Below are positions 1-32,000 of a DNA stretch of 32,000 bases, piece by piece. The position numbers were made by a program, and so were the translations under genes. Positions within the stretch are counted from its first letter, which is position 1. Each line of letters begins with the position of its first letter. Under the pieces are notes generated by a model that was not told the DNA's origin, searched no databases, and worked only from the letters and a program-made list of their open reading frames with translations. The DNA lies in assembly GCF_018336915.1 (NCBI RefSeq), contig NZ_CP064924.1, positions 277,760-309,759 on the forward strand, given 5' to 3'. The DNA is from Acaryochloris marina S15 (GTDB lineage: Bacteria > Cyanobacteriota > Cyanobacteriia > Thermosynechococcales > Thermosynechococcaceae).

Positions 1-363
1 TCTCACAACTCACGTCAGATCGCTATAGTAAGTACTCTTATACTAAATGGCGGGAAATCGCAGCTTAGATCGTTTTAGGCTGGCAATGGAGAATTGCAAA
101 TACCTCTCATTAAACGGACTCGTGCGGACAAACACAACCGCCGCTTCTACCACCTGACCCTCACCCTGTAGCTTCTGGCTTTCCTTAACGTAATTATCGT
201 CTAGTAAAAGTTAATTATTTGAGCTTTCCTATTGCTTTTTTTAATGTGGTTTATATAGCTCAAAGTAGCCTAATCCTAAAAGAATCCTAGCCTTAAATCT
301 GTCATTTTTTTAATCAGGGGAACCTAAAAATTTACTCGGGACTCAGTAAGTAAGGATAAAAAA

Positions 364-858
364 ATGAGGAACATGATGAATAAACAAAGCATTTTTATTG
401 CCGCTGCTCTGTCATTTATCGCTACAGCAGTAACGGCACAAGAACTAAAATTTGATGGTATCGCCGACGTTAACCATACACGTAATGACAGTATTATTCT
501 TGAGAAGGTTGACGGCGGTAGCCATAACGTAACTGTCCAGTCGAGAAATGGAGATGTGAATCTTTTCAAGGTAGATGGCGGAAGCTCTAATATTCGCATT
601 ATCGCCGAGGGGGATGTTCGCTTTTCACAAAAAATAGATGGTGGCAGCCGAGTCCATGTCGAAGCTAGAACGGGAGACATCTTCTTTGGTCAAAAAATAG
701 ATGGTGGTTCCGAAGTCGTTCTAATGGCCCCAAATGGCACAATTACTCTAGCCCAGAAGATAGATGGTGGCTCAACCGTCCGCTGGTGTGCACAAAGTTT
801 AGATGCAGGAAGTCAAGGTATTCGCGGAAGCTCGACTGTAACTAGAGTTTGTCCTTAA
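364..858 (+). CDS. Secreted repeat protein of unknown function: signal peptide, then five 21-aa units each carrying a [KQ][IV]DGGS motif, plus a degenerate sixth unit
   Basis: Hydrophobic leader MMNKQSIFIAAALSFIATAVTAQE. DGGS recurs at an exact 21-residue spacing (EKVDGGS, FKVDGGS, QKIDGGS x3), which suggests a beta-solenoid. The antisense ORF 324..680 has no comparable structure. Confidence 0.6.
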   Translation: MRNMMNKQSIFIAAALSFIATAVTAQELKFDGIADVNHTRNDSIILEKVDGGSHNVTVQSRNGDVNLFKVDGGSSNIRIIAEGDVRFSQKIDGGSRVHVEARTGDIFFGQKIDGGSEVVLMAPNGTITLAQKIDGGSTVRWCAQSLDAGSQGIRGSSTVTRVCP

Positions 859-1058
859 GAGACACAGTGAATAATTGAATGAGTAGTAAATAATTCAGGT
901 AAAATTAGACCTCTTGCAATATTCATTTCATGATGTGCTACTAACTTTATAAATGCCGTGAACTGATTTGGATAACAAATCGTTAGTTTAGTTATGCAAG
1001 AGGTCTAATAAAGGGATTCAAACCCCATTTTTGTTGTGAACACAAGTTGCTGGGATAA

Positions 1059-1397
1059 ATGATCCACCCCGCTTGCCAACGTTGCGATCTCTTCAGTGGA
1101 TACCTCGCTGAAGGTTTCCTTGTCTGTGCCATCCATCCGAGTGGTCCCGATCAAAACCCTTGCCCCGATTTTGCGAAAGTGATCGAGGACTGGCAAACAT
1201 TAGGGGCAATCTCTGAAAACGGTGAGCTGCTCAGGGACTGGGCAGGATATCTGACTTCGGTGGAGCGATCAGAGGTGCTGAAGAATCATCCGTACTTCAC
1301 CGGAGTCTGCCCGAAGTGCGGTGCAAGTTTTGGGGATAGCAGGCCAGTCCATTACGATTGTGAAAGATGTGGTTGGATGGATGATTCGATCAATTGA
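1059..1397 (+). CDS. Cys-rich hypothetical protein (possible zinc-ribbon)
   Basis: 112-aa ORF with an N-terminal CQRC...C...C cluster and a C-terminal CPKC...CERC pair. No family recognised by eye. Confidence 0.45.
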   Translation: MIHPACQRCDLFSGYLAEGFLVCAIHPSGPDQNPCPDFAKVIEDWQTLGAISENGELLRDWAGYLTSVERSEVLKNHPYFTGVCPKCGASFGDSRPVHYDCERCGWMDDSIN

Positions 1398-1458
1398 GGA
1401 AAACTAAGACTGGAAGCTGACTTAGCTTTTTTACTTATGCCTGATTTGACTACAGCTA

Positions 1459-1752
1459 ATGAACTGGATAATTCTGATAATTTGCGTGATTGCACTAATT
1501 CTTTACTGGAGTAAATGGATGCAGGGCCGAGGCAATCTTGGTAAGGTTATCGATTATAGCCAAGGGAAGAAAGGCACACGCAGGGAGCAATGGCAGAATT
1601 ACTCTTCAAGCGAAGCAAAGCTGATTCAGAGGCTTGGATCTGAATCTACAGAGCGTCTGATCGTCAGCGTACTTCTGGATAATCCAACCAAATCGAGAGC
1701 CTGGTGTTCAGATAAAGCCTTAAGGGATCTAGAACGAGATCAAGGTTTGTAA
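1459..1752 (+). CDS. Small membrane-anchored hypothetical protein
   Basis: N-terminal hydrophobic helix MNWIILIICVIALILYW followed by a charged tail. It ends 4 nt before the nuclease gene, so it is operon-like. Confidence 0.4.
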   Translation: MNWIILIICVIALILYWSKWMQGRGNLGKVIDYSQGKKGTRREQWQNYSSSEAKLIQRLGSESTERLIVSVLLDNPTKSRAWCSDKALRDLERDQGL

Positions 1753-1756
1753 GACA

Positions 1757-2284
1757 ATGCCAAATCTAAGACAGCTACTCTCTATCCTCCTTCCCCCTCT
1801 CCTTCTAGGATGCAGCCCACCCCCCAGCACCACGACCAACGACATTAATCCGGTAAAGACAATCTCCTACACGGTTGTCAGCACTGGCGATGGCGATACC
1901 CTCAAAGTGCAATCTCAAGACGGTACATCGAGCAAAGTCCGTGTTGGATGTATTGATGCGCCTGAGTCCTCGCAGGAGTATGGACCGGAGGCAGGCCAAA
2001 GACTCAAGGTATTGCTACCCAGTGGAGCAACAATCGAGCTTCGGGAAATTGATATTGATCAATATGGTCGAACAGTGGCGGAGATCTATTCTGAGGGGAA
2101 ATCGGTTGGGCTTCAGCTTGTCCGTGAAGGATATTCCGTGGTGTATCACCGTTACTTGGATGGGTGTTCTGATACAGCAGATCAGTATGTTGCTGCTGAG
2201 GAAGAGGCCAGATCTCAGAGATTGAATTTTTGGAGCCAGAGTGATCCGGTGATGCCGTGGGACTATCGGAGAGGGAAGCGGTAA
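1757..2284 (+). CDS. Thermonuclease (staphylococcal nuclease / SNase-like) lipoprotein
   Basis: Lipobox LLLGCS. SNase core motifs: GDGDTLKV, VRVGCIDAPES, DQYGRTVAEIY, LVREGYSVVY, and EARSQRLNFWS near the C-terminus. Confidence 0.8.
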   Translation: MPNLRQLLSILLPPLLLGCSPPPSTTTNDINPVKTISYTVVSTGDGDTLKVQSQDGTSSKVRVGCIDAPESSQEYGPEAGQRLKVLLPSGATIELREIDIDQYGRTVAEIYSEGKSVGLQLVREGYSVVYHRYLDGCSDTADQYVAAEEEARSQRLNFWSQSDPVMPWDYRRGKR

Positions 2285-2311
2285 TAGTGCTTTTAAGATA
2301 GTACTAAAGAC

Positions 2312-2650
2312 CTATTACTTTAAAGCACTATTACTTTAAAGCACTATTACACTAAAGTCCTATTGCACTAAAAAACAATTAAGCTGAAGTAATATAATTT
2401 AATAGTGAAATTGTGCGAATATTTATTATTTCAAAAGTTCTATTGCACTAAACTACTTTTGCACTAAACTACTATTTAGCTAAAGAGACTTATGCTAAAA
2501 GCCCCTAACTGTATAGATTCAAAGATTTTTGAAGGAGGTGTAGCAGAAGGGAACAAGCTTTATCTCCAATAATTTCAGAGAATTTTATAGATGATTACAG
2601 TGGAATAGAGCAACCTTCTTATTGCACTATTTTACTTTTGCACTATACTG
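2312..2650. repeat. Three clusters of tandem 16-bp direct repeats (consensus about CTATTGCACTAAAnnn) upstream of parA. Candidate centromere/operator (parC-like) or iterons.
   Basis: Cluster 1: four contiguous units at 2312-2327, 2328-2343, 2344-2359 and 2360-2375. Cluster 2: four units at 2440-2455, 2456-2471, 2472-2487 and 2488-2503. Cluster 3: two units at 2618-2634 and 2635-2650. Confidence 0.6.
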
Positions 2651-2719
2651 CATTAGTTCAGTAATGCTATTGATCTAGACATCTATCAGGCAAAAGTACC
2701 TTTCATCAAAAGCAGAATA

Positions 2720-3580
2720 ATGCCCAAACAAGCACCGACTCTTGTTCCTCTAGCGCTAGCAGGAGGACAAGGTAAAACCACAATTGCATTAATGACTGGG
2801 AGGATATTAGCGAGTTATGGCATCCCTGTACTATTTGTGGATGCAGATCCACAAGCAAGTCTTACAGCTTTTCTTGGTGTAGACCCAGAAGATCGCCCAA
2901 CTCTCTTGGAAGTTCTAACGCGATCTCCCGACAAACTACCTTTGTTCAAAGCCATACATGCTGTTCCAGAAAGTGAAAATATTTTTCTTATTCCATCTAC
3001 TGATGAACTAGAGAATGCAAACCACTCATTAGCAGCATCACCATCAAGTATCAATGTACTAAGAAATCGAATTCAACAAGTTGGCGAACAGGTAAAGAAA
3101 GAAGAAAAAATCACATCCAATTTTGGGATTATCATCATTGACCCACCCCCAGAACGCTCACACCTTGCTCTCACTTCTCTGGGTAGTGGCGACTGCTGGG
3201 TTATTTGTGCCGAAGCTAATATTAAAGGTGTTCAATCACTCAAAAGAACAAAAGGATTAATTGAAACTTGTCAGTCAATGGTTCCTGCAGGTGAATTAAT
3301 TGGGACAATACCTTTTCGAGCGAAATGGACTGGTTTGAACCCAACTAAAGTCACGAGAACCAACATTGAAGTCATGGAAGTCCTCGTTGGGAAAGATTTA
3401 ATGCTTCCCCATGTATTAGAAAGTGATATTTACAAACGTGCAATAGACGAGCAAACTTTACCAGGAACACTGGGATATGAGCATTTAGAATTTCCGCTAA
3501 GGAGTCTTATCGAAAGAATGAGACCCTCACTCGGAAAATACGCGAAGTCAATTCCAGTCTTGAATACGGAGGAAAATTAA
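2720..3580 (+). CDS. parA: ParA/Soj-family partition ATPase (small, no N-terminal HTH, type Ib-like)
   Basis: Deviant Walker A region LAGGQGKTTIAL followed by VLFVDADPQASLT. Walker B-like IIIIDPPP. Stop and start overlap the next gene (TAATG at 3578-3582). Confidence 0.85.
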   Translation: MPKQAPTLVPLALAGGQGKTTIALMTGRILASYGIPVLFVDADPQASLTAFLGVDPEDRPTLLEVLTRSPDKLPLFKAIHAVPESENIFLIPSTDELENANHSLAASPSSINVLRNRIQQVGEQVKKEEKITSNFGIIIIDPPPERSHLALTSLGSGDCWVICAEANIKGVQSLKRTKGLIETCQSMVPAGELIGTIPFRAKWTGLNPTKVTRTNIEVMEVLVGKDLMLPHVLESDIYKRAIDEQTLPGTLGYEHLEFPLRSLIERMRPSLGKYAKSIPVLNTEEN

Positions 3581-4008
3581 TGAGTCTCTTAGATAAGATT
3601 CGCCAGGAAACAGAAGTTCCTTCAGTCAAGGTTGAAACACGACAGGATGCATTAATCGAGAATCTTGCAGAGGAAAACAACTCGACTCCACCACCATCGA
3701 TCGATACCCATAAAGATATAGAAGCAAACTTATCAACAGAGCTTGCTTCATTTCCACCAATCGCTGACAAAAAGGTTGGTGTCAGATTAGAAGAGGATGT
3801 CCTTGCAGAATTGGAAGTTATTTGTAAGAAACACAAAATAACGATAGAAACATTTCTTGAGGCCGCACTTAATGTCTGTCAACAAGATTCATCGGCAATG
3901 AATGCAGCCATAGGTGATGCTCAAACAAGACTCGCTAGGAGAAAAAGAGCAGGTACGATACGCTCAATTTTGACAAAATCTCAAAACTTATTTAAAAAAG
4001 AGCAATAG
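3580..4008 (+). CDS. Putative centromere-binding partition adaptor with a ribbon-helix-helix-like C-terminal region (ParG-like)
   Basis: Translationally coupled to parA. Acidic, disordered N-terminus. The segment KKVGVRLEEDVLAELEVICKKHKITIETFLEAAL fits a beta-strand plus two helices (RHH pattern). Confidence 0.5.
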   Translation: MSLLDKIRQETEVPSVKVETRQDALIENLAEENNSTPPPSIDTHKDIEANLSTELASFPPIADKKVGVRLEEDVLAELEVICKKHKITIETFLEAALNVCQQDSSAMNAAIGDAQTRLARRKRAGTIRSILTKSQNLFKKEQ

Positions 4009-4010
4009 CA

Positions 4011-4040
4011 CTATTGCGCTAAAGTACAAAAGTGTAATAG
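4011..4040. repeat. Additional copy of the 16-bp par-associated repeat plus an inverted copy, immediately downstream of the par operon
   Basis: ctattgcgctaaagta (4011-4026) followed by caaaagtgtaatag (4027-4040). The latter is the reverse complement of ctattacacttttg. Confidence 0.4.
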
Positions 4041-4156
4041 TTTTGCTTACAAAGTTTTTAGTGATGACTGAAGTGTATTTAGTAGCTATGACTATATACG
4101 CCCAATATCTAGCAATCCTCTAGATCATCAGCAGAGCTTATCATTCGGCCCAATTG

Positions 4157-4323
4157 AAGGGTTGCTGACACCAGCTGCAATCAAGCACTTTTTGGGTCCT
4201 GAAACAACGCAAATACGTTAGATCAGAATCTAAATTATTACAGAGAGCTAAAGAGTATTGAGAGATATTAAGCTCTAGAAAGCTTACCCTATATAACTTC
4301 TAGGCTTTTTTGCAGATGGTGTC
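4157..4323. repeat. 23-bp imperfect inverted repeat enclosing about 121 bp (MITE-like element or IS-end relic)
   Basis: aagggtTgctgacaccaGctgca (4157-4179) versus the reverse complement of 4301-4323, aagggtCgctgacaccaTctgca (21/23 match). It lies next to a transposase fragment. Confidence 0.5.
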
Positions 4324-4423
4324 AGCGACCCTTTAATTATCCCAACCCTAAACGCCTTACTGGATAAGCTTCTGTTTAAAATGAGAATTGCTGGCGCTGA
4401 AGGGTTCGTTTGACACTTTGATA

Positions 4424-4714
4424 TTAGCCTGGATATTGCTCTTGGAGGTAGTCATACAGAGTAAGAGGCTCAAGCCTGGGTTCTCTTTGGAGCATTGGCT
4501 CCAGTTCAATGTCCCACACATCAGAAAGAGGATCTTTGTGGGTACGCCAGGTTCTTTGTGCCTTAGTGGTTGAGCGGTGCTGGCCTTTCTCTATTCGTCG
4601 GCCACTGCGTTCTGAAATGCCAGCAATGGTGGAGACTTGAGCTTGGGTACAGGATTGGTCTCTAGCTCGGTTATAAACTTCCACTTTGTAGGTTTCAATA
4701 AGTTGACCACGCAC
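4424..4714 (-). pseudogene. N-terminal fragment of a DDE/rve-type transposase (HTH region only), truncated
   Basis: HTH-like QAQVSTIAGISERSGRRIEKG, then RTWRTHKDPLSDVW...LEPLTLYDYLQEQYPG, typical of transposase N-termini. It ends at an in-frame TAA. A few more homologous-looking codons follow (YQSVKRTLQRQ), and no catalytic domain is present. Confidence 0.6.
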
Positions 4715-4972
4715 TAGATCTACTCCCTTTCTAATTTGGGACTTGATCTAGTGTGTTTGTTATTGTTCGGTCAATACAGGGATAATTGACGCCAACTTAA
4801 TTAGTGATCATGTTTTAAATGGCGATCTCATAACCGGTTAAGCAATTGACTTCGAGCTTGGTCTAATTGTTGCCTGACAATCTCTAGAATTACTGCTGTA
4901 AAACGTTTTCAAGCTAAAATAGAAACCACTAAGATCTCAAATGGGCTCTATAGGAATAATCGATCTTTTATT

Positions 4973-6073
4973 TTGGATACCTCACAAAAAACTAGTCTAA
5001 ACCCAACAAGATTACCCTTGCTGGTCTGTGGTAGCTTGCTCGTCGTCGCTCTACTGATAGGAGTTTGGAAATTACCCCAGCGTCAAGCATCCATGCTCAA
5101 ACAGCGAATCGAGAGGGAAGAGAATACTGCGATTTCCCGCGAGAAACTATTTCAGCTTGAAAATACGACTCGTGAGAATTACTTGAAAATCATTCAATCA
5201 TTTGGTGGACTTGGCTTTCTTTTGACAGGCTACTTTGCTTGGAGGAACTTGCAAATGGCTGAGAAAAATCGTGAACTTGCAGAGGGTAAGCAGGTAACAG
5301 AGCGCTTTAGCAAAGCTGTTGAACTTCTCTCCGATTCTAAGAAGCTTGAGGCCCGTATAGGTGGAATTTATATACTAGGCCGTATTGCTAATGATCATCC
5401 TAAAGATCAAATAACTGTGATGGAGGTACTAACAACCTTTATTCGAGAAAAATCGTTAGGAAGTGACCTTGAATGCCAATGTGATGAAGAGTATAGTAAC
5501 GCTGACATCCAATCTGCCCTTAATGTTATCGGCCGTCGTAACGTTGAAAATGATGGAGTTAGAGGATTGTTTCTTTATGGTTCAAATCTAAGTGGTGTAG
5601 ATCTTTGCGATACTAATTTCAGTAATACTGTCTTCAGTATGTGTGATCTCAGTAATGCCTATCTCCGTAAAACTAAGCTAATTAATACAAATTTTTCTGG
5701 TACTAAAATTAAAAAGACAAAGCTATGTGGAGCTTTTTTTAGTGGTGCTAACCTTAGCGGTGCTAACCTTAGCAGTACTGATCTAAGTGAATCTGATCTT
5801 ACTGATGCTGACCTAAGTGAATCCGATCTAAGTGAATCTGATCTTACTGATGCTGACCTAAGTGAATCCAATCTCACTGATGCTATTTTGAGTAGTGCCA
5901 ACCTGAAGAGAGCTAACCTAAAAAGAGCAGATCTTCGTGAGACTAAAGAAATAACTCCTAATCAGATCAAACAAGCAAGTAATTGGGAGCAAGCTCACTA
6001 CAGCGACGATTTCAAAATTCAACTAGGACTATCAACCACCTCTGAAGAGTCAGCAGAAAAGCCCGAAGAATAG
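4973..6073 (+). CDS. Membrane-anchored pentapeptide-repeat protein
   Basis: TTG start. N-terminal hydrophobic segments. The C-terminal half is long A(D/N)LxX pentapeptide runs (ANLSGANLSSTDLSESDLTDADLSESDL...). A 42-bp segment (5783-5824) recurs 45 bp downstream (5828-5869). Confidence 0.8.
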   Translation: MDTSQKTSLNPTRLPLLVCGSLLVVALLIGVWKLPQRQASMLKQRIEREENTAISREKLFQLENTTRENYLKIIQSFGGLGFLLTGYFAWRNLQMAEKNRELAEGKQVTERFSKAVELLSDSKKLEARIGGIYILGRIANDHPKDQITVMEVLTTFIREKSLGSDLECQCDEEYSNADIQSALNVIGRRNVENDGVRGLFLYGSNLSGVDLCDTNFSNTVFSMCDLSNAYLRKTKLINTNFSGTKIKKTKLCGAFFSGANLSGANLSSTDLSESDLTDADLSESDLSESDLTDADLSESNLTDAILSSANLKRANLKRADLRETKEITPNQIKQASNWEQAHYSDDFKIQLGLSTTSEESAEKPEE

Positions 6074-6711
6074 TCCAACAAAATCGATCGACCATAAAAA
6101 TCCCCTTTCTGCTCAATCTTAAATCCACCCAATAGCAGCCCAAGCCAAACCGCTACCAAAGGTAATCGAACTCCCCTCACCAGCTCCACAAACGACACCG
6201 CCCCCTTAGCCCCTTCCAAATACTCTCGGATCGCGCCCACCCATGCCCCCACATCTTCTACATGACTGACTTTCAGGGCAACTGCTTCCCCAGACTCCAG
6301 CTCATCGACAAACTCTAGAACCGCATCCTTACTAACTTCCCCCACAACAGACTCAACAGGAACCCCAGTGAACCCCTGGCGACTCTTCCGTGACTTCGGC
6401 TGACGACATAGATCCGAGACATCCAGAAACATCGTCTGCTGAATCATCCCAGCTAAGAAATCTTCATCCAACACTGGACCTTCTGAGTTGTATCTGTCTT
6501 CCCAACCCTGGATCATTAGCTCTGCCCGCTGCAAACAAACCTCAGCCATATCCTTGATCGCATCTCCAGCTACCCGGAGCTGTTCGTGGGGAGAACGGCC
6601 CTGTAGATGCTGCTCCAGTGAGGCACACATCAGGGAAATATCAGCTTGCTCTGGTTCGTCTAAAGCAGAGGCCAAAGCACTGGCAAAATCAAGCTCAAGC
6701 TGAGTGAACAT
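6019..6711 (-). CDS. Hypothetical acidic protein. The C-terminal segment loosely resembles a ScpA/kleisin-type winged-helix tail.
   Basis: 230-aa ORF overlapping the upstream gene by 17 nt (operon). C-terminus VSFVELVRGVRLPLVAVWLGLLLGGFKIEQKGDFYG. The 3' end overlaps the convergent pentapeptide gene by 55 bp. Confidence 0.5.
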   Translation of the reverse strand: MFTQLELDFASALASALDEPEQADISLMCASLEQHLQGRSPHEQLRVAGDAIKDMAEVCLQRAELMIQGWEDRYNSEGPVLDEDFLAGMIQQTMFLDVSDLCRQPKSRKSRQGFTGVPVESVVGEVSKDAVLEFVDELESGEAVALKVSHVEDVGAWVGAIREYLEGAKGAVSFVELVRGVRLPLVAVWLGLLLGGFKIEQKGDFYGRSILLDYSSGFSADSSEVVDSPS

Positions 6712-7222
6712 GGCGCTTATCCTTCAGTGGACATTCCGCAATTTCACACTCGGTCGGTTCCATGCGGATCGGGGGTTCAAATTCTGTGATGCCATACCGA
6801 TTGCCCAGCACCTTCAGCACCTCCTTCAAATACCGATTCACTTGGGTATTCGTCATCCCCATACAGTGGACGGCTTCAATTTCCGCTAGCTTCTCACTCC
6901 CCTGCCAGACAGCGATAGCCAGAGCATGGAGGTGAGCATCCTTGGGCTTTTCCTTGTAAAGATAGAGCAAAGCCACGGGTGGGGCCAGGACGGGAATCGA
7001 GAAGGTTTCAGTGGTTTTTGCTGGCGCTGTTTTTGCTTTCTGGTCAGCGTATTCTCCTCGGCGCTTGGCATTGCTTTCTTTGCGGTGGCGATAGTGATTT
7101 CGTTTGCGATCGCAGGCATTATCCTTCCAGCACCCATCCCCTTGCGGCCCATGAACCCGCTTTGCTTCCATCCGGGAATAGTCGATGCATTGGAGGCAGA
7201 TGGGGTTTGGAGGTAGTGGCAT
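6695..7222 (-). CDS. Hypothetical protein with a Cys-rich, basic N-terminus
   Basis: 175-aa ORF with CLQC...C...C, then the Arg/Lys-rich stretch RKRNHYRHRKESNAKRRGE and a globular C-terminal half. Several overlapping ORFs in other frames are shorter or featureless. Confidence 0.5.
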   Translation of the reverse strand: MPLPPNPICLQCIDYSRMEAKRVHGPQGDGCWKDNACDRKRNHYRHRKESNAKRRGEYADQKAKTAPAKTTETFSIPVLAPPVALLYLYKEKPKDAHLHALAIAVWQGSEKLAEIEAVHCMGMTNTQVNRYLKEVLKVLGNRYGITEFEPPIRMEPTECEIAECPLKDKRHVHSA

Positions 7223-7535
7223 GGTTCGTTCTTTTGGATCAATACCCTTGAATAGATCATCAAAATCGAGGGGCTGACAGGACTAAATCAAACTAGTAAG
7301 CCATTAAAAAGCACTTAAAGAGGCAATAATTTCCATCCCCACCAACGCCCTAGATTACAGAAATATCCTTAATAAATGCGTAAAGCATATCAAAAGTGCC
7401 GATAATTCTAGATGGGATTAAATTAAATTTCAAAATAGCGCTCCGTCATCATTAGCAATCTATCGCAGACCGTCAGTTCTATACGCTCAACCCAATAGAA
7501 AAAAGACAACAAAATATCCCTTAGATTAACGCTGA

Positions 7536-10500
7536 ATGACGAGTCCGAGCCCAGAACAGCAAACCATTCTATTTCTTGCCAGCAACCCTGATGGATTGCG
7601 ACAAGTCGGACGAGAATTACGCGACATTAAAAACGGGTTACGCAGATCTGAGCATCGAGATCAGTTCACTCTATGTCCCTGCCTGGATGTACGTACTAAA
7701 GATATTCAACGGGCATTATTGGATGAAACGCCTCAGATAATTCACTTCGCTGGCAGTGGCAAAGGAGAAGCAGGACTCGTCTTTGAAGATCAAGCAGGCA
7801 ATCCCAAACTTGTCGCAAGTGCAGCCCTAGCAGGTCTATTTACTCTGTTTGCTGAGGACATCCACTGCGTCATTCTGAATGGGTGTTATACCCAGGTGCA
7901 AGCTCAAGCCATCGCTCAACATATTGATTATGTAGTAGGCATGCAGCAGGCCATCAGCCACGAAGCGGCCCTGGCCTTTGCCGTGGGTTTCTATGATGCC
8001 TTGGGTGCAGGCCGAGACATTGAATTTGCCTTTAAGTTGGGATGCAGTGCCATTCAAATAGAAGGCTTACCCGAATCTCTCACCCCGGTGTTGGTCCAAA
8101 AATCTAGCCTTCAATCCGCACCCCTCCACCCCTTACCCGAACAGCAGACTCATGAAAAACTCTGGAAAGTGCCAGAGTTACCCCCCCACTTTTTACCGCG
8201 TCCTCAGACCCTAAAAGCCCTAAGAGAGAAGGTCCTTACGGATCTAGCCCAGCCTGTCGTCATGACCGGGCAACGCGTCGGTGTTCAGGGTATGGGAGGC
8301 ATTGGCAAGTCGGTGTTGGCCACAGCCCTAGCTCGTGACCCTCAAGTTCAATCGGCATTCCCTGACGGTATTTATTGGCTAACCGTGGGGATAGAACCCA
8401 ACCTACTGGCTCAGCAAATCGCTCTAGCAGCAGCCCTCTGTGGTGAACGCCAGGTATTTGAAGATATCAATGAAGGGAAAAACCGCCTCCAAACCCTATG
8501 GCAAGGACGCCAAAGTCTATTGATTCTAGATGATGTCTGGTGCATCGCGGATGCTGACGTCTTCAATGTCCTGGGACATCAAAGTACCTTGGTAGTGACG
8601 ACCCGTGACTCAGAATTAATCACAGGATTAGGGGCCACTGACTTTTCCCTTTCGGTACTCCATGAGGATCAGGCGCTGGAGTTATTAGCCGCCTGGGTGG
8701 GCGTCCCCATCTCAGATCTACCCTCCCAAGCCCAGGAAGTAGCAAGAGAATGTGGCAACTTGCCCTTAGCCCTGGCCCAATGTGGTGCAATGGTGCGAGA
8801 TTTAACCCCTTGGCCCCATGTTCTCAGTGCCTTACAAGATTCAGATCTTGAATTTATCCAAAAACAGTTTAGTCATTATTCCTACCCCGATGTCTTCAAA
8901 GCCCTGCATGTCAGTGCAACGGTCTTAGCAGAAACCAACCCCATCGCTGCCGAACGCTATCAAGAACTGGCAGTGTTTCCAGCCGATGAATTGATTCCTG
9001 AAGCAGTCATTGTTCGCCTATGGCAATATACCGGAGTATTAAAGGAGCGAGATGCGGGCAAAATCCTAACCACCTTATCGAGTAAAGCCATGCTGCGGCT
9101 AGAGGGGGACTATCCCCAGCGGCAAGTCAGCCTCCATGACTTACAGCAGGATTATTTACAAGCCCAGCAAGCCGACCAGAAGGCATTGCATCAGCAACTT
9201 CTGGAGGCTTATCACCAGGGCTGTCCAGAGGGATGGCATTGTGGACCGAAGGACGGGTATTTCTTTGAGCATTTGGCCCATCACCTCCAGCAGGCAGAAC
9301 GCACCGATGAGTTACGGCAATTACTCTGGGACTATCGTTGGATTCAACGCAAATTGGGAGTCACTGATATCAATGCCCTGCTATTGGACTATGAAACCTT
9401 ACCCAAGGACCAAGACCTCAACAGTGTCCACAGTGGGTTACGGTTATCTAGCCATGTATTAAATCAGCATCCTGAGCAGCTTCCCAGTCAGCTCTTTGGG
9501 CGTTTGATGAGTCAAGATTCACCCCATGTGACCGCATTGACTCAATCTTTAGCTCAGGGACCGGGAGAATGCTGGATACGGTGTCTATTCCCCCATCTCA
9601 ACCAAGCGGGGGGAGCATTAGTGCGCACCCTCACCGGACATACTTCCACTGTCTATGGCGTGAGCATCAGCCCCGATGGCCAAACCGTAGTCTCCGCGTC
9701 TTGGGACCAGACCCTGAAGGTGTGGGACCTGGAGACGGGCCAGGAGCAGCGCACCCTCACCGGACATACTAGCCTTGTCAATGGCGTGAGCATCAGCCCC
9801 GATGGCCAAACCGTAGTCTCCGCGTCTTGGGACAAGACCCTGAAGGTATGGGACCTGGCGACGGGCCAGGAGCAGCGCACCCTCACCGGACATATTGCCT
9901 CTGTCAATGGCGTGAGCATCAGCCCCGATGGCCAAACCGTAATCTCCGCATCTAGTGACCATACCCTGAAGGTGTGGGATCTGGAGACGGGCCAGGAACA
10001 GCGCACCCTCACCGGACATACTGACTATGTCGAGGGCGTGAGCATCAGCCCCGATGGCCAAACCGTAGTCTCCGCGTCTAGGGACCAGACCCTGAAGGTG
10101 TGGGACCTGGAGACGGGCCAGGAGCAGCGCACCCTCACCGGACATACTGACCCTGTCTATGGCGTCAGCATCAGCTCCGATGGCCAAACCGTAGTCTCCG
10201 CGTCTGGTGACCAGACCCTGAAGGTGTGGGACCTGGCGACGGGCCAGGAGCAGCGCACCCTCACCGGACATACTGCCTCTGTCGAGGGCGTGAGCATCAG
10301 CTCCGATGGCCAAACCGTAGTCTCCGCGTCTGGTGACCATACCCTGAAGGTGTGGGACCTGGAGACGGGCCAGGAGCAGCGCACCCTCACCGGACATACT
10401 GCCTCTGTCGAGGGCGTGAGCATCAGCTCCGATGGCCAAACCGTGGTCTCCGCGTCTGATGACCATACCCTGAAGGTGTGGGACCTGGAGACGGGCCAGG

Positions 10501-11534
10501 AGCAGCGCACCCTCACCGGACATACTGCCTCTGTCGAGGGCGTGAGCATCAGCTCCGATGGCCAAACCGTAGTCTCCGCGTCTGGTGACCATACCCTGAA
10601 GGTGTGGGACCTGGAGACGGGCCAGGAGCAGCGCACCCTCACCGGACATACTTCCCTTGTCCATGGCGTGAGCATCAGCCCCGATGGCCAAACCGTAGTC
10701 TCCGCGTCTAAGGACCAGACCCTGAAGGTGTGGGACCTGGAGACGGGCCAGGAGCAGCGCACCCTCACCGGACATACTGCCTCTGTCACTGGCGTCAGCA
10801 TCAGCCCCGATGGCCAAACCGTCGTCTCCGCGTCTTGGGACAATACCCTGAAGGTGTGGGACCTGGAGACGGGCCAGGAGCAGCGCACCCTCACCGGACA
10901 TACTGCCTATGTCACTGGCGTGAGCATCAGCCCCGATGGCCAAACCCTTGTCTCCACGTCTTTGGACAAGACCCTGAAGGTGTGGGACCTGGAGACGGGC
11001 CAGGAGCAGCGCACCCTCACCGGGCATACTGACCCTGTCACTGGCGTGAGCATCAACCCCGATGGCCAAACCGTCGTCTCCGCGTCTTGGGACTGTACCC
11101 TGAAGGTGTGGGACCTGGAGACGGGCCAGGAGCAGCGCACCCTCACCGGACATACTTCCACTGTCACTGGCGTCAGCATCAGCCCCGATGGCCAAACCGT
11201 CGTCTCCGCGTCTTGGGACTGTACCCTGAAGGTGTGGGACCTGGAGACGGGCCAGGAGCAGCGCACCCTCACCGGACATACTGCCCCTGTCAATGGCGTG
11301 AGCATCAGCCCCGATGGCCAAACCCTTGTCTCCGCGTCTGATGACCATACCCTGAAGGCATGGGACCTGCTGACCGGCATGGAAGTGATGAGCTTCACGG
11401 GAGAAGGTGCATTTCAATGTTGTGAGATTGCCCTAGATGGTCGCACCGTCATTGCTGGAGATGCTGGGGGACAGCTTTACTTTCTGCGGCTAGAAGGCCC
11501 CAGCTTTTCAGACGACGGGGAGGTTATCTCATGA
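7536..11534 (+). CDS. NLR/STAND-like protein: caspase/CHAT-like N-domain (His to Ser variant) + NB-ARC (AP-ATPase) + Apaf-1-type helical domain + 14 WD40 blades and a degenerate 15th
   Basis: Walker A GMGGIGKS (8289-8312), Walker B LLILDDVW, VVTTRD, GNLPLALAQCG. WD40 units of form GHTxxVxGVSISPDGQTVVSASxDxTLKVWDLETGQEQRTLT. Confidence 0.9.
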   Translation: MTSPSPEQQTILFLASNPDGLRQVGRELRDIKNGLRRSEHRDQFTLCPCLDVRTKDIQRALLDETPQIIHFAGSGKGEAGLVFEDQAGNPKLVASAALAGLFTLFAEDIHCVILNGCYTQVQAQAIAQHIDYVVGMQQAISHEAALAFAVGFYDALGAGRDIEFAFKLGCSAIQIEGLPESLTPVLVQKSSLQSAPLHPLPEQQTHEKLWKVPELPPHFLPRPQTLKALREKVLTDLAQPVVMTGQRVGVQGMGGIGKSVLATALARDPQVQSAFPDGIYWLTVGIEPNLLAQQIALAAALCGERQVFEDINEGKNRLQTLWQGRQSLLILDDVWCIADADVFNVLGHQSTLVVTTRDSELITGLGATDFSLSVLHEDQALELLAAWVGVPISDLPSQAQEVARECGNLPLALAQCGAMVRDLTPWPHVLSALQDSDLEFIQKQFSHYSYPDVFKALHVSATVLAETNPIAAERYQELAVFPADELIPEAVIVRLWQYTGVLKERDAGKILTTLSSKAMLRLEGDYPQRQVSLHDLQQDYLQAQQADQKALHQQLLEAYHQGCPEGWHCGPKDGYFFEHLAHHLQQAERTDELRQLLWDYRWIQRKLGVTDINALLLDYETLPKDQDLNSVHSGLRLSSHVLNQHPEQLPSQLFGRLMSQDSPHVTALTQSLAQGPGECWIRCLFPHLNQAGGALVRTLTGHTSTVYGVSISPDGQTVVSASWDQTLKVWDLETGQEQRTLTGHTSLVNGVSISPDGQTVVSASWDKTLKVWDLATGQEQRTLTGHIASVNGVSISPDGQTVISASSDHTLKVWDLETGQEQRTLTGHTDYVEGVSISPDGQTVVSASRDQTLKVWDLETGQEQRTLTGHTDPVYGVSISSDGQTVVSASGDQTLKVWDLATGQEQRTLTGHTASVEGVSISSDGQTVVSASGDHTLKVWDLETGQEQRTLTGHTASVEGVSISSDGQTVVSASDDHTLKVWDLETGQEQRTLTGHTASVEGVSISSDGQTVVSASGDHTLKVWDLETGQEQRTLTGHTSLVHGVSISPDGQTVVSASKDQTLKVWDLETGQEQRTLTGHTASVTGVSISPDGQTVVSASWDNTLKVWDLETGQEQRTLTGHTAYVTGVSISPDGQTLVSTSLDKTLKVWDLETGQEQRTLTGHTDPVTGVSINPDGQTVVSASWDCTLKVWDLETGQEQRTLTGHTSTVTGVSISPDGQTVVSASWDCTLKVWDLETGQEQRTLTGHTAPVNGVSISPDGQTLVSASDDHTLKAWDLLTGMEVMSFTGEGAFQCCEIALDGRTVIAGDAGGQLYFLRLEGPSFSDDGEVIS
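7557..8102 (+). other. Shared N-terminal domain, copy 1 (candidate clan-CD peptidase-like or adaptor domain). The His position is Ser.
   Basis: IIHFAGSGKG with Ser codon agt at 7755-7757, where copy 2 has His. VILNGCYT with Cys codon 7884-7886. About 60% identical by eye to 11671..12228. Confidence 0.6.
9624..11387 (+). repeat. Fourteen tandem 126-bp coding repeats (WD40 blades) with near-identical nucleotide sequence
   Basis: cgcaccctcaccggacatact recurs at 9624, 9750, 9876 ... 11262, an exact 126-bp phase. Differences cluster in about 5 codons per unit. Confidence 0.95.
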
Positions 11535-11670
11535 CTTAAACCGTTCTAATATCCCTTCAATTCCTGCCTCAACGTTTGGGGTGTTCTCTCACAACCGAAG
11601 GCTATCGACGTCGCAATTCAATCATTGAGTGTTCCACTATCTTCTGCCCGAATTTATCCGCCCTACCCTC

Positions 11671-12768
11671 ATGACTGCCCAAACCATTCTCTTTCTCGCT
11701 GCGAATCCCAAAGATACTAAGACTCTTCGATTGGATCAGGAGTTAAGGGATATTGGTGAGGGTTTACAGCAGGCTCAACGTCGAGATGAGTTTAAGCTTG
11801 AACAGCGCCTGGCGGTTCGCCCCCATGATATTCAGCGGGCCATGCTAGATCTGAATCCCCAGATCGTTCATTTCTCAGGCCATGGGAATGGGGATGAGGG
11901 CTTGGCCTTTGAGGATGTCAGTGGTAATACCCAGTTGGTCAGTGGTGAGGCGATTGCTGACCTGTTTAGCCTGTTTGCCGATCAACTGCGCTGCGTAGTC
12001 CTCAATGGCTGCTATACCGAGGTGCAAGCAAAGGCCATCTCGGAACATATTCCCTATGTTATCGGTATGAAACGGGCGATTGGGGATAAAGCGGCGATCT
12101 CCTTTGCCGTGGGATTCTATGATGCCCTGGGCTCTGGTCGAGATGTGGAGTTTGCCTTTAAGTTGGGCTGTGCCGCTATCCGCATGGAAGGCATTGAAGA
12201 ACATCTCACCCCCGTTCTGATTAAAAAGCCCATTACTGAGGAAACTAAGGATCAGGATCAACCCAATGCTCAAACTCCTCCAACACCCGCGCCTTCTCCC
12301 ATGACTCCAGACGCCGATGGACCCTTAGAGGTCTTTATTTCCTATTCCCATAAAGACGATGATTTACGAGAAGAGTTAGACATCCATCTTTCCAATCTGA
12401 AACGACAGGGGAAAATTGCTGCTTGGCATGATCGGGCGATTGAAGCAGGGGAAGAATGGGAAGCTCAAATCAAAGGCCATCTGGAGTCCGCTCAAATCAT
12501 TCTGCTACTGGTCAGCCCACCCTTTATGGCCTCTGACTATTGCTACGACATTGAGATGCAACGAGCGATAGACCGCCATAACGAAGGCACAGCCCGAGTC
12601 ATCCCTATTATTCTGCGTCCCTGTGACTGGAAAGGGTCACCCTTCAGTAAGCTGAAGATACTCCCTAAAGATGCCAAGCCCGTGACGAAATGGGCTGATC
12701 GCGATGAGGCATTCTTGGATGTCGTCAAAGGAATACGGAGGGCGGTAGAGTCCCTGACAAAAAAGTAG
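11671..12768 (+). CDS. Caspase/CHAT-like N-domain + TIR domain protein. Probably the N-terminal part of a TIR-NB-ARC-TPR protein.
   Basis: ATG at 11671 gives MTAQTILFLAANP, parallel to gene A; the track's GTG at 11629 is less likely. HFSGHG (His 11881-11883) and VVLNGCYT (Cys 12010-12012). TIR at 12328-12756 with FISYSHKDD and SDYCYDIEMQ (Glu 12553-12555). It ends at TAG 12766-12768, directly after A_AAA_AAG. Confidence 0.85.
   Translation: MTAQTILFLAANPKDTKTLRLDQELRDIGEGLQQAQRRDEFKLEQRLAVRPHDIQRAMLDLNPQIVHFSGHGNGDEGLAFEDVSGNTQLVSGEAIADLFSLFADQLRCVVLNGCYTEVQAKAISEHIPYVIGMKRAIGDKAAISFAVGFYDALGSGRDVEFAFKLGCAAIRMEGIEEHLTPVLIKKPITEETKDQDQPNAQTPPTPAPSPMTPDADGPLEVFISYSHKDDDLREELDIHLSNLKRQGKIAAWHDRAIEAGEEWEAQIKGHLESAQIILLLVSPPFMASDYCYDIEMQRAIDRHNEGTARVIPIILRPCDWKGSPFSKLKILPKDAKPVTKWADRDEAFLDVVKGIRRAVESLTKK
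12759..12765 (+). other. A_AAA_AAG heptamer in the correct register for -1 slippage, immediately followed by the TIR-ORF stop. A -1 shift enters the NB-ARC-TPR frame.
   Basis: Zero-frame codons are ACA AAA AAG TAG. The -1 frame reads AAA AAA GTA GAC CAC... and stays open to 15437. It encodes the conserved pre-P-loop segment PHNLPRSGVVEFVGREQTLQDLHQLL upstream of the only candidate start (TTG 12918). Confidence 0.6.
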
Positions 12769-12917
12769 ACCACTCTTCGTCAGGACTCAGTCCACCAACG
12801 GAGAGTCATCAGGGCCAGGGACCAGAAGCCTCGTCATCTTCTCAGGCAAGTCCCCCTCATAACCTCCCTCGCAGCGGTGTCGTTGAATTTGTCGGTCGTG
12901 AACAAACGCTGCAGGAC

Positions 12918-15437
12918 TTGCACCAGCTCCTCCAAAAGAACAATCCAGTAGCCCTTACTGCATTAGCAGGCATGGGTGGGATCGGAAAGACTGAACTTGC
13001 CCTGCAATATGCCATCTCCCAGCTCGATCAGGGTCAGTACCCTGGAGGACTTTGCTGGCTGCGAGTGAAAGGCCAGGCTCTAGCTGCCCAAATTATCGAA
13101 TTTGCCCGGACCAAGTTGGCACTGGCCCTTCCGGATGGACTCAATGAAGATCAACAGGTGAGTTATATCTGGGGGCAATGGCCCACCGGAAAGGTGCTGA
13201 TTATTTTTGATGATGTAAAGGACCTTGAGACCATCGAACCGTACTTACCGCCGTCAGACCCACGGTATAAAGTACTGATTACAACCCGACAGGATTTAGG
13301 TCTATCCGATCATTCCCTTTCCATTAAAGAACTGAGCGATACCAGTGCCTTATCCCTGCTGAGAACCCTAGTTGGAGCAGACCGAATTGATGCTCAGCTC
13401 GACGATGCTCAAGCCTTATGTGGATGGGTGGGTAAATTGCCCTTAGGACTAGAGTTAGTGGGACGGTATCTAGCCAGAAAGCCAGACTGGTCCCTCCAAA
13501 AGCTGATCAAGCGACTTGAATCCAAGCGATTACAAGCCAAAGCCCTGACGACTCCAGCATCAGGAATGACCGCACAGTTTGGGGTCGCTGCTGCACTGGA
13601 ATTAAGCTGGGTAGAGCTGAATGAGGCAGAGCAGGAACTGGCTTGCTTTTTGGGGATGTTTGCGGTTGCTCCTATTCCTTGGACTTTGGTTGAAGGATGT
13701 CTATCCGAACAGGATAAGGATGACTTAGAAGACATCAGAGATGAAGGTTTGAAAGATAGGAACCTACTCAAACGAATAGAAGAGAGTACCTACCAACTCC
13801 ATCAAATTGTTCAGGAGTTCTTTCGGATTAAGTTGAATGAGGATTCCGAACAGGGGAAATCCCTCAAAGCCGCTTATTGCAGAGGAATGGTTGCAGTTGC
13901 TCAGGGTATTAATCAGAATCCAACGATTGATGTGATTGCAGGGATGAGTGCCAGCATTCCCCATCTAGAGGAACTGATCCGACAGTGGATTGACCACCTC
14001 GGTGATGATGAATTGATGTGGCCCTATGTCGGTATTGGTCGATTTTATGAAGGGCAAGGGAACTATGCATTGGCTTTACCTTGGTATCAAAAATGCCTAG
14101 AACAGACTCAACAAAGATTGGGCAATGAACACACCGATGTCGCAACTAGCCTCAATAACCTGGCAGGACTCTACAAAAACCAAGGACGATATGAGGAAGC
14201 AGAACCCCTCTATACACAAGCCCTACAGATGAGACAGAAGCCATTGGGCAATGAACACCCCGATGTCGCAACTAGCCTCAATAACCTGGCATTACTCTAC
14301 GACAGCCAAGGACGGTATGAGGAGGCAGAACCCCTCTATACACAAGCCCTACAGATGACACAGAAGCTCTTGGGCAATGAACACCCCGATGTCGCTCTTA
14401 GCCTCAATAACCTGGCAGGACTCTACGACAACCAAGGACGGTATGAGGAGGCAGAACCCCTCTATACACAAGCCCTACAGATGAAAAAGAAGCTCTTGGG
14501 CAATGAACACCCCTCTGTCGCAAGTAGCCTCAATAACCTGGCAGGACTCTACAAAAACCAAGGACGGTATGAGGAGGCAGAACCCCTCTATACACAAGCC
14601 CTACAGATGACACAGAAGCTCTTGGGCAATGAACACCCCTCTGTCGCAAGTAGCCTCAATAACCTGGCAGCACTCTACGAGAACCAAGGACGGTATGAGG
14701 AGGCAGAACCCCTCTATACACAAGCCCTACAGATGAGACAGAAGCTCTTGGGCAATGAACACCCCTATGTCGCGACTAGCCTCAATAACCTGGCAGGACT
14801 CTACAAAAACCAAGGACGGTATGAGGAGGCAGAACCCCTCTATACACAAGCCCTACAGATGACACAGAAGCTCTTGGGCAATGAACACCCCTCTGTCGCA
14901 AGTAGCCTCAATAACCTGGCAGCACTCTACGACAACCAAGGACGGTATGAGGAGGCAGAACCCCTCTATACACAAGCCCTACAGATGAGACAGAAGCTAT
15001 TGGGCAATGAACACCCCGATGTCGCAACTAGCCTCAATAACCTGGCATTACTCTACGACAACCAAGGACGGTATGAGGAGGCAGAACCCCTCTATACACA
15101 AGCCCTGCAGATGAAAAAGAAGCTCTTGGGCAATGAACACCCCTCTGTCGCAAGTAGCCTCAATAACCTGGCAGGACTCTACAAAAACCAAGGACGGTAT
15201 GAGGAGGCAGAACCCCTCTATACACAAGCCCTACAGATGAGACAGAAGCTCTTGGGCAATGAACACCCCTCTGTCGCGACTAGCCTCAATAACCTGGCAT
15301 TACTCTACAAAAACCAAGGACGGTATAAGGAGGCCAAATCTAATTTAAAGCAAGCACTAAAGATAGTAGAGGTCGTCTTGGGTCCAGAGCATCCTTCTAC
15401 TCGGACCATGCGAAACAACTTAGAGTCCATCCCCTAG
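12918..15437 (+). CDS. NB-ARC (AP-ATPase) + 42-aa TPR (kinesin-light-chain type) repeat protein. The true N-terminus is almost certainly upstream, fused to the TIR ORF via a -1 frame change.
   Basis: Walker A GMGGIGKT (12969-12992), LIIFDDV, ITTRQ, GKLPLGLELVG. Ten near-identical units of form LGNEHPxVAxSLNNLAxLYxxQGRYEEAEPLYTQALQMxxKL. The frame is open from 12708 with no ATG or GTG before 12918. Confidence 0.85.
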   Translation: MHQLLQKNNPVALTALAGMGGIGKTELALQYAISQLDQGQYPGGLCWLRVKGQALAAQIIEFARTKLALALPDGLNEDQQVSYIWGQWPTGKVLIIFDDVKDLETIEPYLPPSDPRYKVLITTRQDLGLSDHSLSIKELSDTSALSLLRTLVGADRIDAQLDDAQALCGWVGKLPLGLELVGRYLARKPDWSLQKLIKRLESKRLQAKALTTPASGMTAQFGVAAALELSWVELNEAEQELACFLGMFAVAPIPWTLVEGCLSEQDKDDLEDIRDEGLKDRNLLKRIEESTYQLHQIVQEFFRIKLNEDSEQGKSLKAAYCRGMVAVAQGINQNPTIDVIAGMSASIPHLEELIRQWIDHLGDDELMWPYVGIGRFYEGQGNYALALPWYQKCLEQTQQRLGNEHTDVATSLNNLAGLYKNQGRYEEAEPLYTQALQMRQKPLGNEHPDVATSLNNLALLYDSQGRYEEAEPLYTQALQMTQKLLGNEHPDVALSLNNLAGLYDNQGRYEEAEPLYTQALQMKKKLLGNEHPSVASSLNNLAGLYKNQGRYEEAEPLYTQALQMTQKLLGNEHPSVASSLNNLAALYENQGRYEEAEPLYTQALQMRQKLLGNEHPYVATSLNNLAGLYKNQGRYEEAEPLYTQALQMTQKLLGNEHPSVASSLNNLAALYDNQGRYEEAEPLYTQALQMRQKLLGNEHPDVATSLNNLALLYDNQGRYEEAEPLYTQALQMKKKLLGNEHPSVASSLNNLAGLYKNQGRYEEAEPLYTQALQMRQKLLGNEHPSVATSLNNLALLYKNQGRYKEAKSNLKQALKIVEVVLGPEHPSTRTMRNNLESIP
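14118..15377 (+). repeat. Ten tandem 126-bp coding repeats (TPR units) with near-identical nucleotide sequence
   Basis: ttgggcaatgaacac recurs at 14118, 14244 ... with an exact 126-bp phase. The last unit is degenerate, and variation is confined to a few codons. Confidence 0.9.
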
Positions 15438-15680
15438 AAAGCCACCAACCAAGACCAAATTAATCAAAGTCAGTCCTGGCAAGAACTTCAGAATCCGGCT
15501 GGGAAGGACTTATTTTTCGTGTAATTTTTTGTGTAATACAGATTTTGGTAGAAAATCTGGAATTAAAATCACAGATCTAATATGGTGATCTTGGAATTCA
15601 TACTCTGTGGTGCAAATTATTTTGTGTTTGGCTCAACATGCCGACTTGTCGCCTATGCGTCTGACTGAGCTGAAAACCTG

Positions 15681-16103
15681 TTAATCGGTGTAGTGTTCCT
15701 TCAGCCAGTTCACCAGATCAGAAGATTCAGTAAAGTCGAGCAATGCCTCACCAAGAGTTTCGAGTTGATCGAGGGAGAGGGATTGAATCTGGGATTGTAA
15801 TTCAGGGGAAACGTCACCAATGCGGCGGGTGAGTTGGCGGAGGATGAGGGATTGGGCTTCTCTAAGAGCGCCAGACTGTTCACCTTCCTGTCGTCCTTCC
15901 TGGCGACCTTCGTCCAAGGCTTCCTGGTAAACTTTCGTTTGCTTGAGTTCGCTTAAGCCCAACATACTCTCTATCTCTTCCCGGCTCAGTTGTGGAAATT
16001 TATAGACCACAATCGTTTCAATCAACTCCATTATCGCCGCTATCTTAGGATTTGTCTGTCTTTGCGTCTGAGCCCTTGATAGCATTGCTTTTGCTTGGGT
16101 CAC
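15681..16103 (-). CDS. DUF4351-like protein (C-terminal module of Rpn/YhgA-type PD-(D/E)XK putative transposases). No nuclease domain is present.
   Basis: KVYQEALDEGRQEGRQEGEQSGALREAQSLILRQLTRRIGDVSPELQSQIQSLSLDQLETLGEALLDF matches the characteristic cyanobacterial DUF4351 tail pattern recalled from memory. Confidence 0.55.
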   Translation of the reverse strand: MTQAKAMLSRAQTQRQTNPKIAAIMELIETIVVYKFPQLSREEIESMLGLSELKQTKVYQEALDEGRQEGRQEGEQSGALREAQSLILRQLTRRIGDVSPELQSQIQSLSLDQLETLGEALLDFTESSDLVNWLKEHYTD

Positions 16104-16195
16104 AATATGAGGTTGAGCCGAGGTAAGCTATGGGTGAGTGATATTAGATAAGGATGCATTTCAGGCCAGCTAAAAAAATCTGAGAAATATTATCT

Positions 16196-18931
16196 ATGTG
16201 GCCTGACTCACTTCGACATTGGAGTAAGCGAGCACGGCGGTCAATTGATCCTCGTCAAAGCCTCAAAGCTCGCTTACTGTTGATCACGTTTGGGATGGTT
16301 CTACTGCTCTCGACCGTTTTGAGTCTAGTGGTGGGCAACATCAGCACGGAACAACTAGAAGCGGTCACTAATCAATCTTTAGAAGATCTGGCCTTTCAAG
16401 TGGCCGACAAGCTTGATCGCGGTATGTTTGAGCGCTATCGGGATTTGCAAATCATTGCCAGCCTTGACGTGCTGCGTCAACCGAGTGTCTCAATAACCAC
16501 TGAGCGGAATCTGTTGGAACAGCTTCAGAAGTCCTACCCTAACTATTCTTGGCTGGGGGTAGCAGACCCTGCAGGTATAGTGAAAGCCAGCACTGGAGGA
16601 CTGCTGGAGGGAGAAAGTGTTGCCCAGCGTCCGTGGTTTCAGGCAGGACGGAAGCAGCCCTTTGTTGGTAGCATGCATGAGGCATTGATGCTAGAAAAAC
16701 GGCCCTCTAATCCCACTGATGAATCATCCCGATTTGTGGACTTGTCAACCCCTCTATTTGATGATCAGGGACAACTTCAGGGTGTTCTCGCTGTCCATTT
16801 AAGCTGGTCGTGGGCAAAGGAGACTACCCATCGGCTCATCAATCCAGAAGCCAAACACAATCATGCTGAAATCTTGGTTCTCTGCCAAGACGGGCATGTA
16901 TTGCTGGGACCAGCAGGTGTTCAGGGTGAAACATTACCGATCACCATCCTTAAAGCCTCCAATACGAATCGGACAGGATATTTTATTGAGTCTTGGCCCA
17001 GTCAGGGGGAGTTTGTGACTGGCTGGGCCAAGACTAAGGGCTATCTCAGCTATCCTGGACTGGGCTGGATTGTGCTGGCCCGTCGATCGGTGACCCAAGC
17101 CTTCGCCCCAGCTCGGGTGCTACAGGCAAAGGTTTTGGGTTGGGGACTGGGTATCGGAACGCTGTTTGCATTGCTCAGTTGGTTGATTGCACGCCGCATC
17201 TCGTTCGTAACGATTAAACTCACCACTGCTGCTGATCGCATTCGGCAAGGCAGCCCTGATGAAACCTTACCGACCGTTGAGGGACGAGATGAGTTGGCCC
17301 AGCTCTCGCGTTCCCTCCATCACATGGTCAATATGCTGCAAATCCAACGGCAAAACCTACTGCTCACCAATCAACAGCTCCAAGATGAGCTACAACTCCG
17401 TGAGCAGGCCGAACATACAATTGGGGAGCAGGCTGCATTGCTGGACATTGCCACCGATGCAATTTTTGTACGGGATTTAGATAATCGCATTTTGTATTGG
17501 AATCAGGGGGCACAGCGCACCTATGGATGGTCAGCAGCAGAAGCCTGCGGCCAAAATGCAATCACCTTCCTCAATTTAACAAGTTCCCCCGAGCTAGACA
17601 CCGCCGTACAAACTGTTCTTGAACAGGGCGAATGGCAAGGGGAGCTAGAAAAAGTGACCCAATCGAAACAAACAATCGTCGTTGATAGTCGCTGGTCGTT
17701 AGCCTGTAATGCAGAGGGTCAACCTGAATTCATCCTCACCGTTGATACGGACATTACTGAGCAAAAGCAGCTCGAGGTCCAGTTTCTGCGCGCCCAGCGA
17801 CTAGAGAGCTTAGGCACCCTCGCCAGTGGCATCGCTCACGATCTCAACAATATTTTCACCCCTATCATTGGTTCAGCGGGTCTCCTACCCATCACCCTAG
17901 ACCCAGCAGACAGCAAGAGCCGCCGCTTGGTGCGGATGCTCAACGATAGCGCTCAACGCGGCAGCGAATTAGTCAAGCAAATTCTAGCTTTCGCACGGGG
18001 GGCTGAGGGGGAATTCATTACGCTCCAGGTCGGTCACCTATTGGCCGAGATTCAACAGATCATCAGAAGCACGTTCCCAAAACACATTGAGCTGCAGGCC
18101 AATATTCCCACCCAGTCTCTGCCCACGGTGACCGCCGATGCAACCCAAGTCCATCAGATATTGATGAACCTTTGCGTGAATGCCCGTGATGCCATGCCTA
18201 ACGGTGGCATTCTAAGTCTATCGGCCAAAGCAATAACAGTGGATGAACACTTTGCGGAGATACATATTGATGCAAAGACTGGGAAGTATGTCGCGATCAC
18301 TGTTGCTGATACGGGTATGGGCATACCACTCGAGGTACAAGAGCGCATTTATGATCCCTTTTTCACGACCAAAGAGGTTGGCCAGGGTACAGGATTAGGG
18401 CTATCGACGGTGAGGGGCATTATCAAAGGTCATGGCGGATTTTTAGACCTTTATTCCGAGGTGGGTCGAGGAACAACCTTTACAGTGTTTATCCCCGCTG
18501 AACTCGATCATGAGATGGAGATACCTCAATATCCTGACTTACAAGAGGGGCAGGGGCAGTTAATTTTAGTGGTGGATGACGAAGCGCTGATCCTGCAAAT
18601 GACCAAGAGCACGTTAGAACTATTCAACTATCAAGTGGTCACGGCTACGAATGGGAGAGATGCGATCGCTCAGTACAAGCAATATCACCCTGACCTTGTA
18701 CTCATGGATATGATGATGCCGGAGCTAGGAGGGCAAGAAGCGATCTCAGCACTGAGAGACATCAATCCGCACCTCAAGATTGTTGCTACTAGCGGACTGA
18801 TTACAGAGCAATTTTCTACTATCAGTGTTGATGCCTTTTTGCCTAAGCCTTATACTCTGCAAGAGTTACTTCAGACACTTGGGCAATTTCAGGAAAAGAA
18901 CTCACATACTTTAGGCCATGAGATGCAATAG
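16196..18931 (+). CDS. Hybrid sensor histidine kinase: extracytoplasmic Cache-like domain, TM, HAMP, PAS, HisKA, HATPase_c, C-terminal receiver
   Basis: Two hydrophobic segments flank a ~280-aa sensor domain. HAMP-like ELAQLSRSLHHMVNML; H-box GIAHDLNNIF; N, G1 and G2 boxes (NLCVNARDAM, DTGMGI, GTGLGLS). Receiver: LILVVDDE...DLVLMDMMMP...KIVATSG...LPKPY. Confidence 0.9.
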   Translation: MWPDSLRHWSKRARRSIDPRQSLKARLLLITFGMVLLLSTVLSLVVGNISTEQLEAVTNQSLEDLAFQVADKLDRGMFERYRDLQIIASLDVLRQPSVSITTERNLLEQLQKSYPNYSWLGVADPAGIVKASTGGLLEGESVAQRPWFQAGRKQPFVGSMHEALMLEKRPSNPTDESSRFVDLSTPLFDDQGQLQGVLAVHLSWSWAKETTHRLINPEAKHNHAEILVLCQDGHVLLGPAGVQGETLPITILKASNTNRTGYFIESWPSQGEFVTGWAKTKGYLSYPGLGWIVLARRSVTQAFAPARVLQAKVLGWGLGIGTLFALLSWLIARRISFVTIKLTTAADRIRQGSPDETLPTVEGRDELAQLSRSLHHMVNMLQIQRQNLLLTNQQLQDELQLREQAEHTIGEQAALLDIATDAIFVRDLDNRILYWNQGAQRTYGWSAAEACGQNAITFLNLTSSPELDTAVQTVLEQGEWQGELEKVTQSKQTIVVDSRWSLACNAEGQPEFILTVDTDITEQKQLEVQFLRAQRLESLGTLASGIAHDLNNIFTPIIGSAGLLPITLDPADSKSRRLVRMLNDSAQRGSELVKQILAFARGAEGEFITLQVGHLLAEIQQIIRSTFPKHIELQANIPTQSLPTVTADATQVHQILMNLCVNARDAMPNGGILSLSAKAITVDEHFAEIHIDAKTGKYVAITVADTGMGIPLEVQERIYDPFFTTKEVGQGTGLGLSTVRGIIKGHGGFLDLYSEVGRGTTFTVFIPAELDHEMEIPQYPDLQEGQGQLILVVDDEALILQMTKSTLELFNYQVVTATNGRDAIAQYKQYHPDLVLMDMMMPELGGQEAISALRDINPHLKIVATSGLITEQFSTISVDAFLPKPYTLQELLQTLGQFQEKNSHTLGHEMQ

Positions 18932-18944
18932 TAATGCATTGCAT

Positions 18945-18968
18945 CGTAAGCGACCATGGTCGCTTACG
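18945..18968 (+). terminator. Perfect 24-nt palindrome (10-bp stem, CAUG loop) 14 nt after the kinase stop. Possible bidirectional terminator.
   Basis: cgtaagcgaccatggtcgcttacg followed by atattt. A half-copy, accatggtcgcttacga, recurs at 19030-19046. Confidence 0.4.
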
Positions 18969-19066
18969 ATATTTGAGTGACCCCAGAATCTGTTAGAACG
19001 AGCTCTGATTGATGGAACCATAACCCATCACCATGGTCGCTTACGAAATATTGTGCTTCGATTGTT

Positions 19067-19483
19067 CTATGGCTGTCGCAAGTCAACGGACAAGCAGCAA
19101 AAATAACGGGAGTCTGTGTTTTTATTTTTTTGATTAAGCCATAGAAAACCAGGTGCCTGATGTGGATGTATCCCCCAAGCTGTAAGTGAAACAGCTACGC
19201 CCAGTAGGATGATCACGTTGGCTGCCAGAATACAGCCTGCGACCACTGCAATCGTACTCATTGGTAACAGAACCTGCAAACCTAGAGCCAGTAATGCACC
19301 ACTAATAGAAATGAGTGCCACAATTGGGAACCCCACCACTAACCAACAGACCGTAAGAATAAAAACCCAGGTTAAAAAGCATTTAATTTTCTCCCCCAAA
19401 GACCAGTTAGGGAAGGGTAATGATTGCGATATGGTCATAGTCTGTCCCTCAATTTTGGCAAGGTATTTATTATTTTTAAGCAA
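19067..19483 (-). CDS. Hypothetical polytopic membrane protein. The likely real start is ATG at 19428.
   Basis: Three to four hydrophobic helices. The internal ATG (MTISQSL) is preceded by gaggga. The overlapping + strand ORF 19209..19556 is featureless. Confidence 0.4.
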   Translation of the reverse strand: MLKNNKYLAKIEGQTMTISQSLPFPNWSLGEKIKCFLTWVFILTVCWLVVGFPIVALISISGALLALGLQVLLPMSTIAVVAGCILAANVIILLGVAVSLTAWGIHPHQAPGFLWLNQKNKNTDSRYFCCLSVDLRQP

Positions 19484-19699
19484 ATATTGGCAAACCAGCC
19501 TTCAGAGAATTCGATTTTTGGATTTTCCCATTCTGTCATCTCTGAAGACAGGCTGATTCTTTAGAATAATTGAGTAGTTTGTCATATCCATGACATAGGT
19601 TTTTACATGTATATGACTTTAAGACAATCAGCAGTTTAGATAGAGAGTGATGCTACTTAAAAGGTTTGACTGAAATCATTCAGGTAGTGAACGAGAATA

Positions 19700-21340
<1,641 letters not shown>

Positions 21341-21826
21341 TTACCTCTAATAATTGGGGATACTGTTCAAATCAGAAAAGTGTTAGTACTGAAGTATCCA
21401 GAATTTTGATTGAGAATTTTAGAAAAATTCAGTTCTTGAAAAAGTTAATTCCTCGTGTCAATGTCAGAAAAACTGCATTCAATAGTCAATAATATTGAGA
21501 ATGATAATCTAAGACACTCAGCACTGATATTTTCATTTAAGTTGTTGAATTGATCGCAATAACAGAGGATTCTTACAACACGATTTCTTGATGAGAACTG
21601 TGCATCAAAGTATTGGAAGTACCCAAGTCAATGCCCAAATCATAGGATAGGTATCTCAGGGGTCTAACAGATTTCCACCATGAGAGTTTTGTGATTTTTG
21701 GGGTAGATGAGGAACACCCTACTGCCTGAGAGAGTGTATGAGTCATGATCTAAAGGTGATTACAGATGGGAGGGAGATGAATGTTATTTCGCCTGGTGGG
21801 CCAATACTGAAGGGAGTTTCAAAATT

Positions 21827-22351
21827 CTATAAGGGCTGAGTCTTGTTTTGCTCAATCAACCCACGCATCATGTTTGCAGAGGTATGATCTTCTTGTGCGT
21901 CAAATAACTGAGCAGCTGTCTGGAAATCAGATAAGGCATCTTGACGATCATTCATCAGCAGACGAATCGTACCGCGATTGCCATAAGCTTCAGCCATAGT
22001 GGGAGTTAGTTCGATGGCACGGTTAAAATCCTTGATCGCATTGTCAGTCTGACCAATTGAGAAATACGCAACACCACGATTGTAATAAACTTCCGAATTC
22101 GAGGTTGTTAATTGAATCGCTAGATCATAGGCTTCAATCGCACCCACATAGTCTTCGGTAAAGGCTTTTTGAATCCCTGTCATCAGGTAATCTTGGGATT
22201 GATTTTTCCCAGGCTGGAGGATTGCCGCAGGATTTGTTTGAGAAGAATCACTATTAGGTCTAGCCTGAATAGATTGGCAACCAACTAGGGCCAGGCTGCT
22301 TACGAGGAAAGTAGTGCTAAGAATCCATTGAGTGGGACGGCTAGAAAACAT
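21827..22351 (-). CDS. TPR-repeat lipoprotein
   Basis: Signal peptide with lipobox LALVGCQS. Three to four TPR units (AIEAYDLAIQL, EVYYNRGVAYF, AIKDFNRAIEL, AEAYGNRG). Confidence 0.75.
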   Translation of the reverse strand: MFSSRPTQWILSTTFLVSSLALVGCQSIQARPNSDSSQTNPAAILQPGKNQSQDYLMTGIQKAFTEDYVGAIEAYDLAIQLTTSNSEVYYNRGVAYFSIGQTDNAIKDFNRAIELTPTMAEAYGNRGTIRLLMNDRQDALSDFQTAAQLFDAQEDHTSANMMRGLIEQNKTQPL

Positions 22352-22580
22352 GGTTCAATCTCTTATAATAAATGGCTTGAGTAAAGCTGTAATCTGGCAA
22401 CCCACAAGATTGTTGAAACCGTATCTTCATTGAAGCAAAATTACTTAAACTCACCATCAGCAGAGAGGATGAAATTTATTGCATCTCCATCCTCCTTTTG
22501 GACTAGTCCGATCGGTTGATTCTGGGGTATGTCATTACCTACATCTAGCTTGTGGTCAGCAGTCACTTTTCCTTAAGAGA

Positions 22581-23398
22581 TTAATTTTGCTTTATTTGTT
22601 GAATCCTCAATACCGTATGCTGATAATTTCCCAAATCTCCTTGCTTCTGGAAAAGATCAGCCGCGTGCTGTAAATCAACTAATCCACCATTTTTATCCCC
22701 AGTTTGGGCTTTAATCAGACCTCTATTTCCGTATGCCTCAGCTAATTCTGCATTTAGCTTTATAGCTTTTGTATAATTCGAAATCGCTTGGGAAGCGTTT
22801 TGCATTGCTGCATAAGTTCTCCCACGGTTATAATATGCATCAGCATAATCTGGCTGAAAGCGGATGGCTTGATTTAGATCCATCAATGCCATCTTCCATT
22901 CTCCTTGCACTGAACCAAATATTATTGCTCGAACGTTGTATGCTTCAGCATAGTTTGGCTTTAACTGAATCGCTTTAGTTAAATCAATAATGGCCCGTCG
23001 AAATCGCCTATATCAGAGCGTGATTCTCCTCGGTTGTATAGTGCAATCGGGTGATCTGGATTAATTCTTAAAGCATGATTGAAGTCTTTAATCGCAACTT
23101 GATATTCACCTAAATCATGATAGGCAATTCCTCTATAAATAAATGCTGTTAGATATTGAGGATTTTCTTGAAGGGCTTGATTATAATGGTAAATAGCTTT
23201 TTGATAGTTTCCCTGCTTCGCTTGCTCTTTTCCTTCTTCTAATAATTTTTGAACAGGGTCTGAAGAAAGTGAGATTTTAACTGATTTAGATTGCGATTGA
23301 GTAAATAGACCAGTTCCTGCTATTCCGAGAATAATGCTGACAATTAAAGCAGTTTTCGAATAAGCTCCCATAAGATTTCCCACCAATAGTAATTTCAA
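22581..23398 (-). pseudogene. Membrane-anchored TPR-repeat protein split by a single frameshift
   Basis: ORFs 22979..23398 and 22581..22910 join into continuous TPR sequence (...SDIGDFDGAIIDLTKAIQLKPNYAEAYNVRAIIFGSVQGEWKMALMDLNQAI...) if one G is added to the GGG run (C-run 22994-22996 on the + strand). Confidence 0.75.
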
Positions 23399-23834
23399 AT
23401 TTCTTCTAAGGGGAATGTCCGTTAATGCTAGTCAATAATAGTATGAAGTTTCAGCTTATTATTGATGTTGAAATGCCACTCATACTGCTGCGTCCACCTT
23501 CTCCTCTTCTTAAATTGTCTCTCGTCAGTCCCAGCAATCCGAGTGCCTGGACTTTTTAGCAAAATCCTTCCAATATTTCCACGAACTAGTACTTGAACCT
23601 AATGCACTAGCTGCGTAACAGAATCTATAGTCTTTAGGCCTTATTGAATCCGCATTCAAGGCTTCTGCCTCCATTTTATCTGAAACTCTTGCAGAAAAAC
23701 GACTTTTGCCTTGTAGTTTTAGAAGACCAGTGCCCTGACAACTTTTACAAATGAATAATTAATAGGGGATTTTTTTACTAAAAATGGGAAAGCATTTTTT
23801 TCTGAATAAAGGGTGATGTCATGGCTGATAGAAT

Positions 23835-24964
23835 CCCAGGGCTGTTTCATTTATCTGAAAGACTTTCTATGCATGACTTCTTGGACTTTTGAATATAGGG
23901 TTATGTCATCTTAAACAAGGACTTTAAGTTGTCTAAGCTAAAGCCAGCTAATCGTTGTGCTTGAGTCACATCTCGAACATGATGTACCTTATTTTCGACT
24001 CCCCAATATCCACGAATTCGGTCAGCAAGAACTTGCACAGGCTCCACAAATGAAGCAACGTAGTAACGAGTCTCTGTAGAGCTTTCAACGATATTAGCTC
24101 GATAGATTTGGCGCTCGGAGACGATACGAATTATGCTTTGTAACCCCGGAAACGCAGGAATACCAGCTAAGTCATGACTGATACTGATTGTCCTTTTTTC
24201 AATACGTCCATGTCCCTTGTTTATTTGCTTTATTGTCTGTTGAGCTTTAAATTCAGCTTCGACGCCTTTAAGTAATCCAGATTGATTTCCCTTGAGTGCT
24301 CCTAGATAATTATTGCCACTATCTATAATCGTCTGGGCTGTTTTTTTTGGGTACTGATTGCATCAAATGCAAATACGACACCCTTGAGTGCCAACTGTTC
24401 AATAAATGCAGGAAGCGCGGTGATCTCGTTCGTTTTCGAGTCAACCTCATAAGGTTCCAGAATCAGCCCTCGTTCAACAATATAAGCACTGACGAGCATT
24501 ATCGCTGGATGCGAGTCTAACCTTGGGTCATCACTGATGGCTTCATATGACCCACGCAGTACTTTCCCGTCAGTCGCAATTGTTTCTCCAGGCAAGGGCT
24601 TAATCTCGAAAAACCGAGATAAACACTCTCCATACGAGAGATACTCTATCCGCAACAAGGTACGCCGAATTGTACTGTAGGAAGGTAAACGGCCTTTATG
24701 AGGGGCAAACAAAGTAACCAATTGAGCATGGTATGCCTTTAACCAATCTCCGATGGCGAGGAATCCACGATTGCCTGCGGCTACTGCAAGGGTGAATAGG
24801 GCTAAACATAACGATTGAGTGTGTCTTCGCCCTCTAGCGCGACGATTGTCAGGCAGATCGCAAAAGGCTTCGACAATAGCAATTTCAGGCATTCGGGAGG
24901 CTCAGGATATTGGGGCTGACTCCCTACCATATCAACGGCTCTATGAGAATGAAACAGCCCTGGG
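23835..24964 (-). mobile_element. ISAs1-family insertion sequence (~1.13 kb) with 17-bp perfect terminal inverted repeats
   Basis: cccagggctgtttcatt at 23835-23851; its reverse complement aatgaaacagccctggg at 24948-24964. The repeats enclose a single transposase gene. No clear target-site duplication was found. Confidence 0.75.
23901..24892 (-). pseudogene. ISAs1-family (H-repeat-associated type) transposase, frame broken in an A8 run
   Basis: N-terminal part DLPDNRRARGRRHTQSLCLALFTLAVAAGNRGFLAIGDW. After the A8 tract (T8 at 24341-24348 on +), the -1 frame continues TAQTIIDSGNNYLGALKGNQ...YWGVENKVHHVRDVT, ending at TAA (23901-23903). Confidence 0.8.
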
Positions 24965-25143
24965 TTAGTATTTGAATAGGCGACCGCGTTTTTGCCCGCA
25001 TCTTTGGCTTCATACATGAGTTGATCGGCAGATTGAATCAGCTCATCAACAGAACTGGGGGGATATTCAAAGATTAATACTCCCATGCTGAAGGTGACAG
25101 GCCACTGATGCTTTTCCAGTTCTTCAAGTAAAATTTTCTGCAA
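24965..25143 (-). pseudogene. C-terminal remnant of a GGDEF (diguanylate cyclase) domain gene, interrupted by the IS and decayed upstream
   Basis: VTFSMGVLIFEYPPSSVDELIQSADQLMYEAKDAGKNAVAY matches the final beta-alpha portion of GGDEF domains. The ORF reads through into the IS inverted repeat. Upstream, GGDEF-like sequence is scattered over several frames. Confidence 0.5.
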
Positions 25144-25391
25144 TCTGGCAACTACATGCTTGACTTCTGTCTCTTCAGGTATGTGCAGCTCCCTTGTTCA
25201 TCCATGATCCATAACCGTGTTTTGCTTCTAAAAAAGCTCAAAAGAAACACTACAACAAAATTTGGTTCACTCGCATCCGCTCTTTACAGTGCAAGGTTTT
25301 ATGAGCTATGGGATACCAAGATCTGTCAGGCATTCAGCTACAGGACTGAAGATGAATAGGCTGTAATTGAGAACAACGTGTAAGATATTCC

Positions 25392-25856
25392 ATGAACAGT
25401 ATACGTCGACTATTGCATACTATTGTCAAAGCGTTGAGCGATAATTCCTTTGTGAAAGGATTGAAACGGCTTGAAGGTGCTGTCGCCAAGATTTTGACTT
25501 TAGGATTGATTCTAGTCATTTCATTCGCTTTACTGGATCTGGGGAATAGCTTGTTTCGTGAGTTAATTACAAAACCCTATGGATTTTTTAATTCAATGAT
25601 ACTAGGTATATTTGGCCTTTTCCTCAATATTTTAATTGCTTTAGAATTATTAGAGAATACCAAGGCATATCTAGATCATCAGGGTGTGCAAGTACAGTTA
25701 GTGATTGCAACTGCCTTAATTGCGATGGCTCGTAAGTTGATTATTTTTGATTTTGCTAAATCTTCGGGATTAGATCTAGCAGGACTCGCCACAGCCATCT
25801 TCTCATTATCTATTAGTTATTGGCTTGTTCGTCAACTCAAAAAGCAAGTCGAGTAA
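25392..25856 (+). CDS. PsiE-like (phosphate-starvation-inducible E family) small membrane protein
   Basis: Four hydrophobic helices. ALELLENTKAYL and ALIAMARKLIIFD resemble the PsiE family pattern recalled from memory. Confidence 0.5.
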   Translation: MNSIRRLLHTIVKALSDNSFVKGLKRLEGAVAKILTLGLILVISFALLDLGNSLFRELITKPYGFFNSMILGIFGLFLNILIALELLENTKAYLDHQGVQVQLVIATALIAMARKLIIFDFAKSSGLDLAGLATAIFSLSISYWLVRQLKKQVE

Positions 25857-26120
25857 AGAGAACTTCTCCAAAGTTTAAATCAGGTATATTTCCTTGTTAG
25901 TCGTTCTTTGCGGTTGGAGAGTATCATAAGATTTGACTATGCAATGTTGAGGGCATACCCCAGGCTGGACTTCACACCTACGTAAGGGCAACACTTTTGA
26001 AATATTGAAATTACTTCAAAGCATTGTTCAGAAAAAGGTTTTTGAGATTTATTTGTTCAAAAAGTGTTGCCTCATATATTTGGTAGTTGAACTTTGCCTT
26101 TCTATCTCCCTCGAAAAAAG

Positions 26121-26402
26121 TCAAATCTCCGATAGTTTGCTAGGTGTACTTAGGGATTGTATGTGTGATTTTTGCTTGAGGCCGCGTTTATAGAAGGCAA
26201 AGTTATAGGATAGGTCAAGAGCCCTCTTGTGAGCTGTCAAGTCATACCACTGTCCAGTGAGGCGATGCTGAGCGAAAGTTGCTATTGATAAGTCACATTT
26301 TGTTACGCTAAGGGGTTTATATTTGAGGGGAGTACCGTTTATGGGTAGATCAGGGTGAGGTATCATAACTCTCTTTTTGTACTCTTCATAGGAAAGTATC
26401 AA
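26121..26402 (-). CDS. Hypothetical protein (weak call)
   Basis: 93-aa ORF with a TTG start and an internal ATG (MIPHPDL). No recognisable motifs. Confidence 0.25.
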   Translation of the reverse strand: MILSYEEYKKRVMIPHPDLPINGTPLKYKPLSVTKCDLSIATFAQHRLTGQWYDLTAHKRALDLSYNFAFYKRGLKQKSHIQSLSTPSKLSEI

Positions 26403-26961
26403 TTATGATGAGTTATCAAGTAGCTGACACTTTCATTTATACGAATGACTTTAACGAAACTATGTGTCAAAGCTATTTCATTTAAATGTCATTCAAATGC
26501 CAGTTGAGGGTTGCTGCCTTTGTTGAGTTGGCAAAAACCGATGGGAACAGAAGTTCCTGGCCCAATCAGTGTTTCAGGGAGTGCTAGATATACAACGCCT
26601 TATTCATCACTTGGTTAGACCACATTGGGGCCTCAGTAAGCAGACCACACCGGGAATGGAGATGGGATATTGTTCAAGCCTACTGAGCGTTTTAGAACTC
26701 CTAACTAATAAAGGCTTTAGATGTGTGTCTTGTTAATAGATCAGGTGCCCTGATTATCCCGAGACGATTTTACAGAAGCAGAAAAGGTGCTAGCAGCGAC
26801 ACAAAGCACAATGATAAATATTACTATTATTGGATCAAGATTCTACTTCACTTGCACCCATCTCCAGCATTTCAGTTAGGGATATCATCTGCCCCACTAG
26901 TTTATGAACTATCCACTGCCACTAACCATTGATGTTGCTGTTGTTCACCAGGAGCTTTGAT

Positions 26962-28068
26962 ATGGAATATCTAGATTTGTTAGGTCGGAAGGATGTATTG
27001 ATGCCAGTGGCGACTGCAGGATATACTTACCCGGAGGTTAGTCAGTTCTTAGATATCCTGAAGCCACTGATTCGAGAACCTTCAGTGGTTGGTAACGAAG
27101 ACTCTTTTTTCCGGGTCTTGCGACGTGAATTAGAAGAAATCGGGATTGAGGTACAGCACTATCATGGCGTATTGGTTGCCCAGGGAAATCGACCCCATAG
27201 CTTATTCTTTCTGCCCATATCGATCGTCATGGACTCCTTTGTACTGGACCGAATGAGTTTCAATATGCAGCCTTCATTGCTGGAACCAGGGTGAGAACAT
27301 GGGAGACTCTGCATCCGAGCATTTACTTCACACCATTGAAGATCGCTTTCAAGGACAGCGGGTGCAGGCTCATTTTCCCTATACTGGCACCTATTTAGGC
27401 CAAGGCGAAATTACGCACTCCTACATTTGCCCAGAACGGAATAACCTGATTTTTGAAGTGGATGGACTGGATTTCTCCAGCCAGGAACGCCTGTTTCTTT
27501 TTTGGATCGGCTACAGATTGAAGATGGACTAATTTCGGCCCAACTGGATAACGTTGTCAGTGCTGCAATGTTGATCTATCTGTTCCGACAGGGGTTTCAA
27601 GGGACTGGGCTATTCACCGCCCAAGAGGAGACTGGACGCAGTTGGCGGTATACGTTGTCCTGGTTTCAACGACAGTGTCTGACCACCCAGCGACTGATAG
27701 TCCTCGATACCAGTCCCTATGCCACCCGTGAAGATGCAGATGCTCAGCAGATTACGTTGCGCCATAAAGATGCTAATGGCCCATTTTCCCCAACCATGAC
27801 TCAAGAATTAGTGAAGCGCTGTGAAGAGTTCGGGCTGTCCTATGGGTTTAAAGATGAATATATTGCGATCCAGAATGAGACTCGTGAAAAGCCCTATCCC
27901 CTGGGTCGGACTGAATTGGGACGAGTAGTTTCGGCAACTGATGGGGCGATTAATGGGACAACGCTGCAGATTCCGACGACGGAGTACCATACGGCGACTG
28001 AAACGGCATCCTTATCGGCGATCTCAGGTATGATTCAGCTACTCCTGAGCTATGTTGAGCCGGTTTGA
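26962..28068 (+). pseudogene. MH-clan metallopeptidase-like gene (M42/M20-like) broken by three frame changes
   Basis: Conceptual repair gives ...HSLFFSAHIDRHGLLCTGPNEFQYAAFIAGNQGENMGDSA...ERLFLFLDRLQIEDGLISAQLDNVVSAAMLIYLF...LFTAQEETG. Breaks are at T-run 27208-27210, AA 27284-27285 and T6 27498-27503. The HxD and QEE(x)G motifs are typical of the clan. Confidence 0.55.
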
Positions 28069-28267
28069 TGTGATTACGAATCCATAGACTGAGATAGAAA
28101 CTTAATAGCAAAACAGACTGAAAGCGTAAATAATCTGTAGCAATTTTATGAAACCTAGAAATTTGGTTCATTTGATTCTATAAATCATGAACGTGTTCAA
28201 AAAGCAAAACGTTTAGGCCGACACCCCTTCCGCCTAGCTCCAGTAAATGTCTAAGCTCCAAGAGGAT

Positions 28268-28998
28268 TTATTTAACCAAACCAGCTCGAAGGGCTCTAAC
28301 AGCTGCCTCTGTCCGATCGCTTGCACAGAGTTTACTTAAGATATTGCGAACGTGAGTTTTCACCGTACCCATACTCATAAATAGGGATTCTGAGATCGCA
28401 GTATTGCTATGTCCTCCCACAATTAGTTCAAGAACTTCTAGCTCTCTCTCCGTCAAGGGCGAAGTTTGAAGAAGTTGAGCTTTGTCAGGATCTAAACCAT
28501 GAATGGTGACAGCATCTAATTCACCTTTATAATTTGTGGTCGTAGTGCCTTCTAAATGCCCTTTGCGAGCCTGCTCAAGCACAATGCTGGCAATTGCAGG
28601 ATCGATCCATGAATGCCCTTCAGCAGTAGTACTCACGGCCTCAACCAATAGCTCAATATCAGTATCTTTTACACAGTAGGAATCTGCGCCAGCCGCAAAT
28701 GCAGCCAGTACTTCAACTTCCTGATGGTGCATTGTCAAAATAAGGACCTTGGTGGCTGCACCTTCACCCTCTGATTGCACTTTTCTAAATCGCTGAACTA
28801 GTTCAATGCCATCAAAATCAGGCAGTCCAATATCGACAATAGCGACATCTGGCTGTATGTCTTCTAGCAGCTTTAATCCCTCACTACCCGTAGCTGCTTC
28901 CCCTACAACTTCAAAATATCTTGCTCCTCCAATGCTCCCAGCAATCCCATTCTGGTAAGGGTATGGTCTTCAATAATTACGATGCGGATGATATTCAT
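28268..28998 (-). pseudogene. NarL/FixJ-type response regulator (receiver + LuxR HTH) with one frameshift
   Basis: MNIIRIVIIEDHTLTRMGLLGALEEQDI... then, after the T4 run (A4 at 28913-28916 on +), the -1 frame continues EVVGEAATGSEGLKLLEDIQPDVAIVDIGLPDFDG. C-terminus: LTERELEVLELIVGGHSNTAISESLFMSMGTVKTHVRNILSKL. The length of 731 nt is 3n-1. Confidence 0.8.
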
Positions 28999-29133
28999 GA
29001 ACCATTATGTCTATAGAGATTAGTCCAATAGGACGACGCGGATACTGAAGGTTGTCGGATACACTAGTGGAACTTTCATTCAGTATGCCACATCCCTTAG
29101 AGAATCAAGACTATAGCTTGCTGAGGCACCCCT

Positions 29134-30237
29134 ATGAACGTCACTTCTCCCTATCCAGTTGATCAACAAGTCCATATCTTAGTGGTTGATGATGCTTATG
29201 AAATCTTTGCTTTATTCAAGCCGTTCTAGAAACGGAGGGTTATCAGGTGAGCTTAGCCGAGAATGGCAAGTCGCCCTCGAACAGTTTCAAATGTCATTGC
29301 CTCATTTAGTCTTATCGGACGTCATGATGCCGGGAATGAATGGTACAGAGCTAACTCGACAGATTCGCAAGCAAAAGACTTGCCCTTATCCCGATATTGC
29401 TGATCACCGCCCAAGAGCAATCGGATGTAGTGGAAGGACTTGATGCAGGGCCGATGATTTCATTAAAAAACCCGTTGAGATTACGGAGTTGTTGGCTCGG
29501 GTTCGCTCCCTGTTGCGTCTGAAACATAGTATTGATGAGCGAGAACAAATGACAGTAATGAGGGAAGAGTTTGTCTATCGCCTTACTCATGATTTACGTA
29601 TTCCTCTCGTGGCTGCAGATCGGATGTTTACCTTAGTGGAGCGTGGGGAAATATGGAACCATCCCGGATCCTTGCCAGAAAGTGATTGCCACCATGAAAG
29701 ACAGCAATTCTGATCTGTTGCAAATGACCAATACATTACTTGAAATTTATAAATATGAAGCGGGCCAAAAAGCTTTAGCTTATACGACCTTCGATGTAAA
29801 ACAACTAACGGAGTCAGTGATTGAAGAACTGAGACCACTGGCTGAAGAGAAGGGACTTGAGTTAAAGATAGTGACCAAGTCCAACACCAATTTGAATCAT
29901 GATTTTCATCCTATCAGGTGCACGGTTAGAGCTAAGAAGAGTCATTACGAATCTCGTGGGTAATTCAATTAAATTTACCGATACAGGTTCCATCCAGATT
30001 CAATTGGAAAAACAAGACAATTCTCTAATAATGAGAGTGGAAGATACTGGCTGTGGCATCTCTCCTGACGAGCAGCCCATCGTTTTTGAACGGGAGTTCC
30101 AAGGTAATCATCGCTGTTCGGGAAATGGGTTGGGACTGAACCTAGTCCGTCAAATCGTCGCGGCCCATCAAGGTACGGTGGAGTTGCAATCTCAAGTGGG
30201 GAAAGGCAGCAGTTTTAAGGTCCGTATTCCTGCCTAA
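29134..30237 (+). pseudogene. Receiver-domain histidine kinase (REC + HisKA + HATPase_c) with at least seven frame changes
   Basis: Pieces lie in alternating frames: ILVVDD; AVLETEGYQVSLAENGK; VALEQFQMSLPHLVLSDVMMPGMNG; IPILLITAQEQSDVVEGLDAG; DDFIKKPVEITELLARVRSLLRLK...LTHDLRIPL (H-box); KVIATMKDSNSDLLQMTNTLLEIYKYEAG; NLVGNSIKFT, DTGCGI, GNGLGLNL. Confidence 0.8.
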
Positions 30238-31730
30238 TCAAACATCATCGTCATCTTCAGACTTGATGATATCGCCATCAAAAATTCCTTGAAGTCCCGT
30301 CAGGGGTGGACCCACTTCCACACCGTACTGTGTTATCTTCAGTTCCCTTAAGGTTTTTTCAAAATCACTTAACCGCTTTTTGATGACACCAATGCTCTTC
30401 GTATTCGACCTTGCCATCTTCATGACGATCGACATATCTCAGCAAGATTAGATTATCGGCTAGATAAGTGAAACTATCAGCAGTTCCTTTATCATCTTCA
30501 TCTAATAATGCCGTTCATTGATGAGGATTACTGCAACCCCCATATTGGCTAGATATTTACACAATGCATGTAGGTGAGATAGAAAATCTTCTCCTTGCAT
30601 GGAGAGGTTATAGCCCGAGATGCTATCAATCATGACAATACGTATATGATTCTCCTCAACCTCATGGCGAACAATACTGGAAAACTCATCGGGATGTATT
30701 GCAAGGGCTCAATTTTGACAATAGCTAAAGACCCTTCCTCCGTCATCACCCGTGCTGGGATTTTTAGCTTTTCTGAACGTCGAAGAATAATTCTACATCT
30801 TCTTCAAAAGTAAAGACGACAGACGTTCCATACGGCTTGCTGCTTCCTTCATGAACTGAAGACCAATAGTGGTTTTGCCTACCCCACTCGGCCCTCTAAA
30901 TAGCGTCACCATGCCTCGTTCAATGCCACCTCGGAGCATTTTGTCGAGGGCGGGAATGCCTGATGGGAGGGGTTCAGGTTGAAAATTACGTTTGTAAGCT
31001 TCAGGTAATAACTTGGGAAAGACAGACATGCCTTTGGGGCCAAGCCGCAGAGAGTGATTTCCTGCTTGAAATCCTGAGCTGCGGAATTTGGAGATGCCAA
31101 CAGTACGCCGTGTAGGTGTAATTCCCAAGTTAATCACCCCATCACTCATGAACTGCAGATCATAATCAGGTTCTTCTGGACTGCATTCTGATGTAAAAAC
31201 GACCGTTGCACCTTGGCCAAGAATAAAGCGGATAAACGCTAATACTTGCTTGCGAAACTGAAAGGTATCTGCAGTGATGTAGCGAAATTGCGTCATCGAA
31301 TCGACAAAGATTCGGTCTGGCTTCAACTTCGTCACTTGATCCACAATTTTCTGGGTGATCGGATCTTTTTTCCACTTCAGCAGGGCTAAAAAAATCGTAG
31401 GTTTGTGACTCCGTAAAAAAAGCTGAGTCAGGACTGAGATCCAGACAACTGACGGACTCTAGATCTAAGTCCATGTCAGATCCAGTTTCTAGGATTTGGT
31501 GACCCGGTTCACCAAAACAGATGAGCAGGGATGATTTCCCCTTGGGGCAGCTGGTGGGTTAAGTAGTGCAGTCCTAAAGTCGTTTTACCTGTCCCTGGCC
31601 CCCCGCGCACTAAATAAGCCCGATTAGCTATGAGTCCACCATTGAGAATTTCATCTAGGCCAGATATCCCTGTTGATAACCGCGTTTTACTAGTCTGTTT
31701 CTTCTTAGAACTTTGGTCACAGGACTACTC
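30238..31730 (-). pseudogene. Double-domain KaiC-like (RecA-superfamily) ATPase with many frame changes
   Basis: First domain: RLSTGISGLDEILNGGLIANRAYLVRGGPGTGKTTLG. Second domain: PSGIPALDKMLRGGIERGMVTLFRGPSGVGKTTIGLQF. Tail: IGVIKKRLSDFEKTLRELKITQYGVEVGPPL. The segments are spread over at least six frame-shifted pieces, and the start coordinate is approximate. Confidence 0.7.
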
Positions 31731-32000
31731 AAAATGTGTATTTGCGAGATGATGGCACTAGAGAAGTATAACGATTGAGAGGTCTATCACTCTATTCCTT
31801 AGTAACCAATAAATCATCTAGGACATCTTCCCAGTAAATCAATGGCTCGAATCTTATTGTTATTTGCTAGATCTTGCCAATAGTAAATTCGTTCAGAGAA
31901 GTTATCTGAACGGCATGAAGTTATCTCGGTATCATCTGAAGAGAAGCACTCGTCCCATGAATTACTGCAAGAGTTTCTTTTGATCTATGTATTGTTGATG

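Follow-up and report, generated by a model that had tools for sequence, protein, structure and literature searches.

A candidate −1 frameshift cassette that may join a CHAT-TIR effector to an NLR-like sensor on an Acaryochloris marina plasmid

Two NLR-like genes on a plasmid of Acaryochloris marina

The window analyzed here, a stretch of 32,000 nucleotides, lies on a 309,759-bp plasmid replicon of Acaryochloris marina and harbors two neighboring genes, gene A and gene B (accessions QUY45677.1 and QUY45643.1; Table 1). Their ORFs and coordinates match those of an earlier note on this DNA. Pfam searches bore out the domain orders given there, i.e., an N-domain, an NB-ARC module, an Apaf-1-like helical region and 14 WD40 stretches for gene A, and the same N-domain followed by TIR, then by NB-ARC and approximately 10 TPR units in the −1 frame, for gene B. 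The N-domains, estimated in that note to be about 60% identical, aligned at 56% identity over 199 residues (E = 1e-83), and the NB-ARC modules are strongly diverged as it had stated (31% identity). In contrast, the description of the N-domain as private to this pair did not stand, as it represents a known caspase-like peptidase domain, CHAT (PF12770, PADLOC chat and structure 8tl0). An NB-ARC core with Walker A and Walker B motifs is present both in gene A and in the −1 frame of gene B, the latter motif being readable as LLILDDVW and LIIFDDV, respectively. Together with N-terminal CHAT or CHAT-TIR and C-terminal repeats, this gives both genes the proposed NLR/STAND-like layout, gene B only by way of its −1 frame. 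The WD40 and TPR arrays each consist of 126-nt tandem units with 93% identity (TRF).

Table 1. Features of the gene A-gene B locus (positions in the window)
Feature	Position	Strand	Description and support
Gene A	7536..11534	+	1332 aa: degenerate CHAT / NB-ARC / APAF1-type helical / 14 WD40
Gene A CHAT-like domain	7536..8090	+	Residues 1-185; PADLOC chat 2.9e-16
Gene A Ser74, at catalytic His position	7755-7757	+	Mapped via 8tl0 and H375/C422 of SAVED-CHAT
Gene A Cys117, kept	7884-7886	+	Mapped via 8tl0 and H375/C422 of SAVED-CHAT
Gene A NB-ARC ATPase	8271..8915	+	Walker A GMGGIGKS; Pfam NB-ARC 5.1e-27, residues 246-460
Gene A APAF-1-type helical domain	9180..9404	+	Pfam APAF1_C 1.7e-12, residues 549-623
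Gene A WD40 array	9623..11369	+	13.9 copies of 126-nt unit (TRF); Pfam WD40, 14 stretches
Gene B zero-frame ORF	11671..12768	+	ATG start; CHAT-TIR, 365 aa; predicted product of normal termination
Gene B CHAT domain	11671..12225	+	Pfam CHAT 2.4e-9; PADLOC chat 5.8e-27
Gene B His71	11881-11883	+	8tl0 alignment; nearly invariant in homologue alignment
Gene B Cys114	12010-12012	+	8tl0 alignment; invariant in homologue alignment
Gene B TIR domain	12325..12765	+	Pfam TIR_2 2.6e-16; PADLOC ThsB-type model 6e-63
Gene B catalytic Glu295	12553-12555	+	Invariant in 21 homologues
Slippery heptamer A_AAA_AAG, zero frame	12759..12765	+	Sequence; kept in 22 nonredundant TIR ORF ends
Zero-frame UAG stop	12766..12768	+	Sequence; directly 3′ of heptamer
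Gene B −1 continuation	12765..15437	+	Linker / NB-ARC / TPR, 890 codons; frame open from 12708
Stem-loop S1, predicted frameshift stimulator	12772..12806	+	12772-12780 pairs with 12798-12806; 6 nt after heptamer; RNAfold
Pseudoknot stem S2, tentative	12790..12822	+	Loop GUCC (12790-12793) with GGAC (12819-12822)
Gene B NB-ARC ATPase, −1 frame	12900..13538	+	Walker A GMGGIGKT; Pfam NB-ARC 1.6e-15
Gene B TPR array	14118..15334	+	9.7 copies of 126-nt unit (TRF); Pfam TPR_12, TPR_10; ~10 units
Predicted gene B frameshift fusion			~1255 aa; junction peptide ..SLTKKVDHSSSGLSPP..

Searching the 18 ORFs of the window (8 + 10) with Pfam detected no MoxR, vWA, VMAP-C or iSTAND component. PADLOC-DB 2.0 yielded neither a match to a named STAND defense family such as Avs nor a ThsA-type partner; its matches were at the domain level only (chat, ThsB-type TIR, TPR and SAVED_CHAT). 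The earlier note had not recognized the combination as a named defense system; CHAT, TIR and STAND together already belong to the conflict-system repertoire described for multicellular bacteria (PMC7159879, PMC10907252). The locus is flanked by plasmid partition genes, transposase fragments and a histidine kinase. Two small ORFs upstream are syntenic in Acaryochloris and weakly so in one Calothrix plasmid; they match no family and were set aside as parts of the system. A promoter and terminator scan of positions 6900 to 16300 returned fewer sites than shuffled sequence.

CHAT and TIR domains of the two genes

The N-domain of gene B matches the solved SAVED-CHAT structure 8tl0 (1.9e-21), and its His71 and Cys114 align with the H375/C422 dyad of SAVED-CHAT. 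This dyad is intact in 148 of the 159 CHAT ORFs examined. The TIR domain matches that of Cat1 (9mud; 3.9e-10). Its catalytic Glu, which the earlier note had proposed to mutate, is kept and lines up with the ..C.DEL.. motif seen in Cat1 and in the plant TIR AT1G72930 (3jrn). The match to the PADLOC ThsB model is limited to the generic TIR core (positions 3 to 147 of 319). CHAT-TIR proteins constitute a conserved family of stand-alone ORFs of approximately 362 to 372 residues, with 5757 matches, most of them ending in ..KK, with CHAT and TIR fused in nearly every member. The zero frame of gene B is predicted from these alignments to encode a competent CHAT protease and TIR effector.

Gene A scores 23.6 bits against Pfam CHAT (PF12770), just below the cutoff of 24, and its His-Cys dyad is incomplete, with Ser at the His position. 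All orthologues of gene A with at least 60% identity have S, N, R or Q at that position, whereas homologues more distant than this clade have kept the catalytic His. Judging from these residues, the CHAT domain of gene A is predicted to be a pseudo-protease. That gene A has no output domain other than its N-domain, as previously noted, was confirmed: a TIR domain is absent, and the CHAT domain lacks its catalytic His.

A conserved candidate recoding cassette in gene B

The frame change in gene B had been recorded before and is real, but the conserved recoding cassette found at that point had been missed. No other feature of the locus is as unusual as this cassette. The slippery heptamers of 28 nonredundant ORF ends are A_AAA_AAG (22 cases), A_AAC_CCU (4 cases) and A_AAA_AAA (2 cases), with a TAG stop in 22 of the 28; A_AAC_CCU, a second canonical heptamer, occupies the equivalent site in another subclade. 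The ORF ends read N-A AAA AAG TAG. The codon before the heptamer varies (ACA, CCA, TCA, GCA, GGA, TTA or CTA) and yet always ends in A, indicating that conservation operates at the nucleotide level. Among nonredundant TIR ORF ends, a long −1 ORF accompanies 25 of the 28 that bear a heptamer and 1 of the 28 that do not (Fisher p = 2.8e-11; 25/3/1/27), although this test, like the covariation counts given below, overstates independence because of the phylogenetic relatedness of the loci. CHAT-TIR genes that lack the downstream module have often lost the heptamer too, as in loci L085 (AAG AAG) and L084 (AGG AAG); it is kept without a long −1 ORF in five CHAT-TIR genes (L031, L087, L132, L164 and L166). 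A_AAA_AAG slips much less where tRNA-Lys(CUU) exists. A tRNA scan found no tRNA gene in the window.

Across the cassettes, a 10-bp helix begins 5 to 6 nt 3′ of the heptamer. Over 20 cassettes, 83.5% of the cells of S1 are paired and 9 of the 10 pairs show two-sided, compensatory changes; none of 500 shuffles reached the observed pairing and slid controls gave 34 to 43%, the hairpin being defined on the same sequences as those used for counting. The core pairs of the tentative pseudoknot stem S2 are kept in 15 to 17 of the 19 sequences compared, and both CG/UA and AU/CG swaps occur; the majority of these swaps trace to a single clade, which leaves the support for S2 weak. A cassette covariance model (R1) run against 1.3 Mb of related loci recovered only the window and one decayed site, in L084, which shows that the model is specific, and no new members. 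We discarded a Shine-Dalgarno-like upstream stimulator of the dnaX type, as the GGAGG found approximately 16 nt upstream in Acaryochloris is not conserved elsewhere.

The −1 ORF of gene B is under purifying selection, with dN/dS values of 0.19 to 0.30 relative to its orthologues. Its frame contains no ATG, GTG or TTG before position 12918, and the NB-ARC match begins at profile position 2, upstream of this first possible start codon. At the different cyanobacterial loci, the −1 ORFs encode NB-ARC-TPR, NB-ARC-APAF1_C-WD40, nSTAND1/AAA_16, iSTAND or VMAP-C modules, the last two of which are found behind an equivalent cassette in L021 and L037. In-frame relatives of the predicted fusion also occur (L027, with TIR-AAA_16; L015, with ..DKKVKQ..; L026, L151, L152 and L161).

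An ordinary three-gene operon would bring the same domains together if the NB-ARC-TPR protein were initiated at an internal TTG or GTG, AAA AAG TAG merely encoded a C-terminal Lys-Lys, and the proteins met after translation. This is exactly how RefSeq annotates pREB8, where the −1 ORF is a separate gene starting from an internal TTG, and a protein initiated at the TTG at 12918 would still contain all but some 6 positions of the NB-ARC profile, which makes independent initiation possible in Acaryochloris. Related systems have adjacent stand-alone effector genes (PMC7159879), and the heptamer-bearing CHAT-TIR genes devoid of a downstream ORF also fit such an operon. We nevertheless regard it as distinctly unlikely. 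It does not account for the invariant wobble A before a Lys-Lys that is always encoded by AAA AAG when a −1 ORF follows, and by AAG AAG or AGG AAG when none does, for a −1 frame that is open through the stop with an overlap of 7 to 118 nt, or for first candidate start codons that vary in type and position, 41 to 275 nt past the stop. The covarying hairpin at the spacing of a frameshift stimulator, the association between heptamer and −1 ORF, and the existence of homologous modules as in-frame fusions argue against it as well.

A break at the DNA level, be it a decaying pseudogene, a homopolymer assembly error or an A tract made phase variable by slipped-strand or transcriptional slippage, has very little probability in our estimation. 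The site is indeed an A run, runs of A9 to A10 make polymerase slippage plausible in L025, L037/L038 and L091, the in-frame relative L027 has A8, and in the Moss Beach copy, the −1 ORF is shortened and carries no annotated CDS. However, the split state, A6G plus stop, recurs across several cyanobacterial orders, whether the sequence is a finished plasmid, a draft genome or a metagenome contig, and an A7 “fused” state at the heptamer site was never seen in the lineages that have it. The A_AAC_CCU variant is not homopolymeric, and efficient slippage, on DNA or RNA, usually takes a tract longer than A6. As to a pseudogene or a sequencing error in gene B, both were rejected in view of the conservation of the site across independent assemblies and of purifying selection on the −1 ORF. 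We read the frame change in gene B not as decay but as a probable programmed −1 frameshift cassette that has been conserved.

A proposed frameshift-joined effector and its relation to known systems

On these features, we think it rather probable that the locus represents a plasmid-borne NLR-like module for cell suicide or immunity, with a frameshift-joined CHAT-TIR effector and two sensors, in which gene A recruits the free effector. Most ribosomes would stop at the UAG and release CHAT-TIR as a free protein of 365 residues, and some would slip by −1 and add NB-ARC-TPR, yielding a receptor of about 1255 residues with CHAT-TIR at its N terminus. Gene A would supply a second, Apaf-1-like receptor, unable to act alone, that most likely recruits free CHAT-TIR by CHAT-CHAT contacts. 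Upon binding of a trigger by the TPR or WD40 array, the NB-ARC modules would oligomerize in a nucleotide-dependent manner, and the clustered N-terminal CHAT and TIR domains would become active and nucleate more free CHAT-TIR; NAD+ cleavage or signaling and proteolysis would then stop or kill the cell. Filaments with CHAT-CHAT interfaces have been reported for SAVED-CHAT (bioRxiv 10.1101/2023.06.23.546230). We give roughly even chances to a broader proposal, namely that the −1 cassette serves as a portable joint between one CHAT-TIR effector and interchangeable sensors, setting a fixed ratio of free to tethered effector, such that tethered copies seed the free pool and sensors with a dead CHAT tap it.

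The earlier note had interpreted the two genes as a paired module whose sensors converge through the shared N-domain. All seven readable flanks of gene-A-clade genes (the window, L001, L002, L081, L086, L164 and L166) contain a CHAT-TIR gene within approximately 1.3 kb, in line with pairing on the side of gene A, but most CHAT-TIR modules have no gene-A-like neighbor. In an Acaryochloris MAG (L003), the upstream genes are as in the window and the gene B module is present without gene A; recruitment by gene A would thus be at most an add-on. The loss of the His in the gene A clade and the CHAT-TIR neighbors support a dependence of gene A on the gene B effector through the shared domain, which is a peptidase domain and not a private adaptor. 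Gene A probably borrows the free CHAT-TIR effector, as far as sequence and neighborhood can tell. The module is plasmid-borne and present in several paralogous copies per strain.

If recoding is real, the effector might instead be activated by a diffusible compound, the TIR domain making a cyclic ADPR-type signal that activates CHAT, with the CHAT domain of gene A as a sink, regulator or decoy. The score of the TIR domain against the ThsB-type model and the nearly constant fusion of CHAT with TIR are compatible with such a scheme, and type IV Thoeris has a caspase-like protease as the effector coupled to a TIR-made N7-cADPR signal (bioRxiv 10.64898/2025.12.03.692087). We hold it to be unlikely, as Pfam detected no ligand-binding domain in the 365-residue protein and the ThsB match covers only the generic TIR core.

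The preferred reading, a frameshift-joined effector with two sensors, could also serve functions other than phage defense, e.g., stress death, kin or plasmid competition, plasmid addiction or another type of regulated death or signaling. The plasmid location, the paralogous copies, the nature of the flanking genes and the lack of phage-defense neighbors recognized by PADLOC all favor this, and the literature places such systems under the wide heading of conflict or apoptosis-like systems in multicellular bacteria (PMC7159879). Conversely, near-identical repeats that vary in copy number, with ORF lengths varying, are typical of fast-evolving nonself sensors, and related bacterial STAND/NLR proteins defend against phage (bioRxiv 10.1101/2022.07.19.500537). 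A role outside phage defense appears unlikely to us.

Frameshifting is not mentioned in PMC7159879, PMC8195603, PMC10907252 or a 2025 Thoeris survey, GeneTack's survey of frameshifts, supplements included, has no Acaryochloris, TIR or NB-ARC entry, and a 2016 recoding review contains nothing relevant. If our interpretation is correct, gene B would be, within the literature searched, the first NLR-like immune receptor under recoding control, a rare instance of programmed frameshifting in nonmobile bacterial genes, and a well-conserved cellular case for the short list of such frameshifts on bacterial chromosomes and plasmids. The ratio of effector to sensor of a bacterial NLR-like receptor would then be set in translation, and a few armed sensors facing a large free caspase-TIR pool would explain signal amplification without self-activation. 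In dead-protease sensors like gene A, bacteria would have a counterpart both of sensor/helper NLR pairs and of pseudo-caspase regulators. Cassette-bearing loci would also expose a systematic annotation error: their downstream sensors are annotated as separate N-truncated genes or as pseudogenes, so that surveys of domain architecture miss the true receptor.

The locus shares with the STAND conflict systems (Kaur, Burroughs, Iyer and Aravind 2020, PMC7159879; antiviral STAND/bNACHT) a tripartite layout of N-terminal effector, STAND NTPase and C-terminal superstructure-forming repeats, as well as caspase-like peptidase and TIR effectors and cyanobacterial enrichment. The −1 ORFs of related loci even encode iSTAND and VMAP-C components named there. 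In gene B, however, effector and sensor lie in different frames and would be joined through the recoding cassette, and unlike in the vWA-MoxR ternary systems, a MoxR or vWA partner is absent from the window. The identical A_AAA_AAG followed by a stem-loop is used in E. coli dnaX and in IS3-family transposases (dnaX logo, PMC3711429). Like the G/GT tail chaperones of phages, they make two products with a common N terminus in a fixed ratio, as predicted for gene B. Frameshifting gives the longer, fused product in both G/GT and IS3, as it would in gene B. Gene B differs from all of these in being an immune-like receptor with a zero-frame stop that abuts the heptamer and an interchangeable part past the joint, and from dnaX in having no evident Shine-Dalgarno-like stimulator upstream.

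The CHAT domains of SAVED-CHAT and TPR-CHAT (Craspase), both from type III CRISPR systems, have the same His-Cys dyad as gene B, 8tl0 being its best solved relative. SAVED-CHAT is activated in oligomers or filaments through CHAT-CHAT interfaces, to which the contacts proposed between genes A and B would be the counterpart. In contrast, sensing would rely here on STAND ATPases and repeats rather than on SAVED, with its cyclic oligoadenylate, or on a crRNA complex, and the CHAT domain of gene B is fused to TIR. As in type IV Thoeris, a TIR and a caspase-superfamily protease would form one output, but CHAT and TIR reside here in one polypeptide that would be tethered to STAND sensors.

In Apaf-1, the NB-ARC, APAF1_C helical and WD40 regions follow one another in the same order as in gene A, which, compared with the Apaf-1/caspase-9 pair, has a caspase-fold domain where the recruitment domain sits. 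Apaf-1 recruits through a CARD or death fold, whereas gene A would use a dead protease fold. In plant paired or helper NLRs, a sensor without a catalytic output of its own stands beside a partner that has one, as gene A does beside gene B. Unlike in Apaf-1 or the plant pairs, gene B would itself be a complete receptor, and the pairing is one-sided.

Architecture of the two genes and their shared domain

The ORF map of the window bore out the coordinates that an earlier note on this DNA had assigned to the two genes (see table), and the ATG of gene B at 11671 agrees with the start of 20 aligned homologues. The N-terminal domains, which that note had put at about 60% identity, are 56% identical (E = 1e-83). 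The NB-ARC modules are indeed strongly diverged (31% identity), and gene A was rightly said to have no output domain besides the N-terminal one. The WD40 and TPR arrays each consist of 126-nt tandem repeats with 93% nucleotide identity. Lengths vary among paralogues, from 786 to 1332 aa for gene A relatives and from 586 to 889 codons for the -1 ORFs, which suggests fast gain and loss of repeats.

Features of the module and its surroundings, in window coordinates unless a locus is named (L numbers denote fetched genomic or metagenomic loci with relatives of gene A or gene B)
Feature	Position	Strand	Details
Staphylococcal-nuclease homologue	1757-2284	+	
ParA-type ATPase	2720-3580	+	
Pentapeptide-repeat protein	4973-6073		
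Small ORF	6019-6711	-	230 aa; overlaps the next; divergent, upstream of module
Small ORF	6695-7222	-	175 aa; divergent, upstream of module
Gene A	7536-11534		1332 aa; N-terminal domain ~185 aa
Gene A NB-ARC	residues 246-460		Pfam 5.1e-27
Gene A APAF-1-type helical domain	residues 549-623		Pfam 1.7e-12
Gene A WD40 array	9623-11369		14 repeats
Gene B zero-frame ORF	ATG 11671, stop 12766-12768		365 aa; N-terminal domain as in gene A, TIR (TIR_2 2.6e-16)
Gene B -1 frame	open 12708-15437		linker, NB-ARC (1.6e-15), ~10 TPR units
Gene B TPR array	14118-15334		
Hairpin, window	12772-12806		arms ACUCUUCGU / ACGGAGAGU
Hairpin, L016			arms GGUUCUCCGC / GCGGAGAACC
Hairpin, L088			arms CCGUUUUCUGCC / GGCAGAGGACGG
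Hairpin, L157			arms GGCCCGUCGU / GCGGCGGGCC
DUF4351 / Rpn-family nuclease fragment	15681-16103	-	
dCache-HAMP-PAS hybrid histidine kinase	16196-18931	+	
Extra GroEL-type chaperonin	19700-21334	-	
Heptamer without long -1 ORF	L031 1798		
Heptamer without long -1 ORF	L087 2749		
Heptamer without long -1 ORF	L132 513		
Heptamer without long -1 ORF	L164 about 11057		
Heptamer without long -1 ORF	L166 about 3837	-	

The N-terminal domain, taken in the note to be private to this pair, proved to be CHAT. Gene B matches Pfam CHAT at 2.4e-9, with gene A narrowly below the cut-off (23.6 bits against 24). The PADLOC chat model matches both (5.8e-27 for gene B, 2.9e-16 for gene A), and the family profile matched the solved SAVED-CHAT structure 8tl0 at 1.9e-21. 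The catalytic dyad of SAVED-CHAT is H375/C422 (bioRxiv 10.1101/2023.06.23.546230), and within the aligned chain its 47-residue His-Cys spacing maps uniquely to the second His of HFxGHG and the Cys of LNxC. By the 8tl0 alignment, the counterparts in gene B are His71 and Cys114. The gene A motif reads HFAGSG, with Ser74 at the position of the catalytic His and the Cys retained. Both residues are present in 148 of the 159 CHAT ORFs of the fetched loci, and the His-less ones are chiefly long ORFs built like gene A, with CHAT and STAND fused in frame. All homologues at least 60% identical to gene A across CHAT and NB-ARC carry S, N, R or Q at the His position; those at most 51% identical retain the His. 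Since Ser74 replaces the catalytic His, the CHAT domain of gene A is predicted to be a pseudo-protease domain; that of gene B, whose dyad is intact, is predicted to be active.

A candidate -1 frameshift site in gene B

With the 365-aa product as query, 5757 relatives were retrieved from many cyanobacterial genera, mostly of 362 to 372 aa and usually ending in ..SL(T/S/A)KK. Across 80 loci from genomes and 80 from metagenomes, the TIR ORF end N-A AAA AAG TAG recurs with a long -1 frame open through the stop. The codon preceding Lys-Lys varies (ACA, CCA, TCA, GCA, GGA, TTA, CTA) yet always ends in A; therefore, the conserved element is the nucleotide heptamer A_AAA_AAG and not the peptide. In one subclade this site holds A_AAC_CCU, likewise a canonical heptamer of the form X_XXY_YYZ, and a few loci have longer A-runs.

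Among non-redundant TIR ORF ends, a long -1 ORF follows in 25 of those with the heptamer and is missing in 3; without the heptamer the numbers are 1 and 27 (Fisher p = 2.8e-11, a test that overstates independence because the loci are related). The stop is TAG at 22 of the 28 heptamer-bearing ends. The heptamer is often destroyed where no -1 ORF lies downstream, as in L085 (AAG AAG) and L084 (AGG AAG, beside a decayed hairpin remnant). Five CHAT-TIR genes keep A_AAA_AAG-TAG with a -1 frame shut after 4 to 39 codons (see table); perhaps the sensor has been lost from these loci, or perhaps a short -1 tail is useful in itself.

A stem-loop starts 5 to 6 nt past the heptamer, and its sequence varies among loci while pairing is retained. 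In 20 cassettes aligned with MAFFT, on which the helix was both defined and counted, 83.5% of the cells of a 10-bp helix are paired, with two-sided changes at 9 of the 10 pairs; the relatedness of the loci makes these counts, too, overstate independence. None of 500 shuffles reached these values, and a control helix slid by 1 to 3 columns was just 34 to 43% paired. RNAalifold recovered the helix core independently. A second stem, between the hairpin loop and a GUGCC-like element 11 nt further, would form a pseudoknot, which we regard as tentative because its support comes mostly from one clade. The cyanobacterial palindrome HIP1 (GCGATCGC) lies in the hairpin loop of L013, L016 and L088, and L088 has a second copy downstream, at the pairing site of the putative pseudoknot stem.

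The NB-ARC-TPR gene might instead initiate independently, as RefSeq has it for the pREB8 homologue, a separate 'tetratricopeptide repeat protein' with an internal TTG start (L082 7168-9183, NC_009933.1). In the window, a start at TTG 12918 would lose just ~6 residues of the NB-ARC profile. Across the -1 ORFs, no ATG, GTG or TTG occurs for 41 to 275 nt past the stop, and the first candidate start codons vary by locus in type and position. The A-tract could also be a DNA-level switch or a sign of decay. On plasmid pMB04 of the Moss Beach strain, the -1 ORF is shortened to 586 codons, and the PLSDB gene table, which omits pseudogenes, has no CDS over it (L081 7731-10584, NZ_CP071721.1). Compared with four copies from Acaryochloris and one from Stenomitos that is 50% identical, the -1 ORF of the window shows a dN/dS of 0.19 to 0.30, indicating purifying selection. 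Both alternatives are disfavoured because of this selection, the nucleotide-level conservation and the hairpin.

Some relatives have a homologous module fused to the TIR in frame. L027 reads GCA AAA AAA ACC and continues into the AAA_16 ATPase that is the -1-frame module of L012 and L039, and the in-frame ..DKKVKQ.. of L015 agrees with residues predicted for the shifted product. The predicted trans-frame junction peptide of gene B is ..AVESLTKKVDHSSSGLSPPTESHQ... Judged by its sequence, the joint combines the features that define programmed -1 frameshift sites like those of dnaX and IS3. Slippage on AAG is strongly dependent on the tRNA-Lys repertoire and is favoured where tRNA-Lys(CUU) is missing.

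In L135 (around 4860), a 287-aa CHAT ORF without TIR ends in ..CTA AAA AAA AAC TAG and is followed by a 1084-codon -1 ORF whose first start codon lies 113 nt downstream. Thus, similar A-rich joints may occur outside the TIR family.

Modules behind the joint and genomic neighbourhood

The -1 ORF carries NB-ARC-TPR in the Acaryochloris copies (by Pfam on the window copy) and L157, an Apaf-1-like NB-ARC-APAF1_C-WD40 module 46 to 49% identical to the gene A core in L022 and L030, nSTAND1 / AAA_16 in L012 and L016, iSTAND in L021, and VMAP-C in L037 (Microcystis). PMC7159879 describes iSTAND and VMAP-C as third components of conflict systems of multicellular bacteria and lists caspase-like and TIR domains among the effectors, either N-terminal or adjacent. 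The CHAT-TIR effector is also organised in another way: in many other loci, mostly Nostocales (L004, L017, L018, L019, L028, L029, L032, L034, L035, L036), its gene lacks the heptamer, and behind it lie one to three more genes with a TIR domain, some of them with long C-terminal extensions.

Gene A precedes gene B in the window, on pREB7, pREB8 and Moss Beach pMB04, and on metagenome contig L086, where the gene A orthologue is 61% identical. In L164 both genes lie on the same strand, each broken by indels; in L166 gene A and CHAT-TIR are convergent; two more orthologues are truncated by contig edges. A CHAT-TIR neighbour is therefore found in 7 of 7 readable flanks of gene-A-clade genes. The paired module proposed in the note holds in this direction, but the reverse fails: most CHAT-TIR/frameshift modules have no gene A partner, and in the Acaryochloris MAG L003 two upstream small genes are followed directly by gene B. 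This one-sided pairing makes gene A look like a dependent add-on sensor rather than an obligate half of a pair. In L163, a gene-A-clade orthologue adjoins a 573-aa TIR-AAA_35 fusion (3097-4818, minus strand), followed by a 1009-aa AAA_35-WD40 protein, another TIR-bearing STAND-like pair in that neighbourhood.

The two small ORFs upstream of the module had no family match. They are syntenic on pREB8, pREB7, pMB04 and in L003, and plasmid2 of Calothrix NIES-4105 carries homologues ~34% identical (L073 12589-13809), 1 to 2 kb away from a CHAT gene. The window belongs to a 309,759-bp replicon of Acaryochloris marina and its flanks look plasmid-like; paralogous copies of the module lie on pREB7 and pREB8 (strain MBIC11017) and on plasmids of the Moss Beach strain.

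Proposed mechanism and relation to known systems

We infer that translation of gene B would mostly terminate at UAG, yielding free CHAT-TIR, and that a minority of ribosomes, aided by the adjacent stop and hairpin, would slip on A_AAA_AAG to produce CHAT-TIR-NB-ARC-TPR. Ligand binding to either array, TPR in gene B or WD40 in gene A, would trigger NB-ARC oligomerisation, and the clustered N-terminal domains would become active and recruit free CHAT-TIR, with NAD+ cleavage or signalling and proteolysis as the output. The dead CHAT of gene A would be a docking site for the free effector. TIR domains are activated by assembly in other systems. Filaments of SAVED-CHAT have documented contacts between CHAT domains (bioRxiv 10.1101/2023.06.23.546230). 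Logic like that of Thoeris IV, in which the TIR product switches on CHAT, may apply instead, or the role may be non-immune; the sequence data do not separate either from the assembly model.

A CHAT-TIR target is reported in a paper on diversity-generating retroelements. Frameshifting is not mentioned in that paper, in PMC7159879 or its sequel, or in a survey of TIR proteins from 2025, and a genome-wide frameshift survey and a 2016 recoding review hold no matching entry. What the earlier note had observed stands, and its interpretation does so in part. The domain architecture belongs to an already known kind; a conserved, predicted frameshift joint and a dependent sensor with a putatively dead CHAT domain make up what is new here.

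Follow-up and report, generated by a model that had tools for sequence, protein, structure and literature searches.

A degenerate CHAT domain beside an intact copy and a putative -1 recoding cassette at a CHAT-TIR locus of Acaryochloris marina

Gene content of the locus

The DNA analyzed here, a 32,000-nt stretch of Acaryochloris marina S15 contig NZ_CP064924.1 referred to as the window, carries three neighboring genes on the plus strand, designated A, B, and C. Gene A (7536..11534; 1332 aa), defined as an ORF and annotated with Pfam, encodes a degenerate CHAT domain, an NB-ARC/APAF1_C region (96 bits for NB-ARC and 49 bits for APAF1_C), and 14 WD40 repeats, and is an Apaf-1-like STAND sensor. 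It fits the STAND/NB-ARC type in its profile match, in its Walker A (GMGGIGKS, 8289-8312) and Walker B (LLILDDVW, 8517-8540) motifs, which span 8289..8540, and in its C-terminal repeat sensor. Repeat analysis places the WD40 array at 9623..11369, with 13.9 copies of a 126-nt unit that are 93% alike. Amino acid variation within this array is limited to about 5 positions per repeat. An exact-sequence lookup of gene A in public assemblies gave no match, and a RefSeq homologue bears the name "NB-ARC domain-containing protein". Among the relatives of gene A, several from metagenome contigs are broken into fragments, as is one copy from a "Moss Beach" strain (P0121, L090, and L091), and this could reflect decay or assembly error.

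Gene B (11671..12768; 365 aa) joins a CHAT domain with intact His and Cys (11671..12228) to a ThsB-like TIR domain (12325..12765), as recognized with Pfam and PADLOC. The PADLOC matches are to ThsB1 (211 bits), "chat" (93 bits), and SAVED_CHAT (27 bits), and the TIR domain scores 60.6 bits with Pfam TIR_2 against a gathering score of 28. A Glu within CYDIEMQRA (12541-12567), in the S-x-x-C-x-x-x-E region, is unchanged in 7/7 aligned homologues, and by analogy with TIR NADases it is the presumed catalytic residue. Gene C (12765..15437) is an ORF in the -1 frame with Pfam matches to NB-ARC (52.6 bits) and TPR. Its Walker A (GMGGIGKT, 12969-12992) and Walker B (LIIFDDV, 13197-13217) motifs, together with the TPR repeats, also fit the STAND/NB-ARC type.

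The pairing of a TIR with a caspase-like protease, and the ThsB1 score of the gene B TIR, recall Thoeris. In type IV Thoeris, immunity relies on the joint action of a TIR enzyme and a caspase-like protease, two separate proteins linked by diffusible N7-cADPR (Rousset et al., bioRxiv 10.1101/2024.10.24.620036). Unlike that system, gene B holds CHAT and TIR in one polypeptide, with STAND sensors attached. Only the TIR part matches Thoeris, and no ThsA-type partner was found by PADLOC on the three genes or by Pfam on the scanned neighbors.

Compact CHAT domains and a His-less clade

The N-terminal domains of genes A and B share 56% identity over 199 aa (E 9e-82), far beyond chance. A preliminary description, made from the sequence, had read them as a caspase/CHAT-like fold with a His...Cys signature, and its motifs, codon positions, and spacing are correct. 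In gene B, IVHFSGHG and CVVLNGCYT hold His71 (CAT, 11881-11883) and Cys114 (TGC, 12010-12012). In gene A, IIHFAGSG and VILNGCYT hold a Ser at the catalytic His position (AGT, 7755-7757) and a retained Cys (TGT, 7884-7886), and the spacing is 43 residues in each.

The profile search and the structure prediction that the description had suggested as checks both point to the same fold. Both N-domains match Pfam CHAT (PF12770; profile positions ~101-256 of 289 aligned) above its gathering score of 24 bits, gene A with 27.1 bits (domain at 7557..8102) and gene B with 37.5-40.1 bits; the gene A domain also scores 57.7 bits with the PADLOC "chat" model. The best sequence match of an N-domain family profile is the CHAT domain of PDB 8TL0 (E 2.4e-21), and the alignment brings their GHG and N-x-C motifs into register. 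AlphaFold (AF2) models of the two domains (pLDDT 81.9 for gene B and 87.6 for gene A) have SAVED-CHAT 8TL0 as their best Foldseek match in the PDB (TM 0.82 and 0.75, respectively), followed by caspases (caspase-4/-6/-9), C11 peptidase, separase, MALT1, DdvA, and Csx29. In the gene B model, His71 is predicted to follow strand 65-69 and Cys114 to follow strand 108-112. The ~185-aa module thus belongs to clan CD, with a caspase fold, and is a compact CHAT domain of the type that forms the protease domain of SAVED-CHAT.

The suggestion that its small size marks an undescribed variant did not hold. The family is large (18,308 cluster representatives), its members already carry the name "CHAT domain-containing protein", and the structure of an equally sized CHAT domain has been solved. 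None of the NCBIfam models covers the N-domain. As a known, abundant, and annotated CHAT protease module, it is in itself ordinary.

The closest solved relative, SAVED-CHAT, is a type III-B CRISPR-associated protease whose H375A/C422A double mutant lacks protease activity (PDB 8TL0; Steens et al., bioRxiv 10.1101/2023.06.23.546230). The two residues of its dyad are separated by 3.8 Å, and its filament contains CHAT-CHAT interfaces (10.1101/2023.06.23.546230, PDB 8TL0). The His-Cys spacing in the 8TL0 chain, 47 residues, is that of the published H375 and C422. SAVED-CHAT resembles the gene A/B module in being a compact CHAT of ~190 aa with aligned HF.GHG and LN.C motifs, and His71 and Cys114 of gene B align to its GHG and NAC motifs. 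It is activated by oligomerization, as is proposed for the present module. Unlike the present locus, it has a cA3-binding SAVED sensor, not a STAND NTPase, and is without a TIR, a dead-CHAT partner, or a frameshift site.

Alignment of homologues, also suggested in the preliminary description, shows the His/Cys dyad in 298/352 domain instances (85%) and almost throughout the CHAT-TIR genes of gene B type. The idea that both copies are non-catalytic, homotypic adaptors could draw on the 56% identity of the two domains and on their shared, very conserved C-terminal helices. We regard it as extremely improbable, because so well conserved a dyad does not suit such a role; the stronger constraint on the gene B domain (dN/dS 0.05-0.13) and the activity of the closest solved relative as a protease also argue against it.

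The gene A domain has departed from this pattern. With Ser in place of the catalytic His, it does not have the His-Cys dyad of clan CD, and by sequence it is a CHAT-family pseudo-enzyme. Within its clade, the position of the catalytic His is occupied by S, N, R, or Q, and the Cys is kept in 12/12 members. By identity clustering, all 12 unique His-less sequences of this clade form an exclusive cluster even with the catalytic columns left out. Every A-type, NB-ARC-linked CHAT is without the catalytic His; in this clade the CHAT is fused to NB-ARC and, in complete genes, to WD40 repeats. The dN/dS of the gene A CHAT is 0.12-0.28, the gene B domain being the more constrained. The dead CHAT of gene A has therefore retained its Cys, its fold, and purifying selection, and the His-less CHAT clade on NB-ARC/WD40 sensors is new here. 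The comparative data support the preliminary description's proposal of an active protease in gene B and a degenerate version in gene A.

A His four residues before the catalytic position is present in 346/352 domains, and this nearly invariant residue could in principle rescue some activity in gene A. Together with the Cys kept throughout the clade, it is the ground for supposing that the gene A CHAT is still a protease in which the retained Cys works with another general base, such as the upstream His in IIHFAG. We consider this very unlikely, as residues as chemically unrelated as S, N, R, and Q occupy the catalytic position inside one clade, and the His altered in the inactive SAVED-CHAT double mutant is that of the GHG motif, the one missing from gene A.

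Pairing of the degenerate and intact CHAT genes

An A-type gene is directly followed by an intact-dyad CHAT gene at the window's own locus (WIN) and at L088, L006, L007, L005, L021, L091, and L092; L090 resembles these, with its downstream CHAT split in the alignment. At all recovered A-type loci with downstream sequence, the next gene is an intact His/Cys CHAT, usually a CHAT-TIR. Co-evolution or gene conversion between the adjoining CHAT domains was considered and rejected: at 56% identity, the gene A CHAT is less like the gene B copy than it is like some other intact copies, with which identity reaches 67%, so nothing indicates concerted evolution.

From the loss of His, the clade, and the pairing, we infer that the dead CHAT of gene A may be a docking or regulatory pseudo-protease module on an Apaf-1-like sensor. 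A trigger on the WD40 sensor would cause the gene A NB-ARC to oligomerize, the clustered pseudo-CHATs would recruit the free CHAT-TIR via CHAT-CHAT contacts of the kind present in the SAVED-CHAT filament, and the induced proximity would switch on the gene B protease and the TIR enzyme. Such docking between the CHAT domains of genes A and B is purely hypothetical, and the lack of a co-evolution signal noted above counts against it.

The proposed logic is like that of Apaf-1/caspase-9 and cFLIP/caspase-8, with a dead caspase-like domain here replacing CARD or DED. In the cFLIP/caspase-8 pair, a catalytically dead paralogue pairs with the active enzyme; cFLIP is without both His and Cys and docks via its DED domains. 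Genes A and B share with it a dead paralogue and an active protease, their heterodimer being hypothetical, and differ in that gene A keeps its Cys. Koonin and Aravind reportedly discussed Apaf-1-like and bacterial NLR-like proteins in 2002. The Apaf-1/caspase-9 apoptosome and bacterial "all-in-one" NLR-like proteins are like gene A in combining NB-ARC, APAF1_C, and WD40 in a sensor that governs a caspase-fold protease, such control being proposed in the case of gene A. Unlike those systems, the sensor-borne CHAT is dead here, with the live protease in the next gene, and the presumed adaptor is a pseudo-caspase, not a CARD or EAD. Bacterial NLRs are documented to carry CHAT or TIR frequently as their N-terminal domain (Dyrka et al. 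2020; Kaur et al. 2020). In the literature, we found no earlier report of a pseudo-caspase that serves a bacterial apoptosome-like sensor as its adaptor.

The same observations, namely the loss of His, the retention of Cys and fold, purifying selection, and obligate pairing, would fit equally well if the dead CHAT were an inhibitor or decoy that keeps CHAT-TIR inactive as a dominant negative, in the manner of short cFLIP, up to the moment the sensor fires, or if it were a bait or peptide-binding module for a phage factor. [quoted passage not shown] 2020). Such an inhibitor is not needed by the effector in general, because CHAT-TIR genes occur without gene A (L001, L003, L009, and L059), and we consider this alternative quite unlikely next to the docking role.

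The junction of genes B and C

Gene B ends in a slippery heptamer, A_AAA_AAG (12759-12765), in the gene B register, directly followed by the stop TAG (12766-12768; whole element 12759..12768). Folding predicts a stem-loop at 12768..12810, in which a 9-bp main stem (12772-12780 with 12798-12806) begins 6 nt past the heptamer. The gene C frame is open from the heptamer, and its first ATG, GTG, or TTG is codon 51 (TTG, 12918), past the conserved NLPRSGVVEFVGR motif. From these features, we read the 3' end of gene B (heptamer, stop, and stem-loop) as a putative -1 recoding cassette.

Comparison across loci, including a survey of 80, recovered the heptamer plus stop in 16 non-redundant loci. It turned the balance toward recoding, which L005, with its heptamer and no -1 ORF, had made look weak. 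The base preceding AAA_AAG is always A, across the seven codons ACA, GCA, TCA, AGA, AAA, ATA, and CCA. A -1 ORF of >=280 codons opens at the heptamer in 13/16 of these loci, compared with a -1 frame open for >=100 codons at 6/53 TIR gene ends without the heptamer (Fisher p = 2.9e-7 for the association; 2.5e-5 with paralogues collapsed). Loci with a broken heptamer (AGG AAG or AAG AAG) are without a -1 ORF. Six modules are found behind the cassette, in at least nine lineages: NB-ARC-TPR, an AAA_16/nSTAND ATPase, CHASE2, TM plus Peptidase_C14, a weak cyclase match, and an unknown helical protein. It is because one cassette precedes six different modules in so many lineages that programmed -1 frameshifting is pointed to.

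Predicted stems of 5-13 bp, differing in sequence, start 3-7 nt past the heptamer at 10/11 distinct junctions, the folding z-scores of whole 94-nt segments being modest (-0.9 to -2.0). A predicted stem of other sequence stands at the equivalent position in L001, L008, L012, L013/L015, L026, L059, and L091; no hairpin is predicted at the L075 junction. A single reading frame encodes TIR-linker-NLPRSGVVKFVGR-NB-ARC in the homologues P0320 and P0327. In-frame TIR-NB-ARC proteins of this kind match the predicted fusion collinearly, with 46% identity across the whole 252-aa junction query. The predicted gene B-C junction peptide contains ESLTKKVDHSSSGL, and the predicted junction peptides of A. marina MBIC11017 pREB7 and pREB8 are LTKKVDNSPSGLSPPTESYQ and LTKKVDTSSSGHSPP.

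We also considered that the junction might stem from faulty sequencing or from a frameshift mutation of recent origin. This reading was rejected because the same A6G-stop junction recurs on two plasmids of A. marina MBIC11017, on the complete plasmid pMB04, and across many independent assemblies, and because CHAT-TIR proteins end in ...KK in unrelated genomes.

Another alternative is that no programmed recoding takes place, with gene C either using a start of its own, non-canonical or farther downstream, or being a 5'-truncated remnant, and A_AAA_AAG simply encoding a conserved Lys-Lys C terminus. RefSeq annotates a gene C homologue as a separate CDS starting at a TTG, and several -1 ORFs might initiate independently, because a possible GTG or TTG start lies 4-18 codons in. 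Further, the heptamer is kept without a -1 ORF at L003, L005/L014, and L046, and Rfam detected neither a frameshift element nor any other credible RNA family at the junction. Against this, no start codon precedes the conserved motif in WIN, L007, or L088; use of the window's TTG would remove the conserved FVGR motif, and the earliest possible start of the L091 -1 ORF is a Met within the P-loop. The -1 frame open back to the heptamer in so many lineages and before unrelated modules, the base fixed as A in seven codons, the predicted stems of varying sequence at canonical spacing, and the existence of in-frame fused homologues all count against it as well. On balance, we judge the absence of recoding somewhat unlikely.

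Frameshifting of the -1 type at A_AAA_AAG is known from dnaX and from IS3/IS911 (Atkins et al. 2016, PMC5009743). The gene B/C junction is like these in its identical heptamer and, by prediction, in a 3' stem-loop ~5-7 nt on and in two products from one gene. Unlike them, gene B has its 0-frame stop right next to the heptamer, a whole module of 280-890 aa, sensor or regulator, would be added in the shifted frame, and the cassette sits in a cyanobacterial immune-type gene. The tRNA-Lys repertoire influences the shiftiness of A_AAA_AAG; there are no tRNA genes in the window. A literature search on frameshifting in TIR, STAND, or anti-phage genes returned nothing relevant.

Under the recoding reading, most ribosomes would terminate at the gene B stop to yield CHAT-TIR, and a fraction would shift by -1 to yield CHAT-TIR-NB-ARC-TPR. 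The output of the locus would then be one free effector with two sensors, one acting in cis by frameshift and the other in trans via the dead CHAT. Taken together, with the domain shown to be a compact CHAT, we hold it reasonably probable that the dead CHAT of gene A recruits the CHAT-TIR of gene B, and that the 3' end of gene B is a -1 recoding cassette fusing gene C. More tentatively, and with slightly less than even confidence, we propose that a portable A_AAA_AAG/stop/stem-loop cassette on CHAT-TIR genes fixes the ratio of free to sensor-fused effector, with unrelated modules (NB-ARC-TPR, nSTAND ATPase, CHASE2, TM-caspase, and cyclase-like) swapped in behind it, and that in Acaryochloris plasmids the free effector is also recruited in trans by the dead CHAT of an Apaf-1-like WD40 sensor. 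We found no earlier report in the literature of recoding that sets stoichiometry in a prokaryotic NLR-like immune system.

If confirmed, an Apaf-1-like sensor clade carrying a dead caspase-like domain beside a live copy would provide a simple bacterial counterpart, open to testing, of regulation by pseudo-caspase/caspase pairs, and the dead/live CHAT pair would also parallel apoptosome-style recruitment. The cassette, if confirmed, would show how one gene can yield both a free and a sensor-fused bacterial immune effector, and it would explain the N-terminally truncated "tetratricopeptide repeat" and "AAA" annotations found downstream of CHAT-TIR genes.

A CHAT domain shared by genes A and B

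Gene A (7536-11534, + strand; 1,332 aa) and gene B (11671-12768, +; 365 aa) have a common N-terminal module, with 56% identity over 199 residues (E = 9e-82). On re-reading, the motifs in the preliminary description, their codon positions and the 43-residue spacing in both genes were all exact: IIHFAGSG (Ser codon AGT, 7755-7757, +) and VILNGCYT (Cys codon TGT, 7884-7886, +) in gene A, and IVHFSGHG (His codon CAT, 11881-11883, +) and CVVLNGCYT (Cys codon TGC, 12010-12012, +) in gene B. That observation is confirmed, and its interpretation as a minimal caspase-like fold is partly supported.

The module matches Pfam CHAT (PF12770) at 27.1 bits in gene A and 40.1 bits in gene B, both above the gathering score of 24 and both covering profile positions ~101 to 256 of 289. 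Searches of 90%-identity protein clusters with the two domains gave 2,081 and 1,058 relatives. PF12770 is present in nearly all of them, NCBI's name for many is "CHAT domain-containing protein," and fusions to effector-associated domains (PF19955, PF19962) or to TIR occur in some. An exhaustive search of 50%-identity cluster representatives yielded 18,308 relatives at E <= 1e-3; at the stricter cutoff of E <= 1e-30, 5,271 remain. The domain lies at either end of these proteins, often in tandem.

The family profile matches one solved structure only, the CHAT domain of the type III-B CRISPR-associated protease SAVED-CHAT (8TL0 residues 287-454; E = 2.4e-21), with the HF.GHG and LN.C motifs aligned. 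From the GHG His to the NAC Cys of the 8TL0 chain there are 47 residues, equal to the spacing of the published catalytic H375 and C422, which lie 3.8 Å apart in the active filament and whose double mutation (H375A/C422A) abolishes protease activity (Steens et al., bioRxiv 10.1101/2023.06.23.546230). AlphaFold2 models of the gene A domain (pLDDT 87.6, pTM 0.87) and the gene B domain (pLDDT 81.9, pTM 0.83) also have 8TL0 as best PDB match (TM 0.75 and 0.82, respectively), followed by caspase-4, -6 and -9, C11 peptidase, MALT1, separase, DdvA and Csx29. The PADLOC models "chat" and "SAVED_CHAT" match too. Pfam score, profile match and models together leave very little doubt that the module is a CHAT (caspase-fold) domain. 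The further suggestion of an undescribed minimal variant fails, because the equally compact CHAT domain of SAVED-CHAT already has a known structure and biochemistry; as a domain, the module adds a new member to the known CHAT family.

The His-less CHAT clade and its neighbor

The proposed dyad (His71 and Cys114 of gene B) is conserved across homologues. With a hand-made HMM of the domain, 352 domain instances were scored, drawn from 319 proteins and from genes A and B, and both residues are present in 298 (85%); the remainder lack His or Cys, a loss that often affects one of two tandem copies. Two other gene B residues are more invariant than the dyad, namely, His67 of the "VHF" strand (11869-11871; 346/352 domains) and Cys108 of "RCVVL" (11992-11994; 340/352). 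SAVED-CHAT has a counterpart of His67 but none of Cys108.

Close relatives of the gene A domain (proteins P0121 to P0129 and P0143 and full-length genes in the homologous loci L005, L006, L007, L021, and L088) all lack the His and all keep the Cys. The His position is occupied by Ser, Asn, Arg, or Gln, the P0123 motif HFAGSA aligning with Ser there. With distances computed after leaving out the two catalytic columns, the His-less sequences group exclusively with one another (12 of 12 unique members), and no sequence with His falls among them. CHAT domains fused to a gene A-type NB-ARC are His-less in every case; P0190 and P0223, which combine CHAT with another NB-ARC type and TPR, keep the dyad. 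The sequences fit a single loss of the His, after which that one position would have drifted freely. Among the four Acaryochloris copies, dN/dS is 0.05 to 0.13 for the gene B domain and 0.12 to 0.28 for this "dead" domain, which is therefore still under selection. The gene A CHAT copy is probably a non-catalytic but functional module.

Behind its CHAT domain, gene A encodes an NB-ARC (96 bits) with intact Walker A and B, APAF1_C, and 14 WD40 repeats. The C-terminal half of gene B is TIR (TIR_2, 60.6 bits; PADLOC ThsB1, 211 bits) and has an invariant Glu within CYDIEMQRA. Directly downstream of the gene A-type gene, the window and L088, L006, L007, L005, L021, L091, and L092 have a CHAT gene with an intact dyad, usually CHAT-TIR; L090 has the same layout, but its gene A is fragmented and the CHAT that follows is split in the alignment. 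CHAT-TIR also occurs without gene A (L001, L003, L009, and L059). From these arrangements, gene A appears to depend on a gene B-type neighbor and gene B not on gene A, as expected if A is a sensor without its own output and B is an effector.

Some gene A relatives are split into two to three overlapping ORFs or cut after ~260 aa (P0121 from "Moss Beach"; L090, 8001-10462; L091, 6341-10215; L092, 8001-8783), which could reflect genuine decay of the sensor gene by frameshifts or indel errors in assembly. The downstream intact CHAT gene persists beside them.

TIR enzymes require oligomerization. SAVED-CHAT is activated by ligand-driven oligomerization that rigidifies its CHAT domains, and its filament contains CHAT-CHAT contacts, a four-helix bundle among them (Steens et al., bioRxiv 10.1101/2023.06.23.546230). 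Because both need oligomerization, we propose activation by induced proximity: once the WD40 sensor of gene A is triggered, NB-ARC would oligomerize, the clustered dead CHAT domains would dock CHAT-TIR molecules, and their proximity would turn on protease and TIR enzyme together. The logic is like that of Apaf-1/caspase-9, except that the adaptor here would be a pseudo-caspase, and the scheme also resembles cFLIP/caspase-8. We lean slightly toward the dead CHAT recruiting the neighboring CHAT-TIR. Against docking, the gene A domain and that of its neighbor are not nearest relatives, and the strict Cys retention in the dead clade has no explanation. That the dead CHAT instead inhibits CHAT-TIR or acts as a decoy seems unlikely to us, although this reading fits identical data, from which recruitment and inhibition are inseparable, and such roles have been proposed for the inactive caspase domains that are numerous in related conflict systems (Kaur et al. 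2020).

Genomic setting and repeat arrays

The setting is plasmid-like, with Acaryochloris plasmids as best matches: pMB04 of Acaryochloris sp. "Moss Beach" has 93% identity to the window over the aligning 80% of the query region, and paralogous blocks are found on A. marina MBIC11017 plasmids pREB7 and pREB8. The features seen at 2720-3580, 1757-2284, 4973-6073, 19700-21334, and 24323-24892 include a ParA/MinD-type ATPase (AAA_31/CbiA), a staphylococcal-nuclease homologue, a pentapeptide-repeat protein, a Cpn60-type chaperonin gene, and a DDE-transposase-associated ORF. Two overlapping minus-strand ORFs, of 230 aa (6019-6711) and 175 aa (6695-7222), have no Pfam match. A 175-aa ORF is found at the equivalent place just upstream of gene A in pREB7, pREB8, and pMB04, and in pREB8 a second ORF of ~214 aa adjoins it; the 6019-6711 and 6695-7222 ORFs may form part of one and the same unit, mobile or functional.

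The WD40 array of gene A (9623-11369) and the TPR array (14118-15334) consist of tandem 126-nt units, with 13.9 and 9.7 copies, respectively, each 93% alike in DNA. Amino acid variation is centered on ~5 positions per 42-aa repeat, which in the WD40 units are those of GHTxxVxG and SASxDxT. The pattern resembles the repeats of fungal NLRs, which are hypervariable yet internally highly conserved. Gene A length varies with repeat number among paralogues (1,332 aa in the window, 1,293 aa in pREB7 and pREB8, and 787 aa in pMB04).

A candidate recoding cassette at the end of gene B

Genes B and C are currently annotated as separate genes, RefSeq naming A, B, and C "NB-ARC domain-containing protein," "TIR domain-containing protein," and "tetratricopeptide repeat protein." Gene B ends in ...ACA AAA AAG TAG, and the NB-ARC-TPR ORF of gene C is in the -1 frame (12765-15437, +), open from exactly that end. 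It has no ATG, GTG, or TTG before codon 51 (TTG at 12918, the annotated start), and initiation there would lose the conserved FVGR motif before the P-loop. In register with gene B is A_AAA_AAG, the classic dnaX/IS-type -1 slippery heptamer (Atkins et al. 2016, PMC5009743). The predicted trans-frame product reads ...KKVDHSSSGLSPP...NLPRSGVVEFVGRE..., and the candidate cassette of heptamer, stop, and stem-loop spans 12759-12810 (+). An equal junction is found in pREB7, pREB8, and pMB04 and in the unrelated metagenome locus L091, where the Met within GMGGIGKT is the earliest possible start for the -1 ORF, so that an NB-ARC with an intact N-terminus could not be made independently.

In another 80 loci, collected with a TIR alignment, we recorded how each TIR gene ends. 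Across these and the other loci, the gene ends in A_AAA_AAG plus stop at 16 non-redundant loci (cassette loci include L001, L006 to L008, L012, L013, L015, L026, L059, L075, L088, and L091). A -1 ORF of 280 to 890 codons opens at the heptamer in 13 of the 16, whereas the -1 frame is open for at least 100 codons at 6 of 53 heptamer-less TIR gene ends (Fisher's test, p = 2.9e-7; 2.5e-5 after paralogues were collapsed). The +1 frame closes within 1 to 54 codons in the heptamer loci checked. At the three loci with a heptamer and no -1 ORF, the hairpins include the stop codon instead. No -1 ORF is present in two relatives whose heptamer is disrupted (AGG AAG; AAG AAG). Six mutually unrelated -1 modules follow the cassette in different lineages: NB-ARC-TPR, an AAA_16/nSTAND1-like ATPase, CHASE2, a transmembrane Peptidase_C14 caspase, a weak nucleotide-cyclase match, and an unknown helical protein.

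Seven different residues (T, A, S, R, K, I, and P) precede Lys-Lys, but their codons (ACA, GCA, TCA, AGA, AAA, ATA, and CCA) all have A as third base, indicating constraint at the nucleotide rather than the protein level. A stem of 5 to 13 bp starting 3 to 7 nt after the heptamer is predicted in 10 of 11 distinct junction sequences, and its sequence is not alike between lineages; that of L091 is a perfect 10-bp stem 6 nt downstream. Counting against the cassette, no hairpin is predicted at the L075 junction, folding z-scores over whole segments are modest, the heptamer is kept without a -1 ORF at the three loci above, and some -1 ORFs have a possible early GTG or TTG start.

Single-frame fusions of such modules also occur. 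Two database proteins, P0320 and P0327, have TIR-linker-NLPRSGVVKFVGR-NB-ARC in one frame, P0320 having 46% identity to the predicted trans-frame junction over all 252 residues. L047 and L056 encode X-CHAT-TIR-ATPase in one frame, and many metagenome loci have a single-frame TIR-NB-ARC-TPR without CHAT (L004/L014, 5164-7956, - strand; L010, L030, L038, L074, and others). Different lineages thus join the same modules either in-frame or, as predicted, across the -1 junction.

Taken together, the heptamer, -1 ORF, stem, and in-frame homologues make programmed -1 recoding at 12759-12765 the best explanation, and a probable one. The route could be ribosomal frameshifting or, with an identical protein, transcriptional slippage on the A6 run.

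N-terminal CHAT or TIR on bacterial NLR-like proteins is a documented architecture, as are inactive caspase domains in conflict systems (Kaur et al. 2020). In the literature, we found no report of such recoding and no description of a coherent clade of His-less CHAT domains on Apaf-1-like NB-ARC proteins (WD40-bearing where the gene is complete), of the obligate pairing of this clade with a gene for an intact CHAT effector, or of a frameshift cassette with exchangeable downstream modules. The weight of the finding lies mainly on the candidate recoding cassette and on the pairing of pseudo-protease and effector, rather than on the idea of a minimal caspase.

Follow-up and report, generated by a model that had tools for sequence, protein, structure and literature searches.

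Organisation of the locus

The window, a stretch of 32,000 nucleotides from Acaryochloris marina S15, carries on its + strand two overlapping reading frames that meet at a run of adenines. The upstream frame, ORF1 (positions 11671-12768), encodes from an ATG at 11671 a protein of 365 amino acids in which a short caspase-like CHAT domain (Pfam, E = 1.9e-9; PADLOC chat, E = 6e-27), with the dyad motifs HFSGHG and NGCY, is combined with a TIR domain (Pfam TIR_2, E = 2.8e-16; PADLOC ThsB-type TIR, E = 6e-63). In four plasmid copies from Acaryochloris, its counterpart carries the annotation of a TIR gene 1098 nt long. ORF1 closes with the codons CTG (12754-12756), ACA (12757-12759), AAA (12760-12762), AAG (12763-12765) and TAG (12766-12768), giving the C-terminus SLTKK. 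The six adenines at 12759-12764 and the G at 12765 form the slippery heptamer A_AAA_AAG (12759-12765) in the X_XXY_YYZ register of the TIR frame, and the zero-frame stop that ends the short product lies directly 3' of it.

The -1 frame is open on the same strand from 12708 to 15437. Its 890 codons from GTA at 12765 (12765-15437) encode a Ser/Pro-rich linker, a motif of the hhGRExE type (FVGRE, 12888-12902), Walker A, an NB-ARC domain (Pfam, E = 5e-15) and a TPR array (TPR_12, E = 6e-164). The frame reads ...KKVDHSSSGLSPPTES...PPHNLPRSGVVEFVGREQTLQDLHQLL and then the Walker A sequence GMGGIGKT (12969-12992); the putative sensor array (14118-15334) consists of 9.7 tandem units of 126 nt with 93% identity, as delimited by Tandem Repeats Finder. 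Downstream of the heptamer, the first ATG, GTG or TTG in this frame is the TTG at 12918-12920. We found neither promoter-like nor terminator-like sites between the two ORFs on the + strand. Direct reading bears out the initial annotation on each junction coordinate, on an NB-ARC-TPR frame that is open from 12708 and lacks a start codon until TTG 12918, and on 1255 amino acids (365 + 890) as the length of a trans-frame protein.

Upstream of ORF1 lies gene A (7536-11534, + strand), a single ORF with CHAT-like, NB-ARC and WD40 regions (14 repeats; Pfam). It is a paralogous NLR-like gene outside the frameshift cassette and shares 53% identity with ORF1 across the N-domain. Gene A adjoins four of the five other Acaryochloris copies, being missing beside locus L007; the examined flanks of non-Acaryochloris loci, several of which are short on the upstream side, contained no CHAT-NB-ARC gene resembling gene A. 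The initial annotation had suggested that gene A could recruit the short CHAT-TIR product.

Conservation of the heptamer, stop and downstream hairpin

The motif NNA_AAA_AAG followed by TAG or TAA is invariant in 19 of 19 junctions, which fall into 14 clusters (<85% nucleotide identity) and derive from Acaryochloris, from other cyanobacteria and from metagenomes. In a 20th junction the heptamer reads A_AAA_AAA, and in all 20 the stop codon occupies exactly the same position directly after the heptamer. The sources include two plasmids of MBIC11017 (Acaryochloris marina, a complete-genome record), two Moss Beach strain plasmids, and, for other cyanobacterial families, MAGs and contigs from metagenomes; over the 300 nt 5' of the junction, the 14 clusters share only 58-82% nucleotide identity. 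The arrangement of heptamer and stop in the window is well beyond chance; the same nucleotides are found in 19 further junctions.

AAA AAG is preceded by ACA, CCA, TCA, GCA or CTA (encoding T, P, S, A or L). The third base of this codon is always A, compared with a background frequency of 0.19 for A at third positions. The lysine codons of the A_AAA_AAG junctions are always AAA and then AAG. Third positions are conserved at 100%, 100% and 93% in the three codons of the heptamer site, compared with 40-87% in the 17 upstream codons, and the G at heptamer position 7 is kept in 14 of 15 clusters; A7 variants occur within the family in L165 and L023. An upstream GGAGG (12737-12741) is conserved only in Acaryochloris and L010 and is thus no family-wide stimulator, and the aligned junctions contain no conserved upstream Shine-Dalgarno-like element.

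We found a predicted stimulatory RNA hairpin at 12772-12806 (+ strand), separated from the heptamer by a 6-nt spacer (UAGACC). Its 9-bp stem pairs 12772-12780 with 12798-12806 and encloses a 17-nt loop that holds a small inner hairpin. In the initial annotation, the next 10 nt were mistakenly judged to lack a convincing stem-loop; the hairpin found here has a free energy of -16.2 kcal/mol (z = -4.0), and none of 200 dinucleotide shuffles was equally stable. Nine of the 14 cluster representatives have an uninterrupted stem of 9-12 bp starting 4-7 nt 3' of the heptamer, and a helix, bulged in some cases, appears at matching offsets in 17 of 19 MFE folds. Across the 19 sequences, 81% of cells in the hairpin columns are paired (34-51% in slid controls) and 39 are double changes (3-9 when slid); compensatory changes affect seven of the ten pairs, and the covariation score was equalled by none of 500 shuffles. 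RNAalifold recovers the helix independently. Junction hairpins are also stronger than those at random positions of the same loci (combined P = 3e-8 and 2e-10), although these values overstate independence because the junctions are homologous.

Heptamer and hairpin are both absent from the in-frame fused L166 and L168 and from the non-slippery L008, whose MFE percentiles are 0.79, 0.78 and 0.34, respectively; the heptamer-bearing L023 and L165, which have the hairpin, lie at 0.004 and 0.048. A covariance model of the cassette matched only these junctions in 504 kb.

Selection on the downstream frame and fused homologues

The -1 ORF is under purifying selection. Over 304 codons of the NB-ARC region dN/dS is approximately 0.2 in the -1 frame and 0.85-2.75, mostly about 1 or above, in the other frames; in the 36 start-less linker codons directly 3' of the stop it is 0.2-0.6 in the -1 frame. 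For ORF1, dN/dS is 0.16-0.20.

Single-ORF homologues of 1125-1132 amino acids (P0002, P0003 and P0004) are approximately 50% identical to the conceptual trans-frame protein, 99-100% of which is spanned by one local alignment. The ATPase type, too, has fused versions (P0029, P0099). One cassette joins CHAT-TIR to three unrelated -1 modules, namely NB-ARC-TPR, an AAA_16-type ATPase and TPR only.

Candidate frameshifting and its alternatives

These features suggest that the locus is very probably one gene, in which programmed -1 ribosomal frameshifting of the dnaX/IS3 type would produce a 365-aa CHAT-TIR protein and a 1255-aa CHAT-TIR-NB-ARC-TPR protein. The majority of ribosomes would read ...ACA AAA AAG and terminate at TAG 12766, releasing the short protein. 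A minority, paused by the hairpin that lies 6 nt 3' of the heptamer and perhaps also by the adjacent stop, would slip one base back on A_AAA_AAG, read AAA AAA GTA GAC... and complete a protein with the architecture of the single-ORF homologues in other cyanobacteria. With slippage in only part of the ribosomes, the gene would thus have two products, whose proportions are governed by the RNA signal; since slippery site, stop and hairpin are conserved in many lineages, both most likely come from one mRNA. In E. coli, the shiftiness of AAG is due to a single mnm5s2U-type tRNA-Lys. Recoding was one of three options in the initial annotation, and is backed by nucleotide conservation of the heptamer, the covarying 3' hairpin, the linker coding signature and the co-linear single-ORF homologues. 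Cassette, conservation, covariation, coding signature and co-linearity are properties of the sequences compared; we infer the ribosomal nature of the slippage, its efficiency and the role of the short product.

Two separate genes would make the junction a mere 3' end plus 5' UTR, with CHAT-TIR ending at the TAG, NB-ARC-TPR initiating at TTG 12918 or a non-canonical linker codon, and the hairpin regulating initiation or mRNA stability. In pREB7 and pREB8, PGAP does place the start of a separate 'tetratricopeptide repeat protein' at the equivalent codon, the Pfam NB-ARC match begins just 6 residues ahead of the TTG-encoded Leu, and standalone CHAT-TIR and standalone NB-ARC-TPR proteins are both common; in the ATPase-type subgroup, separate initiation is possible because some -1 ORFs have an in-frame GTG or TTG in the linker, 5' of the FFGR motif. 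We nevertheless regard two genes as unlikely, and TTG 12918 is probably not the true N-terminus: its counterpart is TTA in L001 (pMB06) and missing in L026, and six NB-ARC-type loci (the window copy, L001, L002, L004, L007 and L026) contain no ATG, GTG or TTG 5' of the FVGR motif. As the initial annotation had argued, initiation at 12918 would lose the conserved lead-in: the segment PRSGVVEFVGR, invariant as PRSGVV.FVGR, lies upstream of the TTG, and the 36 codons directly after the stop show the -1-frame coding signature. Two genes would also leave unexplained the constant wobble A before AAA AAG, the fixed Lys codons and the joint loss of heptamer and hairpin in in-frame relatives. Transcriptional slippage, by which RNA polymerase would add one A to the A6 run so that a subset of A7 mRNAs encodes the fused protein, draws on A-runs being known slippage sites (PMC5009743, PMC3711429) and on the two A7 variants, but is quite improbable. 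A6 is short beside the approximately 8-11 A/T of established bacterial cases (PMC3711429), the run has not been lengthened and position 7 has stayed G in nearly all clusters, and the run is followed by the conserved hairpin, at a distance that ribosomal stimulators typically keep (5-9 nt).

An old, inherited split, in which an ancestral fused gene lost one A and kept a functional CHAT-TIR fragment with the remainder decaying or RNA-only, would account for the truncation of five of 19 downstream ORFs (L001, L002, L009, L086 and L090) and for Nostoc copies that have lost the -1 ORF and retain only a relic of the slippery site. Such cases indicate that the long product is dispensable in some lineages. 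As a general explanation, decay is very improbable given the low dN/dS in the NB-ARC region and the -1 ORFs of 2.2-2.7 kb that reach a conserved C-terminus in the window, pREB7 and pREB8 despite 9-11% DNA divergence, with 2.4 kb also open in L007; a dead junction would lose heptamer, stop and covarying hairpin, which are kept at 58-82% identity and with three downstream modules. The initial annotation had also offered an assembly error and a recent inactivating deletion, and had proposed orthologue comparison as a check. Both are refuted by A6G with a stop at every one of the 19 junctions together with purifying selection downstream (dN/dS approximately 0.2). Homopolymers are error-prone and L023, a draft scaffold with Ns, is A7 in frame, yet a true A7 allele or A6/A7 phase switching is effectively refuted: the 19 junctions come from independent assemblies, complete-genome records among them, tract length is constant among strains, and 5.8 billion clustered proteins yielded no near-identical fused form, full-length matches reaching at best approximately 50% identity.

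The proposed frameshift has close counterparts in known systems. E. coli dnaX (tau/gamma) has the identical heptamer and a 3' stem-loop approximately 6 nt downstream, and is likewise a cellular, non-mobile gene with two products that share an N-terminus and occur in a set ratio (PMC5009743, PMC3711429). In dnaX, however, it is the short product that arises by frameshifting, with a contribution from an upstream SD-like element, whereas here frameshifting would yield the long product, no such element is conserved and the zero-frame stop abuts the heptamer. The OrfA/OrfAB genes of the IS3 family (IS911, IS150, IS3) match the present locus in logic and anatomy: a hairpin or pseudoknot follows A_AAA_AAG, termination in the zero frame shortly beyond the site gives a short protein with a regulatory or DNA-binding role, and the -1 shift attaches the catalytic part to that protein (PMC5009743, PMC4066793). 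Unlike the IS3 family, the locus encodes no transposase, its predicted products being an effector of the protease/TIR type and a STAND NTPase receptor, and its cassette connects a single upstream module with several downstream modules that are unrelated to one another.

Single-ORF bacterial NLR-like/STAND proteins with an N-terminal effector and a TPR sensor, such as the CHAT-TIR-NB-ARC-TPR protein P0003 of Leptolyngbya sp. BL-A-14, share the domain order and the FVGRE and Walker A motifs but are continuous, whereas here the effector and NTPase-sensor halves lie in different frames. Related STAND systems include conflict systems of multicellular bacteria (PMC7159879) and Avs proteins (PMC13581612); PADLOC Avs models gave no match to the NTPase part. 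Free CHAT-TIR effectors coupled to EAD1 (P0024-P0026, P0040, P0044) are 61-73% identical to ORF1, and EAD1 is an adaptor proposed to recruit effectors in trans to a core NTPase (PMC7159879). ORF1 lacks an EAD; in frameshifted molecules it would be joined covalently to the NTPase, and any association of the short form with the NTPase would be homotypic. By analogy only, as splicing is mechanistically unrelated to recoding, the plant TIR-NBS-LRR genes N (tobacco), RPS4 (Arabidopsis) and RCT1 (Medicago) produce full receptors and truncated TIR isoforms, both required for full resistance (PMC4100160).

We found no published account of such frameshifting in NLR-like genes in the searchable literature; the mechanism is canonical, and as far as that literature shows the gene family is new to recoding. 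The two products would be an effector alone, comprising a caspase-like protease and a TIR domain, and a longer form in which this effector is attached to a STAND ATPase switch and a TPR sensor. We speculate that the short product might form a pool of free effector that the full-length receptor, once oligomerised, recruits or is restrained by.

Sequence and reading frames at the junction

The CHAT-TIR ORF (ORF1; 11671-12768, forward strand) and the NB-ARC-TPR frame that follows it (the -1 ORF; 12765-15437, forward strand) are here referred to together as gene B. Positions 12600-13020 were read directly, and the junction coordinates of the initial annotation proved right to the base. ORF1 ends CTG ACA AAA AAG TAG, with six adenines (A6) at 12759-12764, a G at 12765 and the stop codon at 12766-12768; the slippery heptamer A_AAA_AAG (12759-12765), read as zero-frame codons ACA AAA AAG, is therefore in the X_XXY_YYZ register. 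Positions 12708 to 15437 form an open stretch in the -1 frame, whose first ATG, GTG or TTG past the heptamer is the TTG at 12918, as had been claimed. The fusion length of 1255 aa was likewise reproduced: ORF1 contributes 365 aa from the ATG at 11671, the start chosen by PGAP in four homologous loci, and the -1 ORF another 890 aa, giving a conceptual trans-frame product whose junction-spanning peptide contains ...SLTKKVDHSSSGLSPPTE.

Pfam identifies CHAT (partial, E = 1.9e-9) and TIR_2 (E = 2.8e-16) in ORF1, and NB-ARC (E = 5e-15) and a long TPR array (TPR_12, E = 6e-164) in the -1 ORF. The latter also encodes FVGRE (12888-12902), which we take to be the hhGRExE motif found ahead of the P-loop in STAND NTPases, and the Walker A motif GMGGIGKT (12969-12992). 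Leipe and colleagues reportedly defined the NB-ARC (AP-ATPase) clade of STAND proteins in 2004 by a motif of the hhGRExE type. With NB-ARC, this motif, Walker A and a C-terminal repeat sensor all present, the -1 ORF is predicted to encode an NLR-like STAND NTPase of the NB-ARC clade. Exact-protein look-ups for ORF1 and for P0006 returned no record. No known frameshift element or other RNA family was found by Rfam in 11000-14000, no tRNA genes by ARAGORN in the whole window, and no promoter-like or terminator-like site on the forward strand between ORF1 and the -1 ORF, which is weak evidence.

The best protein matches come from Acaryochloris, and a plasmid DNA search gave four loci that span the entire junction at 89-93% identity: pMB06 (L001) and pMB04 (L002) of Acaryochloris sp. 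'Moss Beach', and the copies on pREB7 and pREB8 of A. marina MBIC11017 (L003 and L004). A 'TIR domain-containing protein' of 1098 nt is annotated in all four. RefSeq treats the two halves as two genes, and in MBIC11017 the annotated 'tetratricopeptide repeat protein' begins at the TTG equivalent. A 285-nt junction alignment of the Acaryochloris copies contains no indel, and CAAAAAAGTAGAC is invariant in it; the Thr codon ACA is replaced by CCA (Pro) in pMB04, and the TTG by TTA in pMB06. The -1 ORF is intact to its conserved C-terminus in the window, pREB7 and pREB8, and a 2.4-kb -1 ORF is open in a further Acaryochloris locus (L007). Further stops or frameshifts shorten the -1 NTPase ORF in five of the 19 junction-bearing loci (L001, L002, L009, L086 and L090); those of pMB06 (L001:7105-7668) and pMB04 (L002:7096-8916) are broken further downstream of the junction. 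Pseudogenisation, assembly errors or additional recoding could account for such shortening.

Conservation of the heptamer, stop codon and predicted hairpin

Homologues of ORF1 were sought in one genome per species and in metagenome contigs, and the end of the TIR match was then located in each locus. Nineteen junctions read NNA AAA AAG with TAG or TAA immediately after, and a twentieth (L165) reads ACA AAA AAA TAG, giving A_AAA_AAA. These junctions form 14-15 clusters with just 58-82% nucleotide identity over the 300 nt before the site. Third-position conservation across the 15 cluster representatives is 100%, 100% and 93% for the final three sense codons, compared with 40-87% for the 17 codons preceding them. 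Codon -3 is ACA, CCA, TCA, GCA or CTA; it thus specifies five amino acids, and its wobble base is always A (background frequency of third-position A, 0.19). This pattern of substitution indicates that the heptamer is kept as a nucleotide sequence, more strictly than the protein would need. The comparison of orthologues that the initial annotation had proposed as a check therefore gives A6 followed by G and an immediate stop in 19 of 19 A_AAA_AAG junctions.

Where relatives have no -1 ORF, the heptamer is not maintained: L008 finishes CCC AAA AG TAG, and L011 and L013 continue in frame into coiled-coil tails. It is also missing from relatives fused in frame (GCA AAA AAT ACC in L166, ACA AAA CCT in L168). 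Among Nostoc spp. (L012:6063-6090, L014, L015 and L016), the CHAT-TIR ORF stops at an earlier TAA with the relic tcaaaaaagtagat just 3' of it and no -1 ORF, apparently the remains of a frameshift junction that decayed once the NTPase module had been lost. A second junction type, GCA, AGA or CGA AAC CCT (CGN) and then a stop, occurs at the ends of TIR ORFs in Planctomycetota and metagenome contigs (L021:~6190-6209, L022:~6175-6194, L101 and L144). It contains an in-phase A_AAC_CCU and is followed by -1 ORFs of 173, 184 and >688 aa; L144 has an NB-ARC-like P-loop, yet an internal ATG too. These junctions could represent chance, overlapping genes or another recoding site.

The initial annotation reported no convincing stem-loop within 10 nt downstream of the heptamer; this has to be revised, as a 9-bp hairpin is predicted after a 6-nt spacer, with 12772-12780 (ACUCUUCGU) pairing with 12798-12806 (ACGGAGAGU). 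Its predicted stability is -16.2 kcal/mol (z = -4.0; 0 of 200 dinucleotide shuffles were equally stable). When each junction is folded separately, the helix lies at the same post-stop offsets in 17 of 19, and in nine of the 14 cluster representatives the stem is unbroken, is 9-12 bp long and begins 4-7 nt past the heptamer, the remainder being bulged or shorter. Single-sequence z-scores for 60-nt segments against mononucleotide shuffles were weak (-0.2 to -3.2); dinucleotide shuffles, covariation counts and a positional control were used in their place. A MAFFT alignment almost free of gaps (A2) allowed the helix to be tested in fixed columns, 15-24 with 42-51: 81% of cells are paired, versus 34-51% with the partner slid by 1-3 columns, and double-sided changes occupy 39 cells versus 3-9 in the slid controls. 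Compensatory changes affect seven of ten pairs (e.g. A-U/G-C, C-G/U-A, C-G/A-U/U-A), the covariation score was reached by 0 of 500 shuffles, and RNAalifold independently recovers the same helix. Compared with 600 random positions of the same locus, stem length and 42-nt MFE at the site give Fisher-combined p = 3e-8 and 2e-10, respectively, over 14 clusters of related junctions, uncorrected for shared ancestry.

Hairpin and heptamer go together: the hairpin is missing at the equivalent place in L166, L168 and L008 (MFE percentiles 0.79, 0.78 and 0.34) and found in L165 and L023 (0.048 and 0.004). A covariance model built from A2 matched only these junctions in 504 kb, with a single match in the window. 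These models predict a stimulatory RNA structure within the range of 5-9 nt 3' of the heptamer. The GGAGG described in the initial annotation is indeed at 12737-12741, 17 nt upstream of the heptamer, and is confined to Acaryochloris and the Stenomitos locus L010, with no conserved GGAG in other lineages. We dropped an upstream SD-like stimulator as a family feature because GGAG is conserved in neither position nor presence; dnaX and IS911, in contrast, have such a stimulator, an optional feature.

Two variant junctions were also observed. In L165:1621-1679 (Logan contig SRR25991874_47923), A_AAA_AAA is followed 4 nt downstream by a 9-bp hairpin, and the linker of the -1 ORF (..NSSPPTENLDDQG..) is similar to the Acaryochloris linker. 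In L023:5433-5489 (Leptolyngbya sp. Cla-17 plasmid scaffold), an in-frame A7 variant (GTA AAA AAA GTA ACC) precedes a perfect 10-bp hairpin (AAUCCACGGG...CCCGUGGAUU); the zero frame remains open for another 75 aa, and a stop ends the -1 frame after ~15 codons. If active, this site would have an inverse, dnaX-like layout, in which the frameshift leads to the short product; the A7 is possibly an assembly error, as the scaffold has Ns.

Coding in the -1 frame and explanations for the junction

Past the junction, the -1 frame leads into three unrelated modules. An NB-ARC(-TPR) module is found in Acaryochloris, Stenomitos L010 and Acaryochloridaceae L026; an AAA_16/nSTAND1-like P-loop ATPase module, with the motif SPFITG...FFGR..ELKRLFNLL...GQRRSGKTSLL, in L017, L019, L024, L009, L085-L090 and L092; and a TPR-only module, identified with Pfam, in L020 and L091. 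Among intact Acaryochloris copies, dN/dS (Nei-Gojobori) for NB-ARC codons 37-340 is 0.19-0.21 in the -1 frame versus 0.85-2.75 in the other frames. For the 36 start-less linker codons directly after the stop it is 0.20-0.63, with the other frames mostly ~1 or more, and for ORF1 it is 0.16-0.20. Upstream of the annotated TTG, the Acaryochloris copies all share SPPHNLPRSGVV.FVGR without change. In one local alignment, 99-100% of the trans-frame query is covered by three single-ORF homologues of 1125-1132 aa (P0002, P0003 and P0004) at 47-50% identity, and their junctions read ...ELTSKRTQES...ENLPRSGVVEFVGR. By these measures the -1 ORF has no initiation signal of its own, purifying selection acts on it from the shift site, and single-ORF homologues match its order throughout, which makes translation from the shift site onward probable.

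In its sequence anatomy the junction corresponds to the canonical bacterial -1 cassette of dnaX and the IS3 family (PMC5009743, PMC4066793, PMC3711429): A_AAA_AAG is in phase, the zero-frame stop abuts it, a 6-nt spacer leads to a stable, covarying hairpin, and the -1 ORF lacks a start and is co-linear with fused homologues. Taken together, the heptamer, adjacent stop, covarying hairpin and start-less -1 ORF make programmed -1 ribosomal frameshifting, the recoding option of the initial annotation, the most probable explanation. Termination at the TAG would give the short product and slippage at the heptamer the fusion, as for IS3 OrfA/OrfAB or viral gag-pol. A stop directly after a slippery run is reportedly a classical enhancer, said to have been described by Weiss and colleagues in 1987 ('shifty stops'), and the strict adjacency of heptamer and stop fits such enhancement by analogy.

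Separate initiation of the downstream ORF is unlikely, as there is no conserved start and the nucleotide-level conservation of the heptamer would be left unexplained; termination-reinitiation was dropped because no AUG, GUG or UUG overlaps or adjoins the stop in the -1 frame. Slippage of the transcribing polymerase at the A-run is quite unlikely too, given that the run is too short, the G is conserved and the hairpin sits 3' of the run. A recent inactivating deletion, another option of the initial annotation, conflicts with purifying selection on the -1 ORF (dN/dS ~0.2) and with conservation of the cassette before three modules; the same evidence makes an inherited pseudogene highly improbable, and intact -1 ORFs occur in the window, L003 and L004, with one open over 2.4 kb in L007. 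An assembly error, the remaining option of the initial annotation, or a phase-variable homopolymer is scarcely credible, since A6 is present in every assembly across the 19 A_AAA_AAG junctions.

Architecture, neighbourhood and possible roles of the two products

The full-length protein would have the layout of an NLR-like STAND receptor: the effectors are N-terminal (in ORF1, a caspase-like CHAT in which HFSGHG and NGCY are present, and a TIR of the ThsB type), NB-ARC forms the switch in the centre, and the TPR array is the C-terminal sensor. PADLOC matches the ORF1 TIR to the ThsB1 HMM (E = 6e-63) and ORF1 also to its 'chat' model; the -1 ORF has a generic TPR match only, and the ATPase-type module none. 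The locus was not assigned to Avs or another named defence system, as PADLOC has no system-model match for the NTPase part, nor to Thoeris, as no ThsA-like gene (SIR2 or Macro with SLOG) adjoins, the neighbours being a CHAT-NB-ARC-WD40 gene and a histidine kinase. The TPR array of the -1 ORF comprises 9.7 units of 126 nt at 93% identity. Both this array (14118-15334) and the WD40 array of the neighbouring gene A (9623-11369, 13.9 units) consist of 126-nt tandem units 93% identical to each other, and repeat number varies among paralogues (proteins of 653-842 aa). Such highly conserved internal repeats are a pattern known from fungal NLR sensors.

Gene A (7536-11534, forward strand) encodes CHAT-like, NB-ARC and WD40 domains in a single ORF, and its N-domain shares 53% identity with the N-domain of ORF1. 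Of the five other Acaryochloris copies of gene B, four have gene A next to them; the pMB06 annotation splits it into two genes. Gene A as an obligatory partner was rejected because it is missing beside L007 and no similar CHAT-NB-ARC gene was found in the available flanks of the non-Acaryochloris loci. Two divergent hypothetical ORFs without a Pfam match are conserved upstream of the cassette. The 175-aa ORF (6695-7222, reverse strand) is 86-95% identical in all Acaryochloris copies, and the 230-aa ORF (6019-6711, reverse strand) 72-98% identical where present, with L003 retaining only a 52-residue fragment; in L007 both lie directly upstream of gene B. The NLR-like gene is separated from a Cache-HAMP-PAS hybrid histidine kinase (16196-18931) by a small ORF (15681-16103, reverse strand) that contains DUF4351 (E = 5e-24) and the C-terminal part of DUF2887.

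Close homologues of ORF1 include free CHAT-TIR proteins with EAD1 adaptor domains, and EAD domains have been proposed to recruit effectors to a core NTPase in trans (Kaur et al., PMC7159879). Frameshifting would yield tethered and free effector from one mRNA at a fixed ratio, and the free effector might amplify signalling by homotypic assembly or restrain it. In the plant TNL genes N, RPS4 and RCT1, alternatively spliced truncated TIR isoforms are needed beside the full-length receptor (PMC4100160); we offer as an analogy that there, too, one gene gives a short TIR isoform and a full receptor. It is possible, and we suggest it only tentatively, that the heptamer, stop and hairpin form a portable recoding junction of bacterial NLR-like immunity that sets the stoichiometry of free versus STAND-tethered caspase-like/TIR effector, both products being needed. 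Were this so, the short product would join the activated oligomer to amplify signalling or would hold signalling in check, as a prokaryotic counterpart of the truncated TIR isoforms spliced from plant TNL genes, and L023, the in-frame A7 relative with the perfect hairpin, would perform the inverse, dnaX-like trick.

Few cellular, non-mobile bacterial -1 frameshift genes are listed in reviews: dnaX, csoS2, Mg-chelatase-like genes and copA (PMC5009743, PMC3711429). Full-text searches for frameshifting with TIR, NLR/STAND, CHAT, cyanobacteria or anti-phage defence gave nothing relevant, and searchable recoding surveys and bacterial NLR/STAND papers make no mention of such TIR, CHAT or NB-ARC genes. 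No such case is mentioned in the 2016 recoding review, the GeneTack survey, the conflict-systems paper or the 2026 STAND survey, and the GeneTack supplements contain no Acaryochloris, TIR, NB-ARC or TPR. The mechanism is of a known kind; what appears to be new is the gene family and the way in which the cassette is used as a module.

If confirmed, a recoding signal that serves as a conserved junction between interchangeable modules would be unusual among frameshift sites. Pairs annotated as a 'TIR domain protein' and an N-terminally truncated 'tetratricopeptide repeat protein' in Acaryochloris and its relatives would then be single recoded NLR-like genes, which domain-architecture censuses of bacterial STANDs would miscount. 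Mutation of the heptamer or fusion of the frames would give short-only or long-only alleles, and the family would offer a natural, genetically tunable system for studying the role of an effector-only NLR isoform, a question that plant TNLs also pose.
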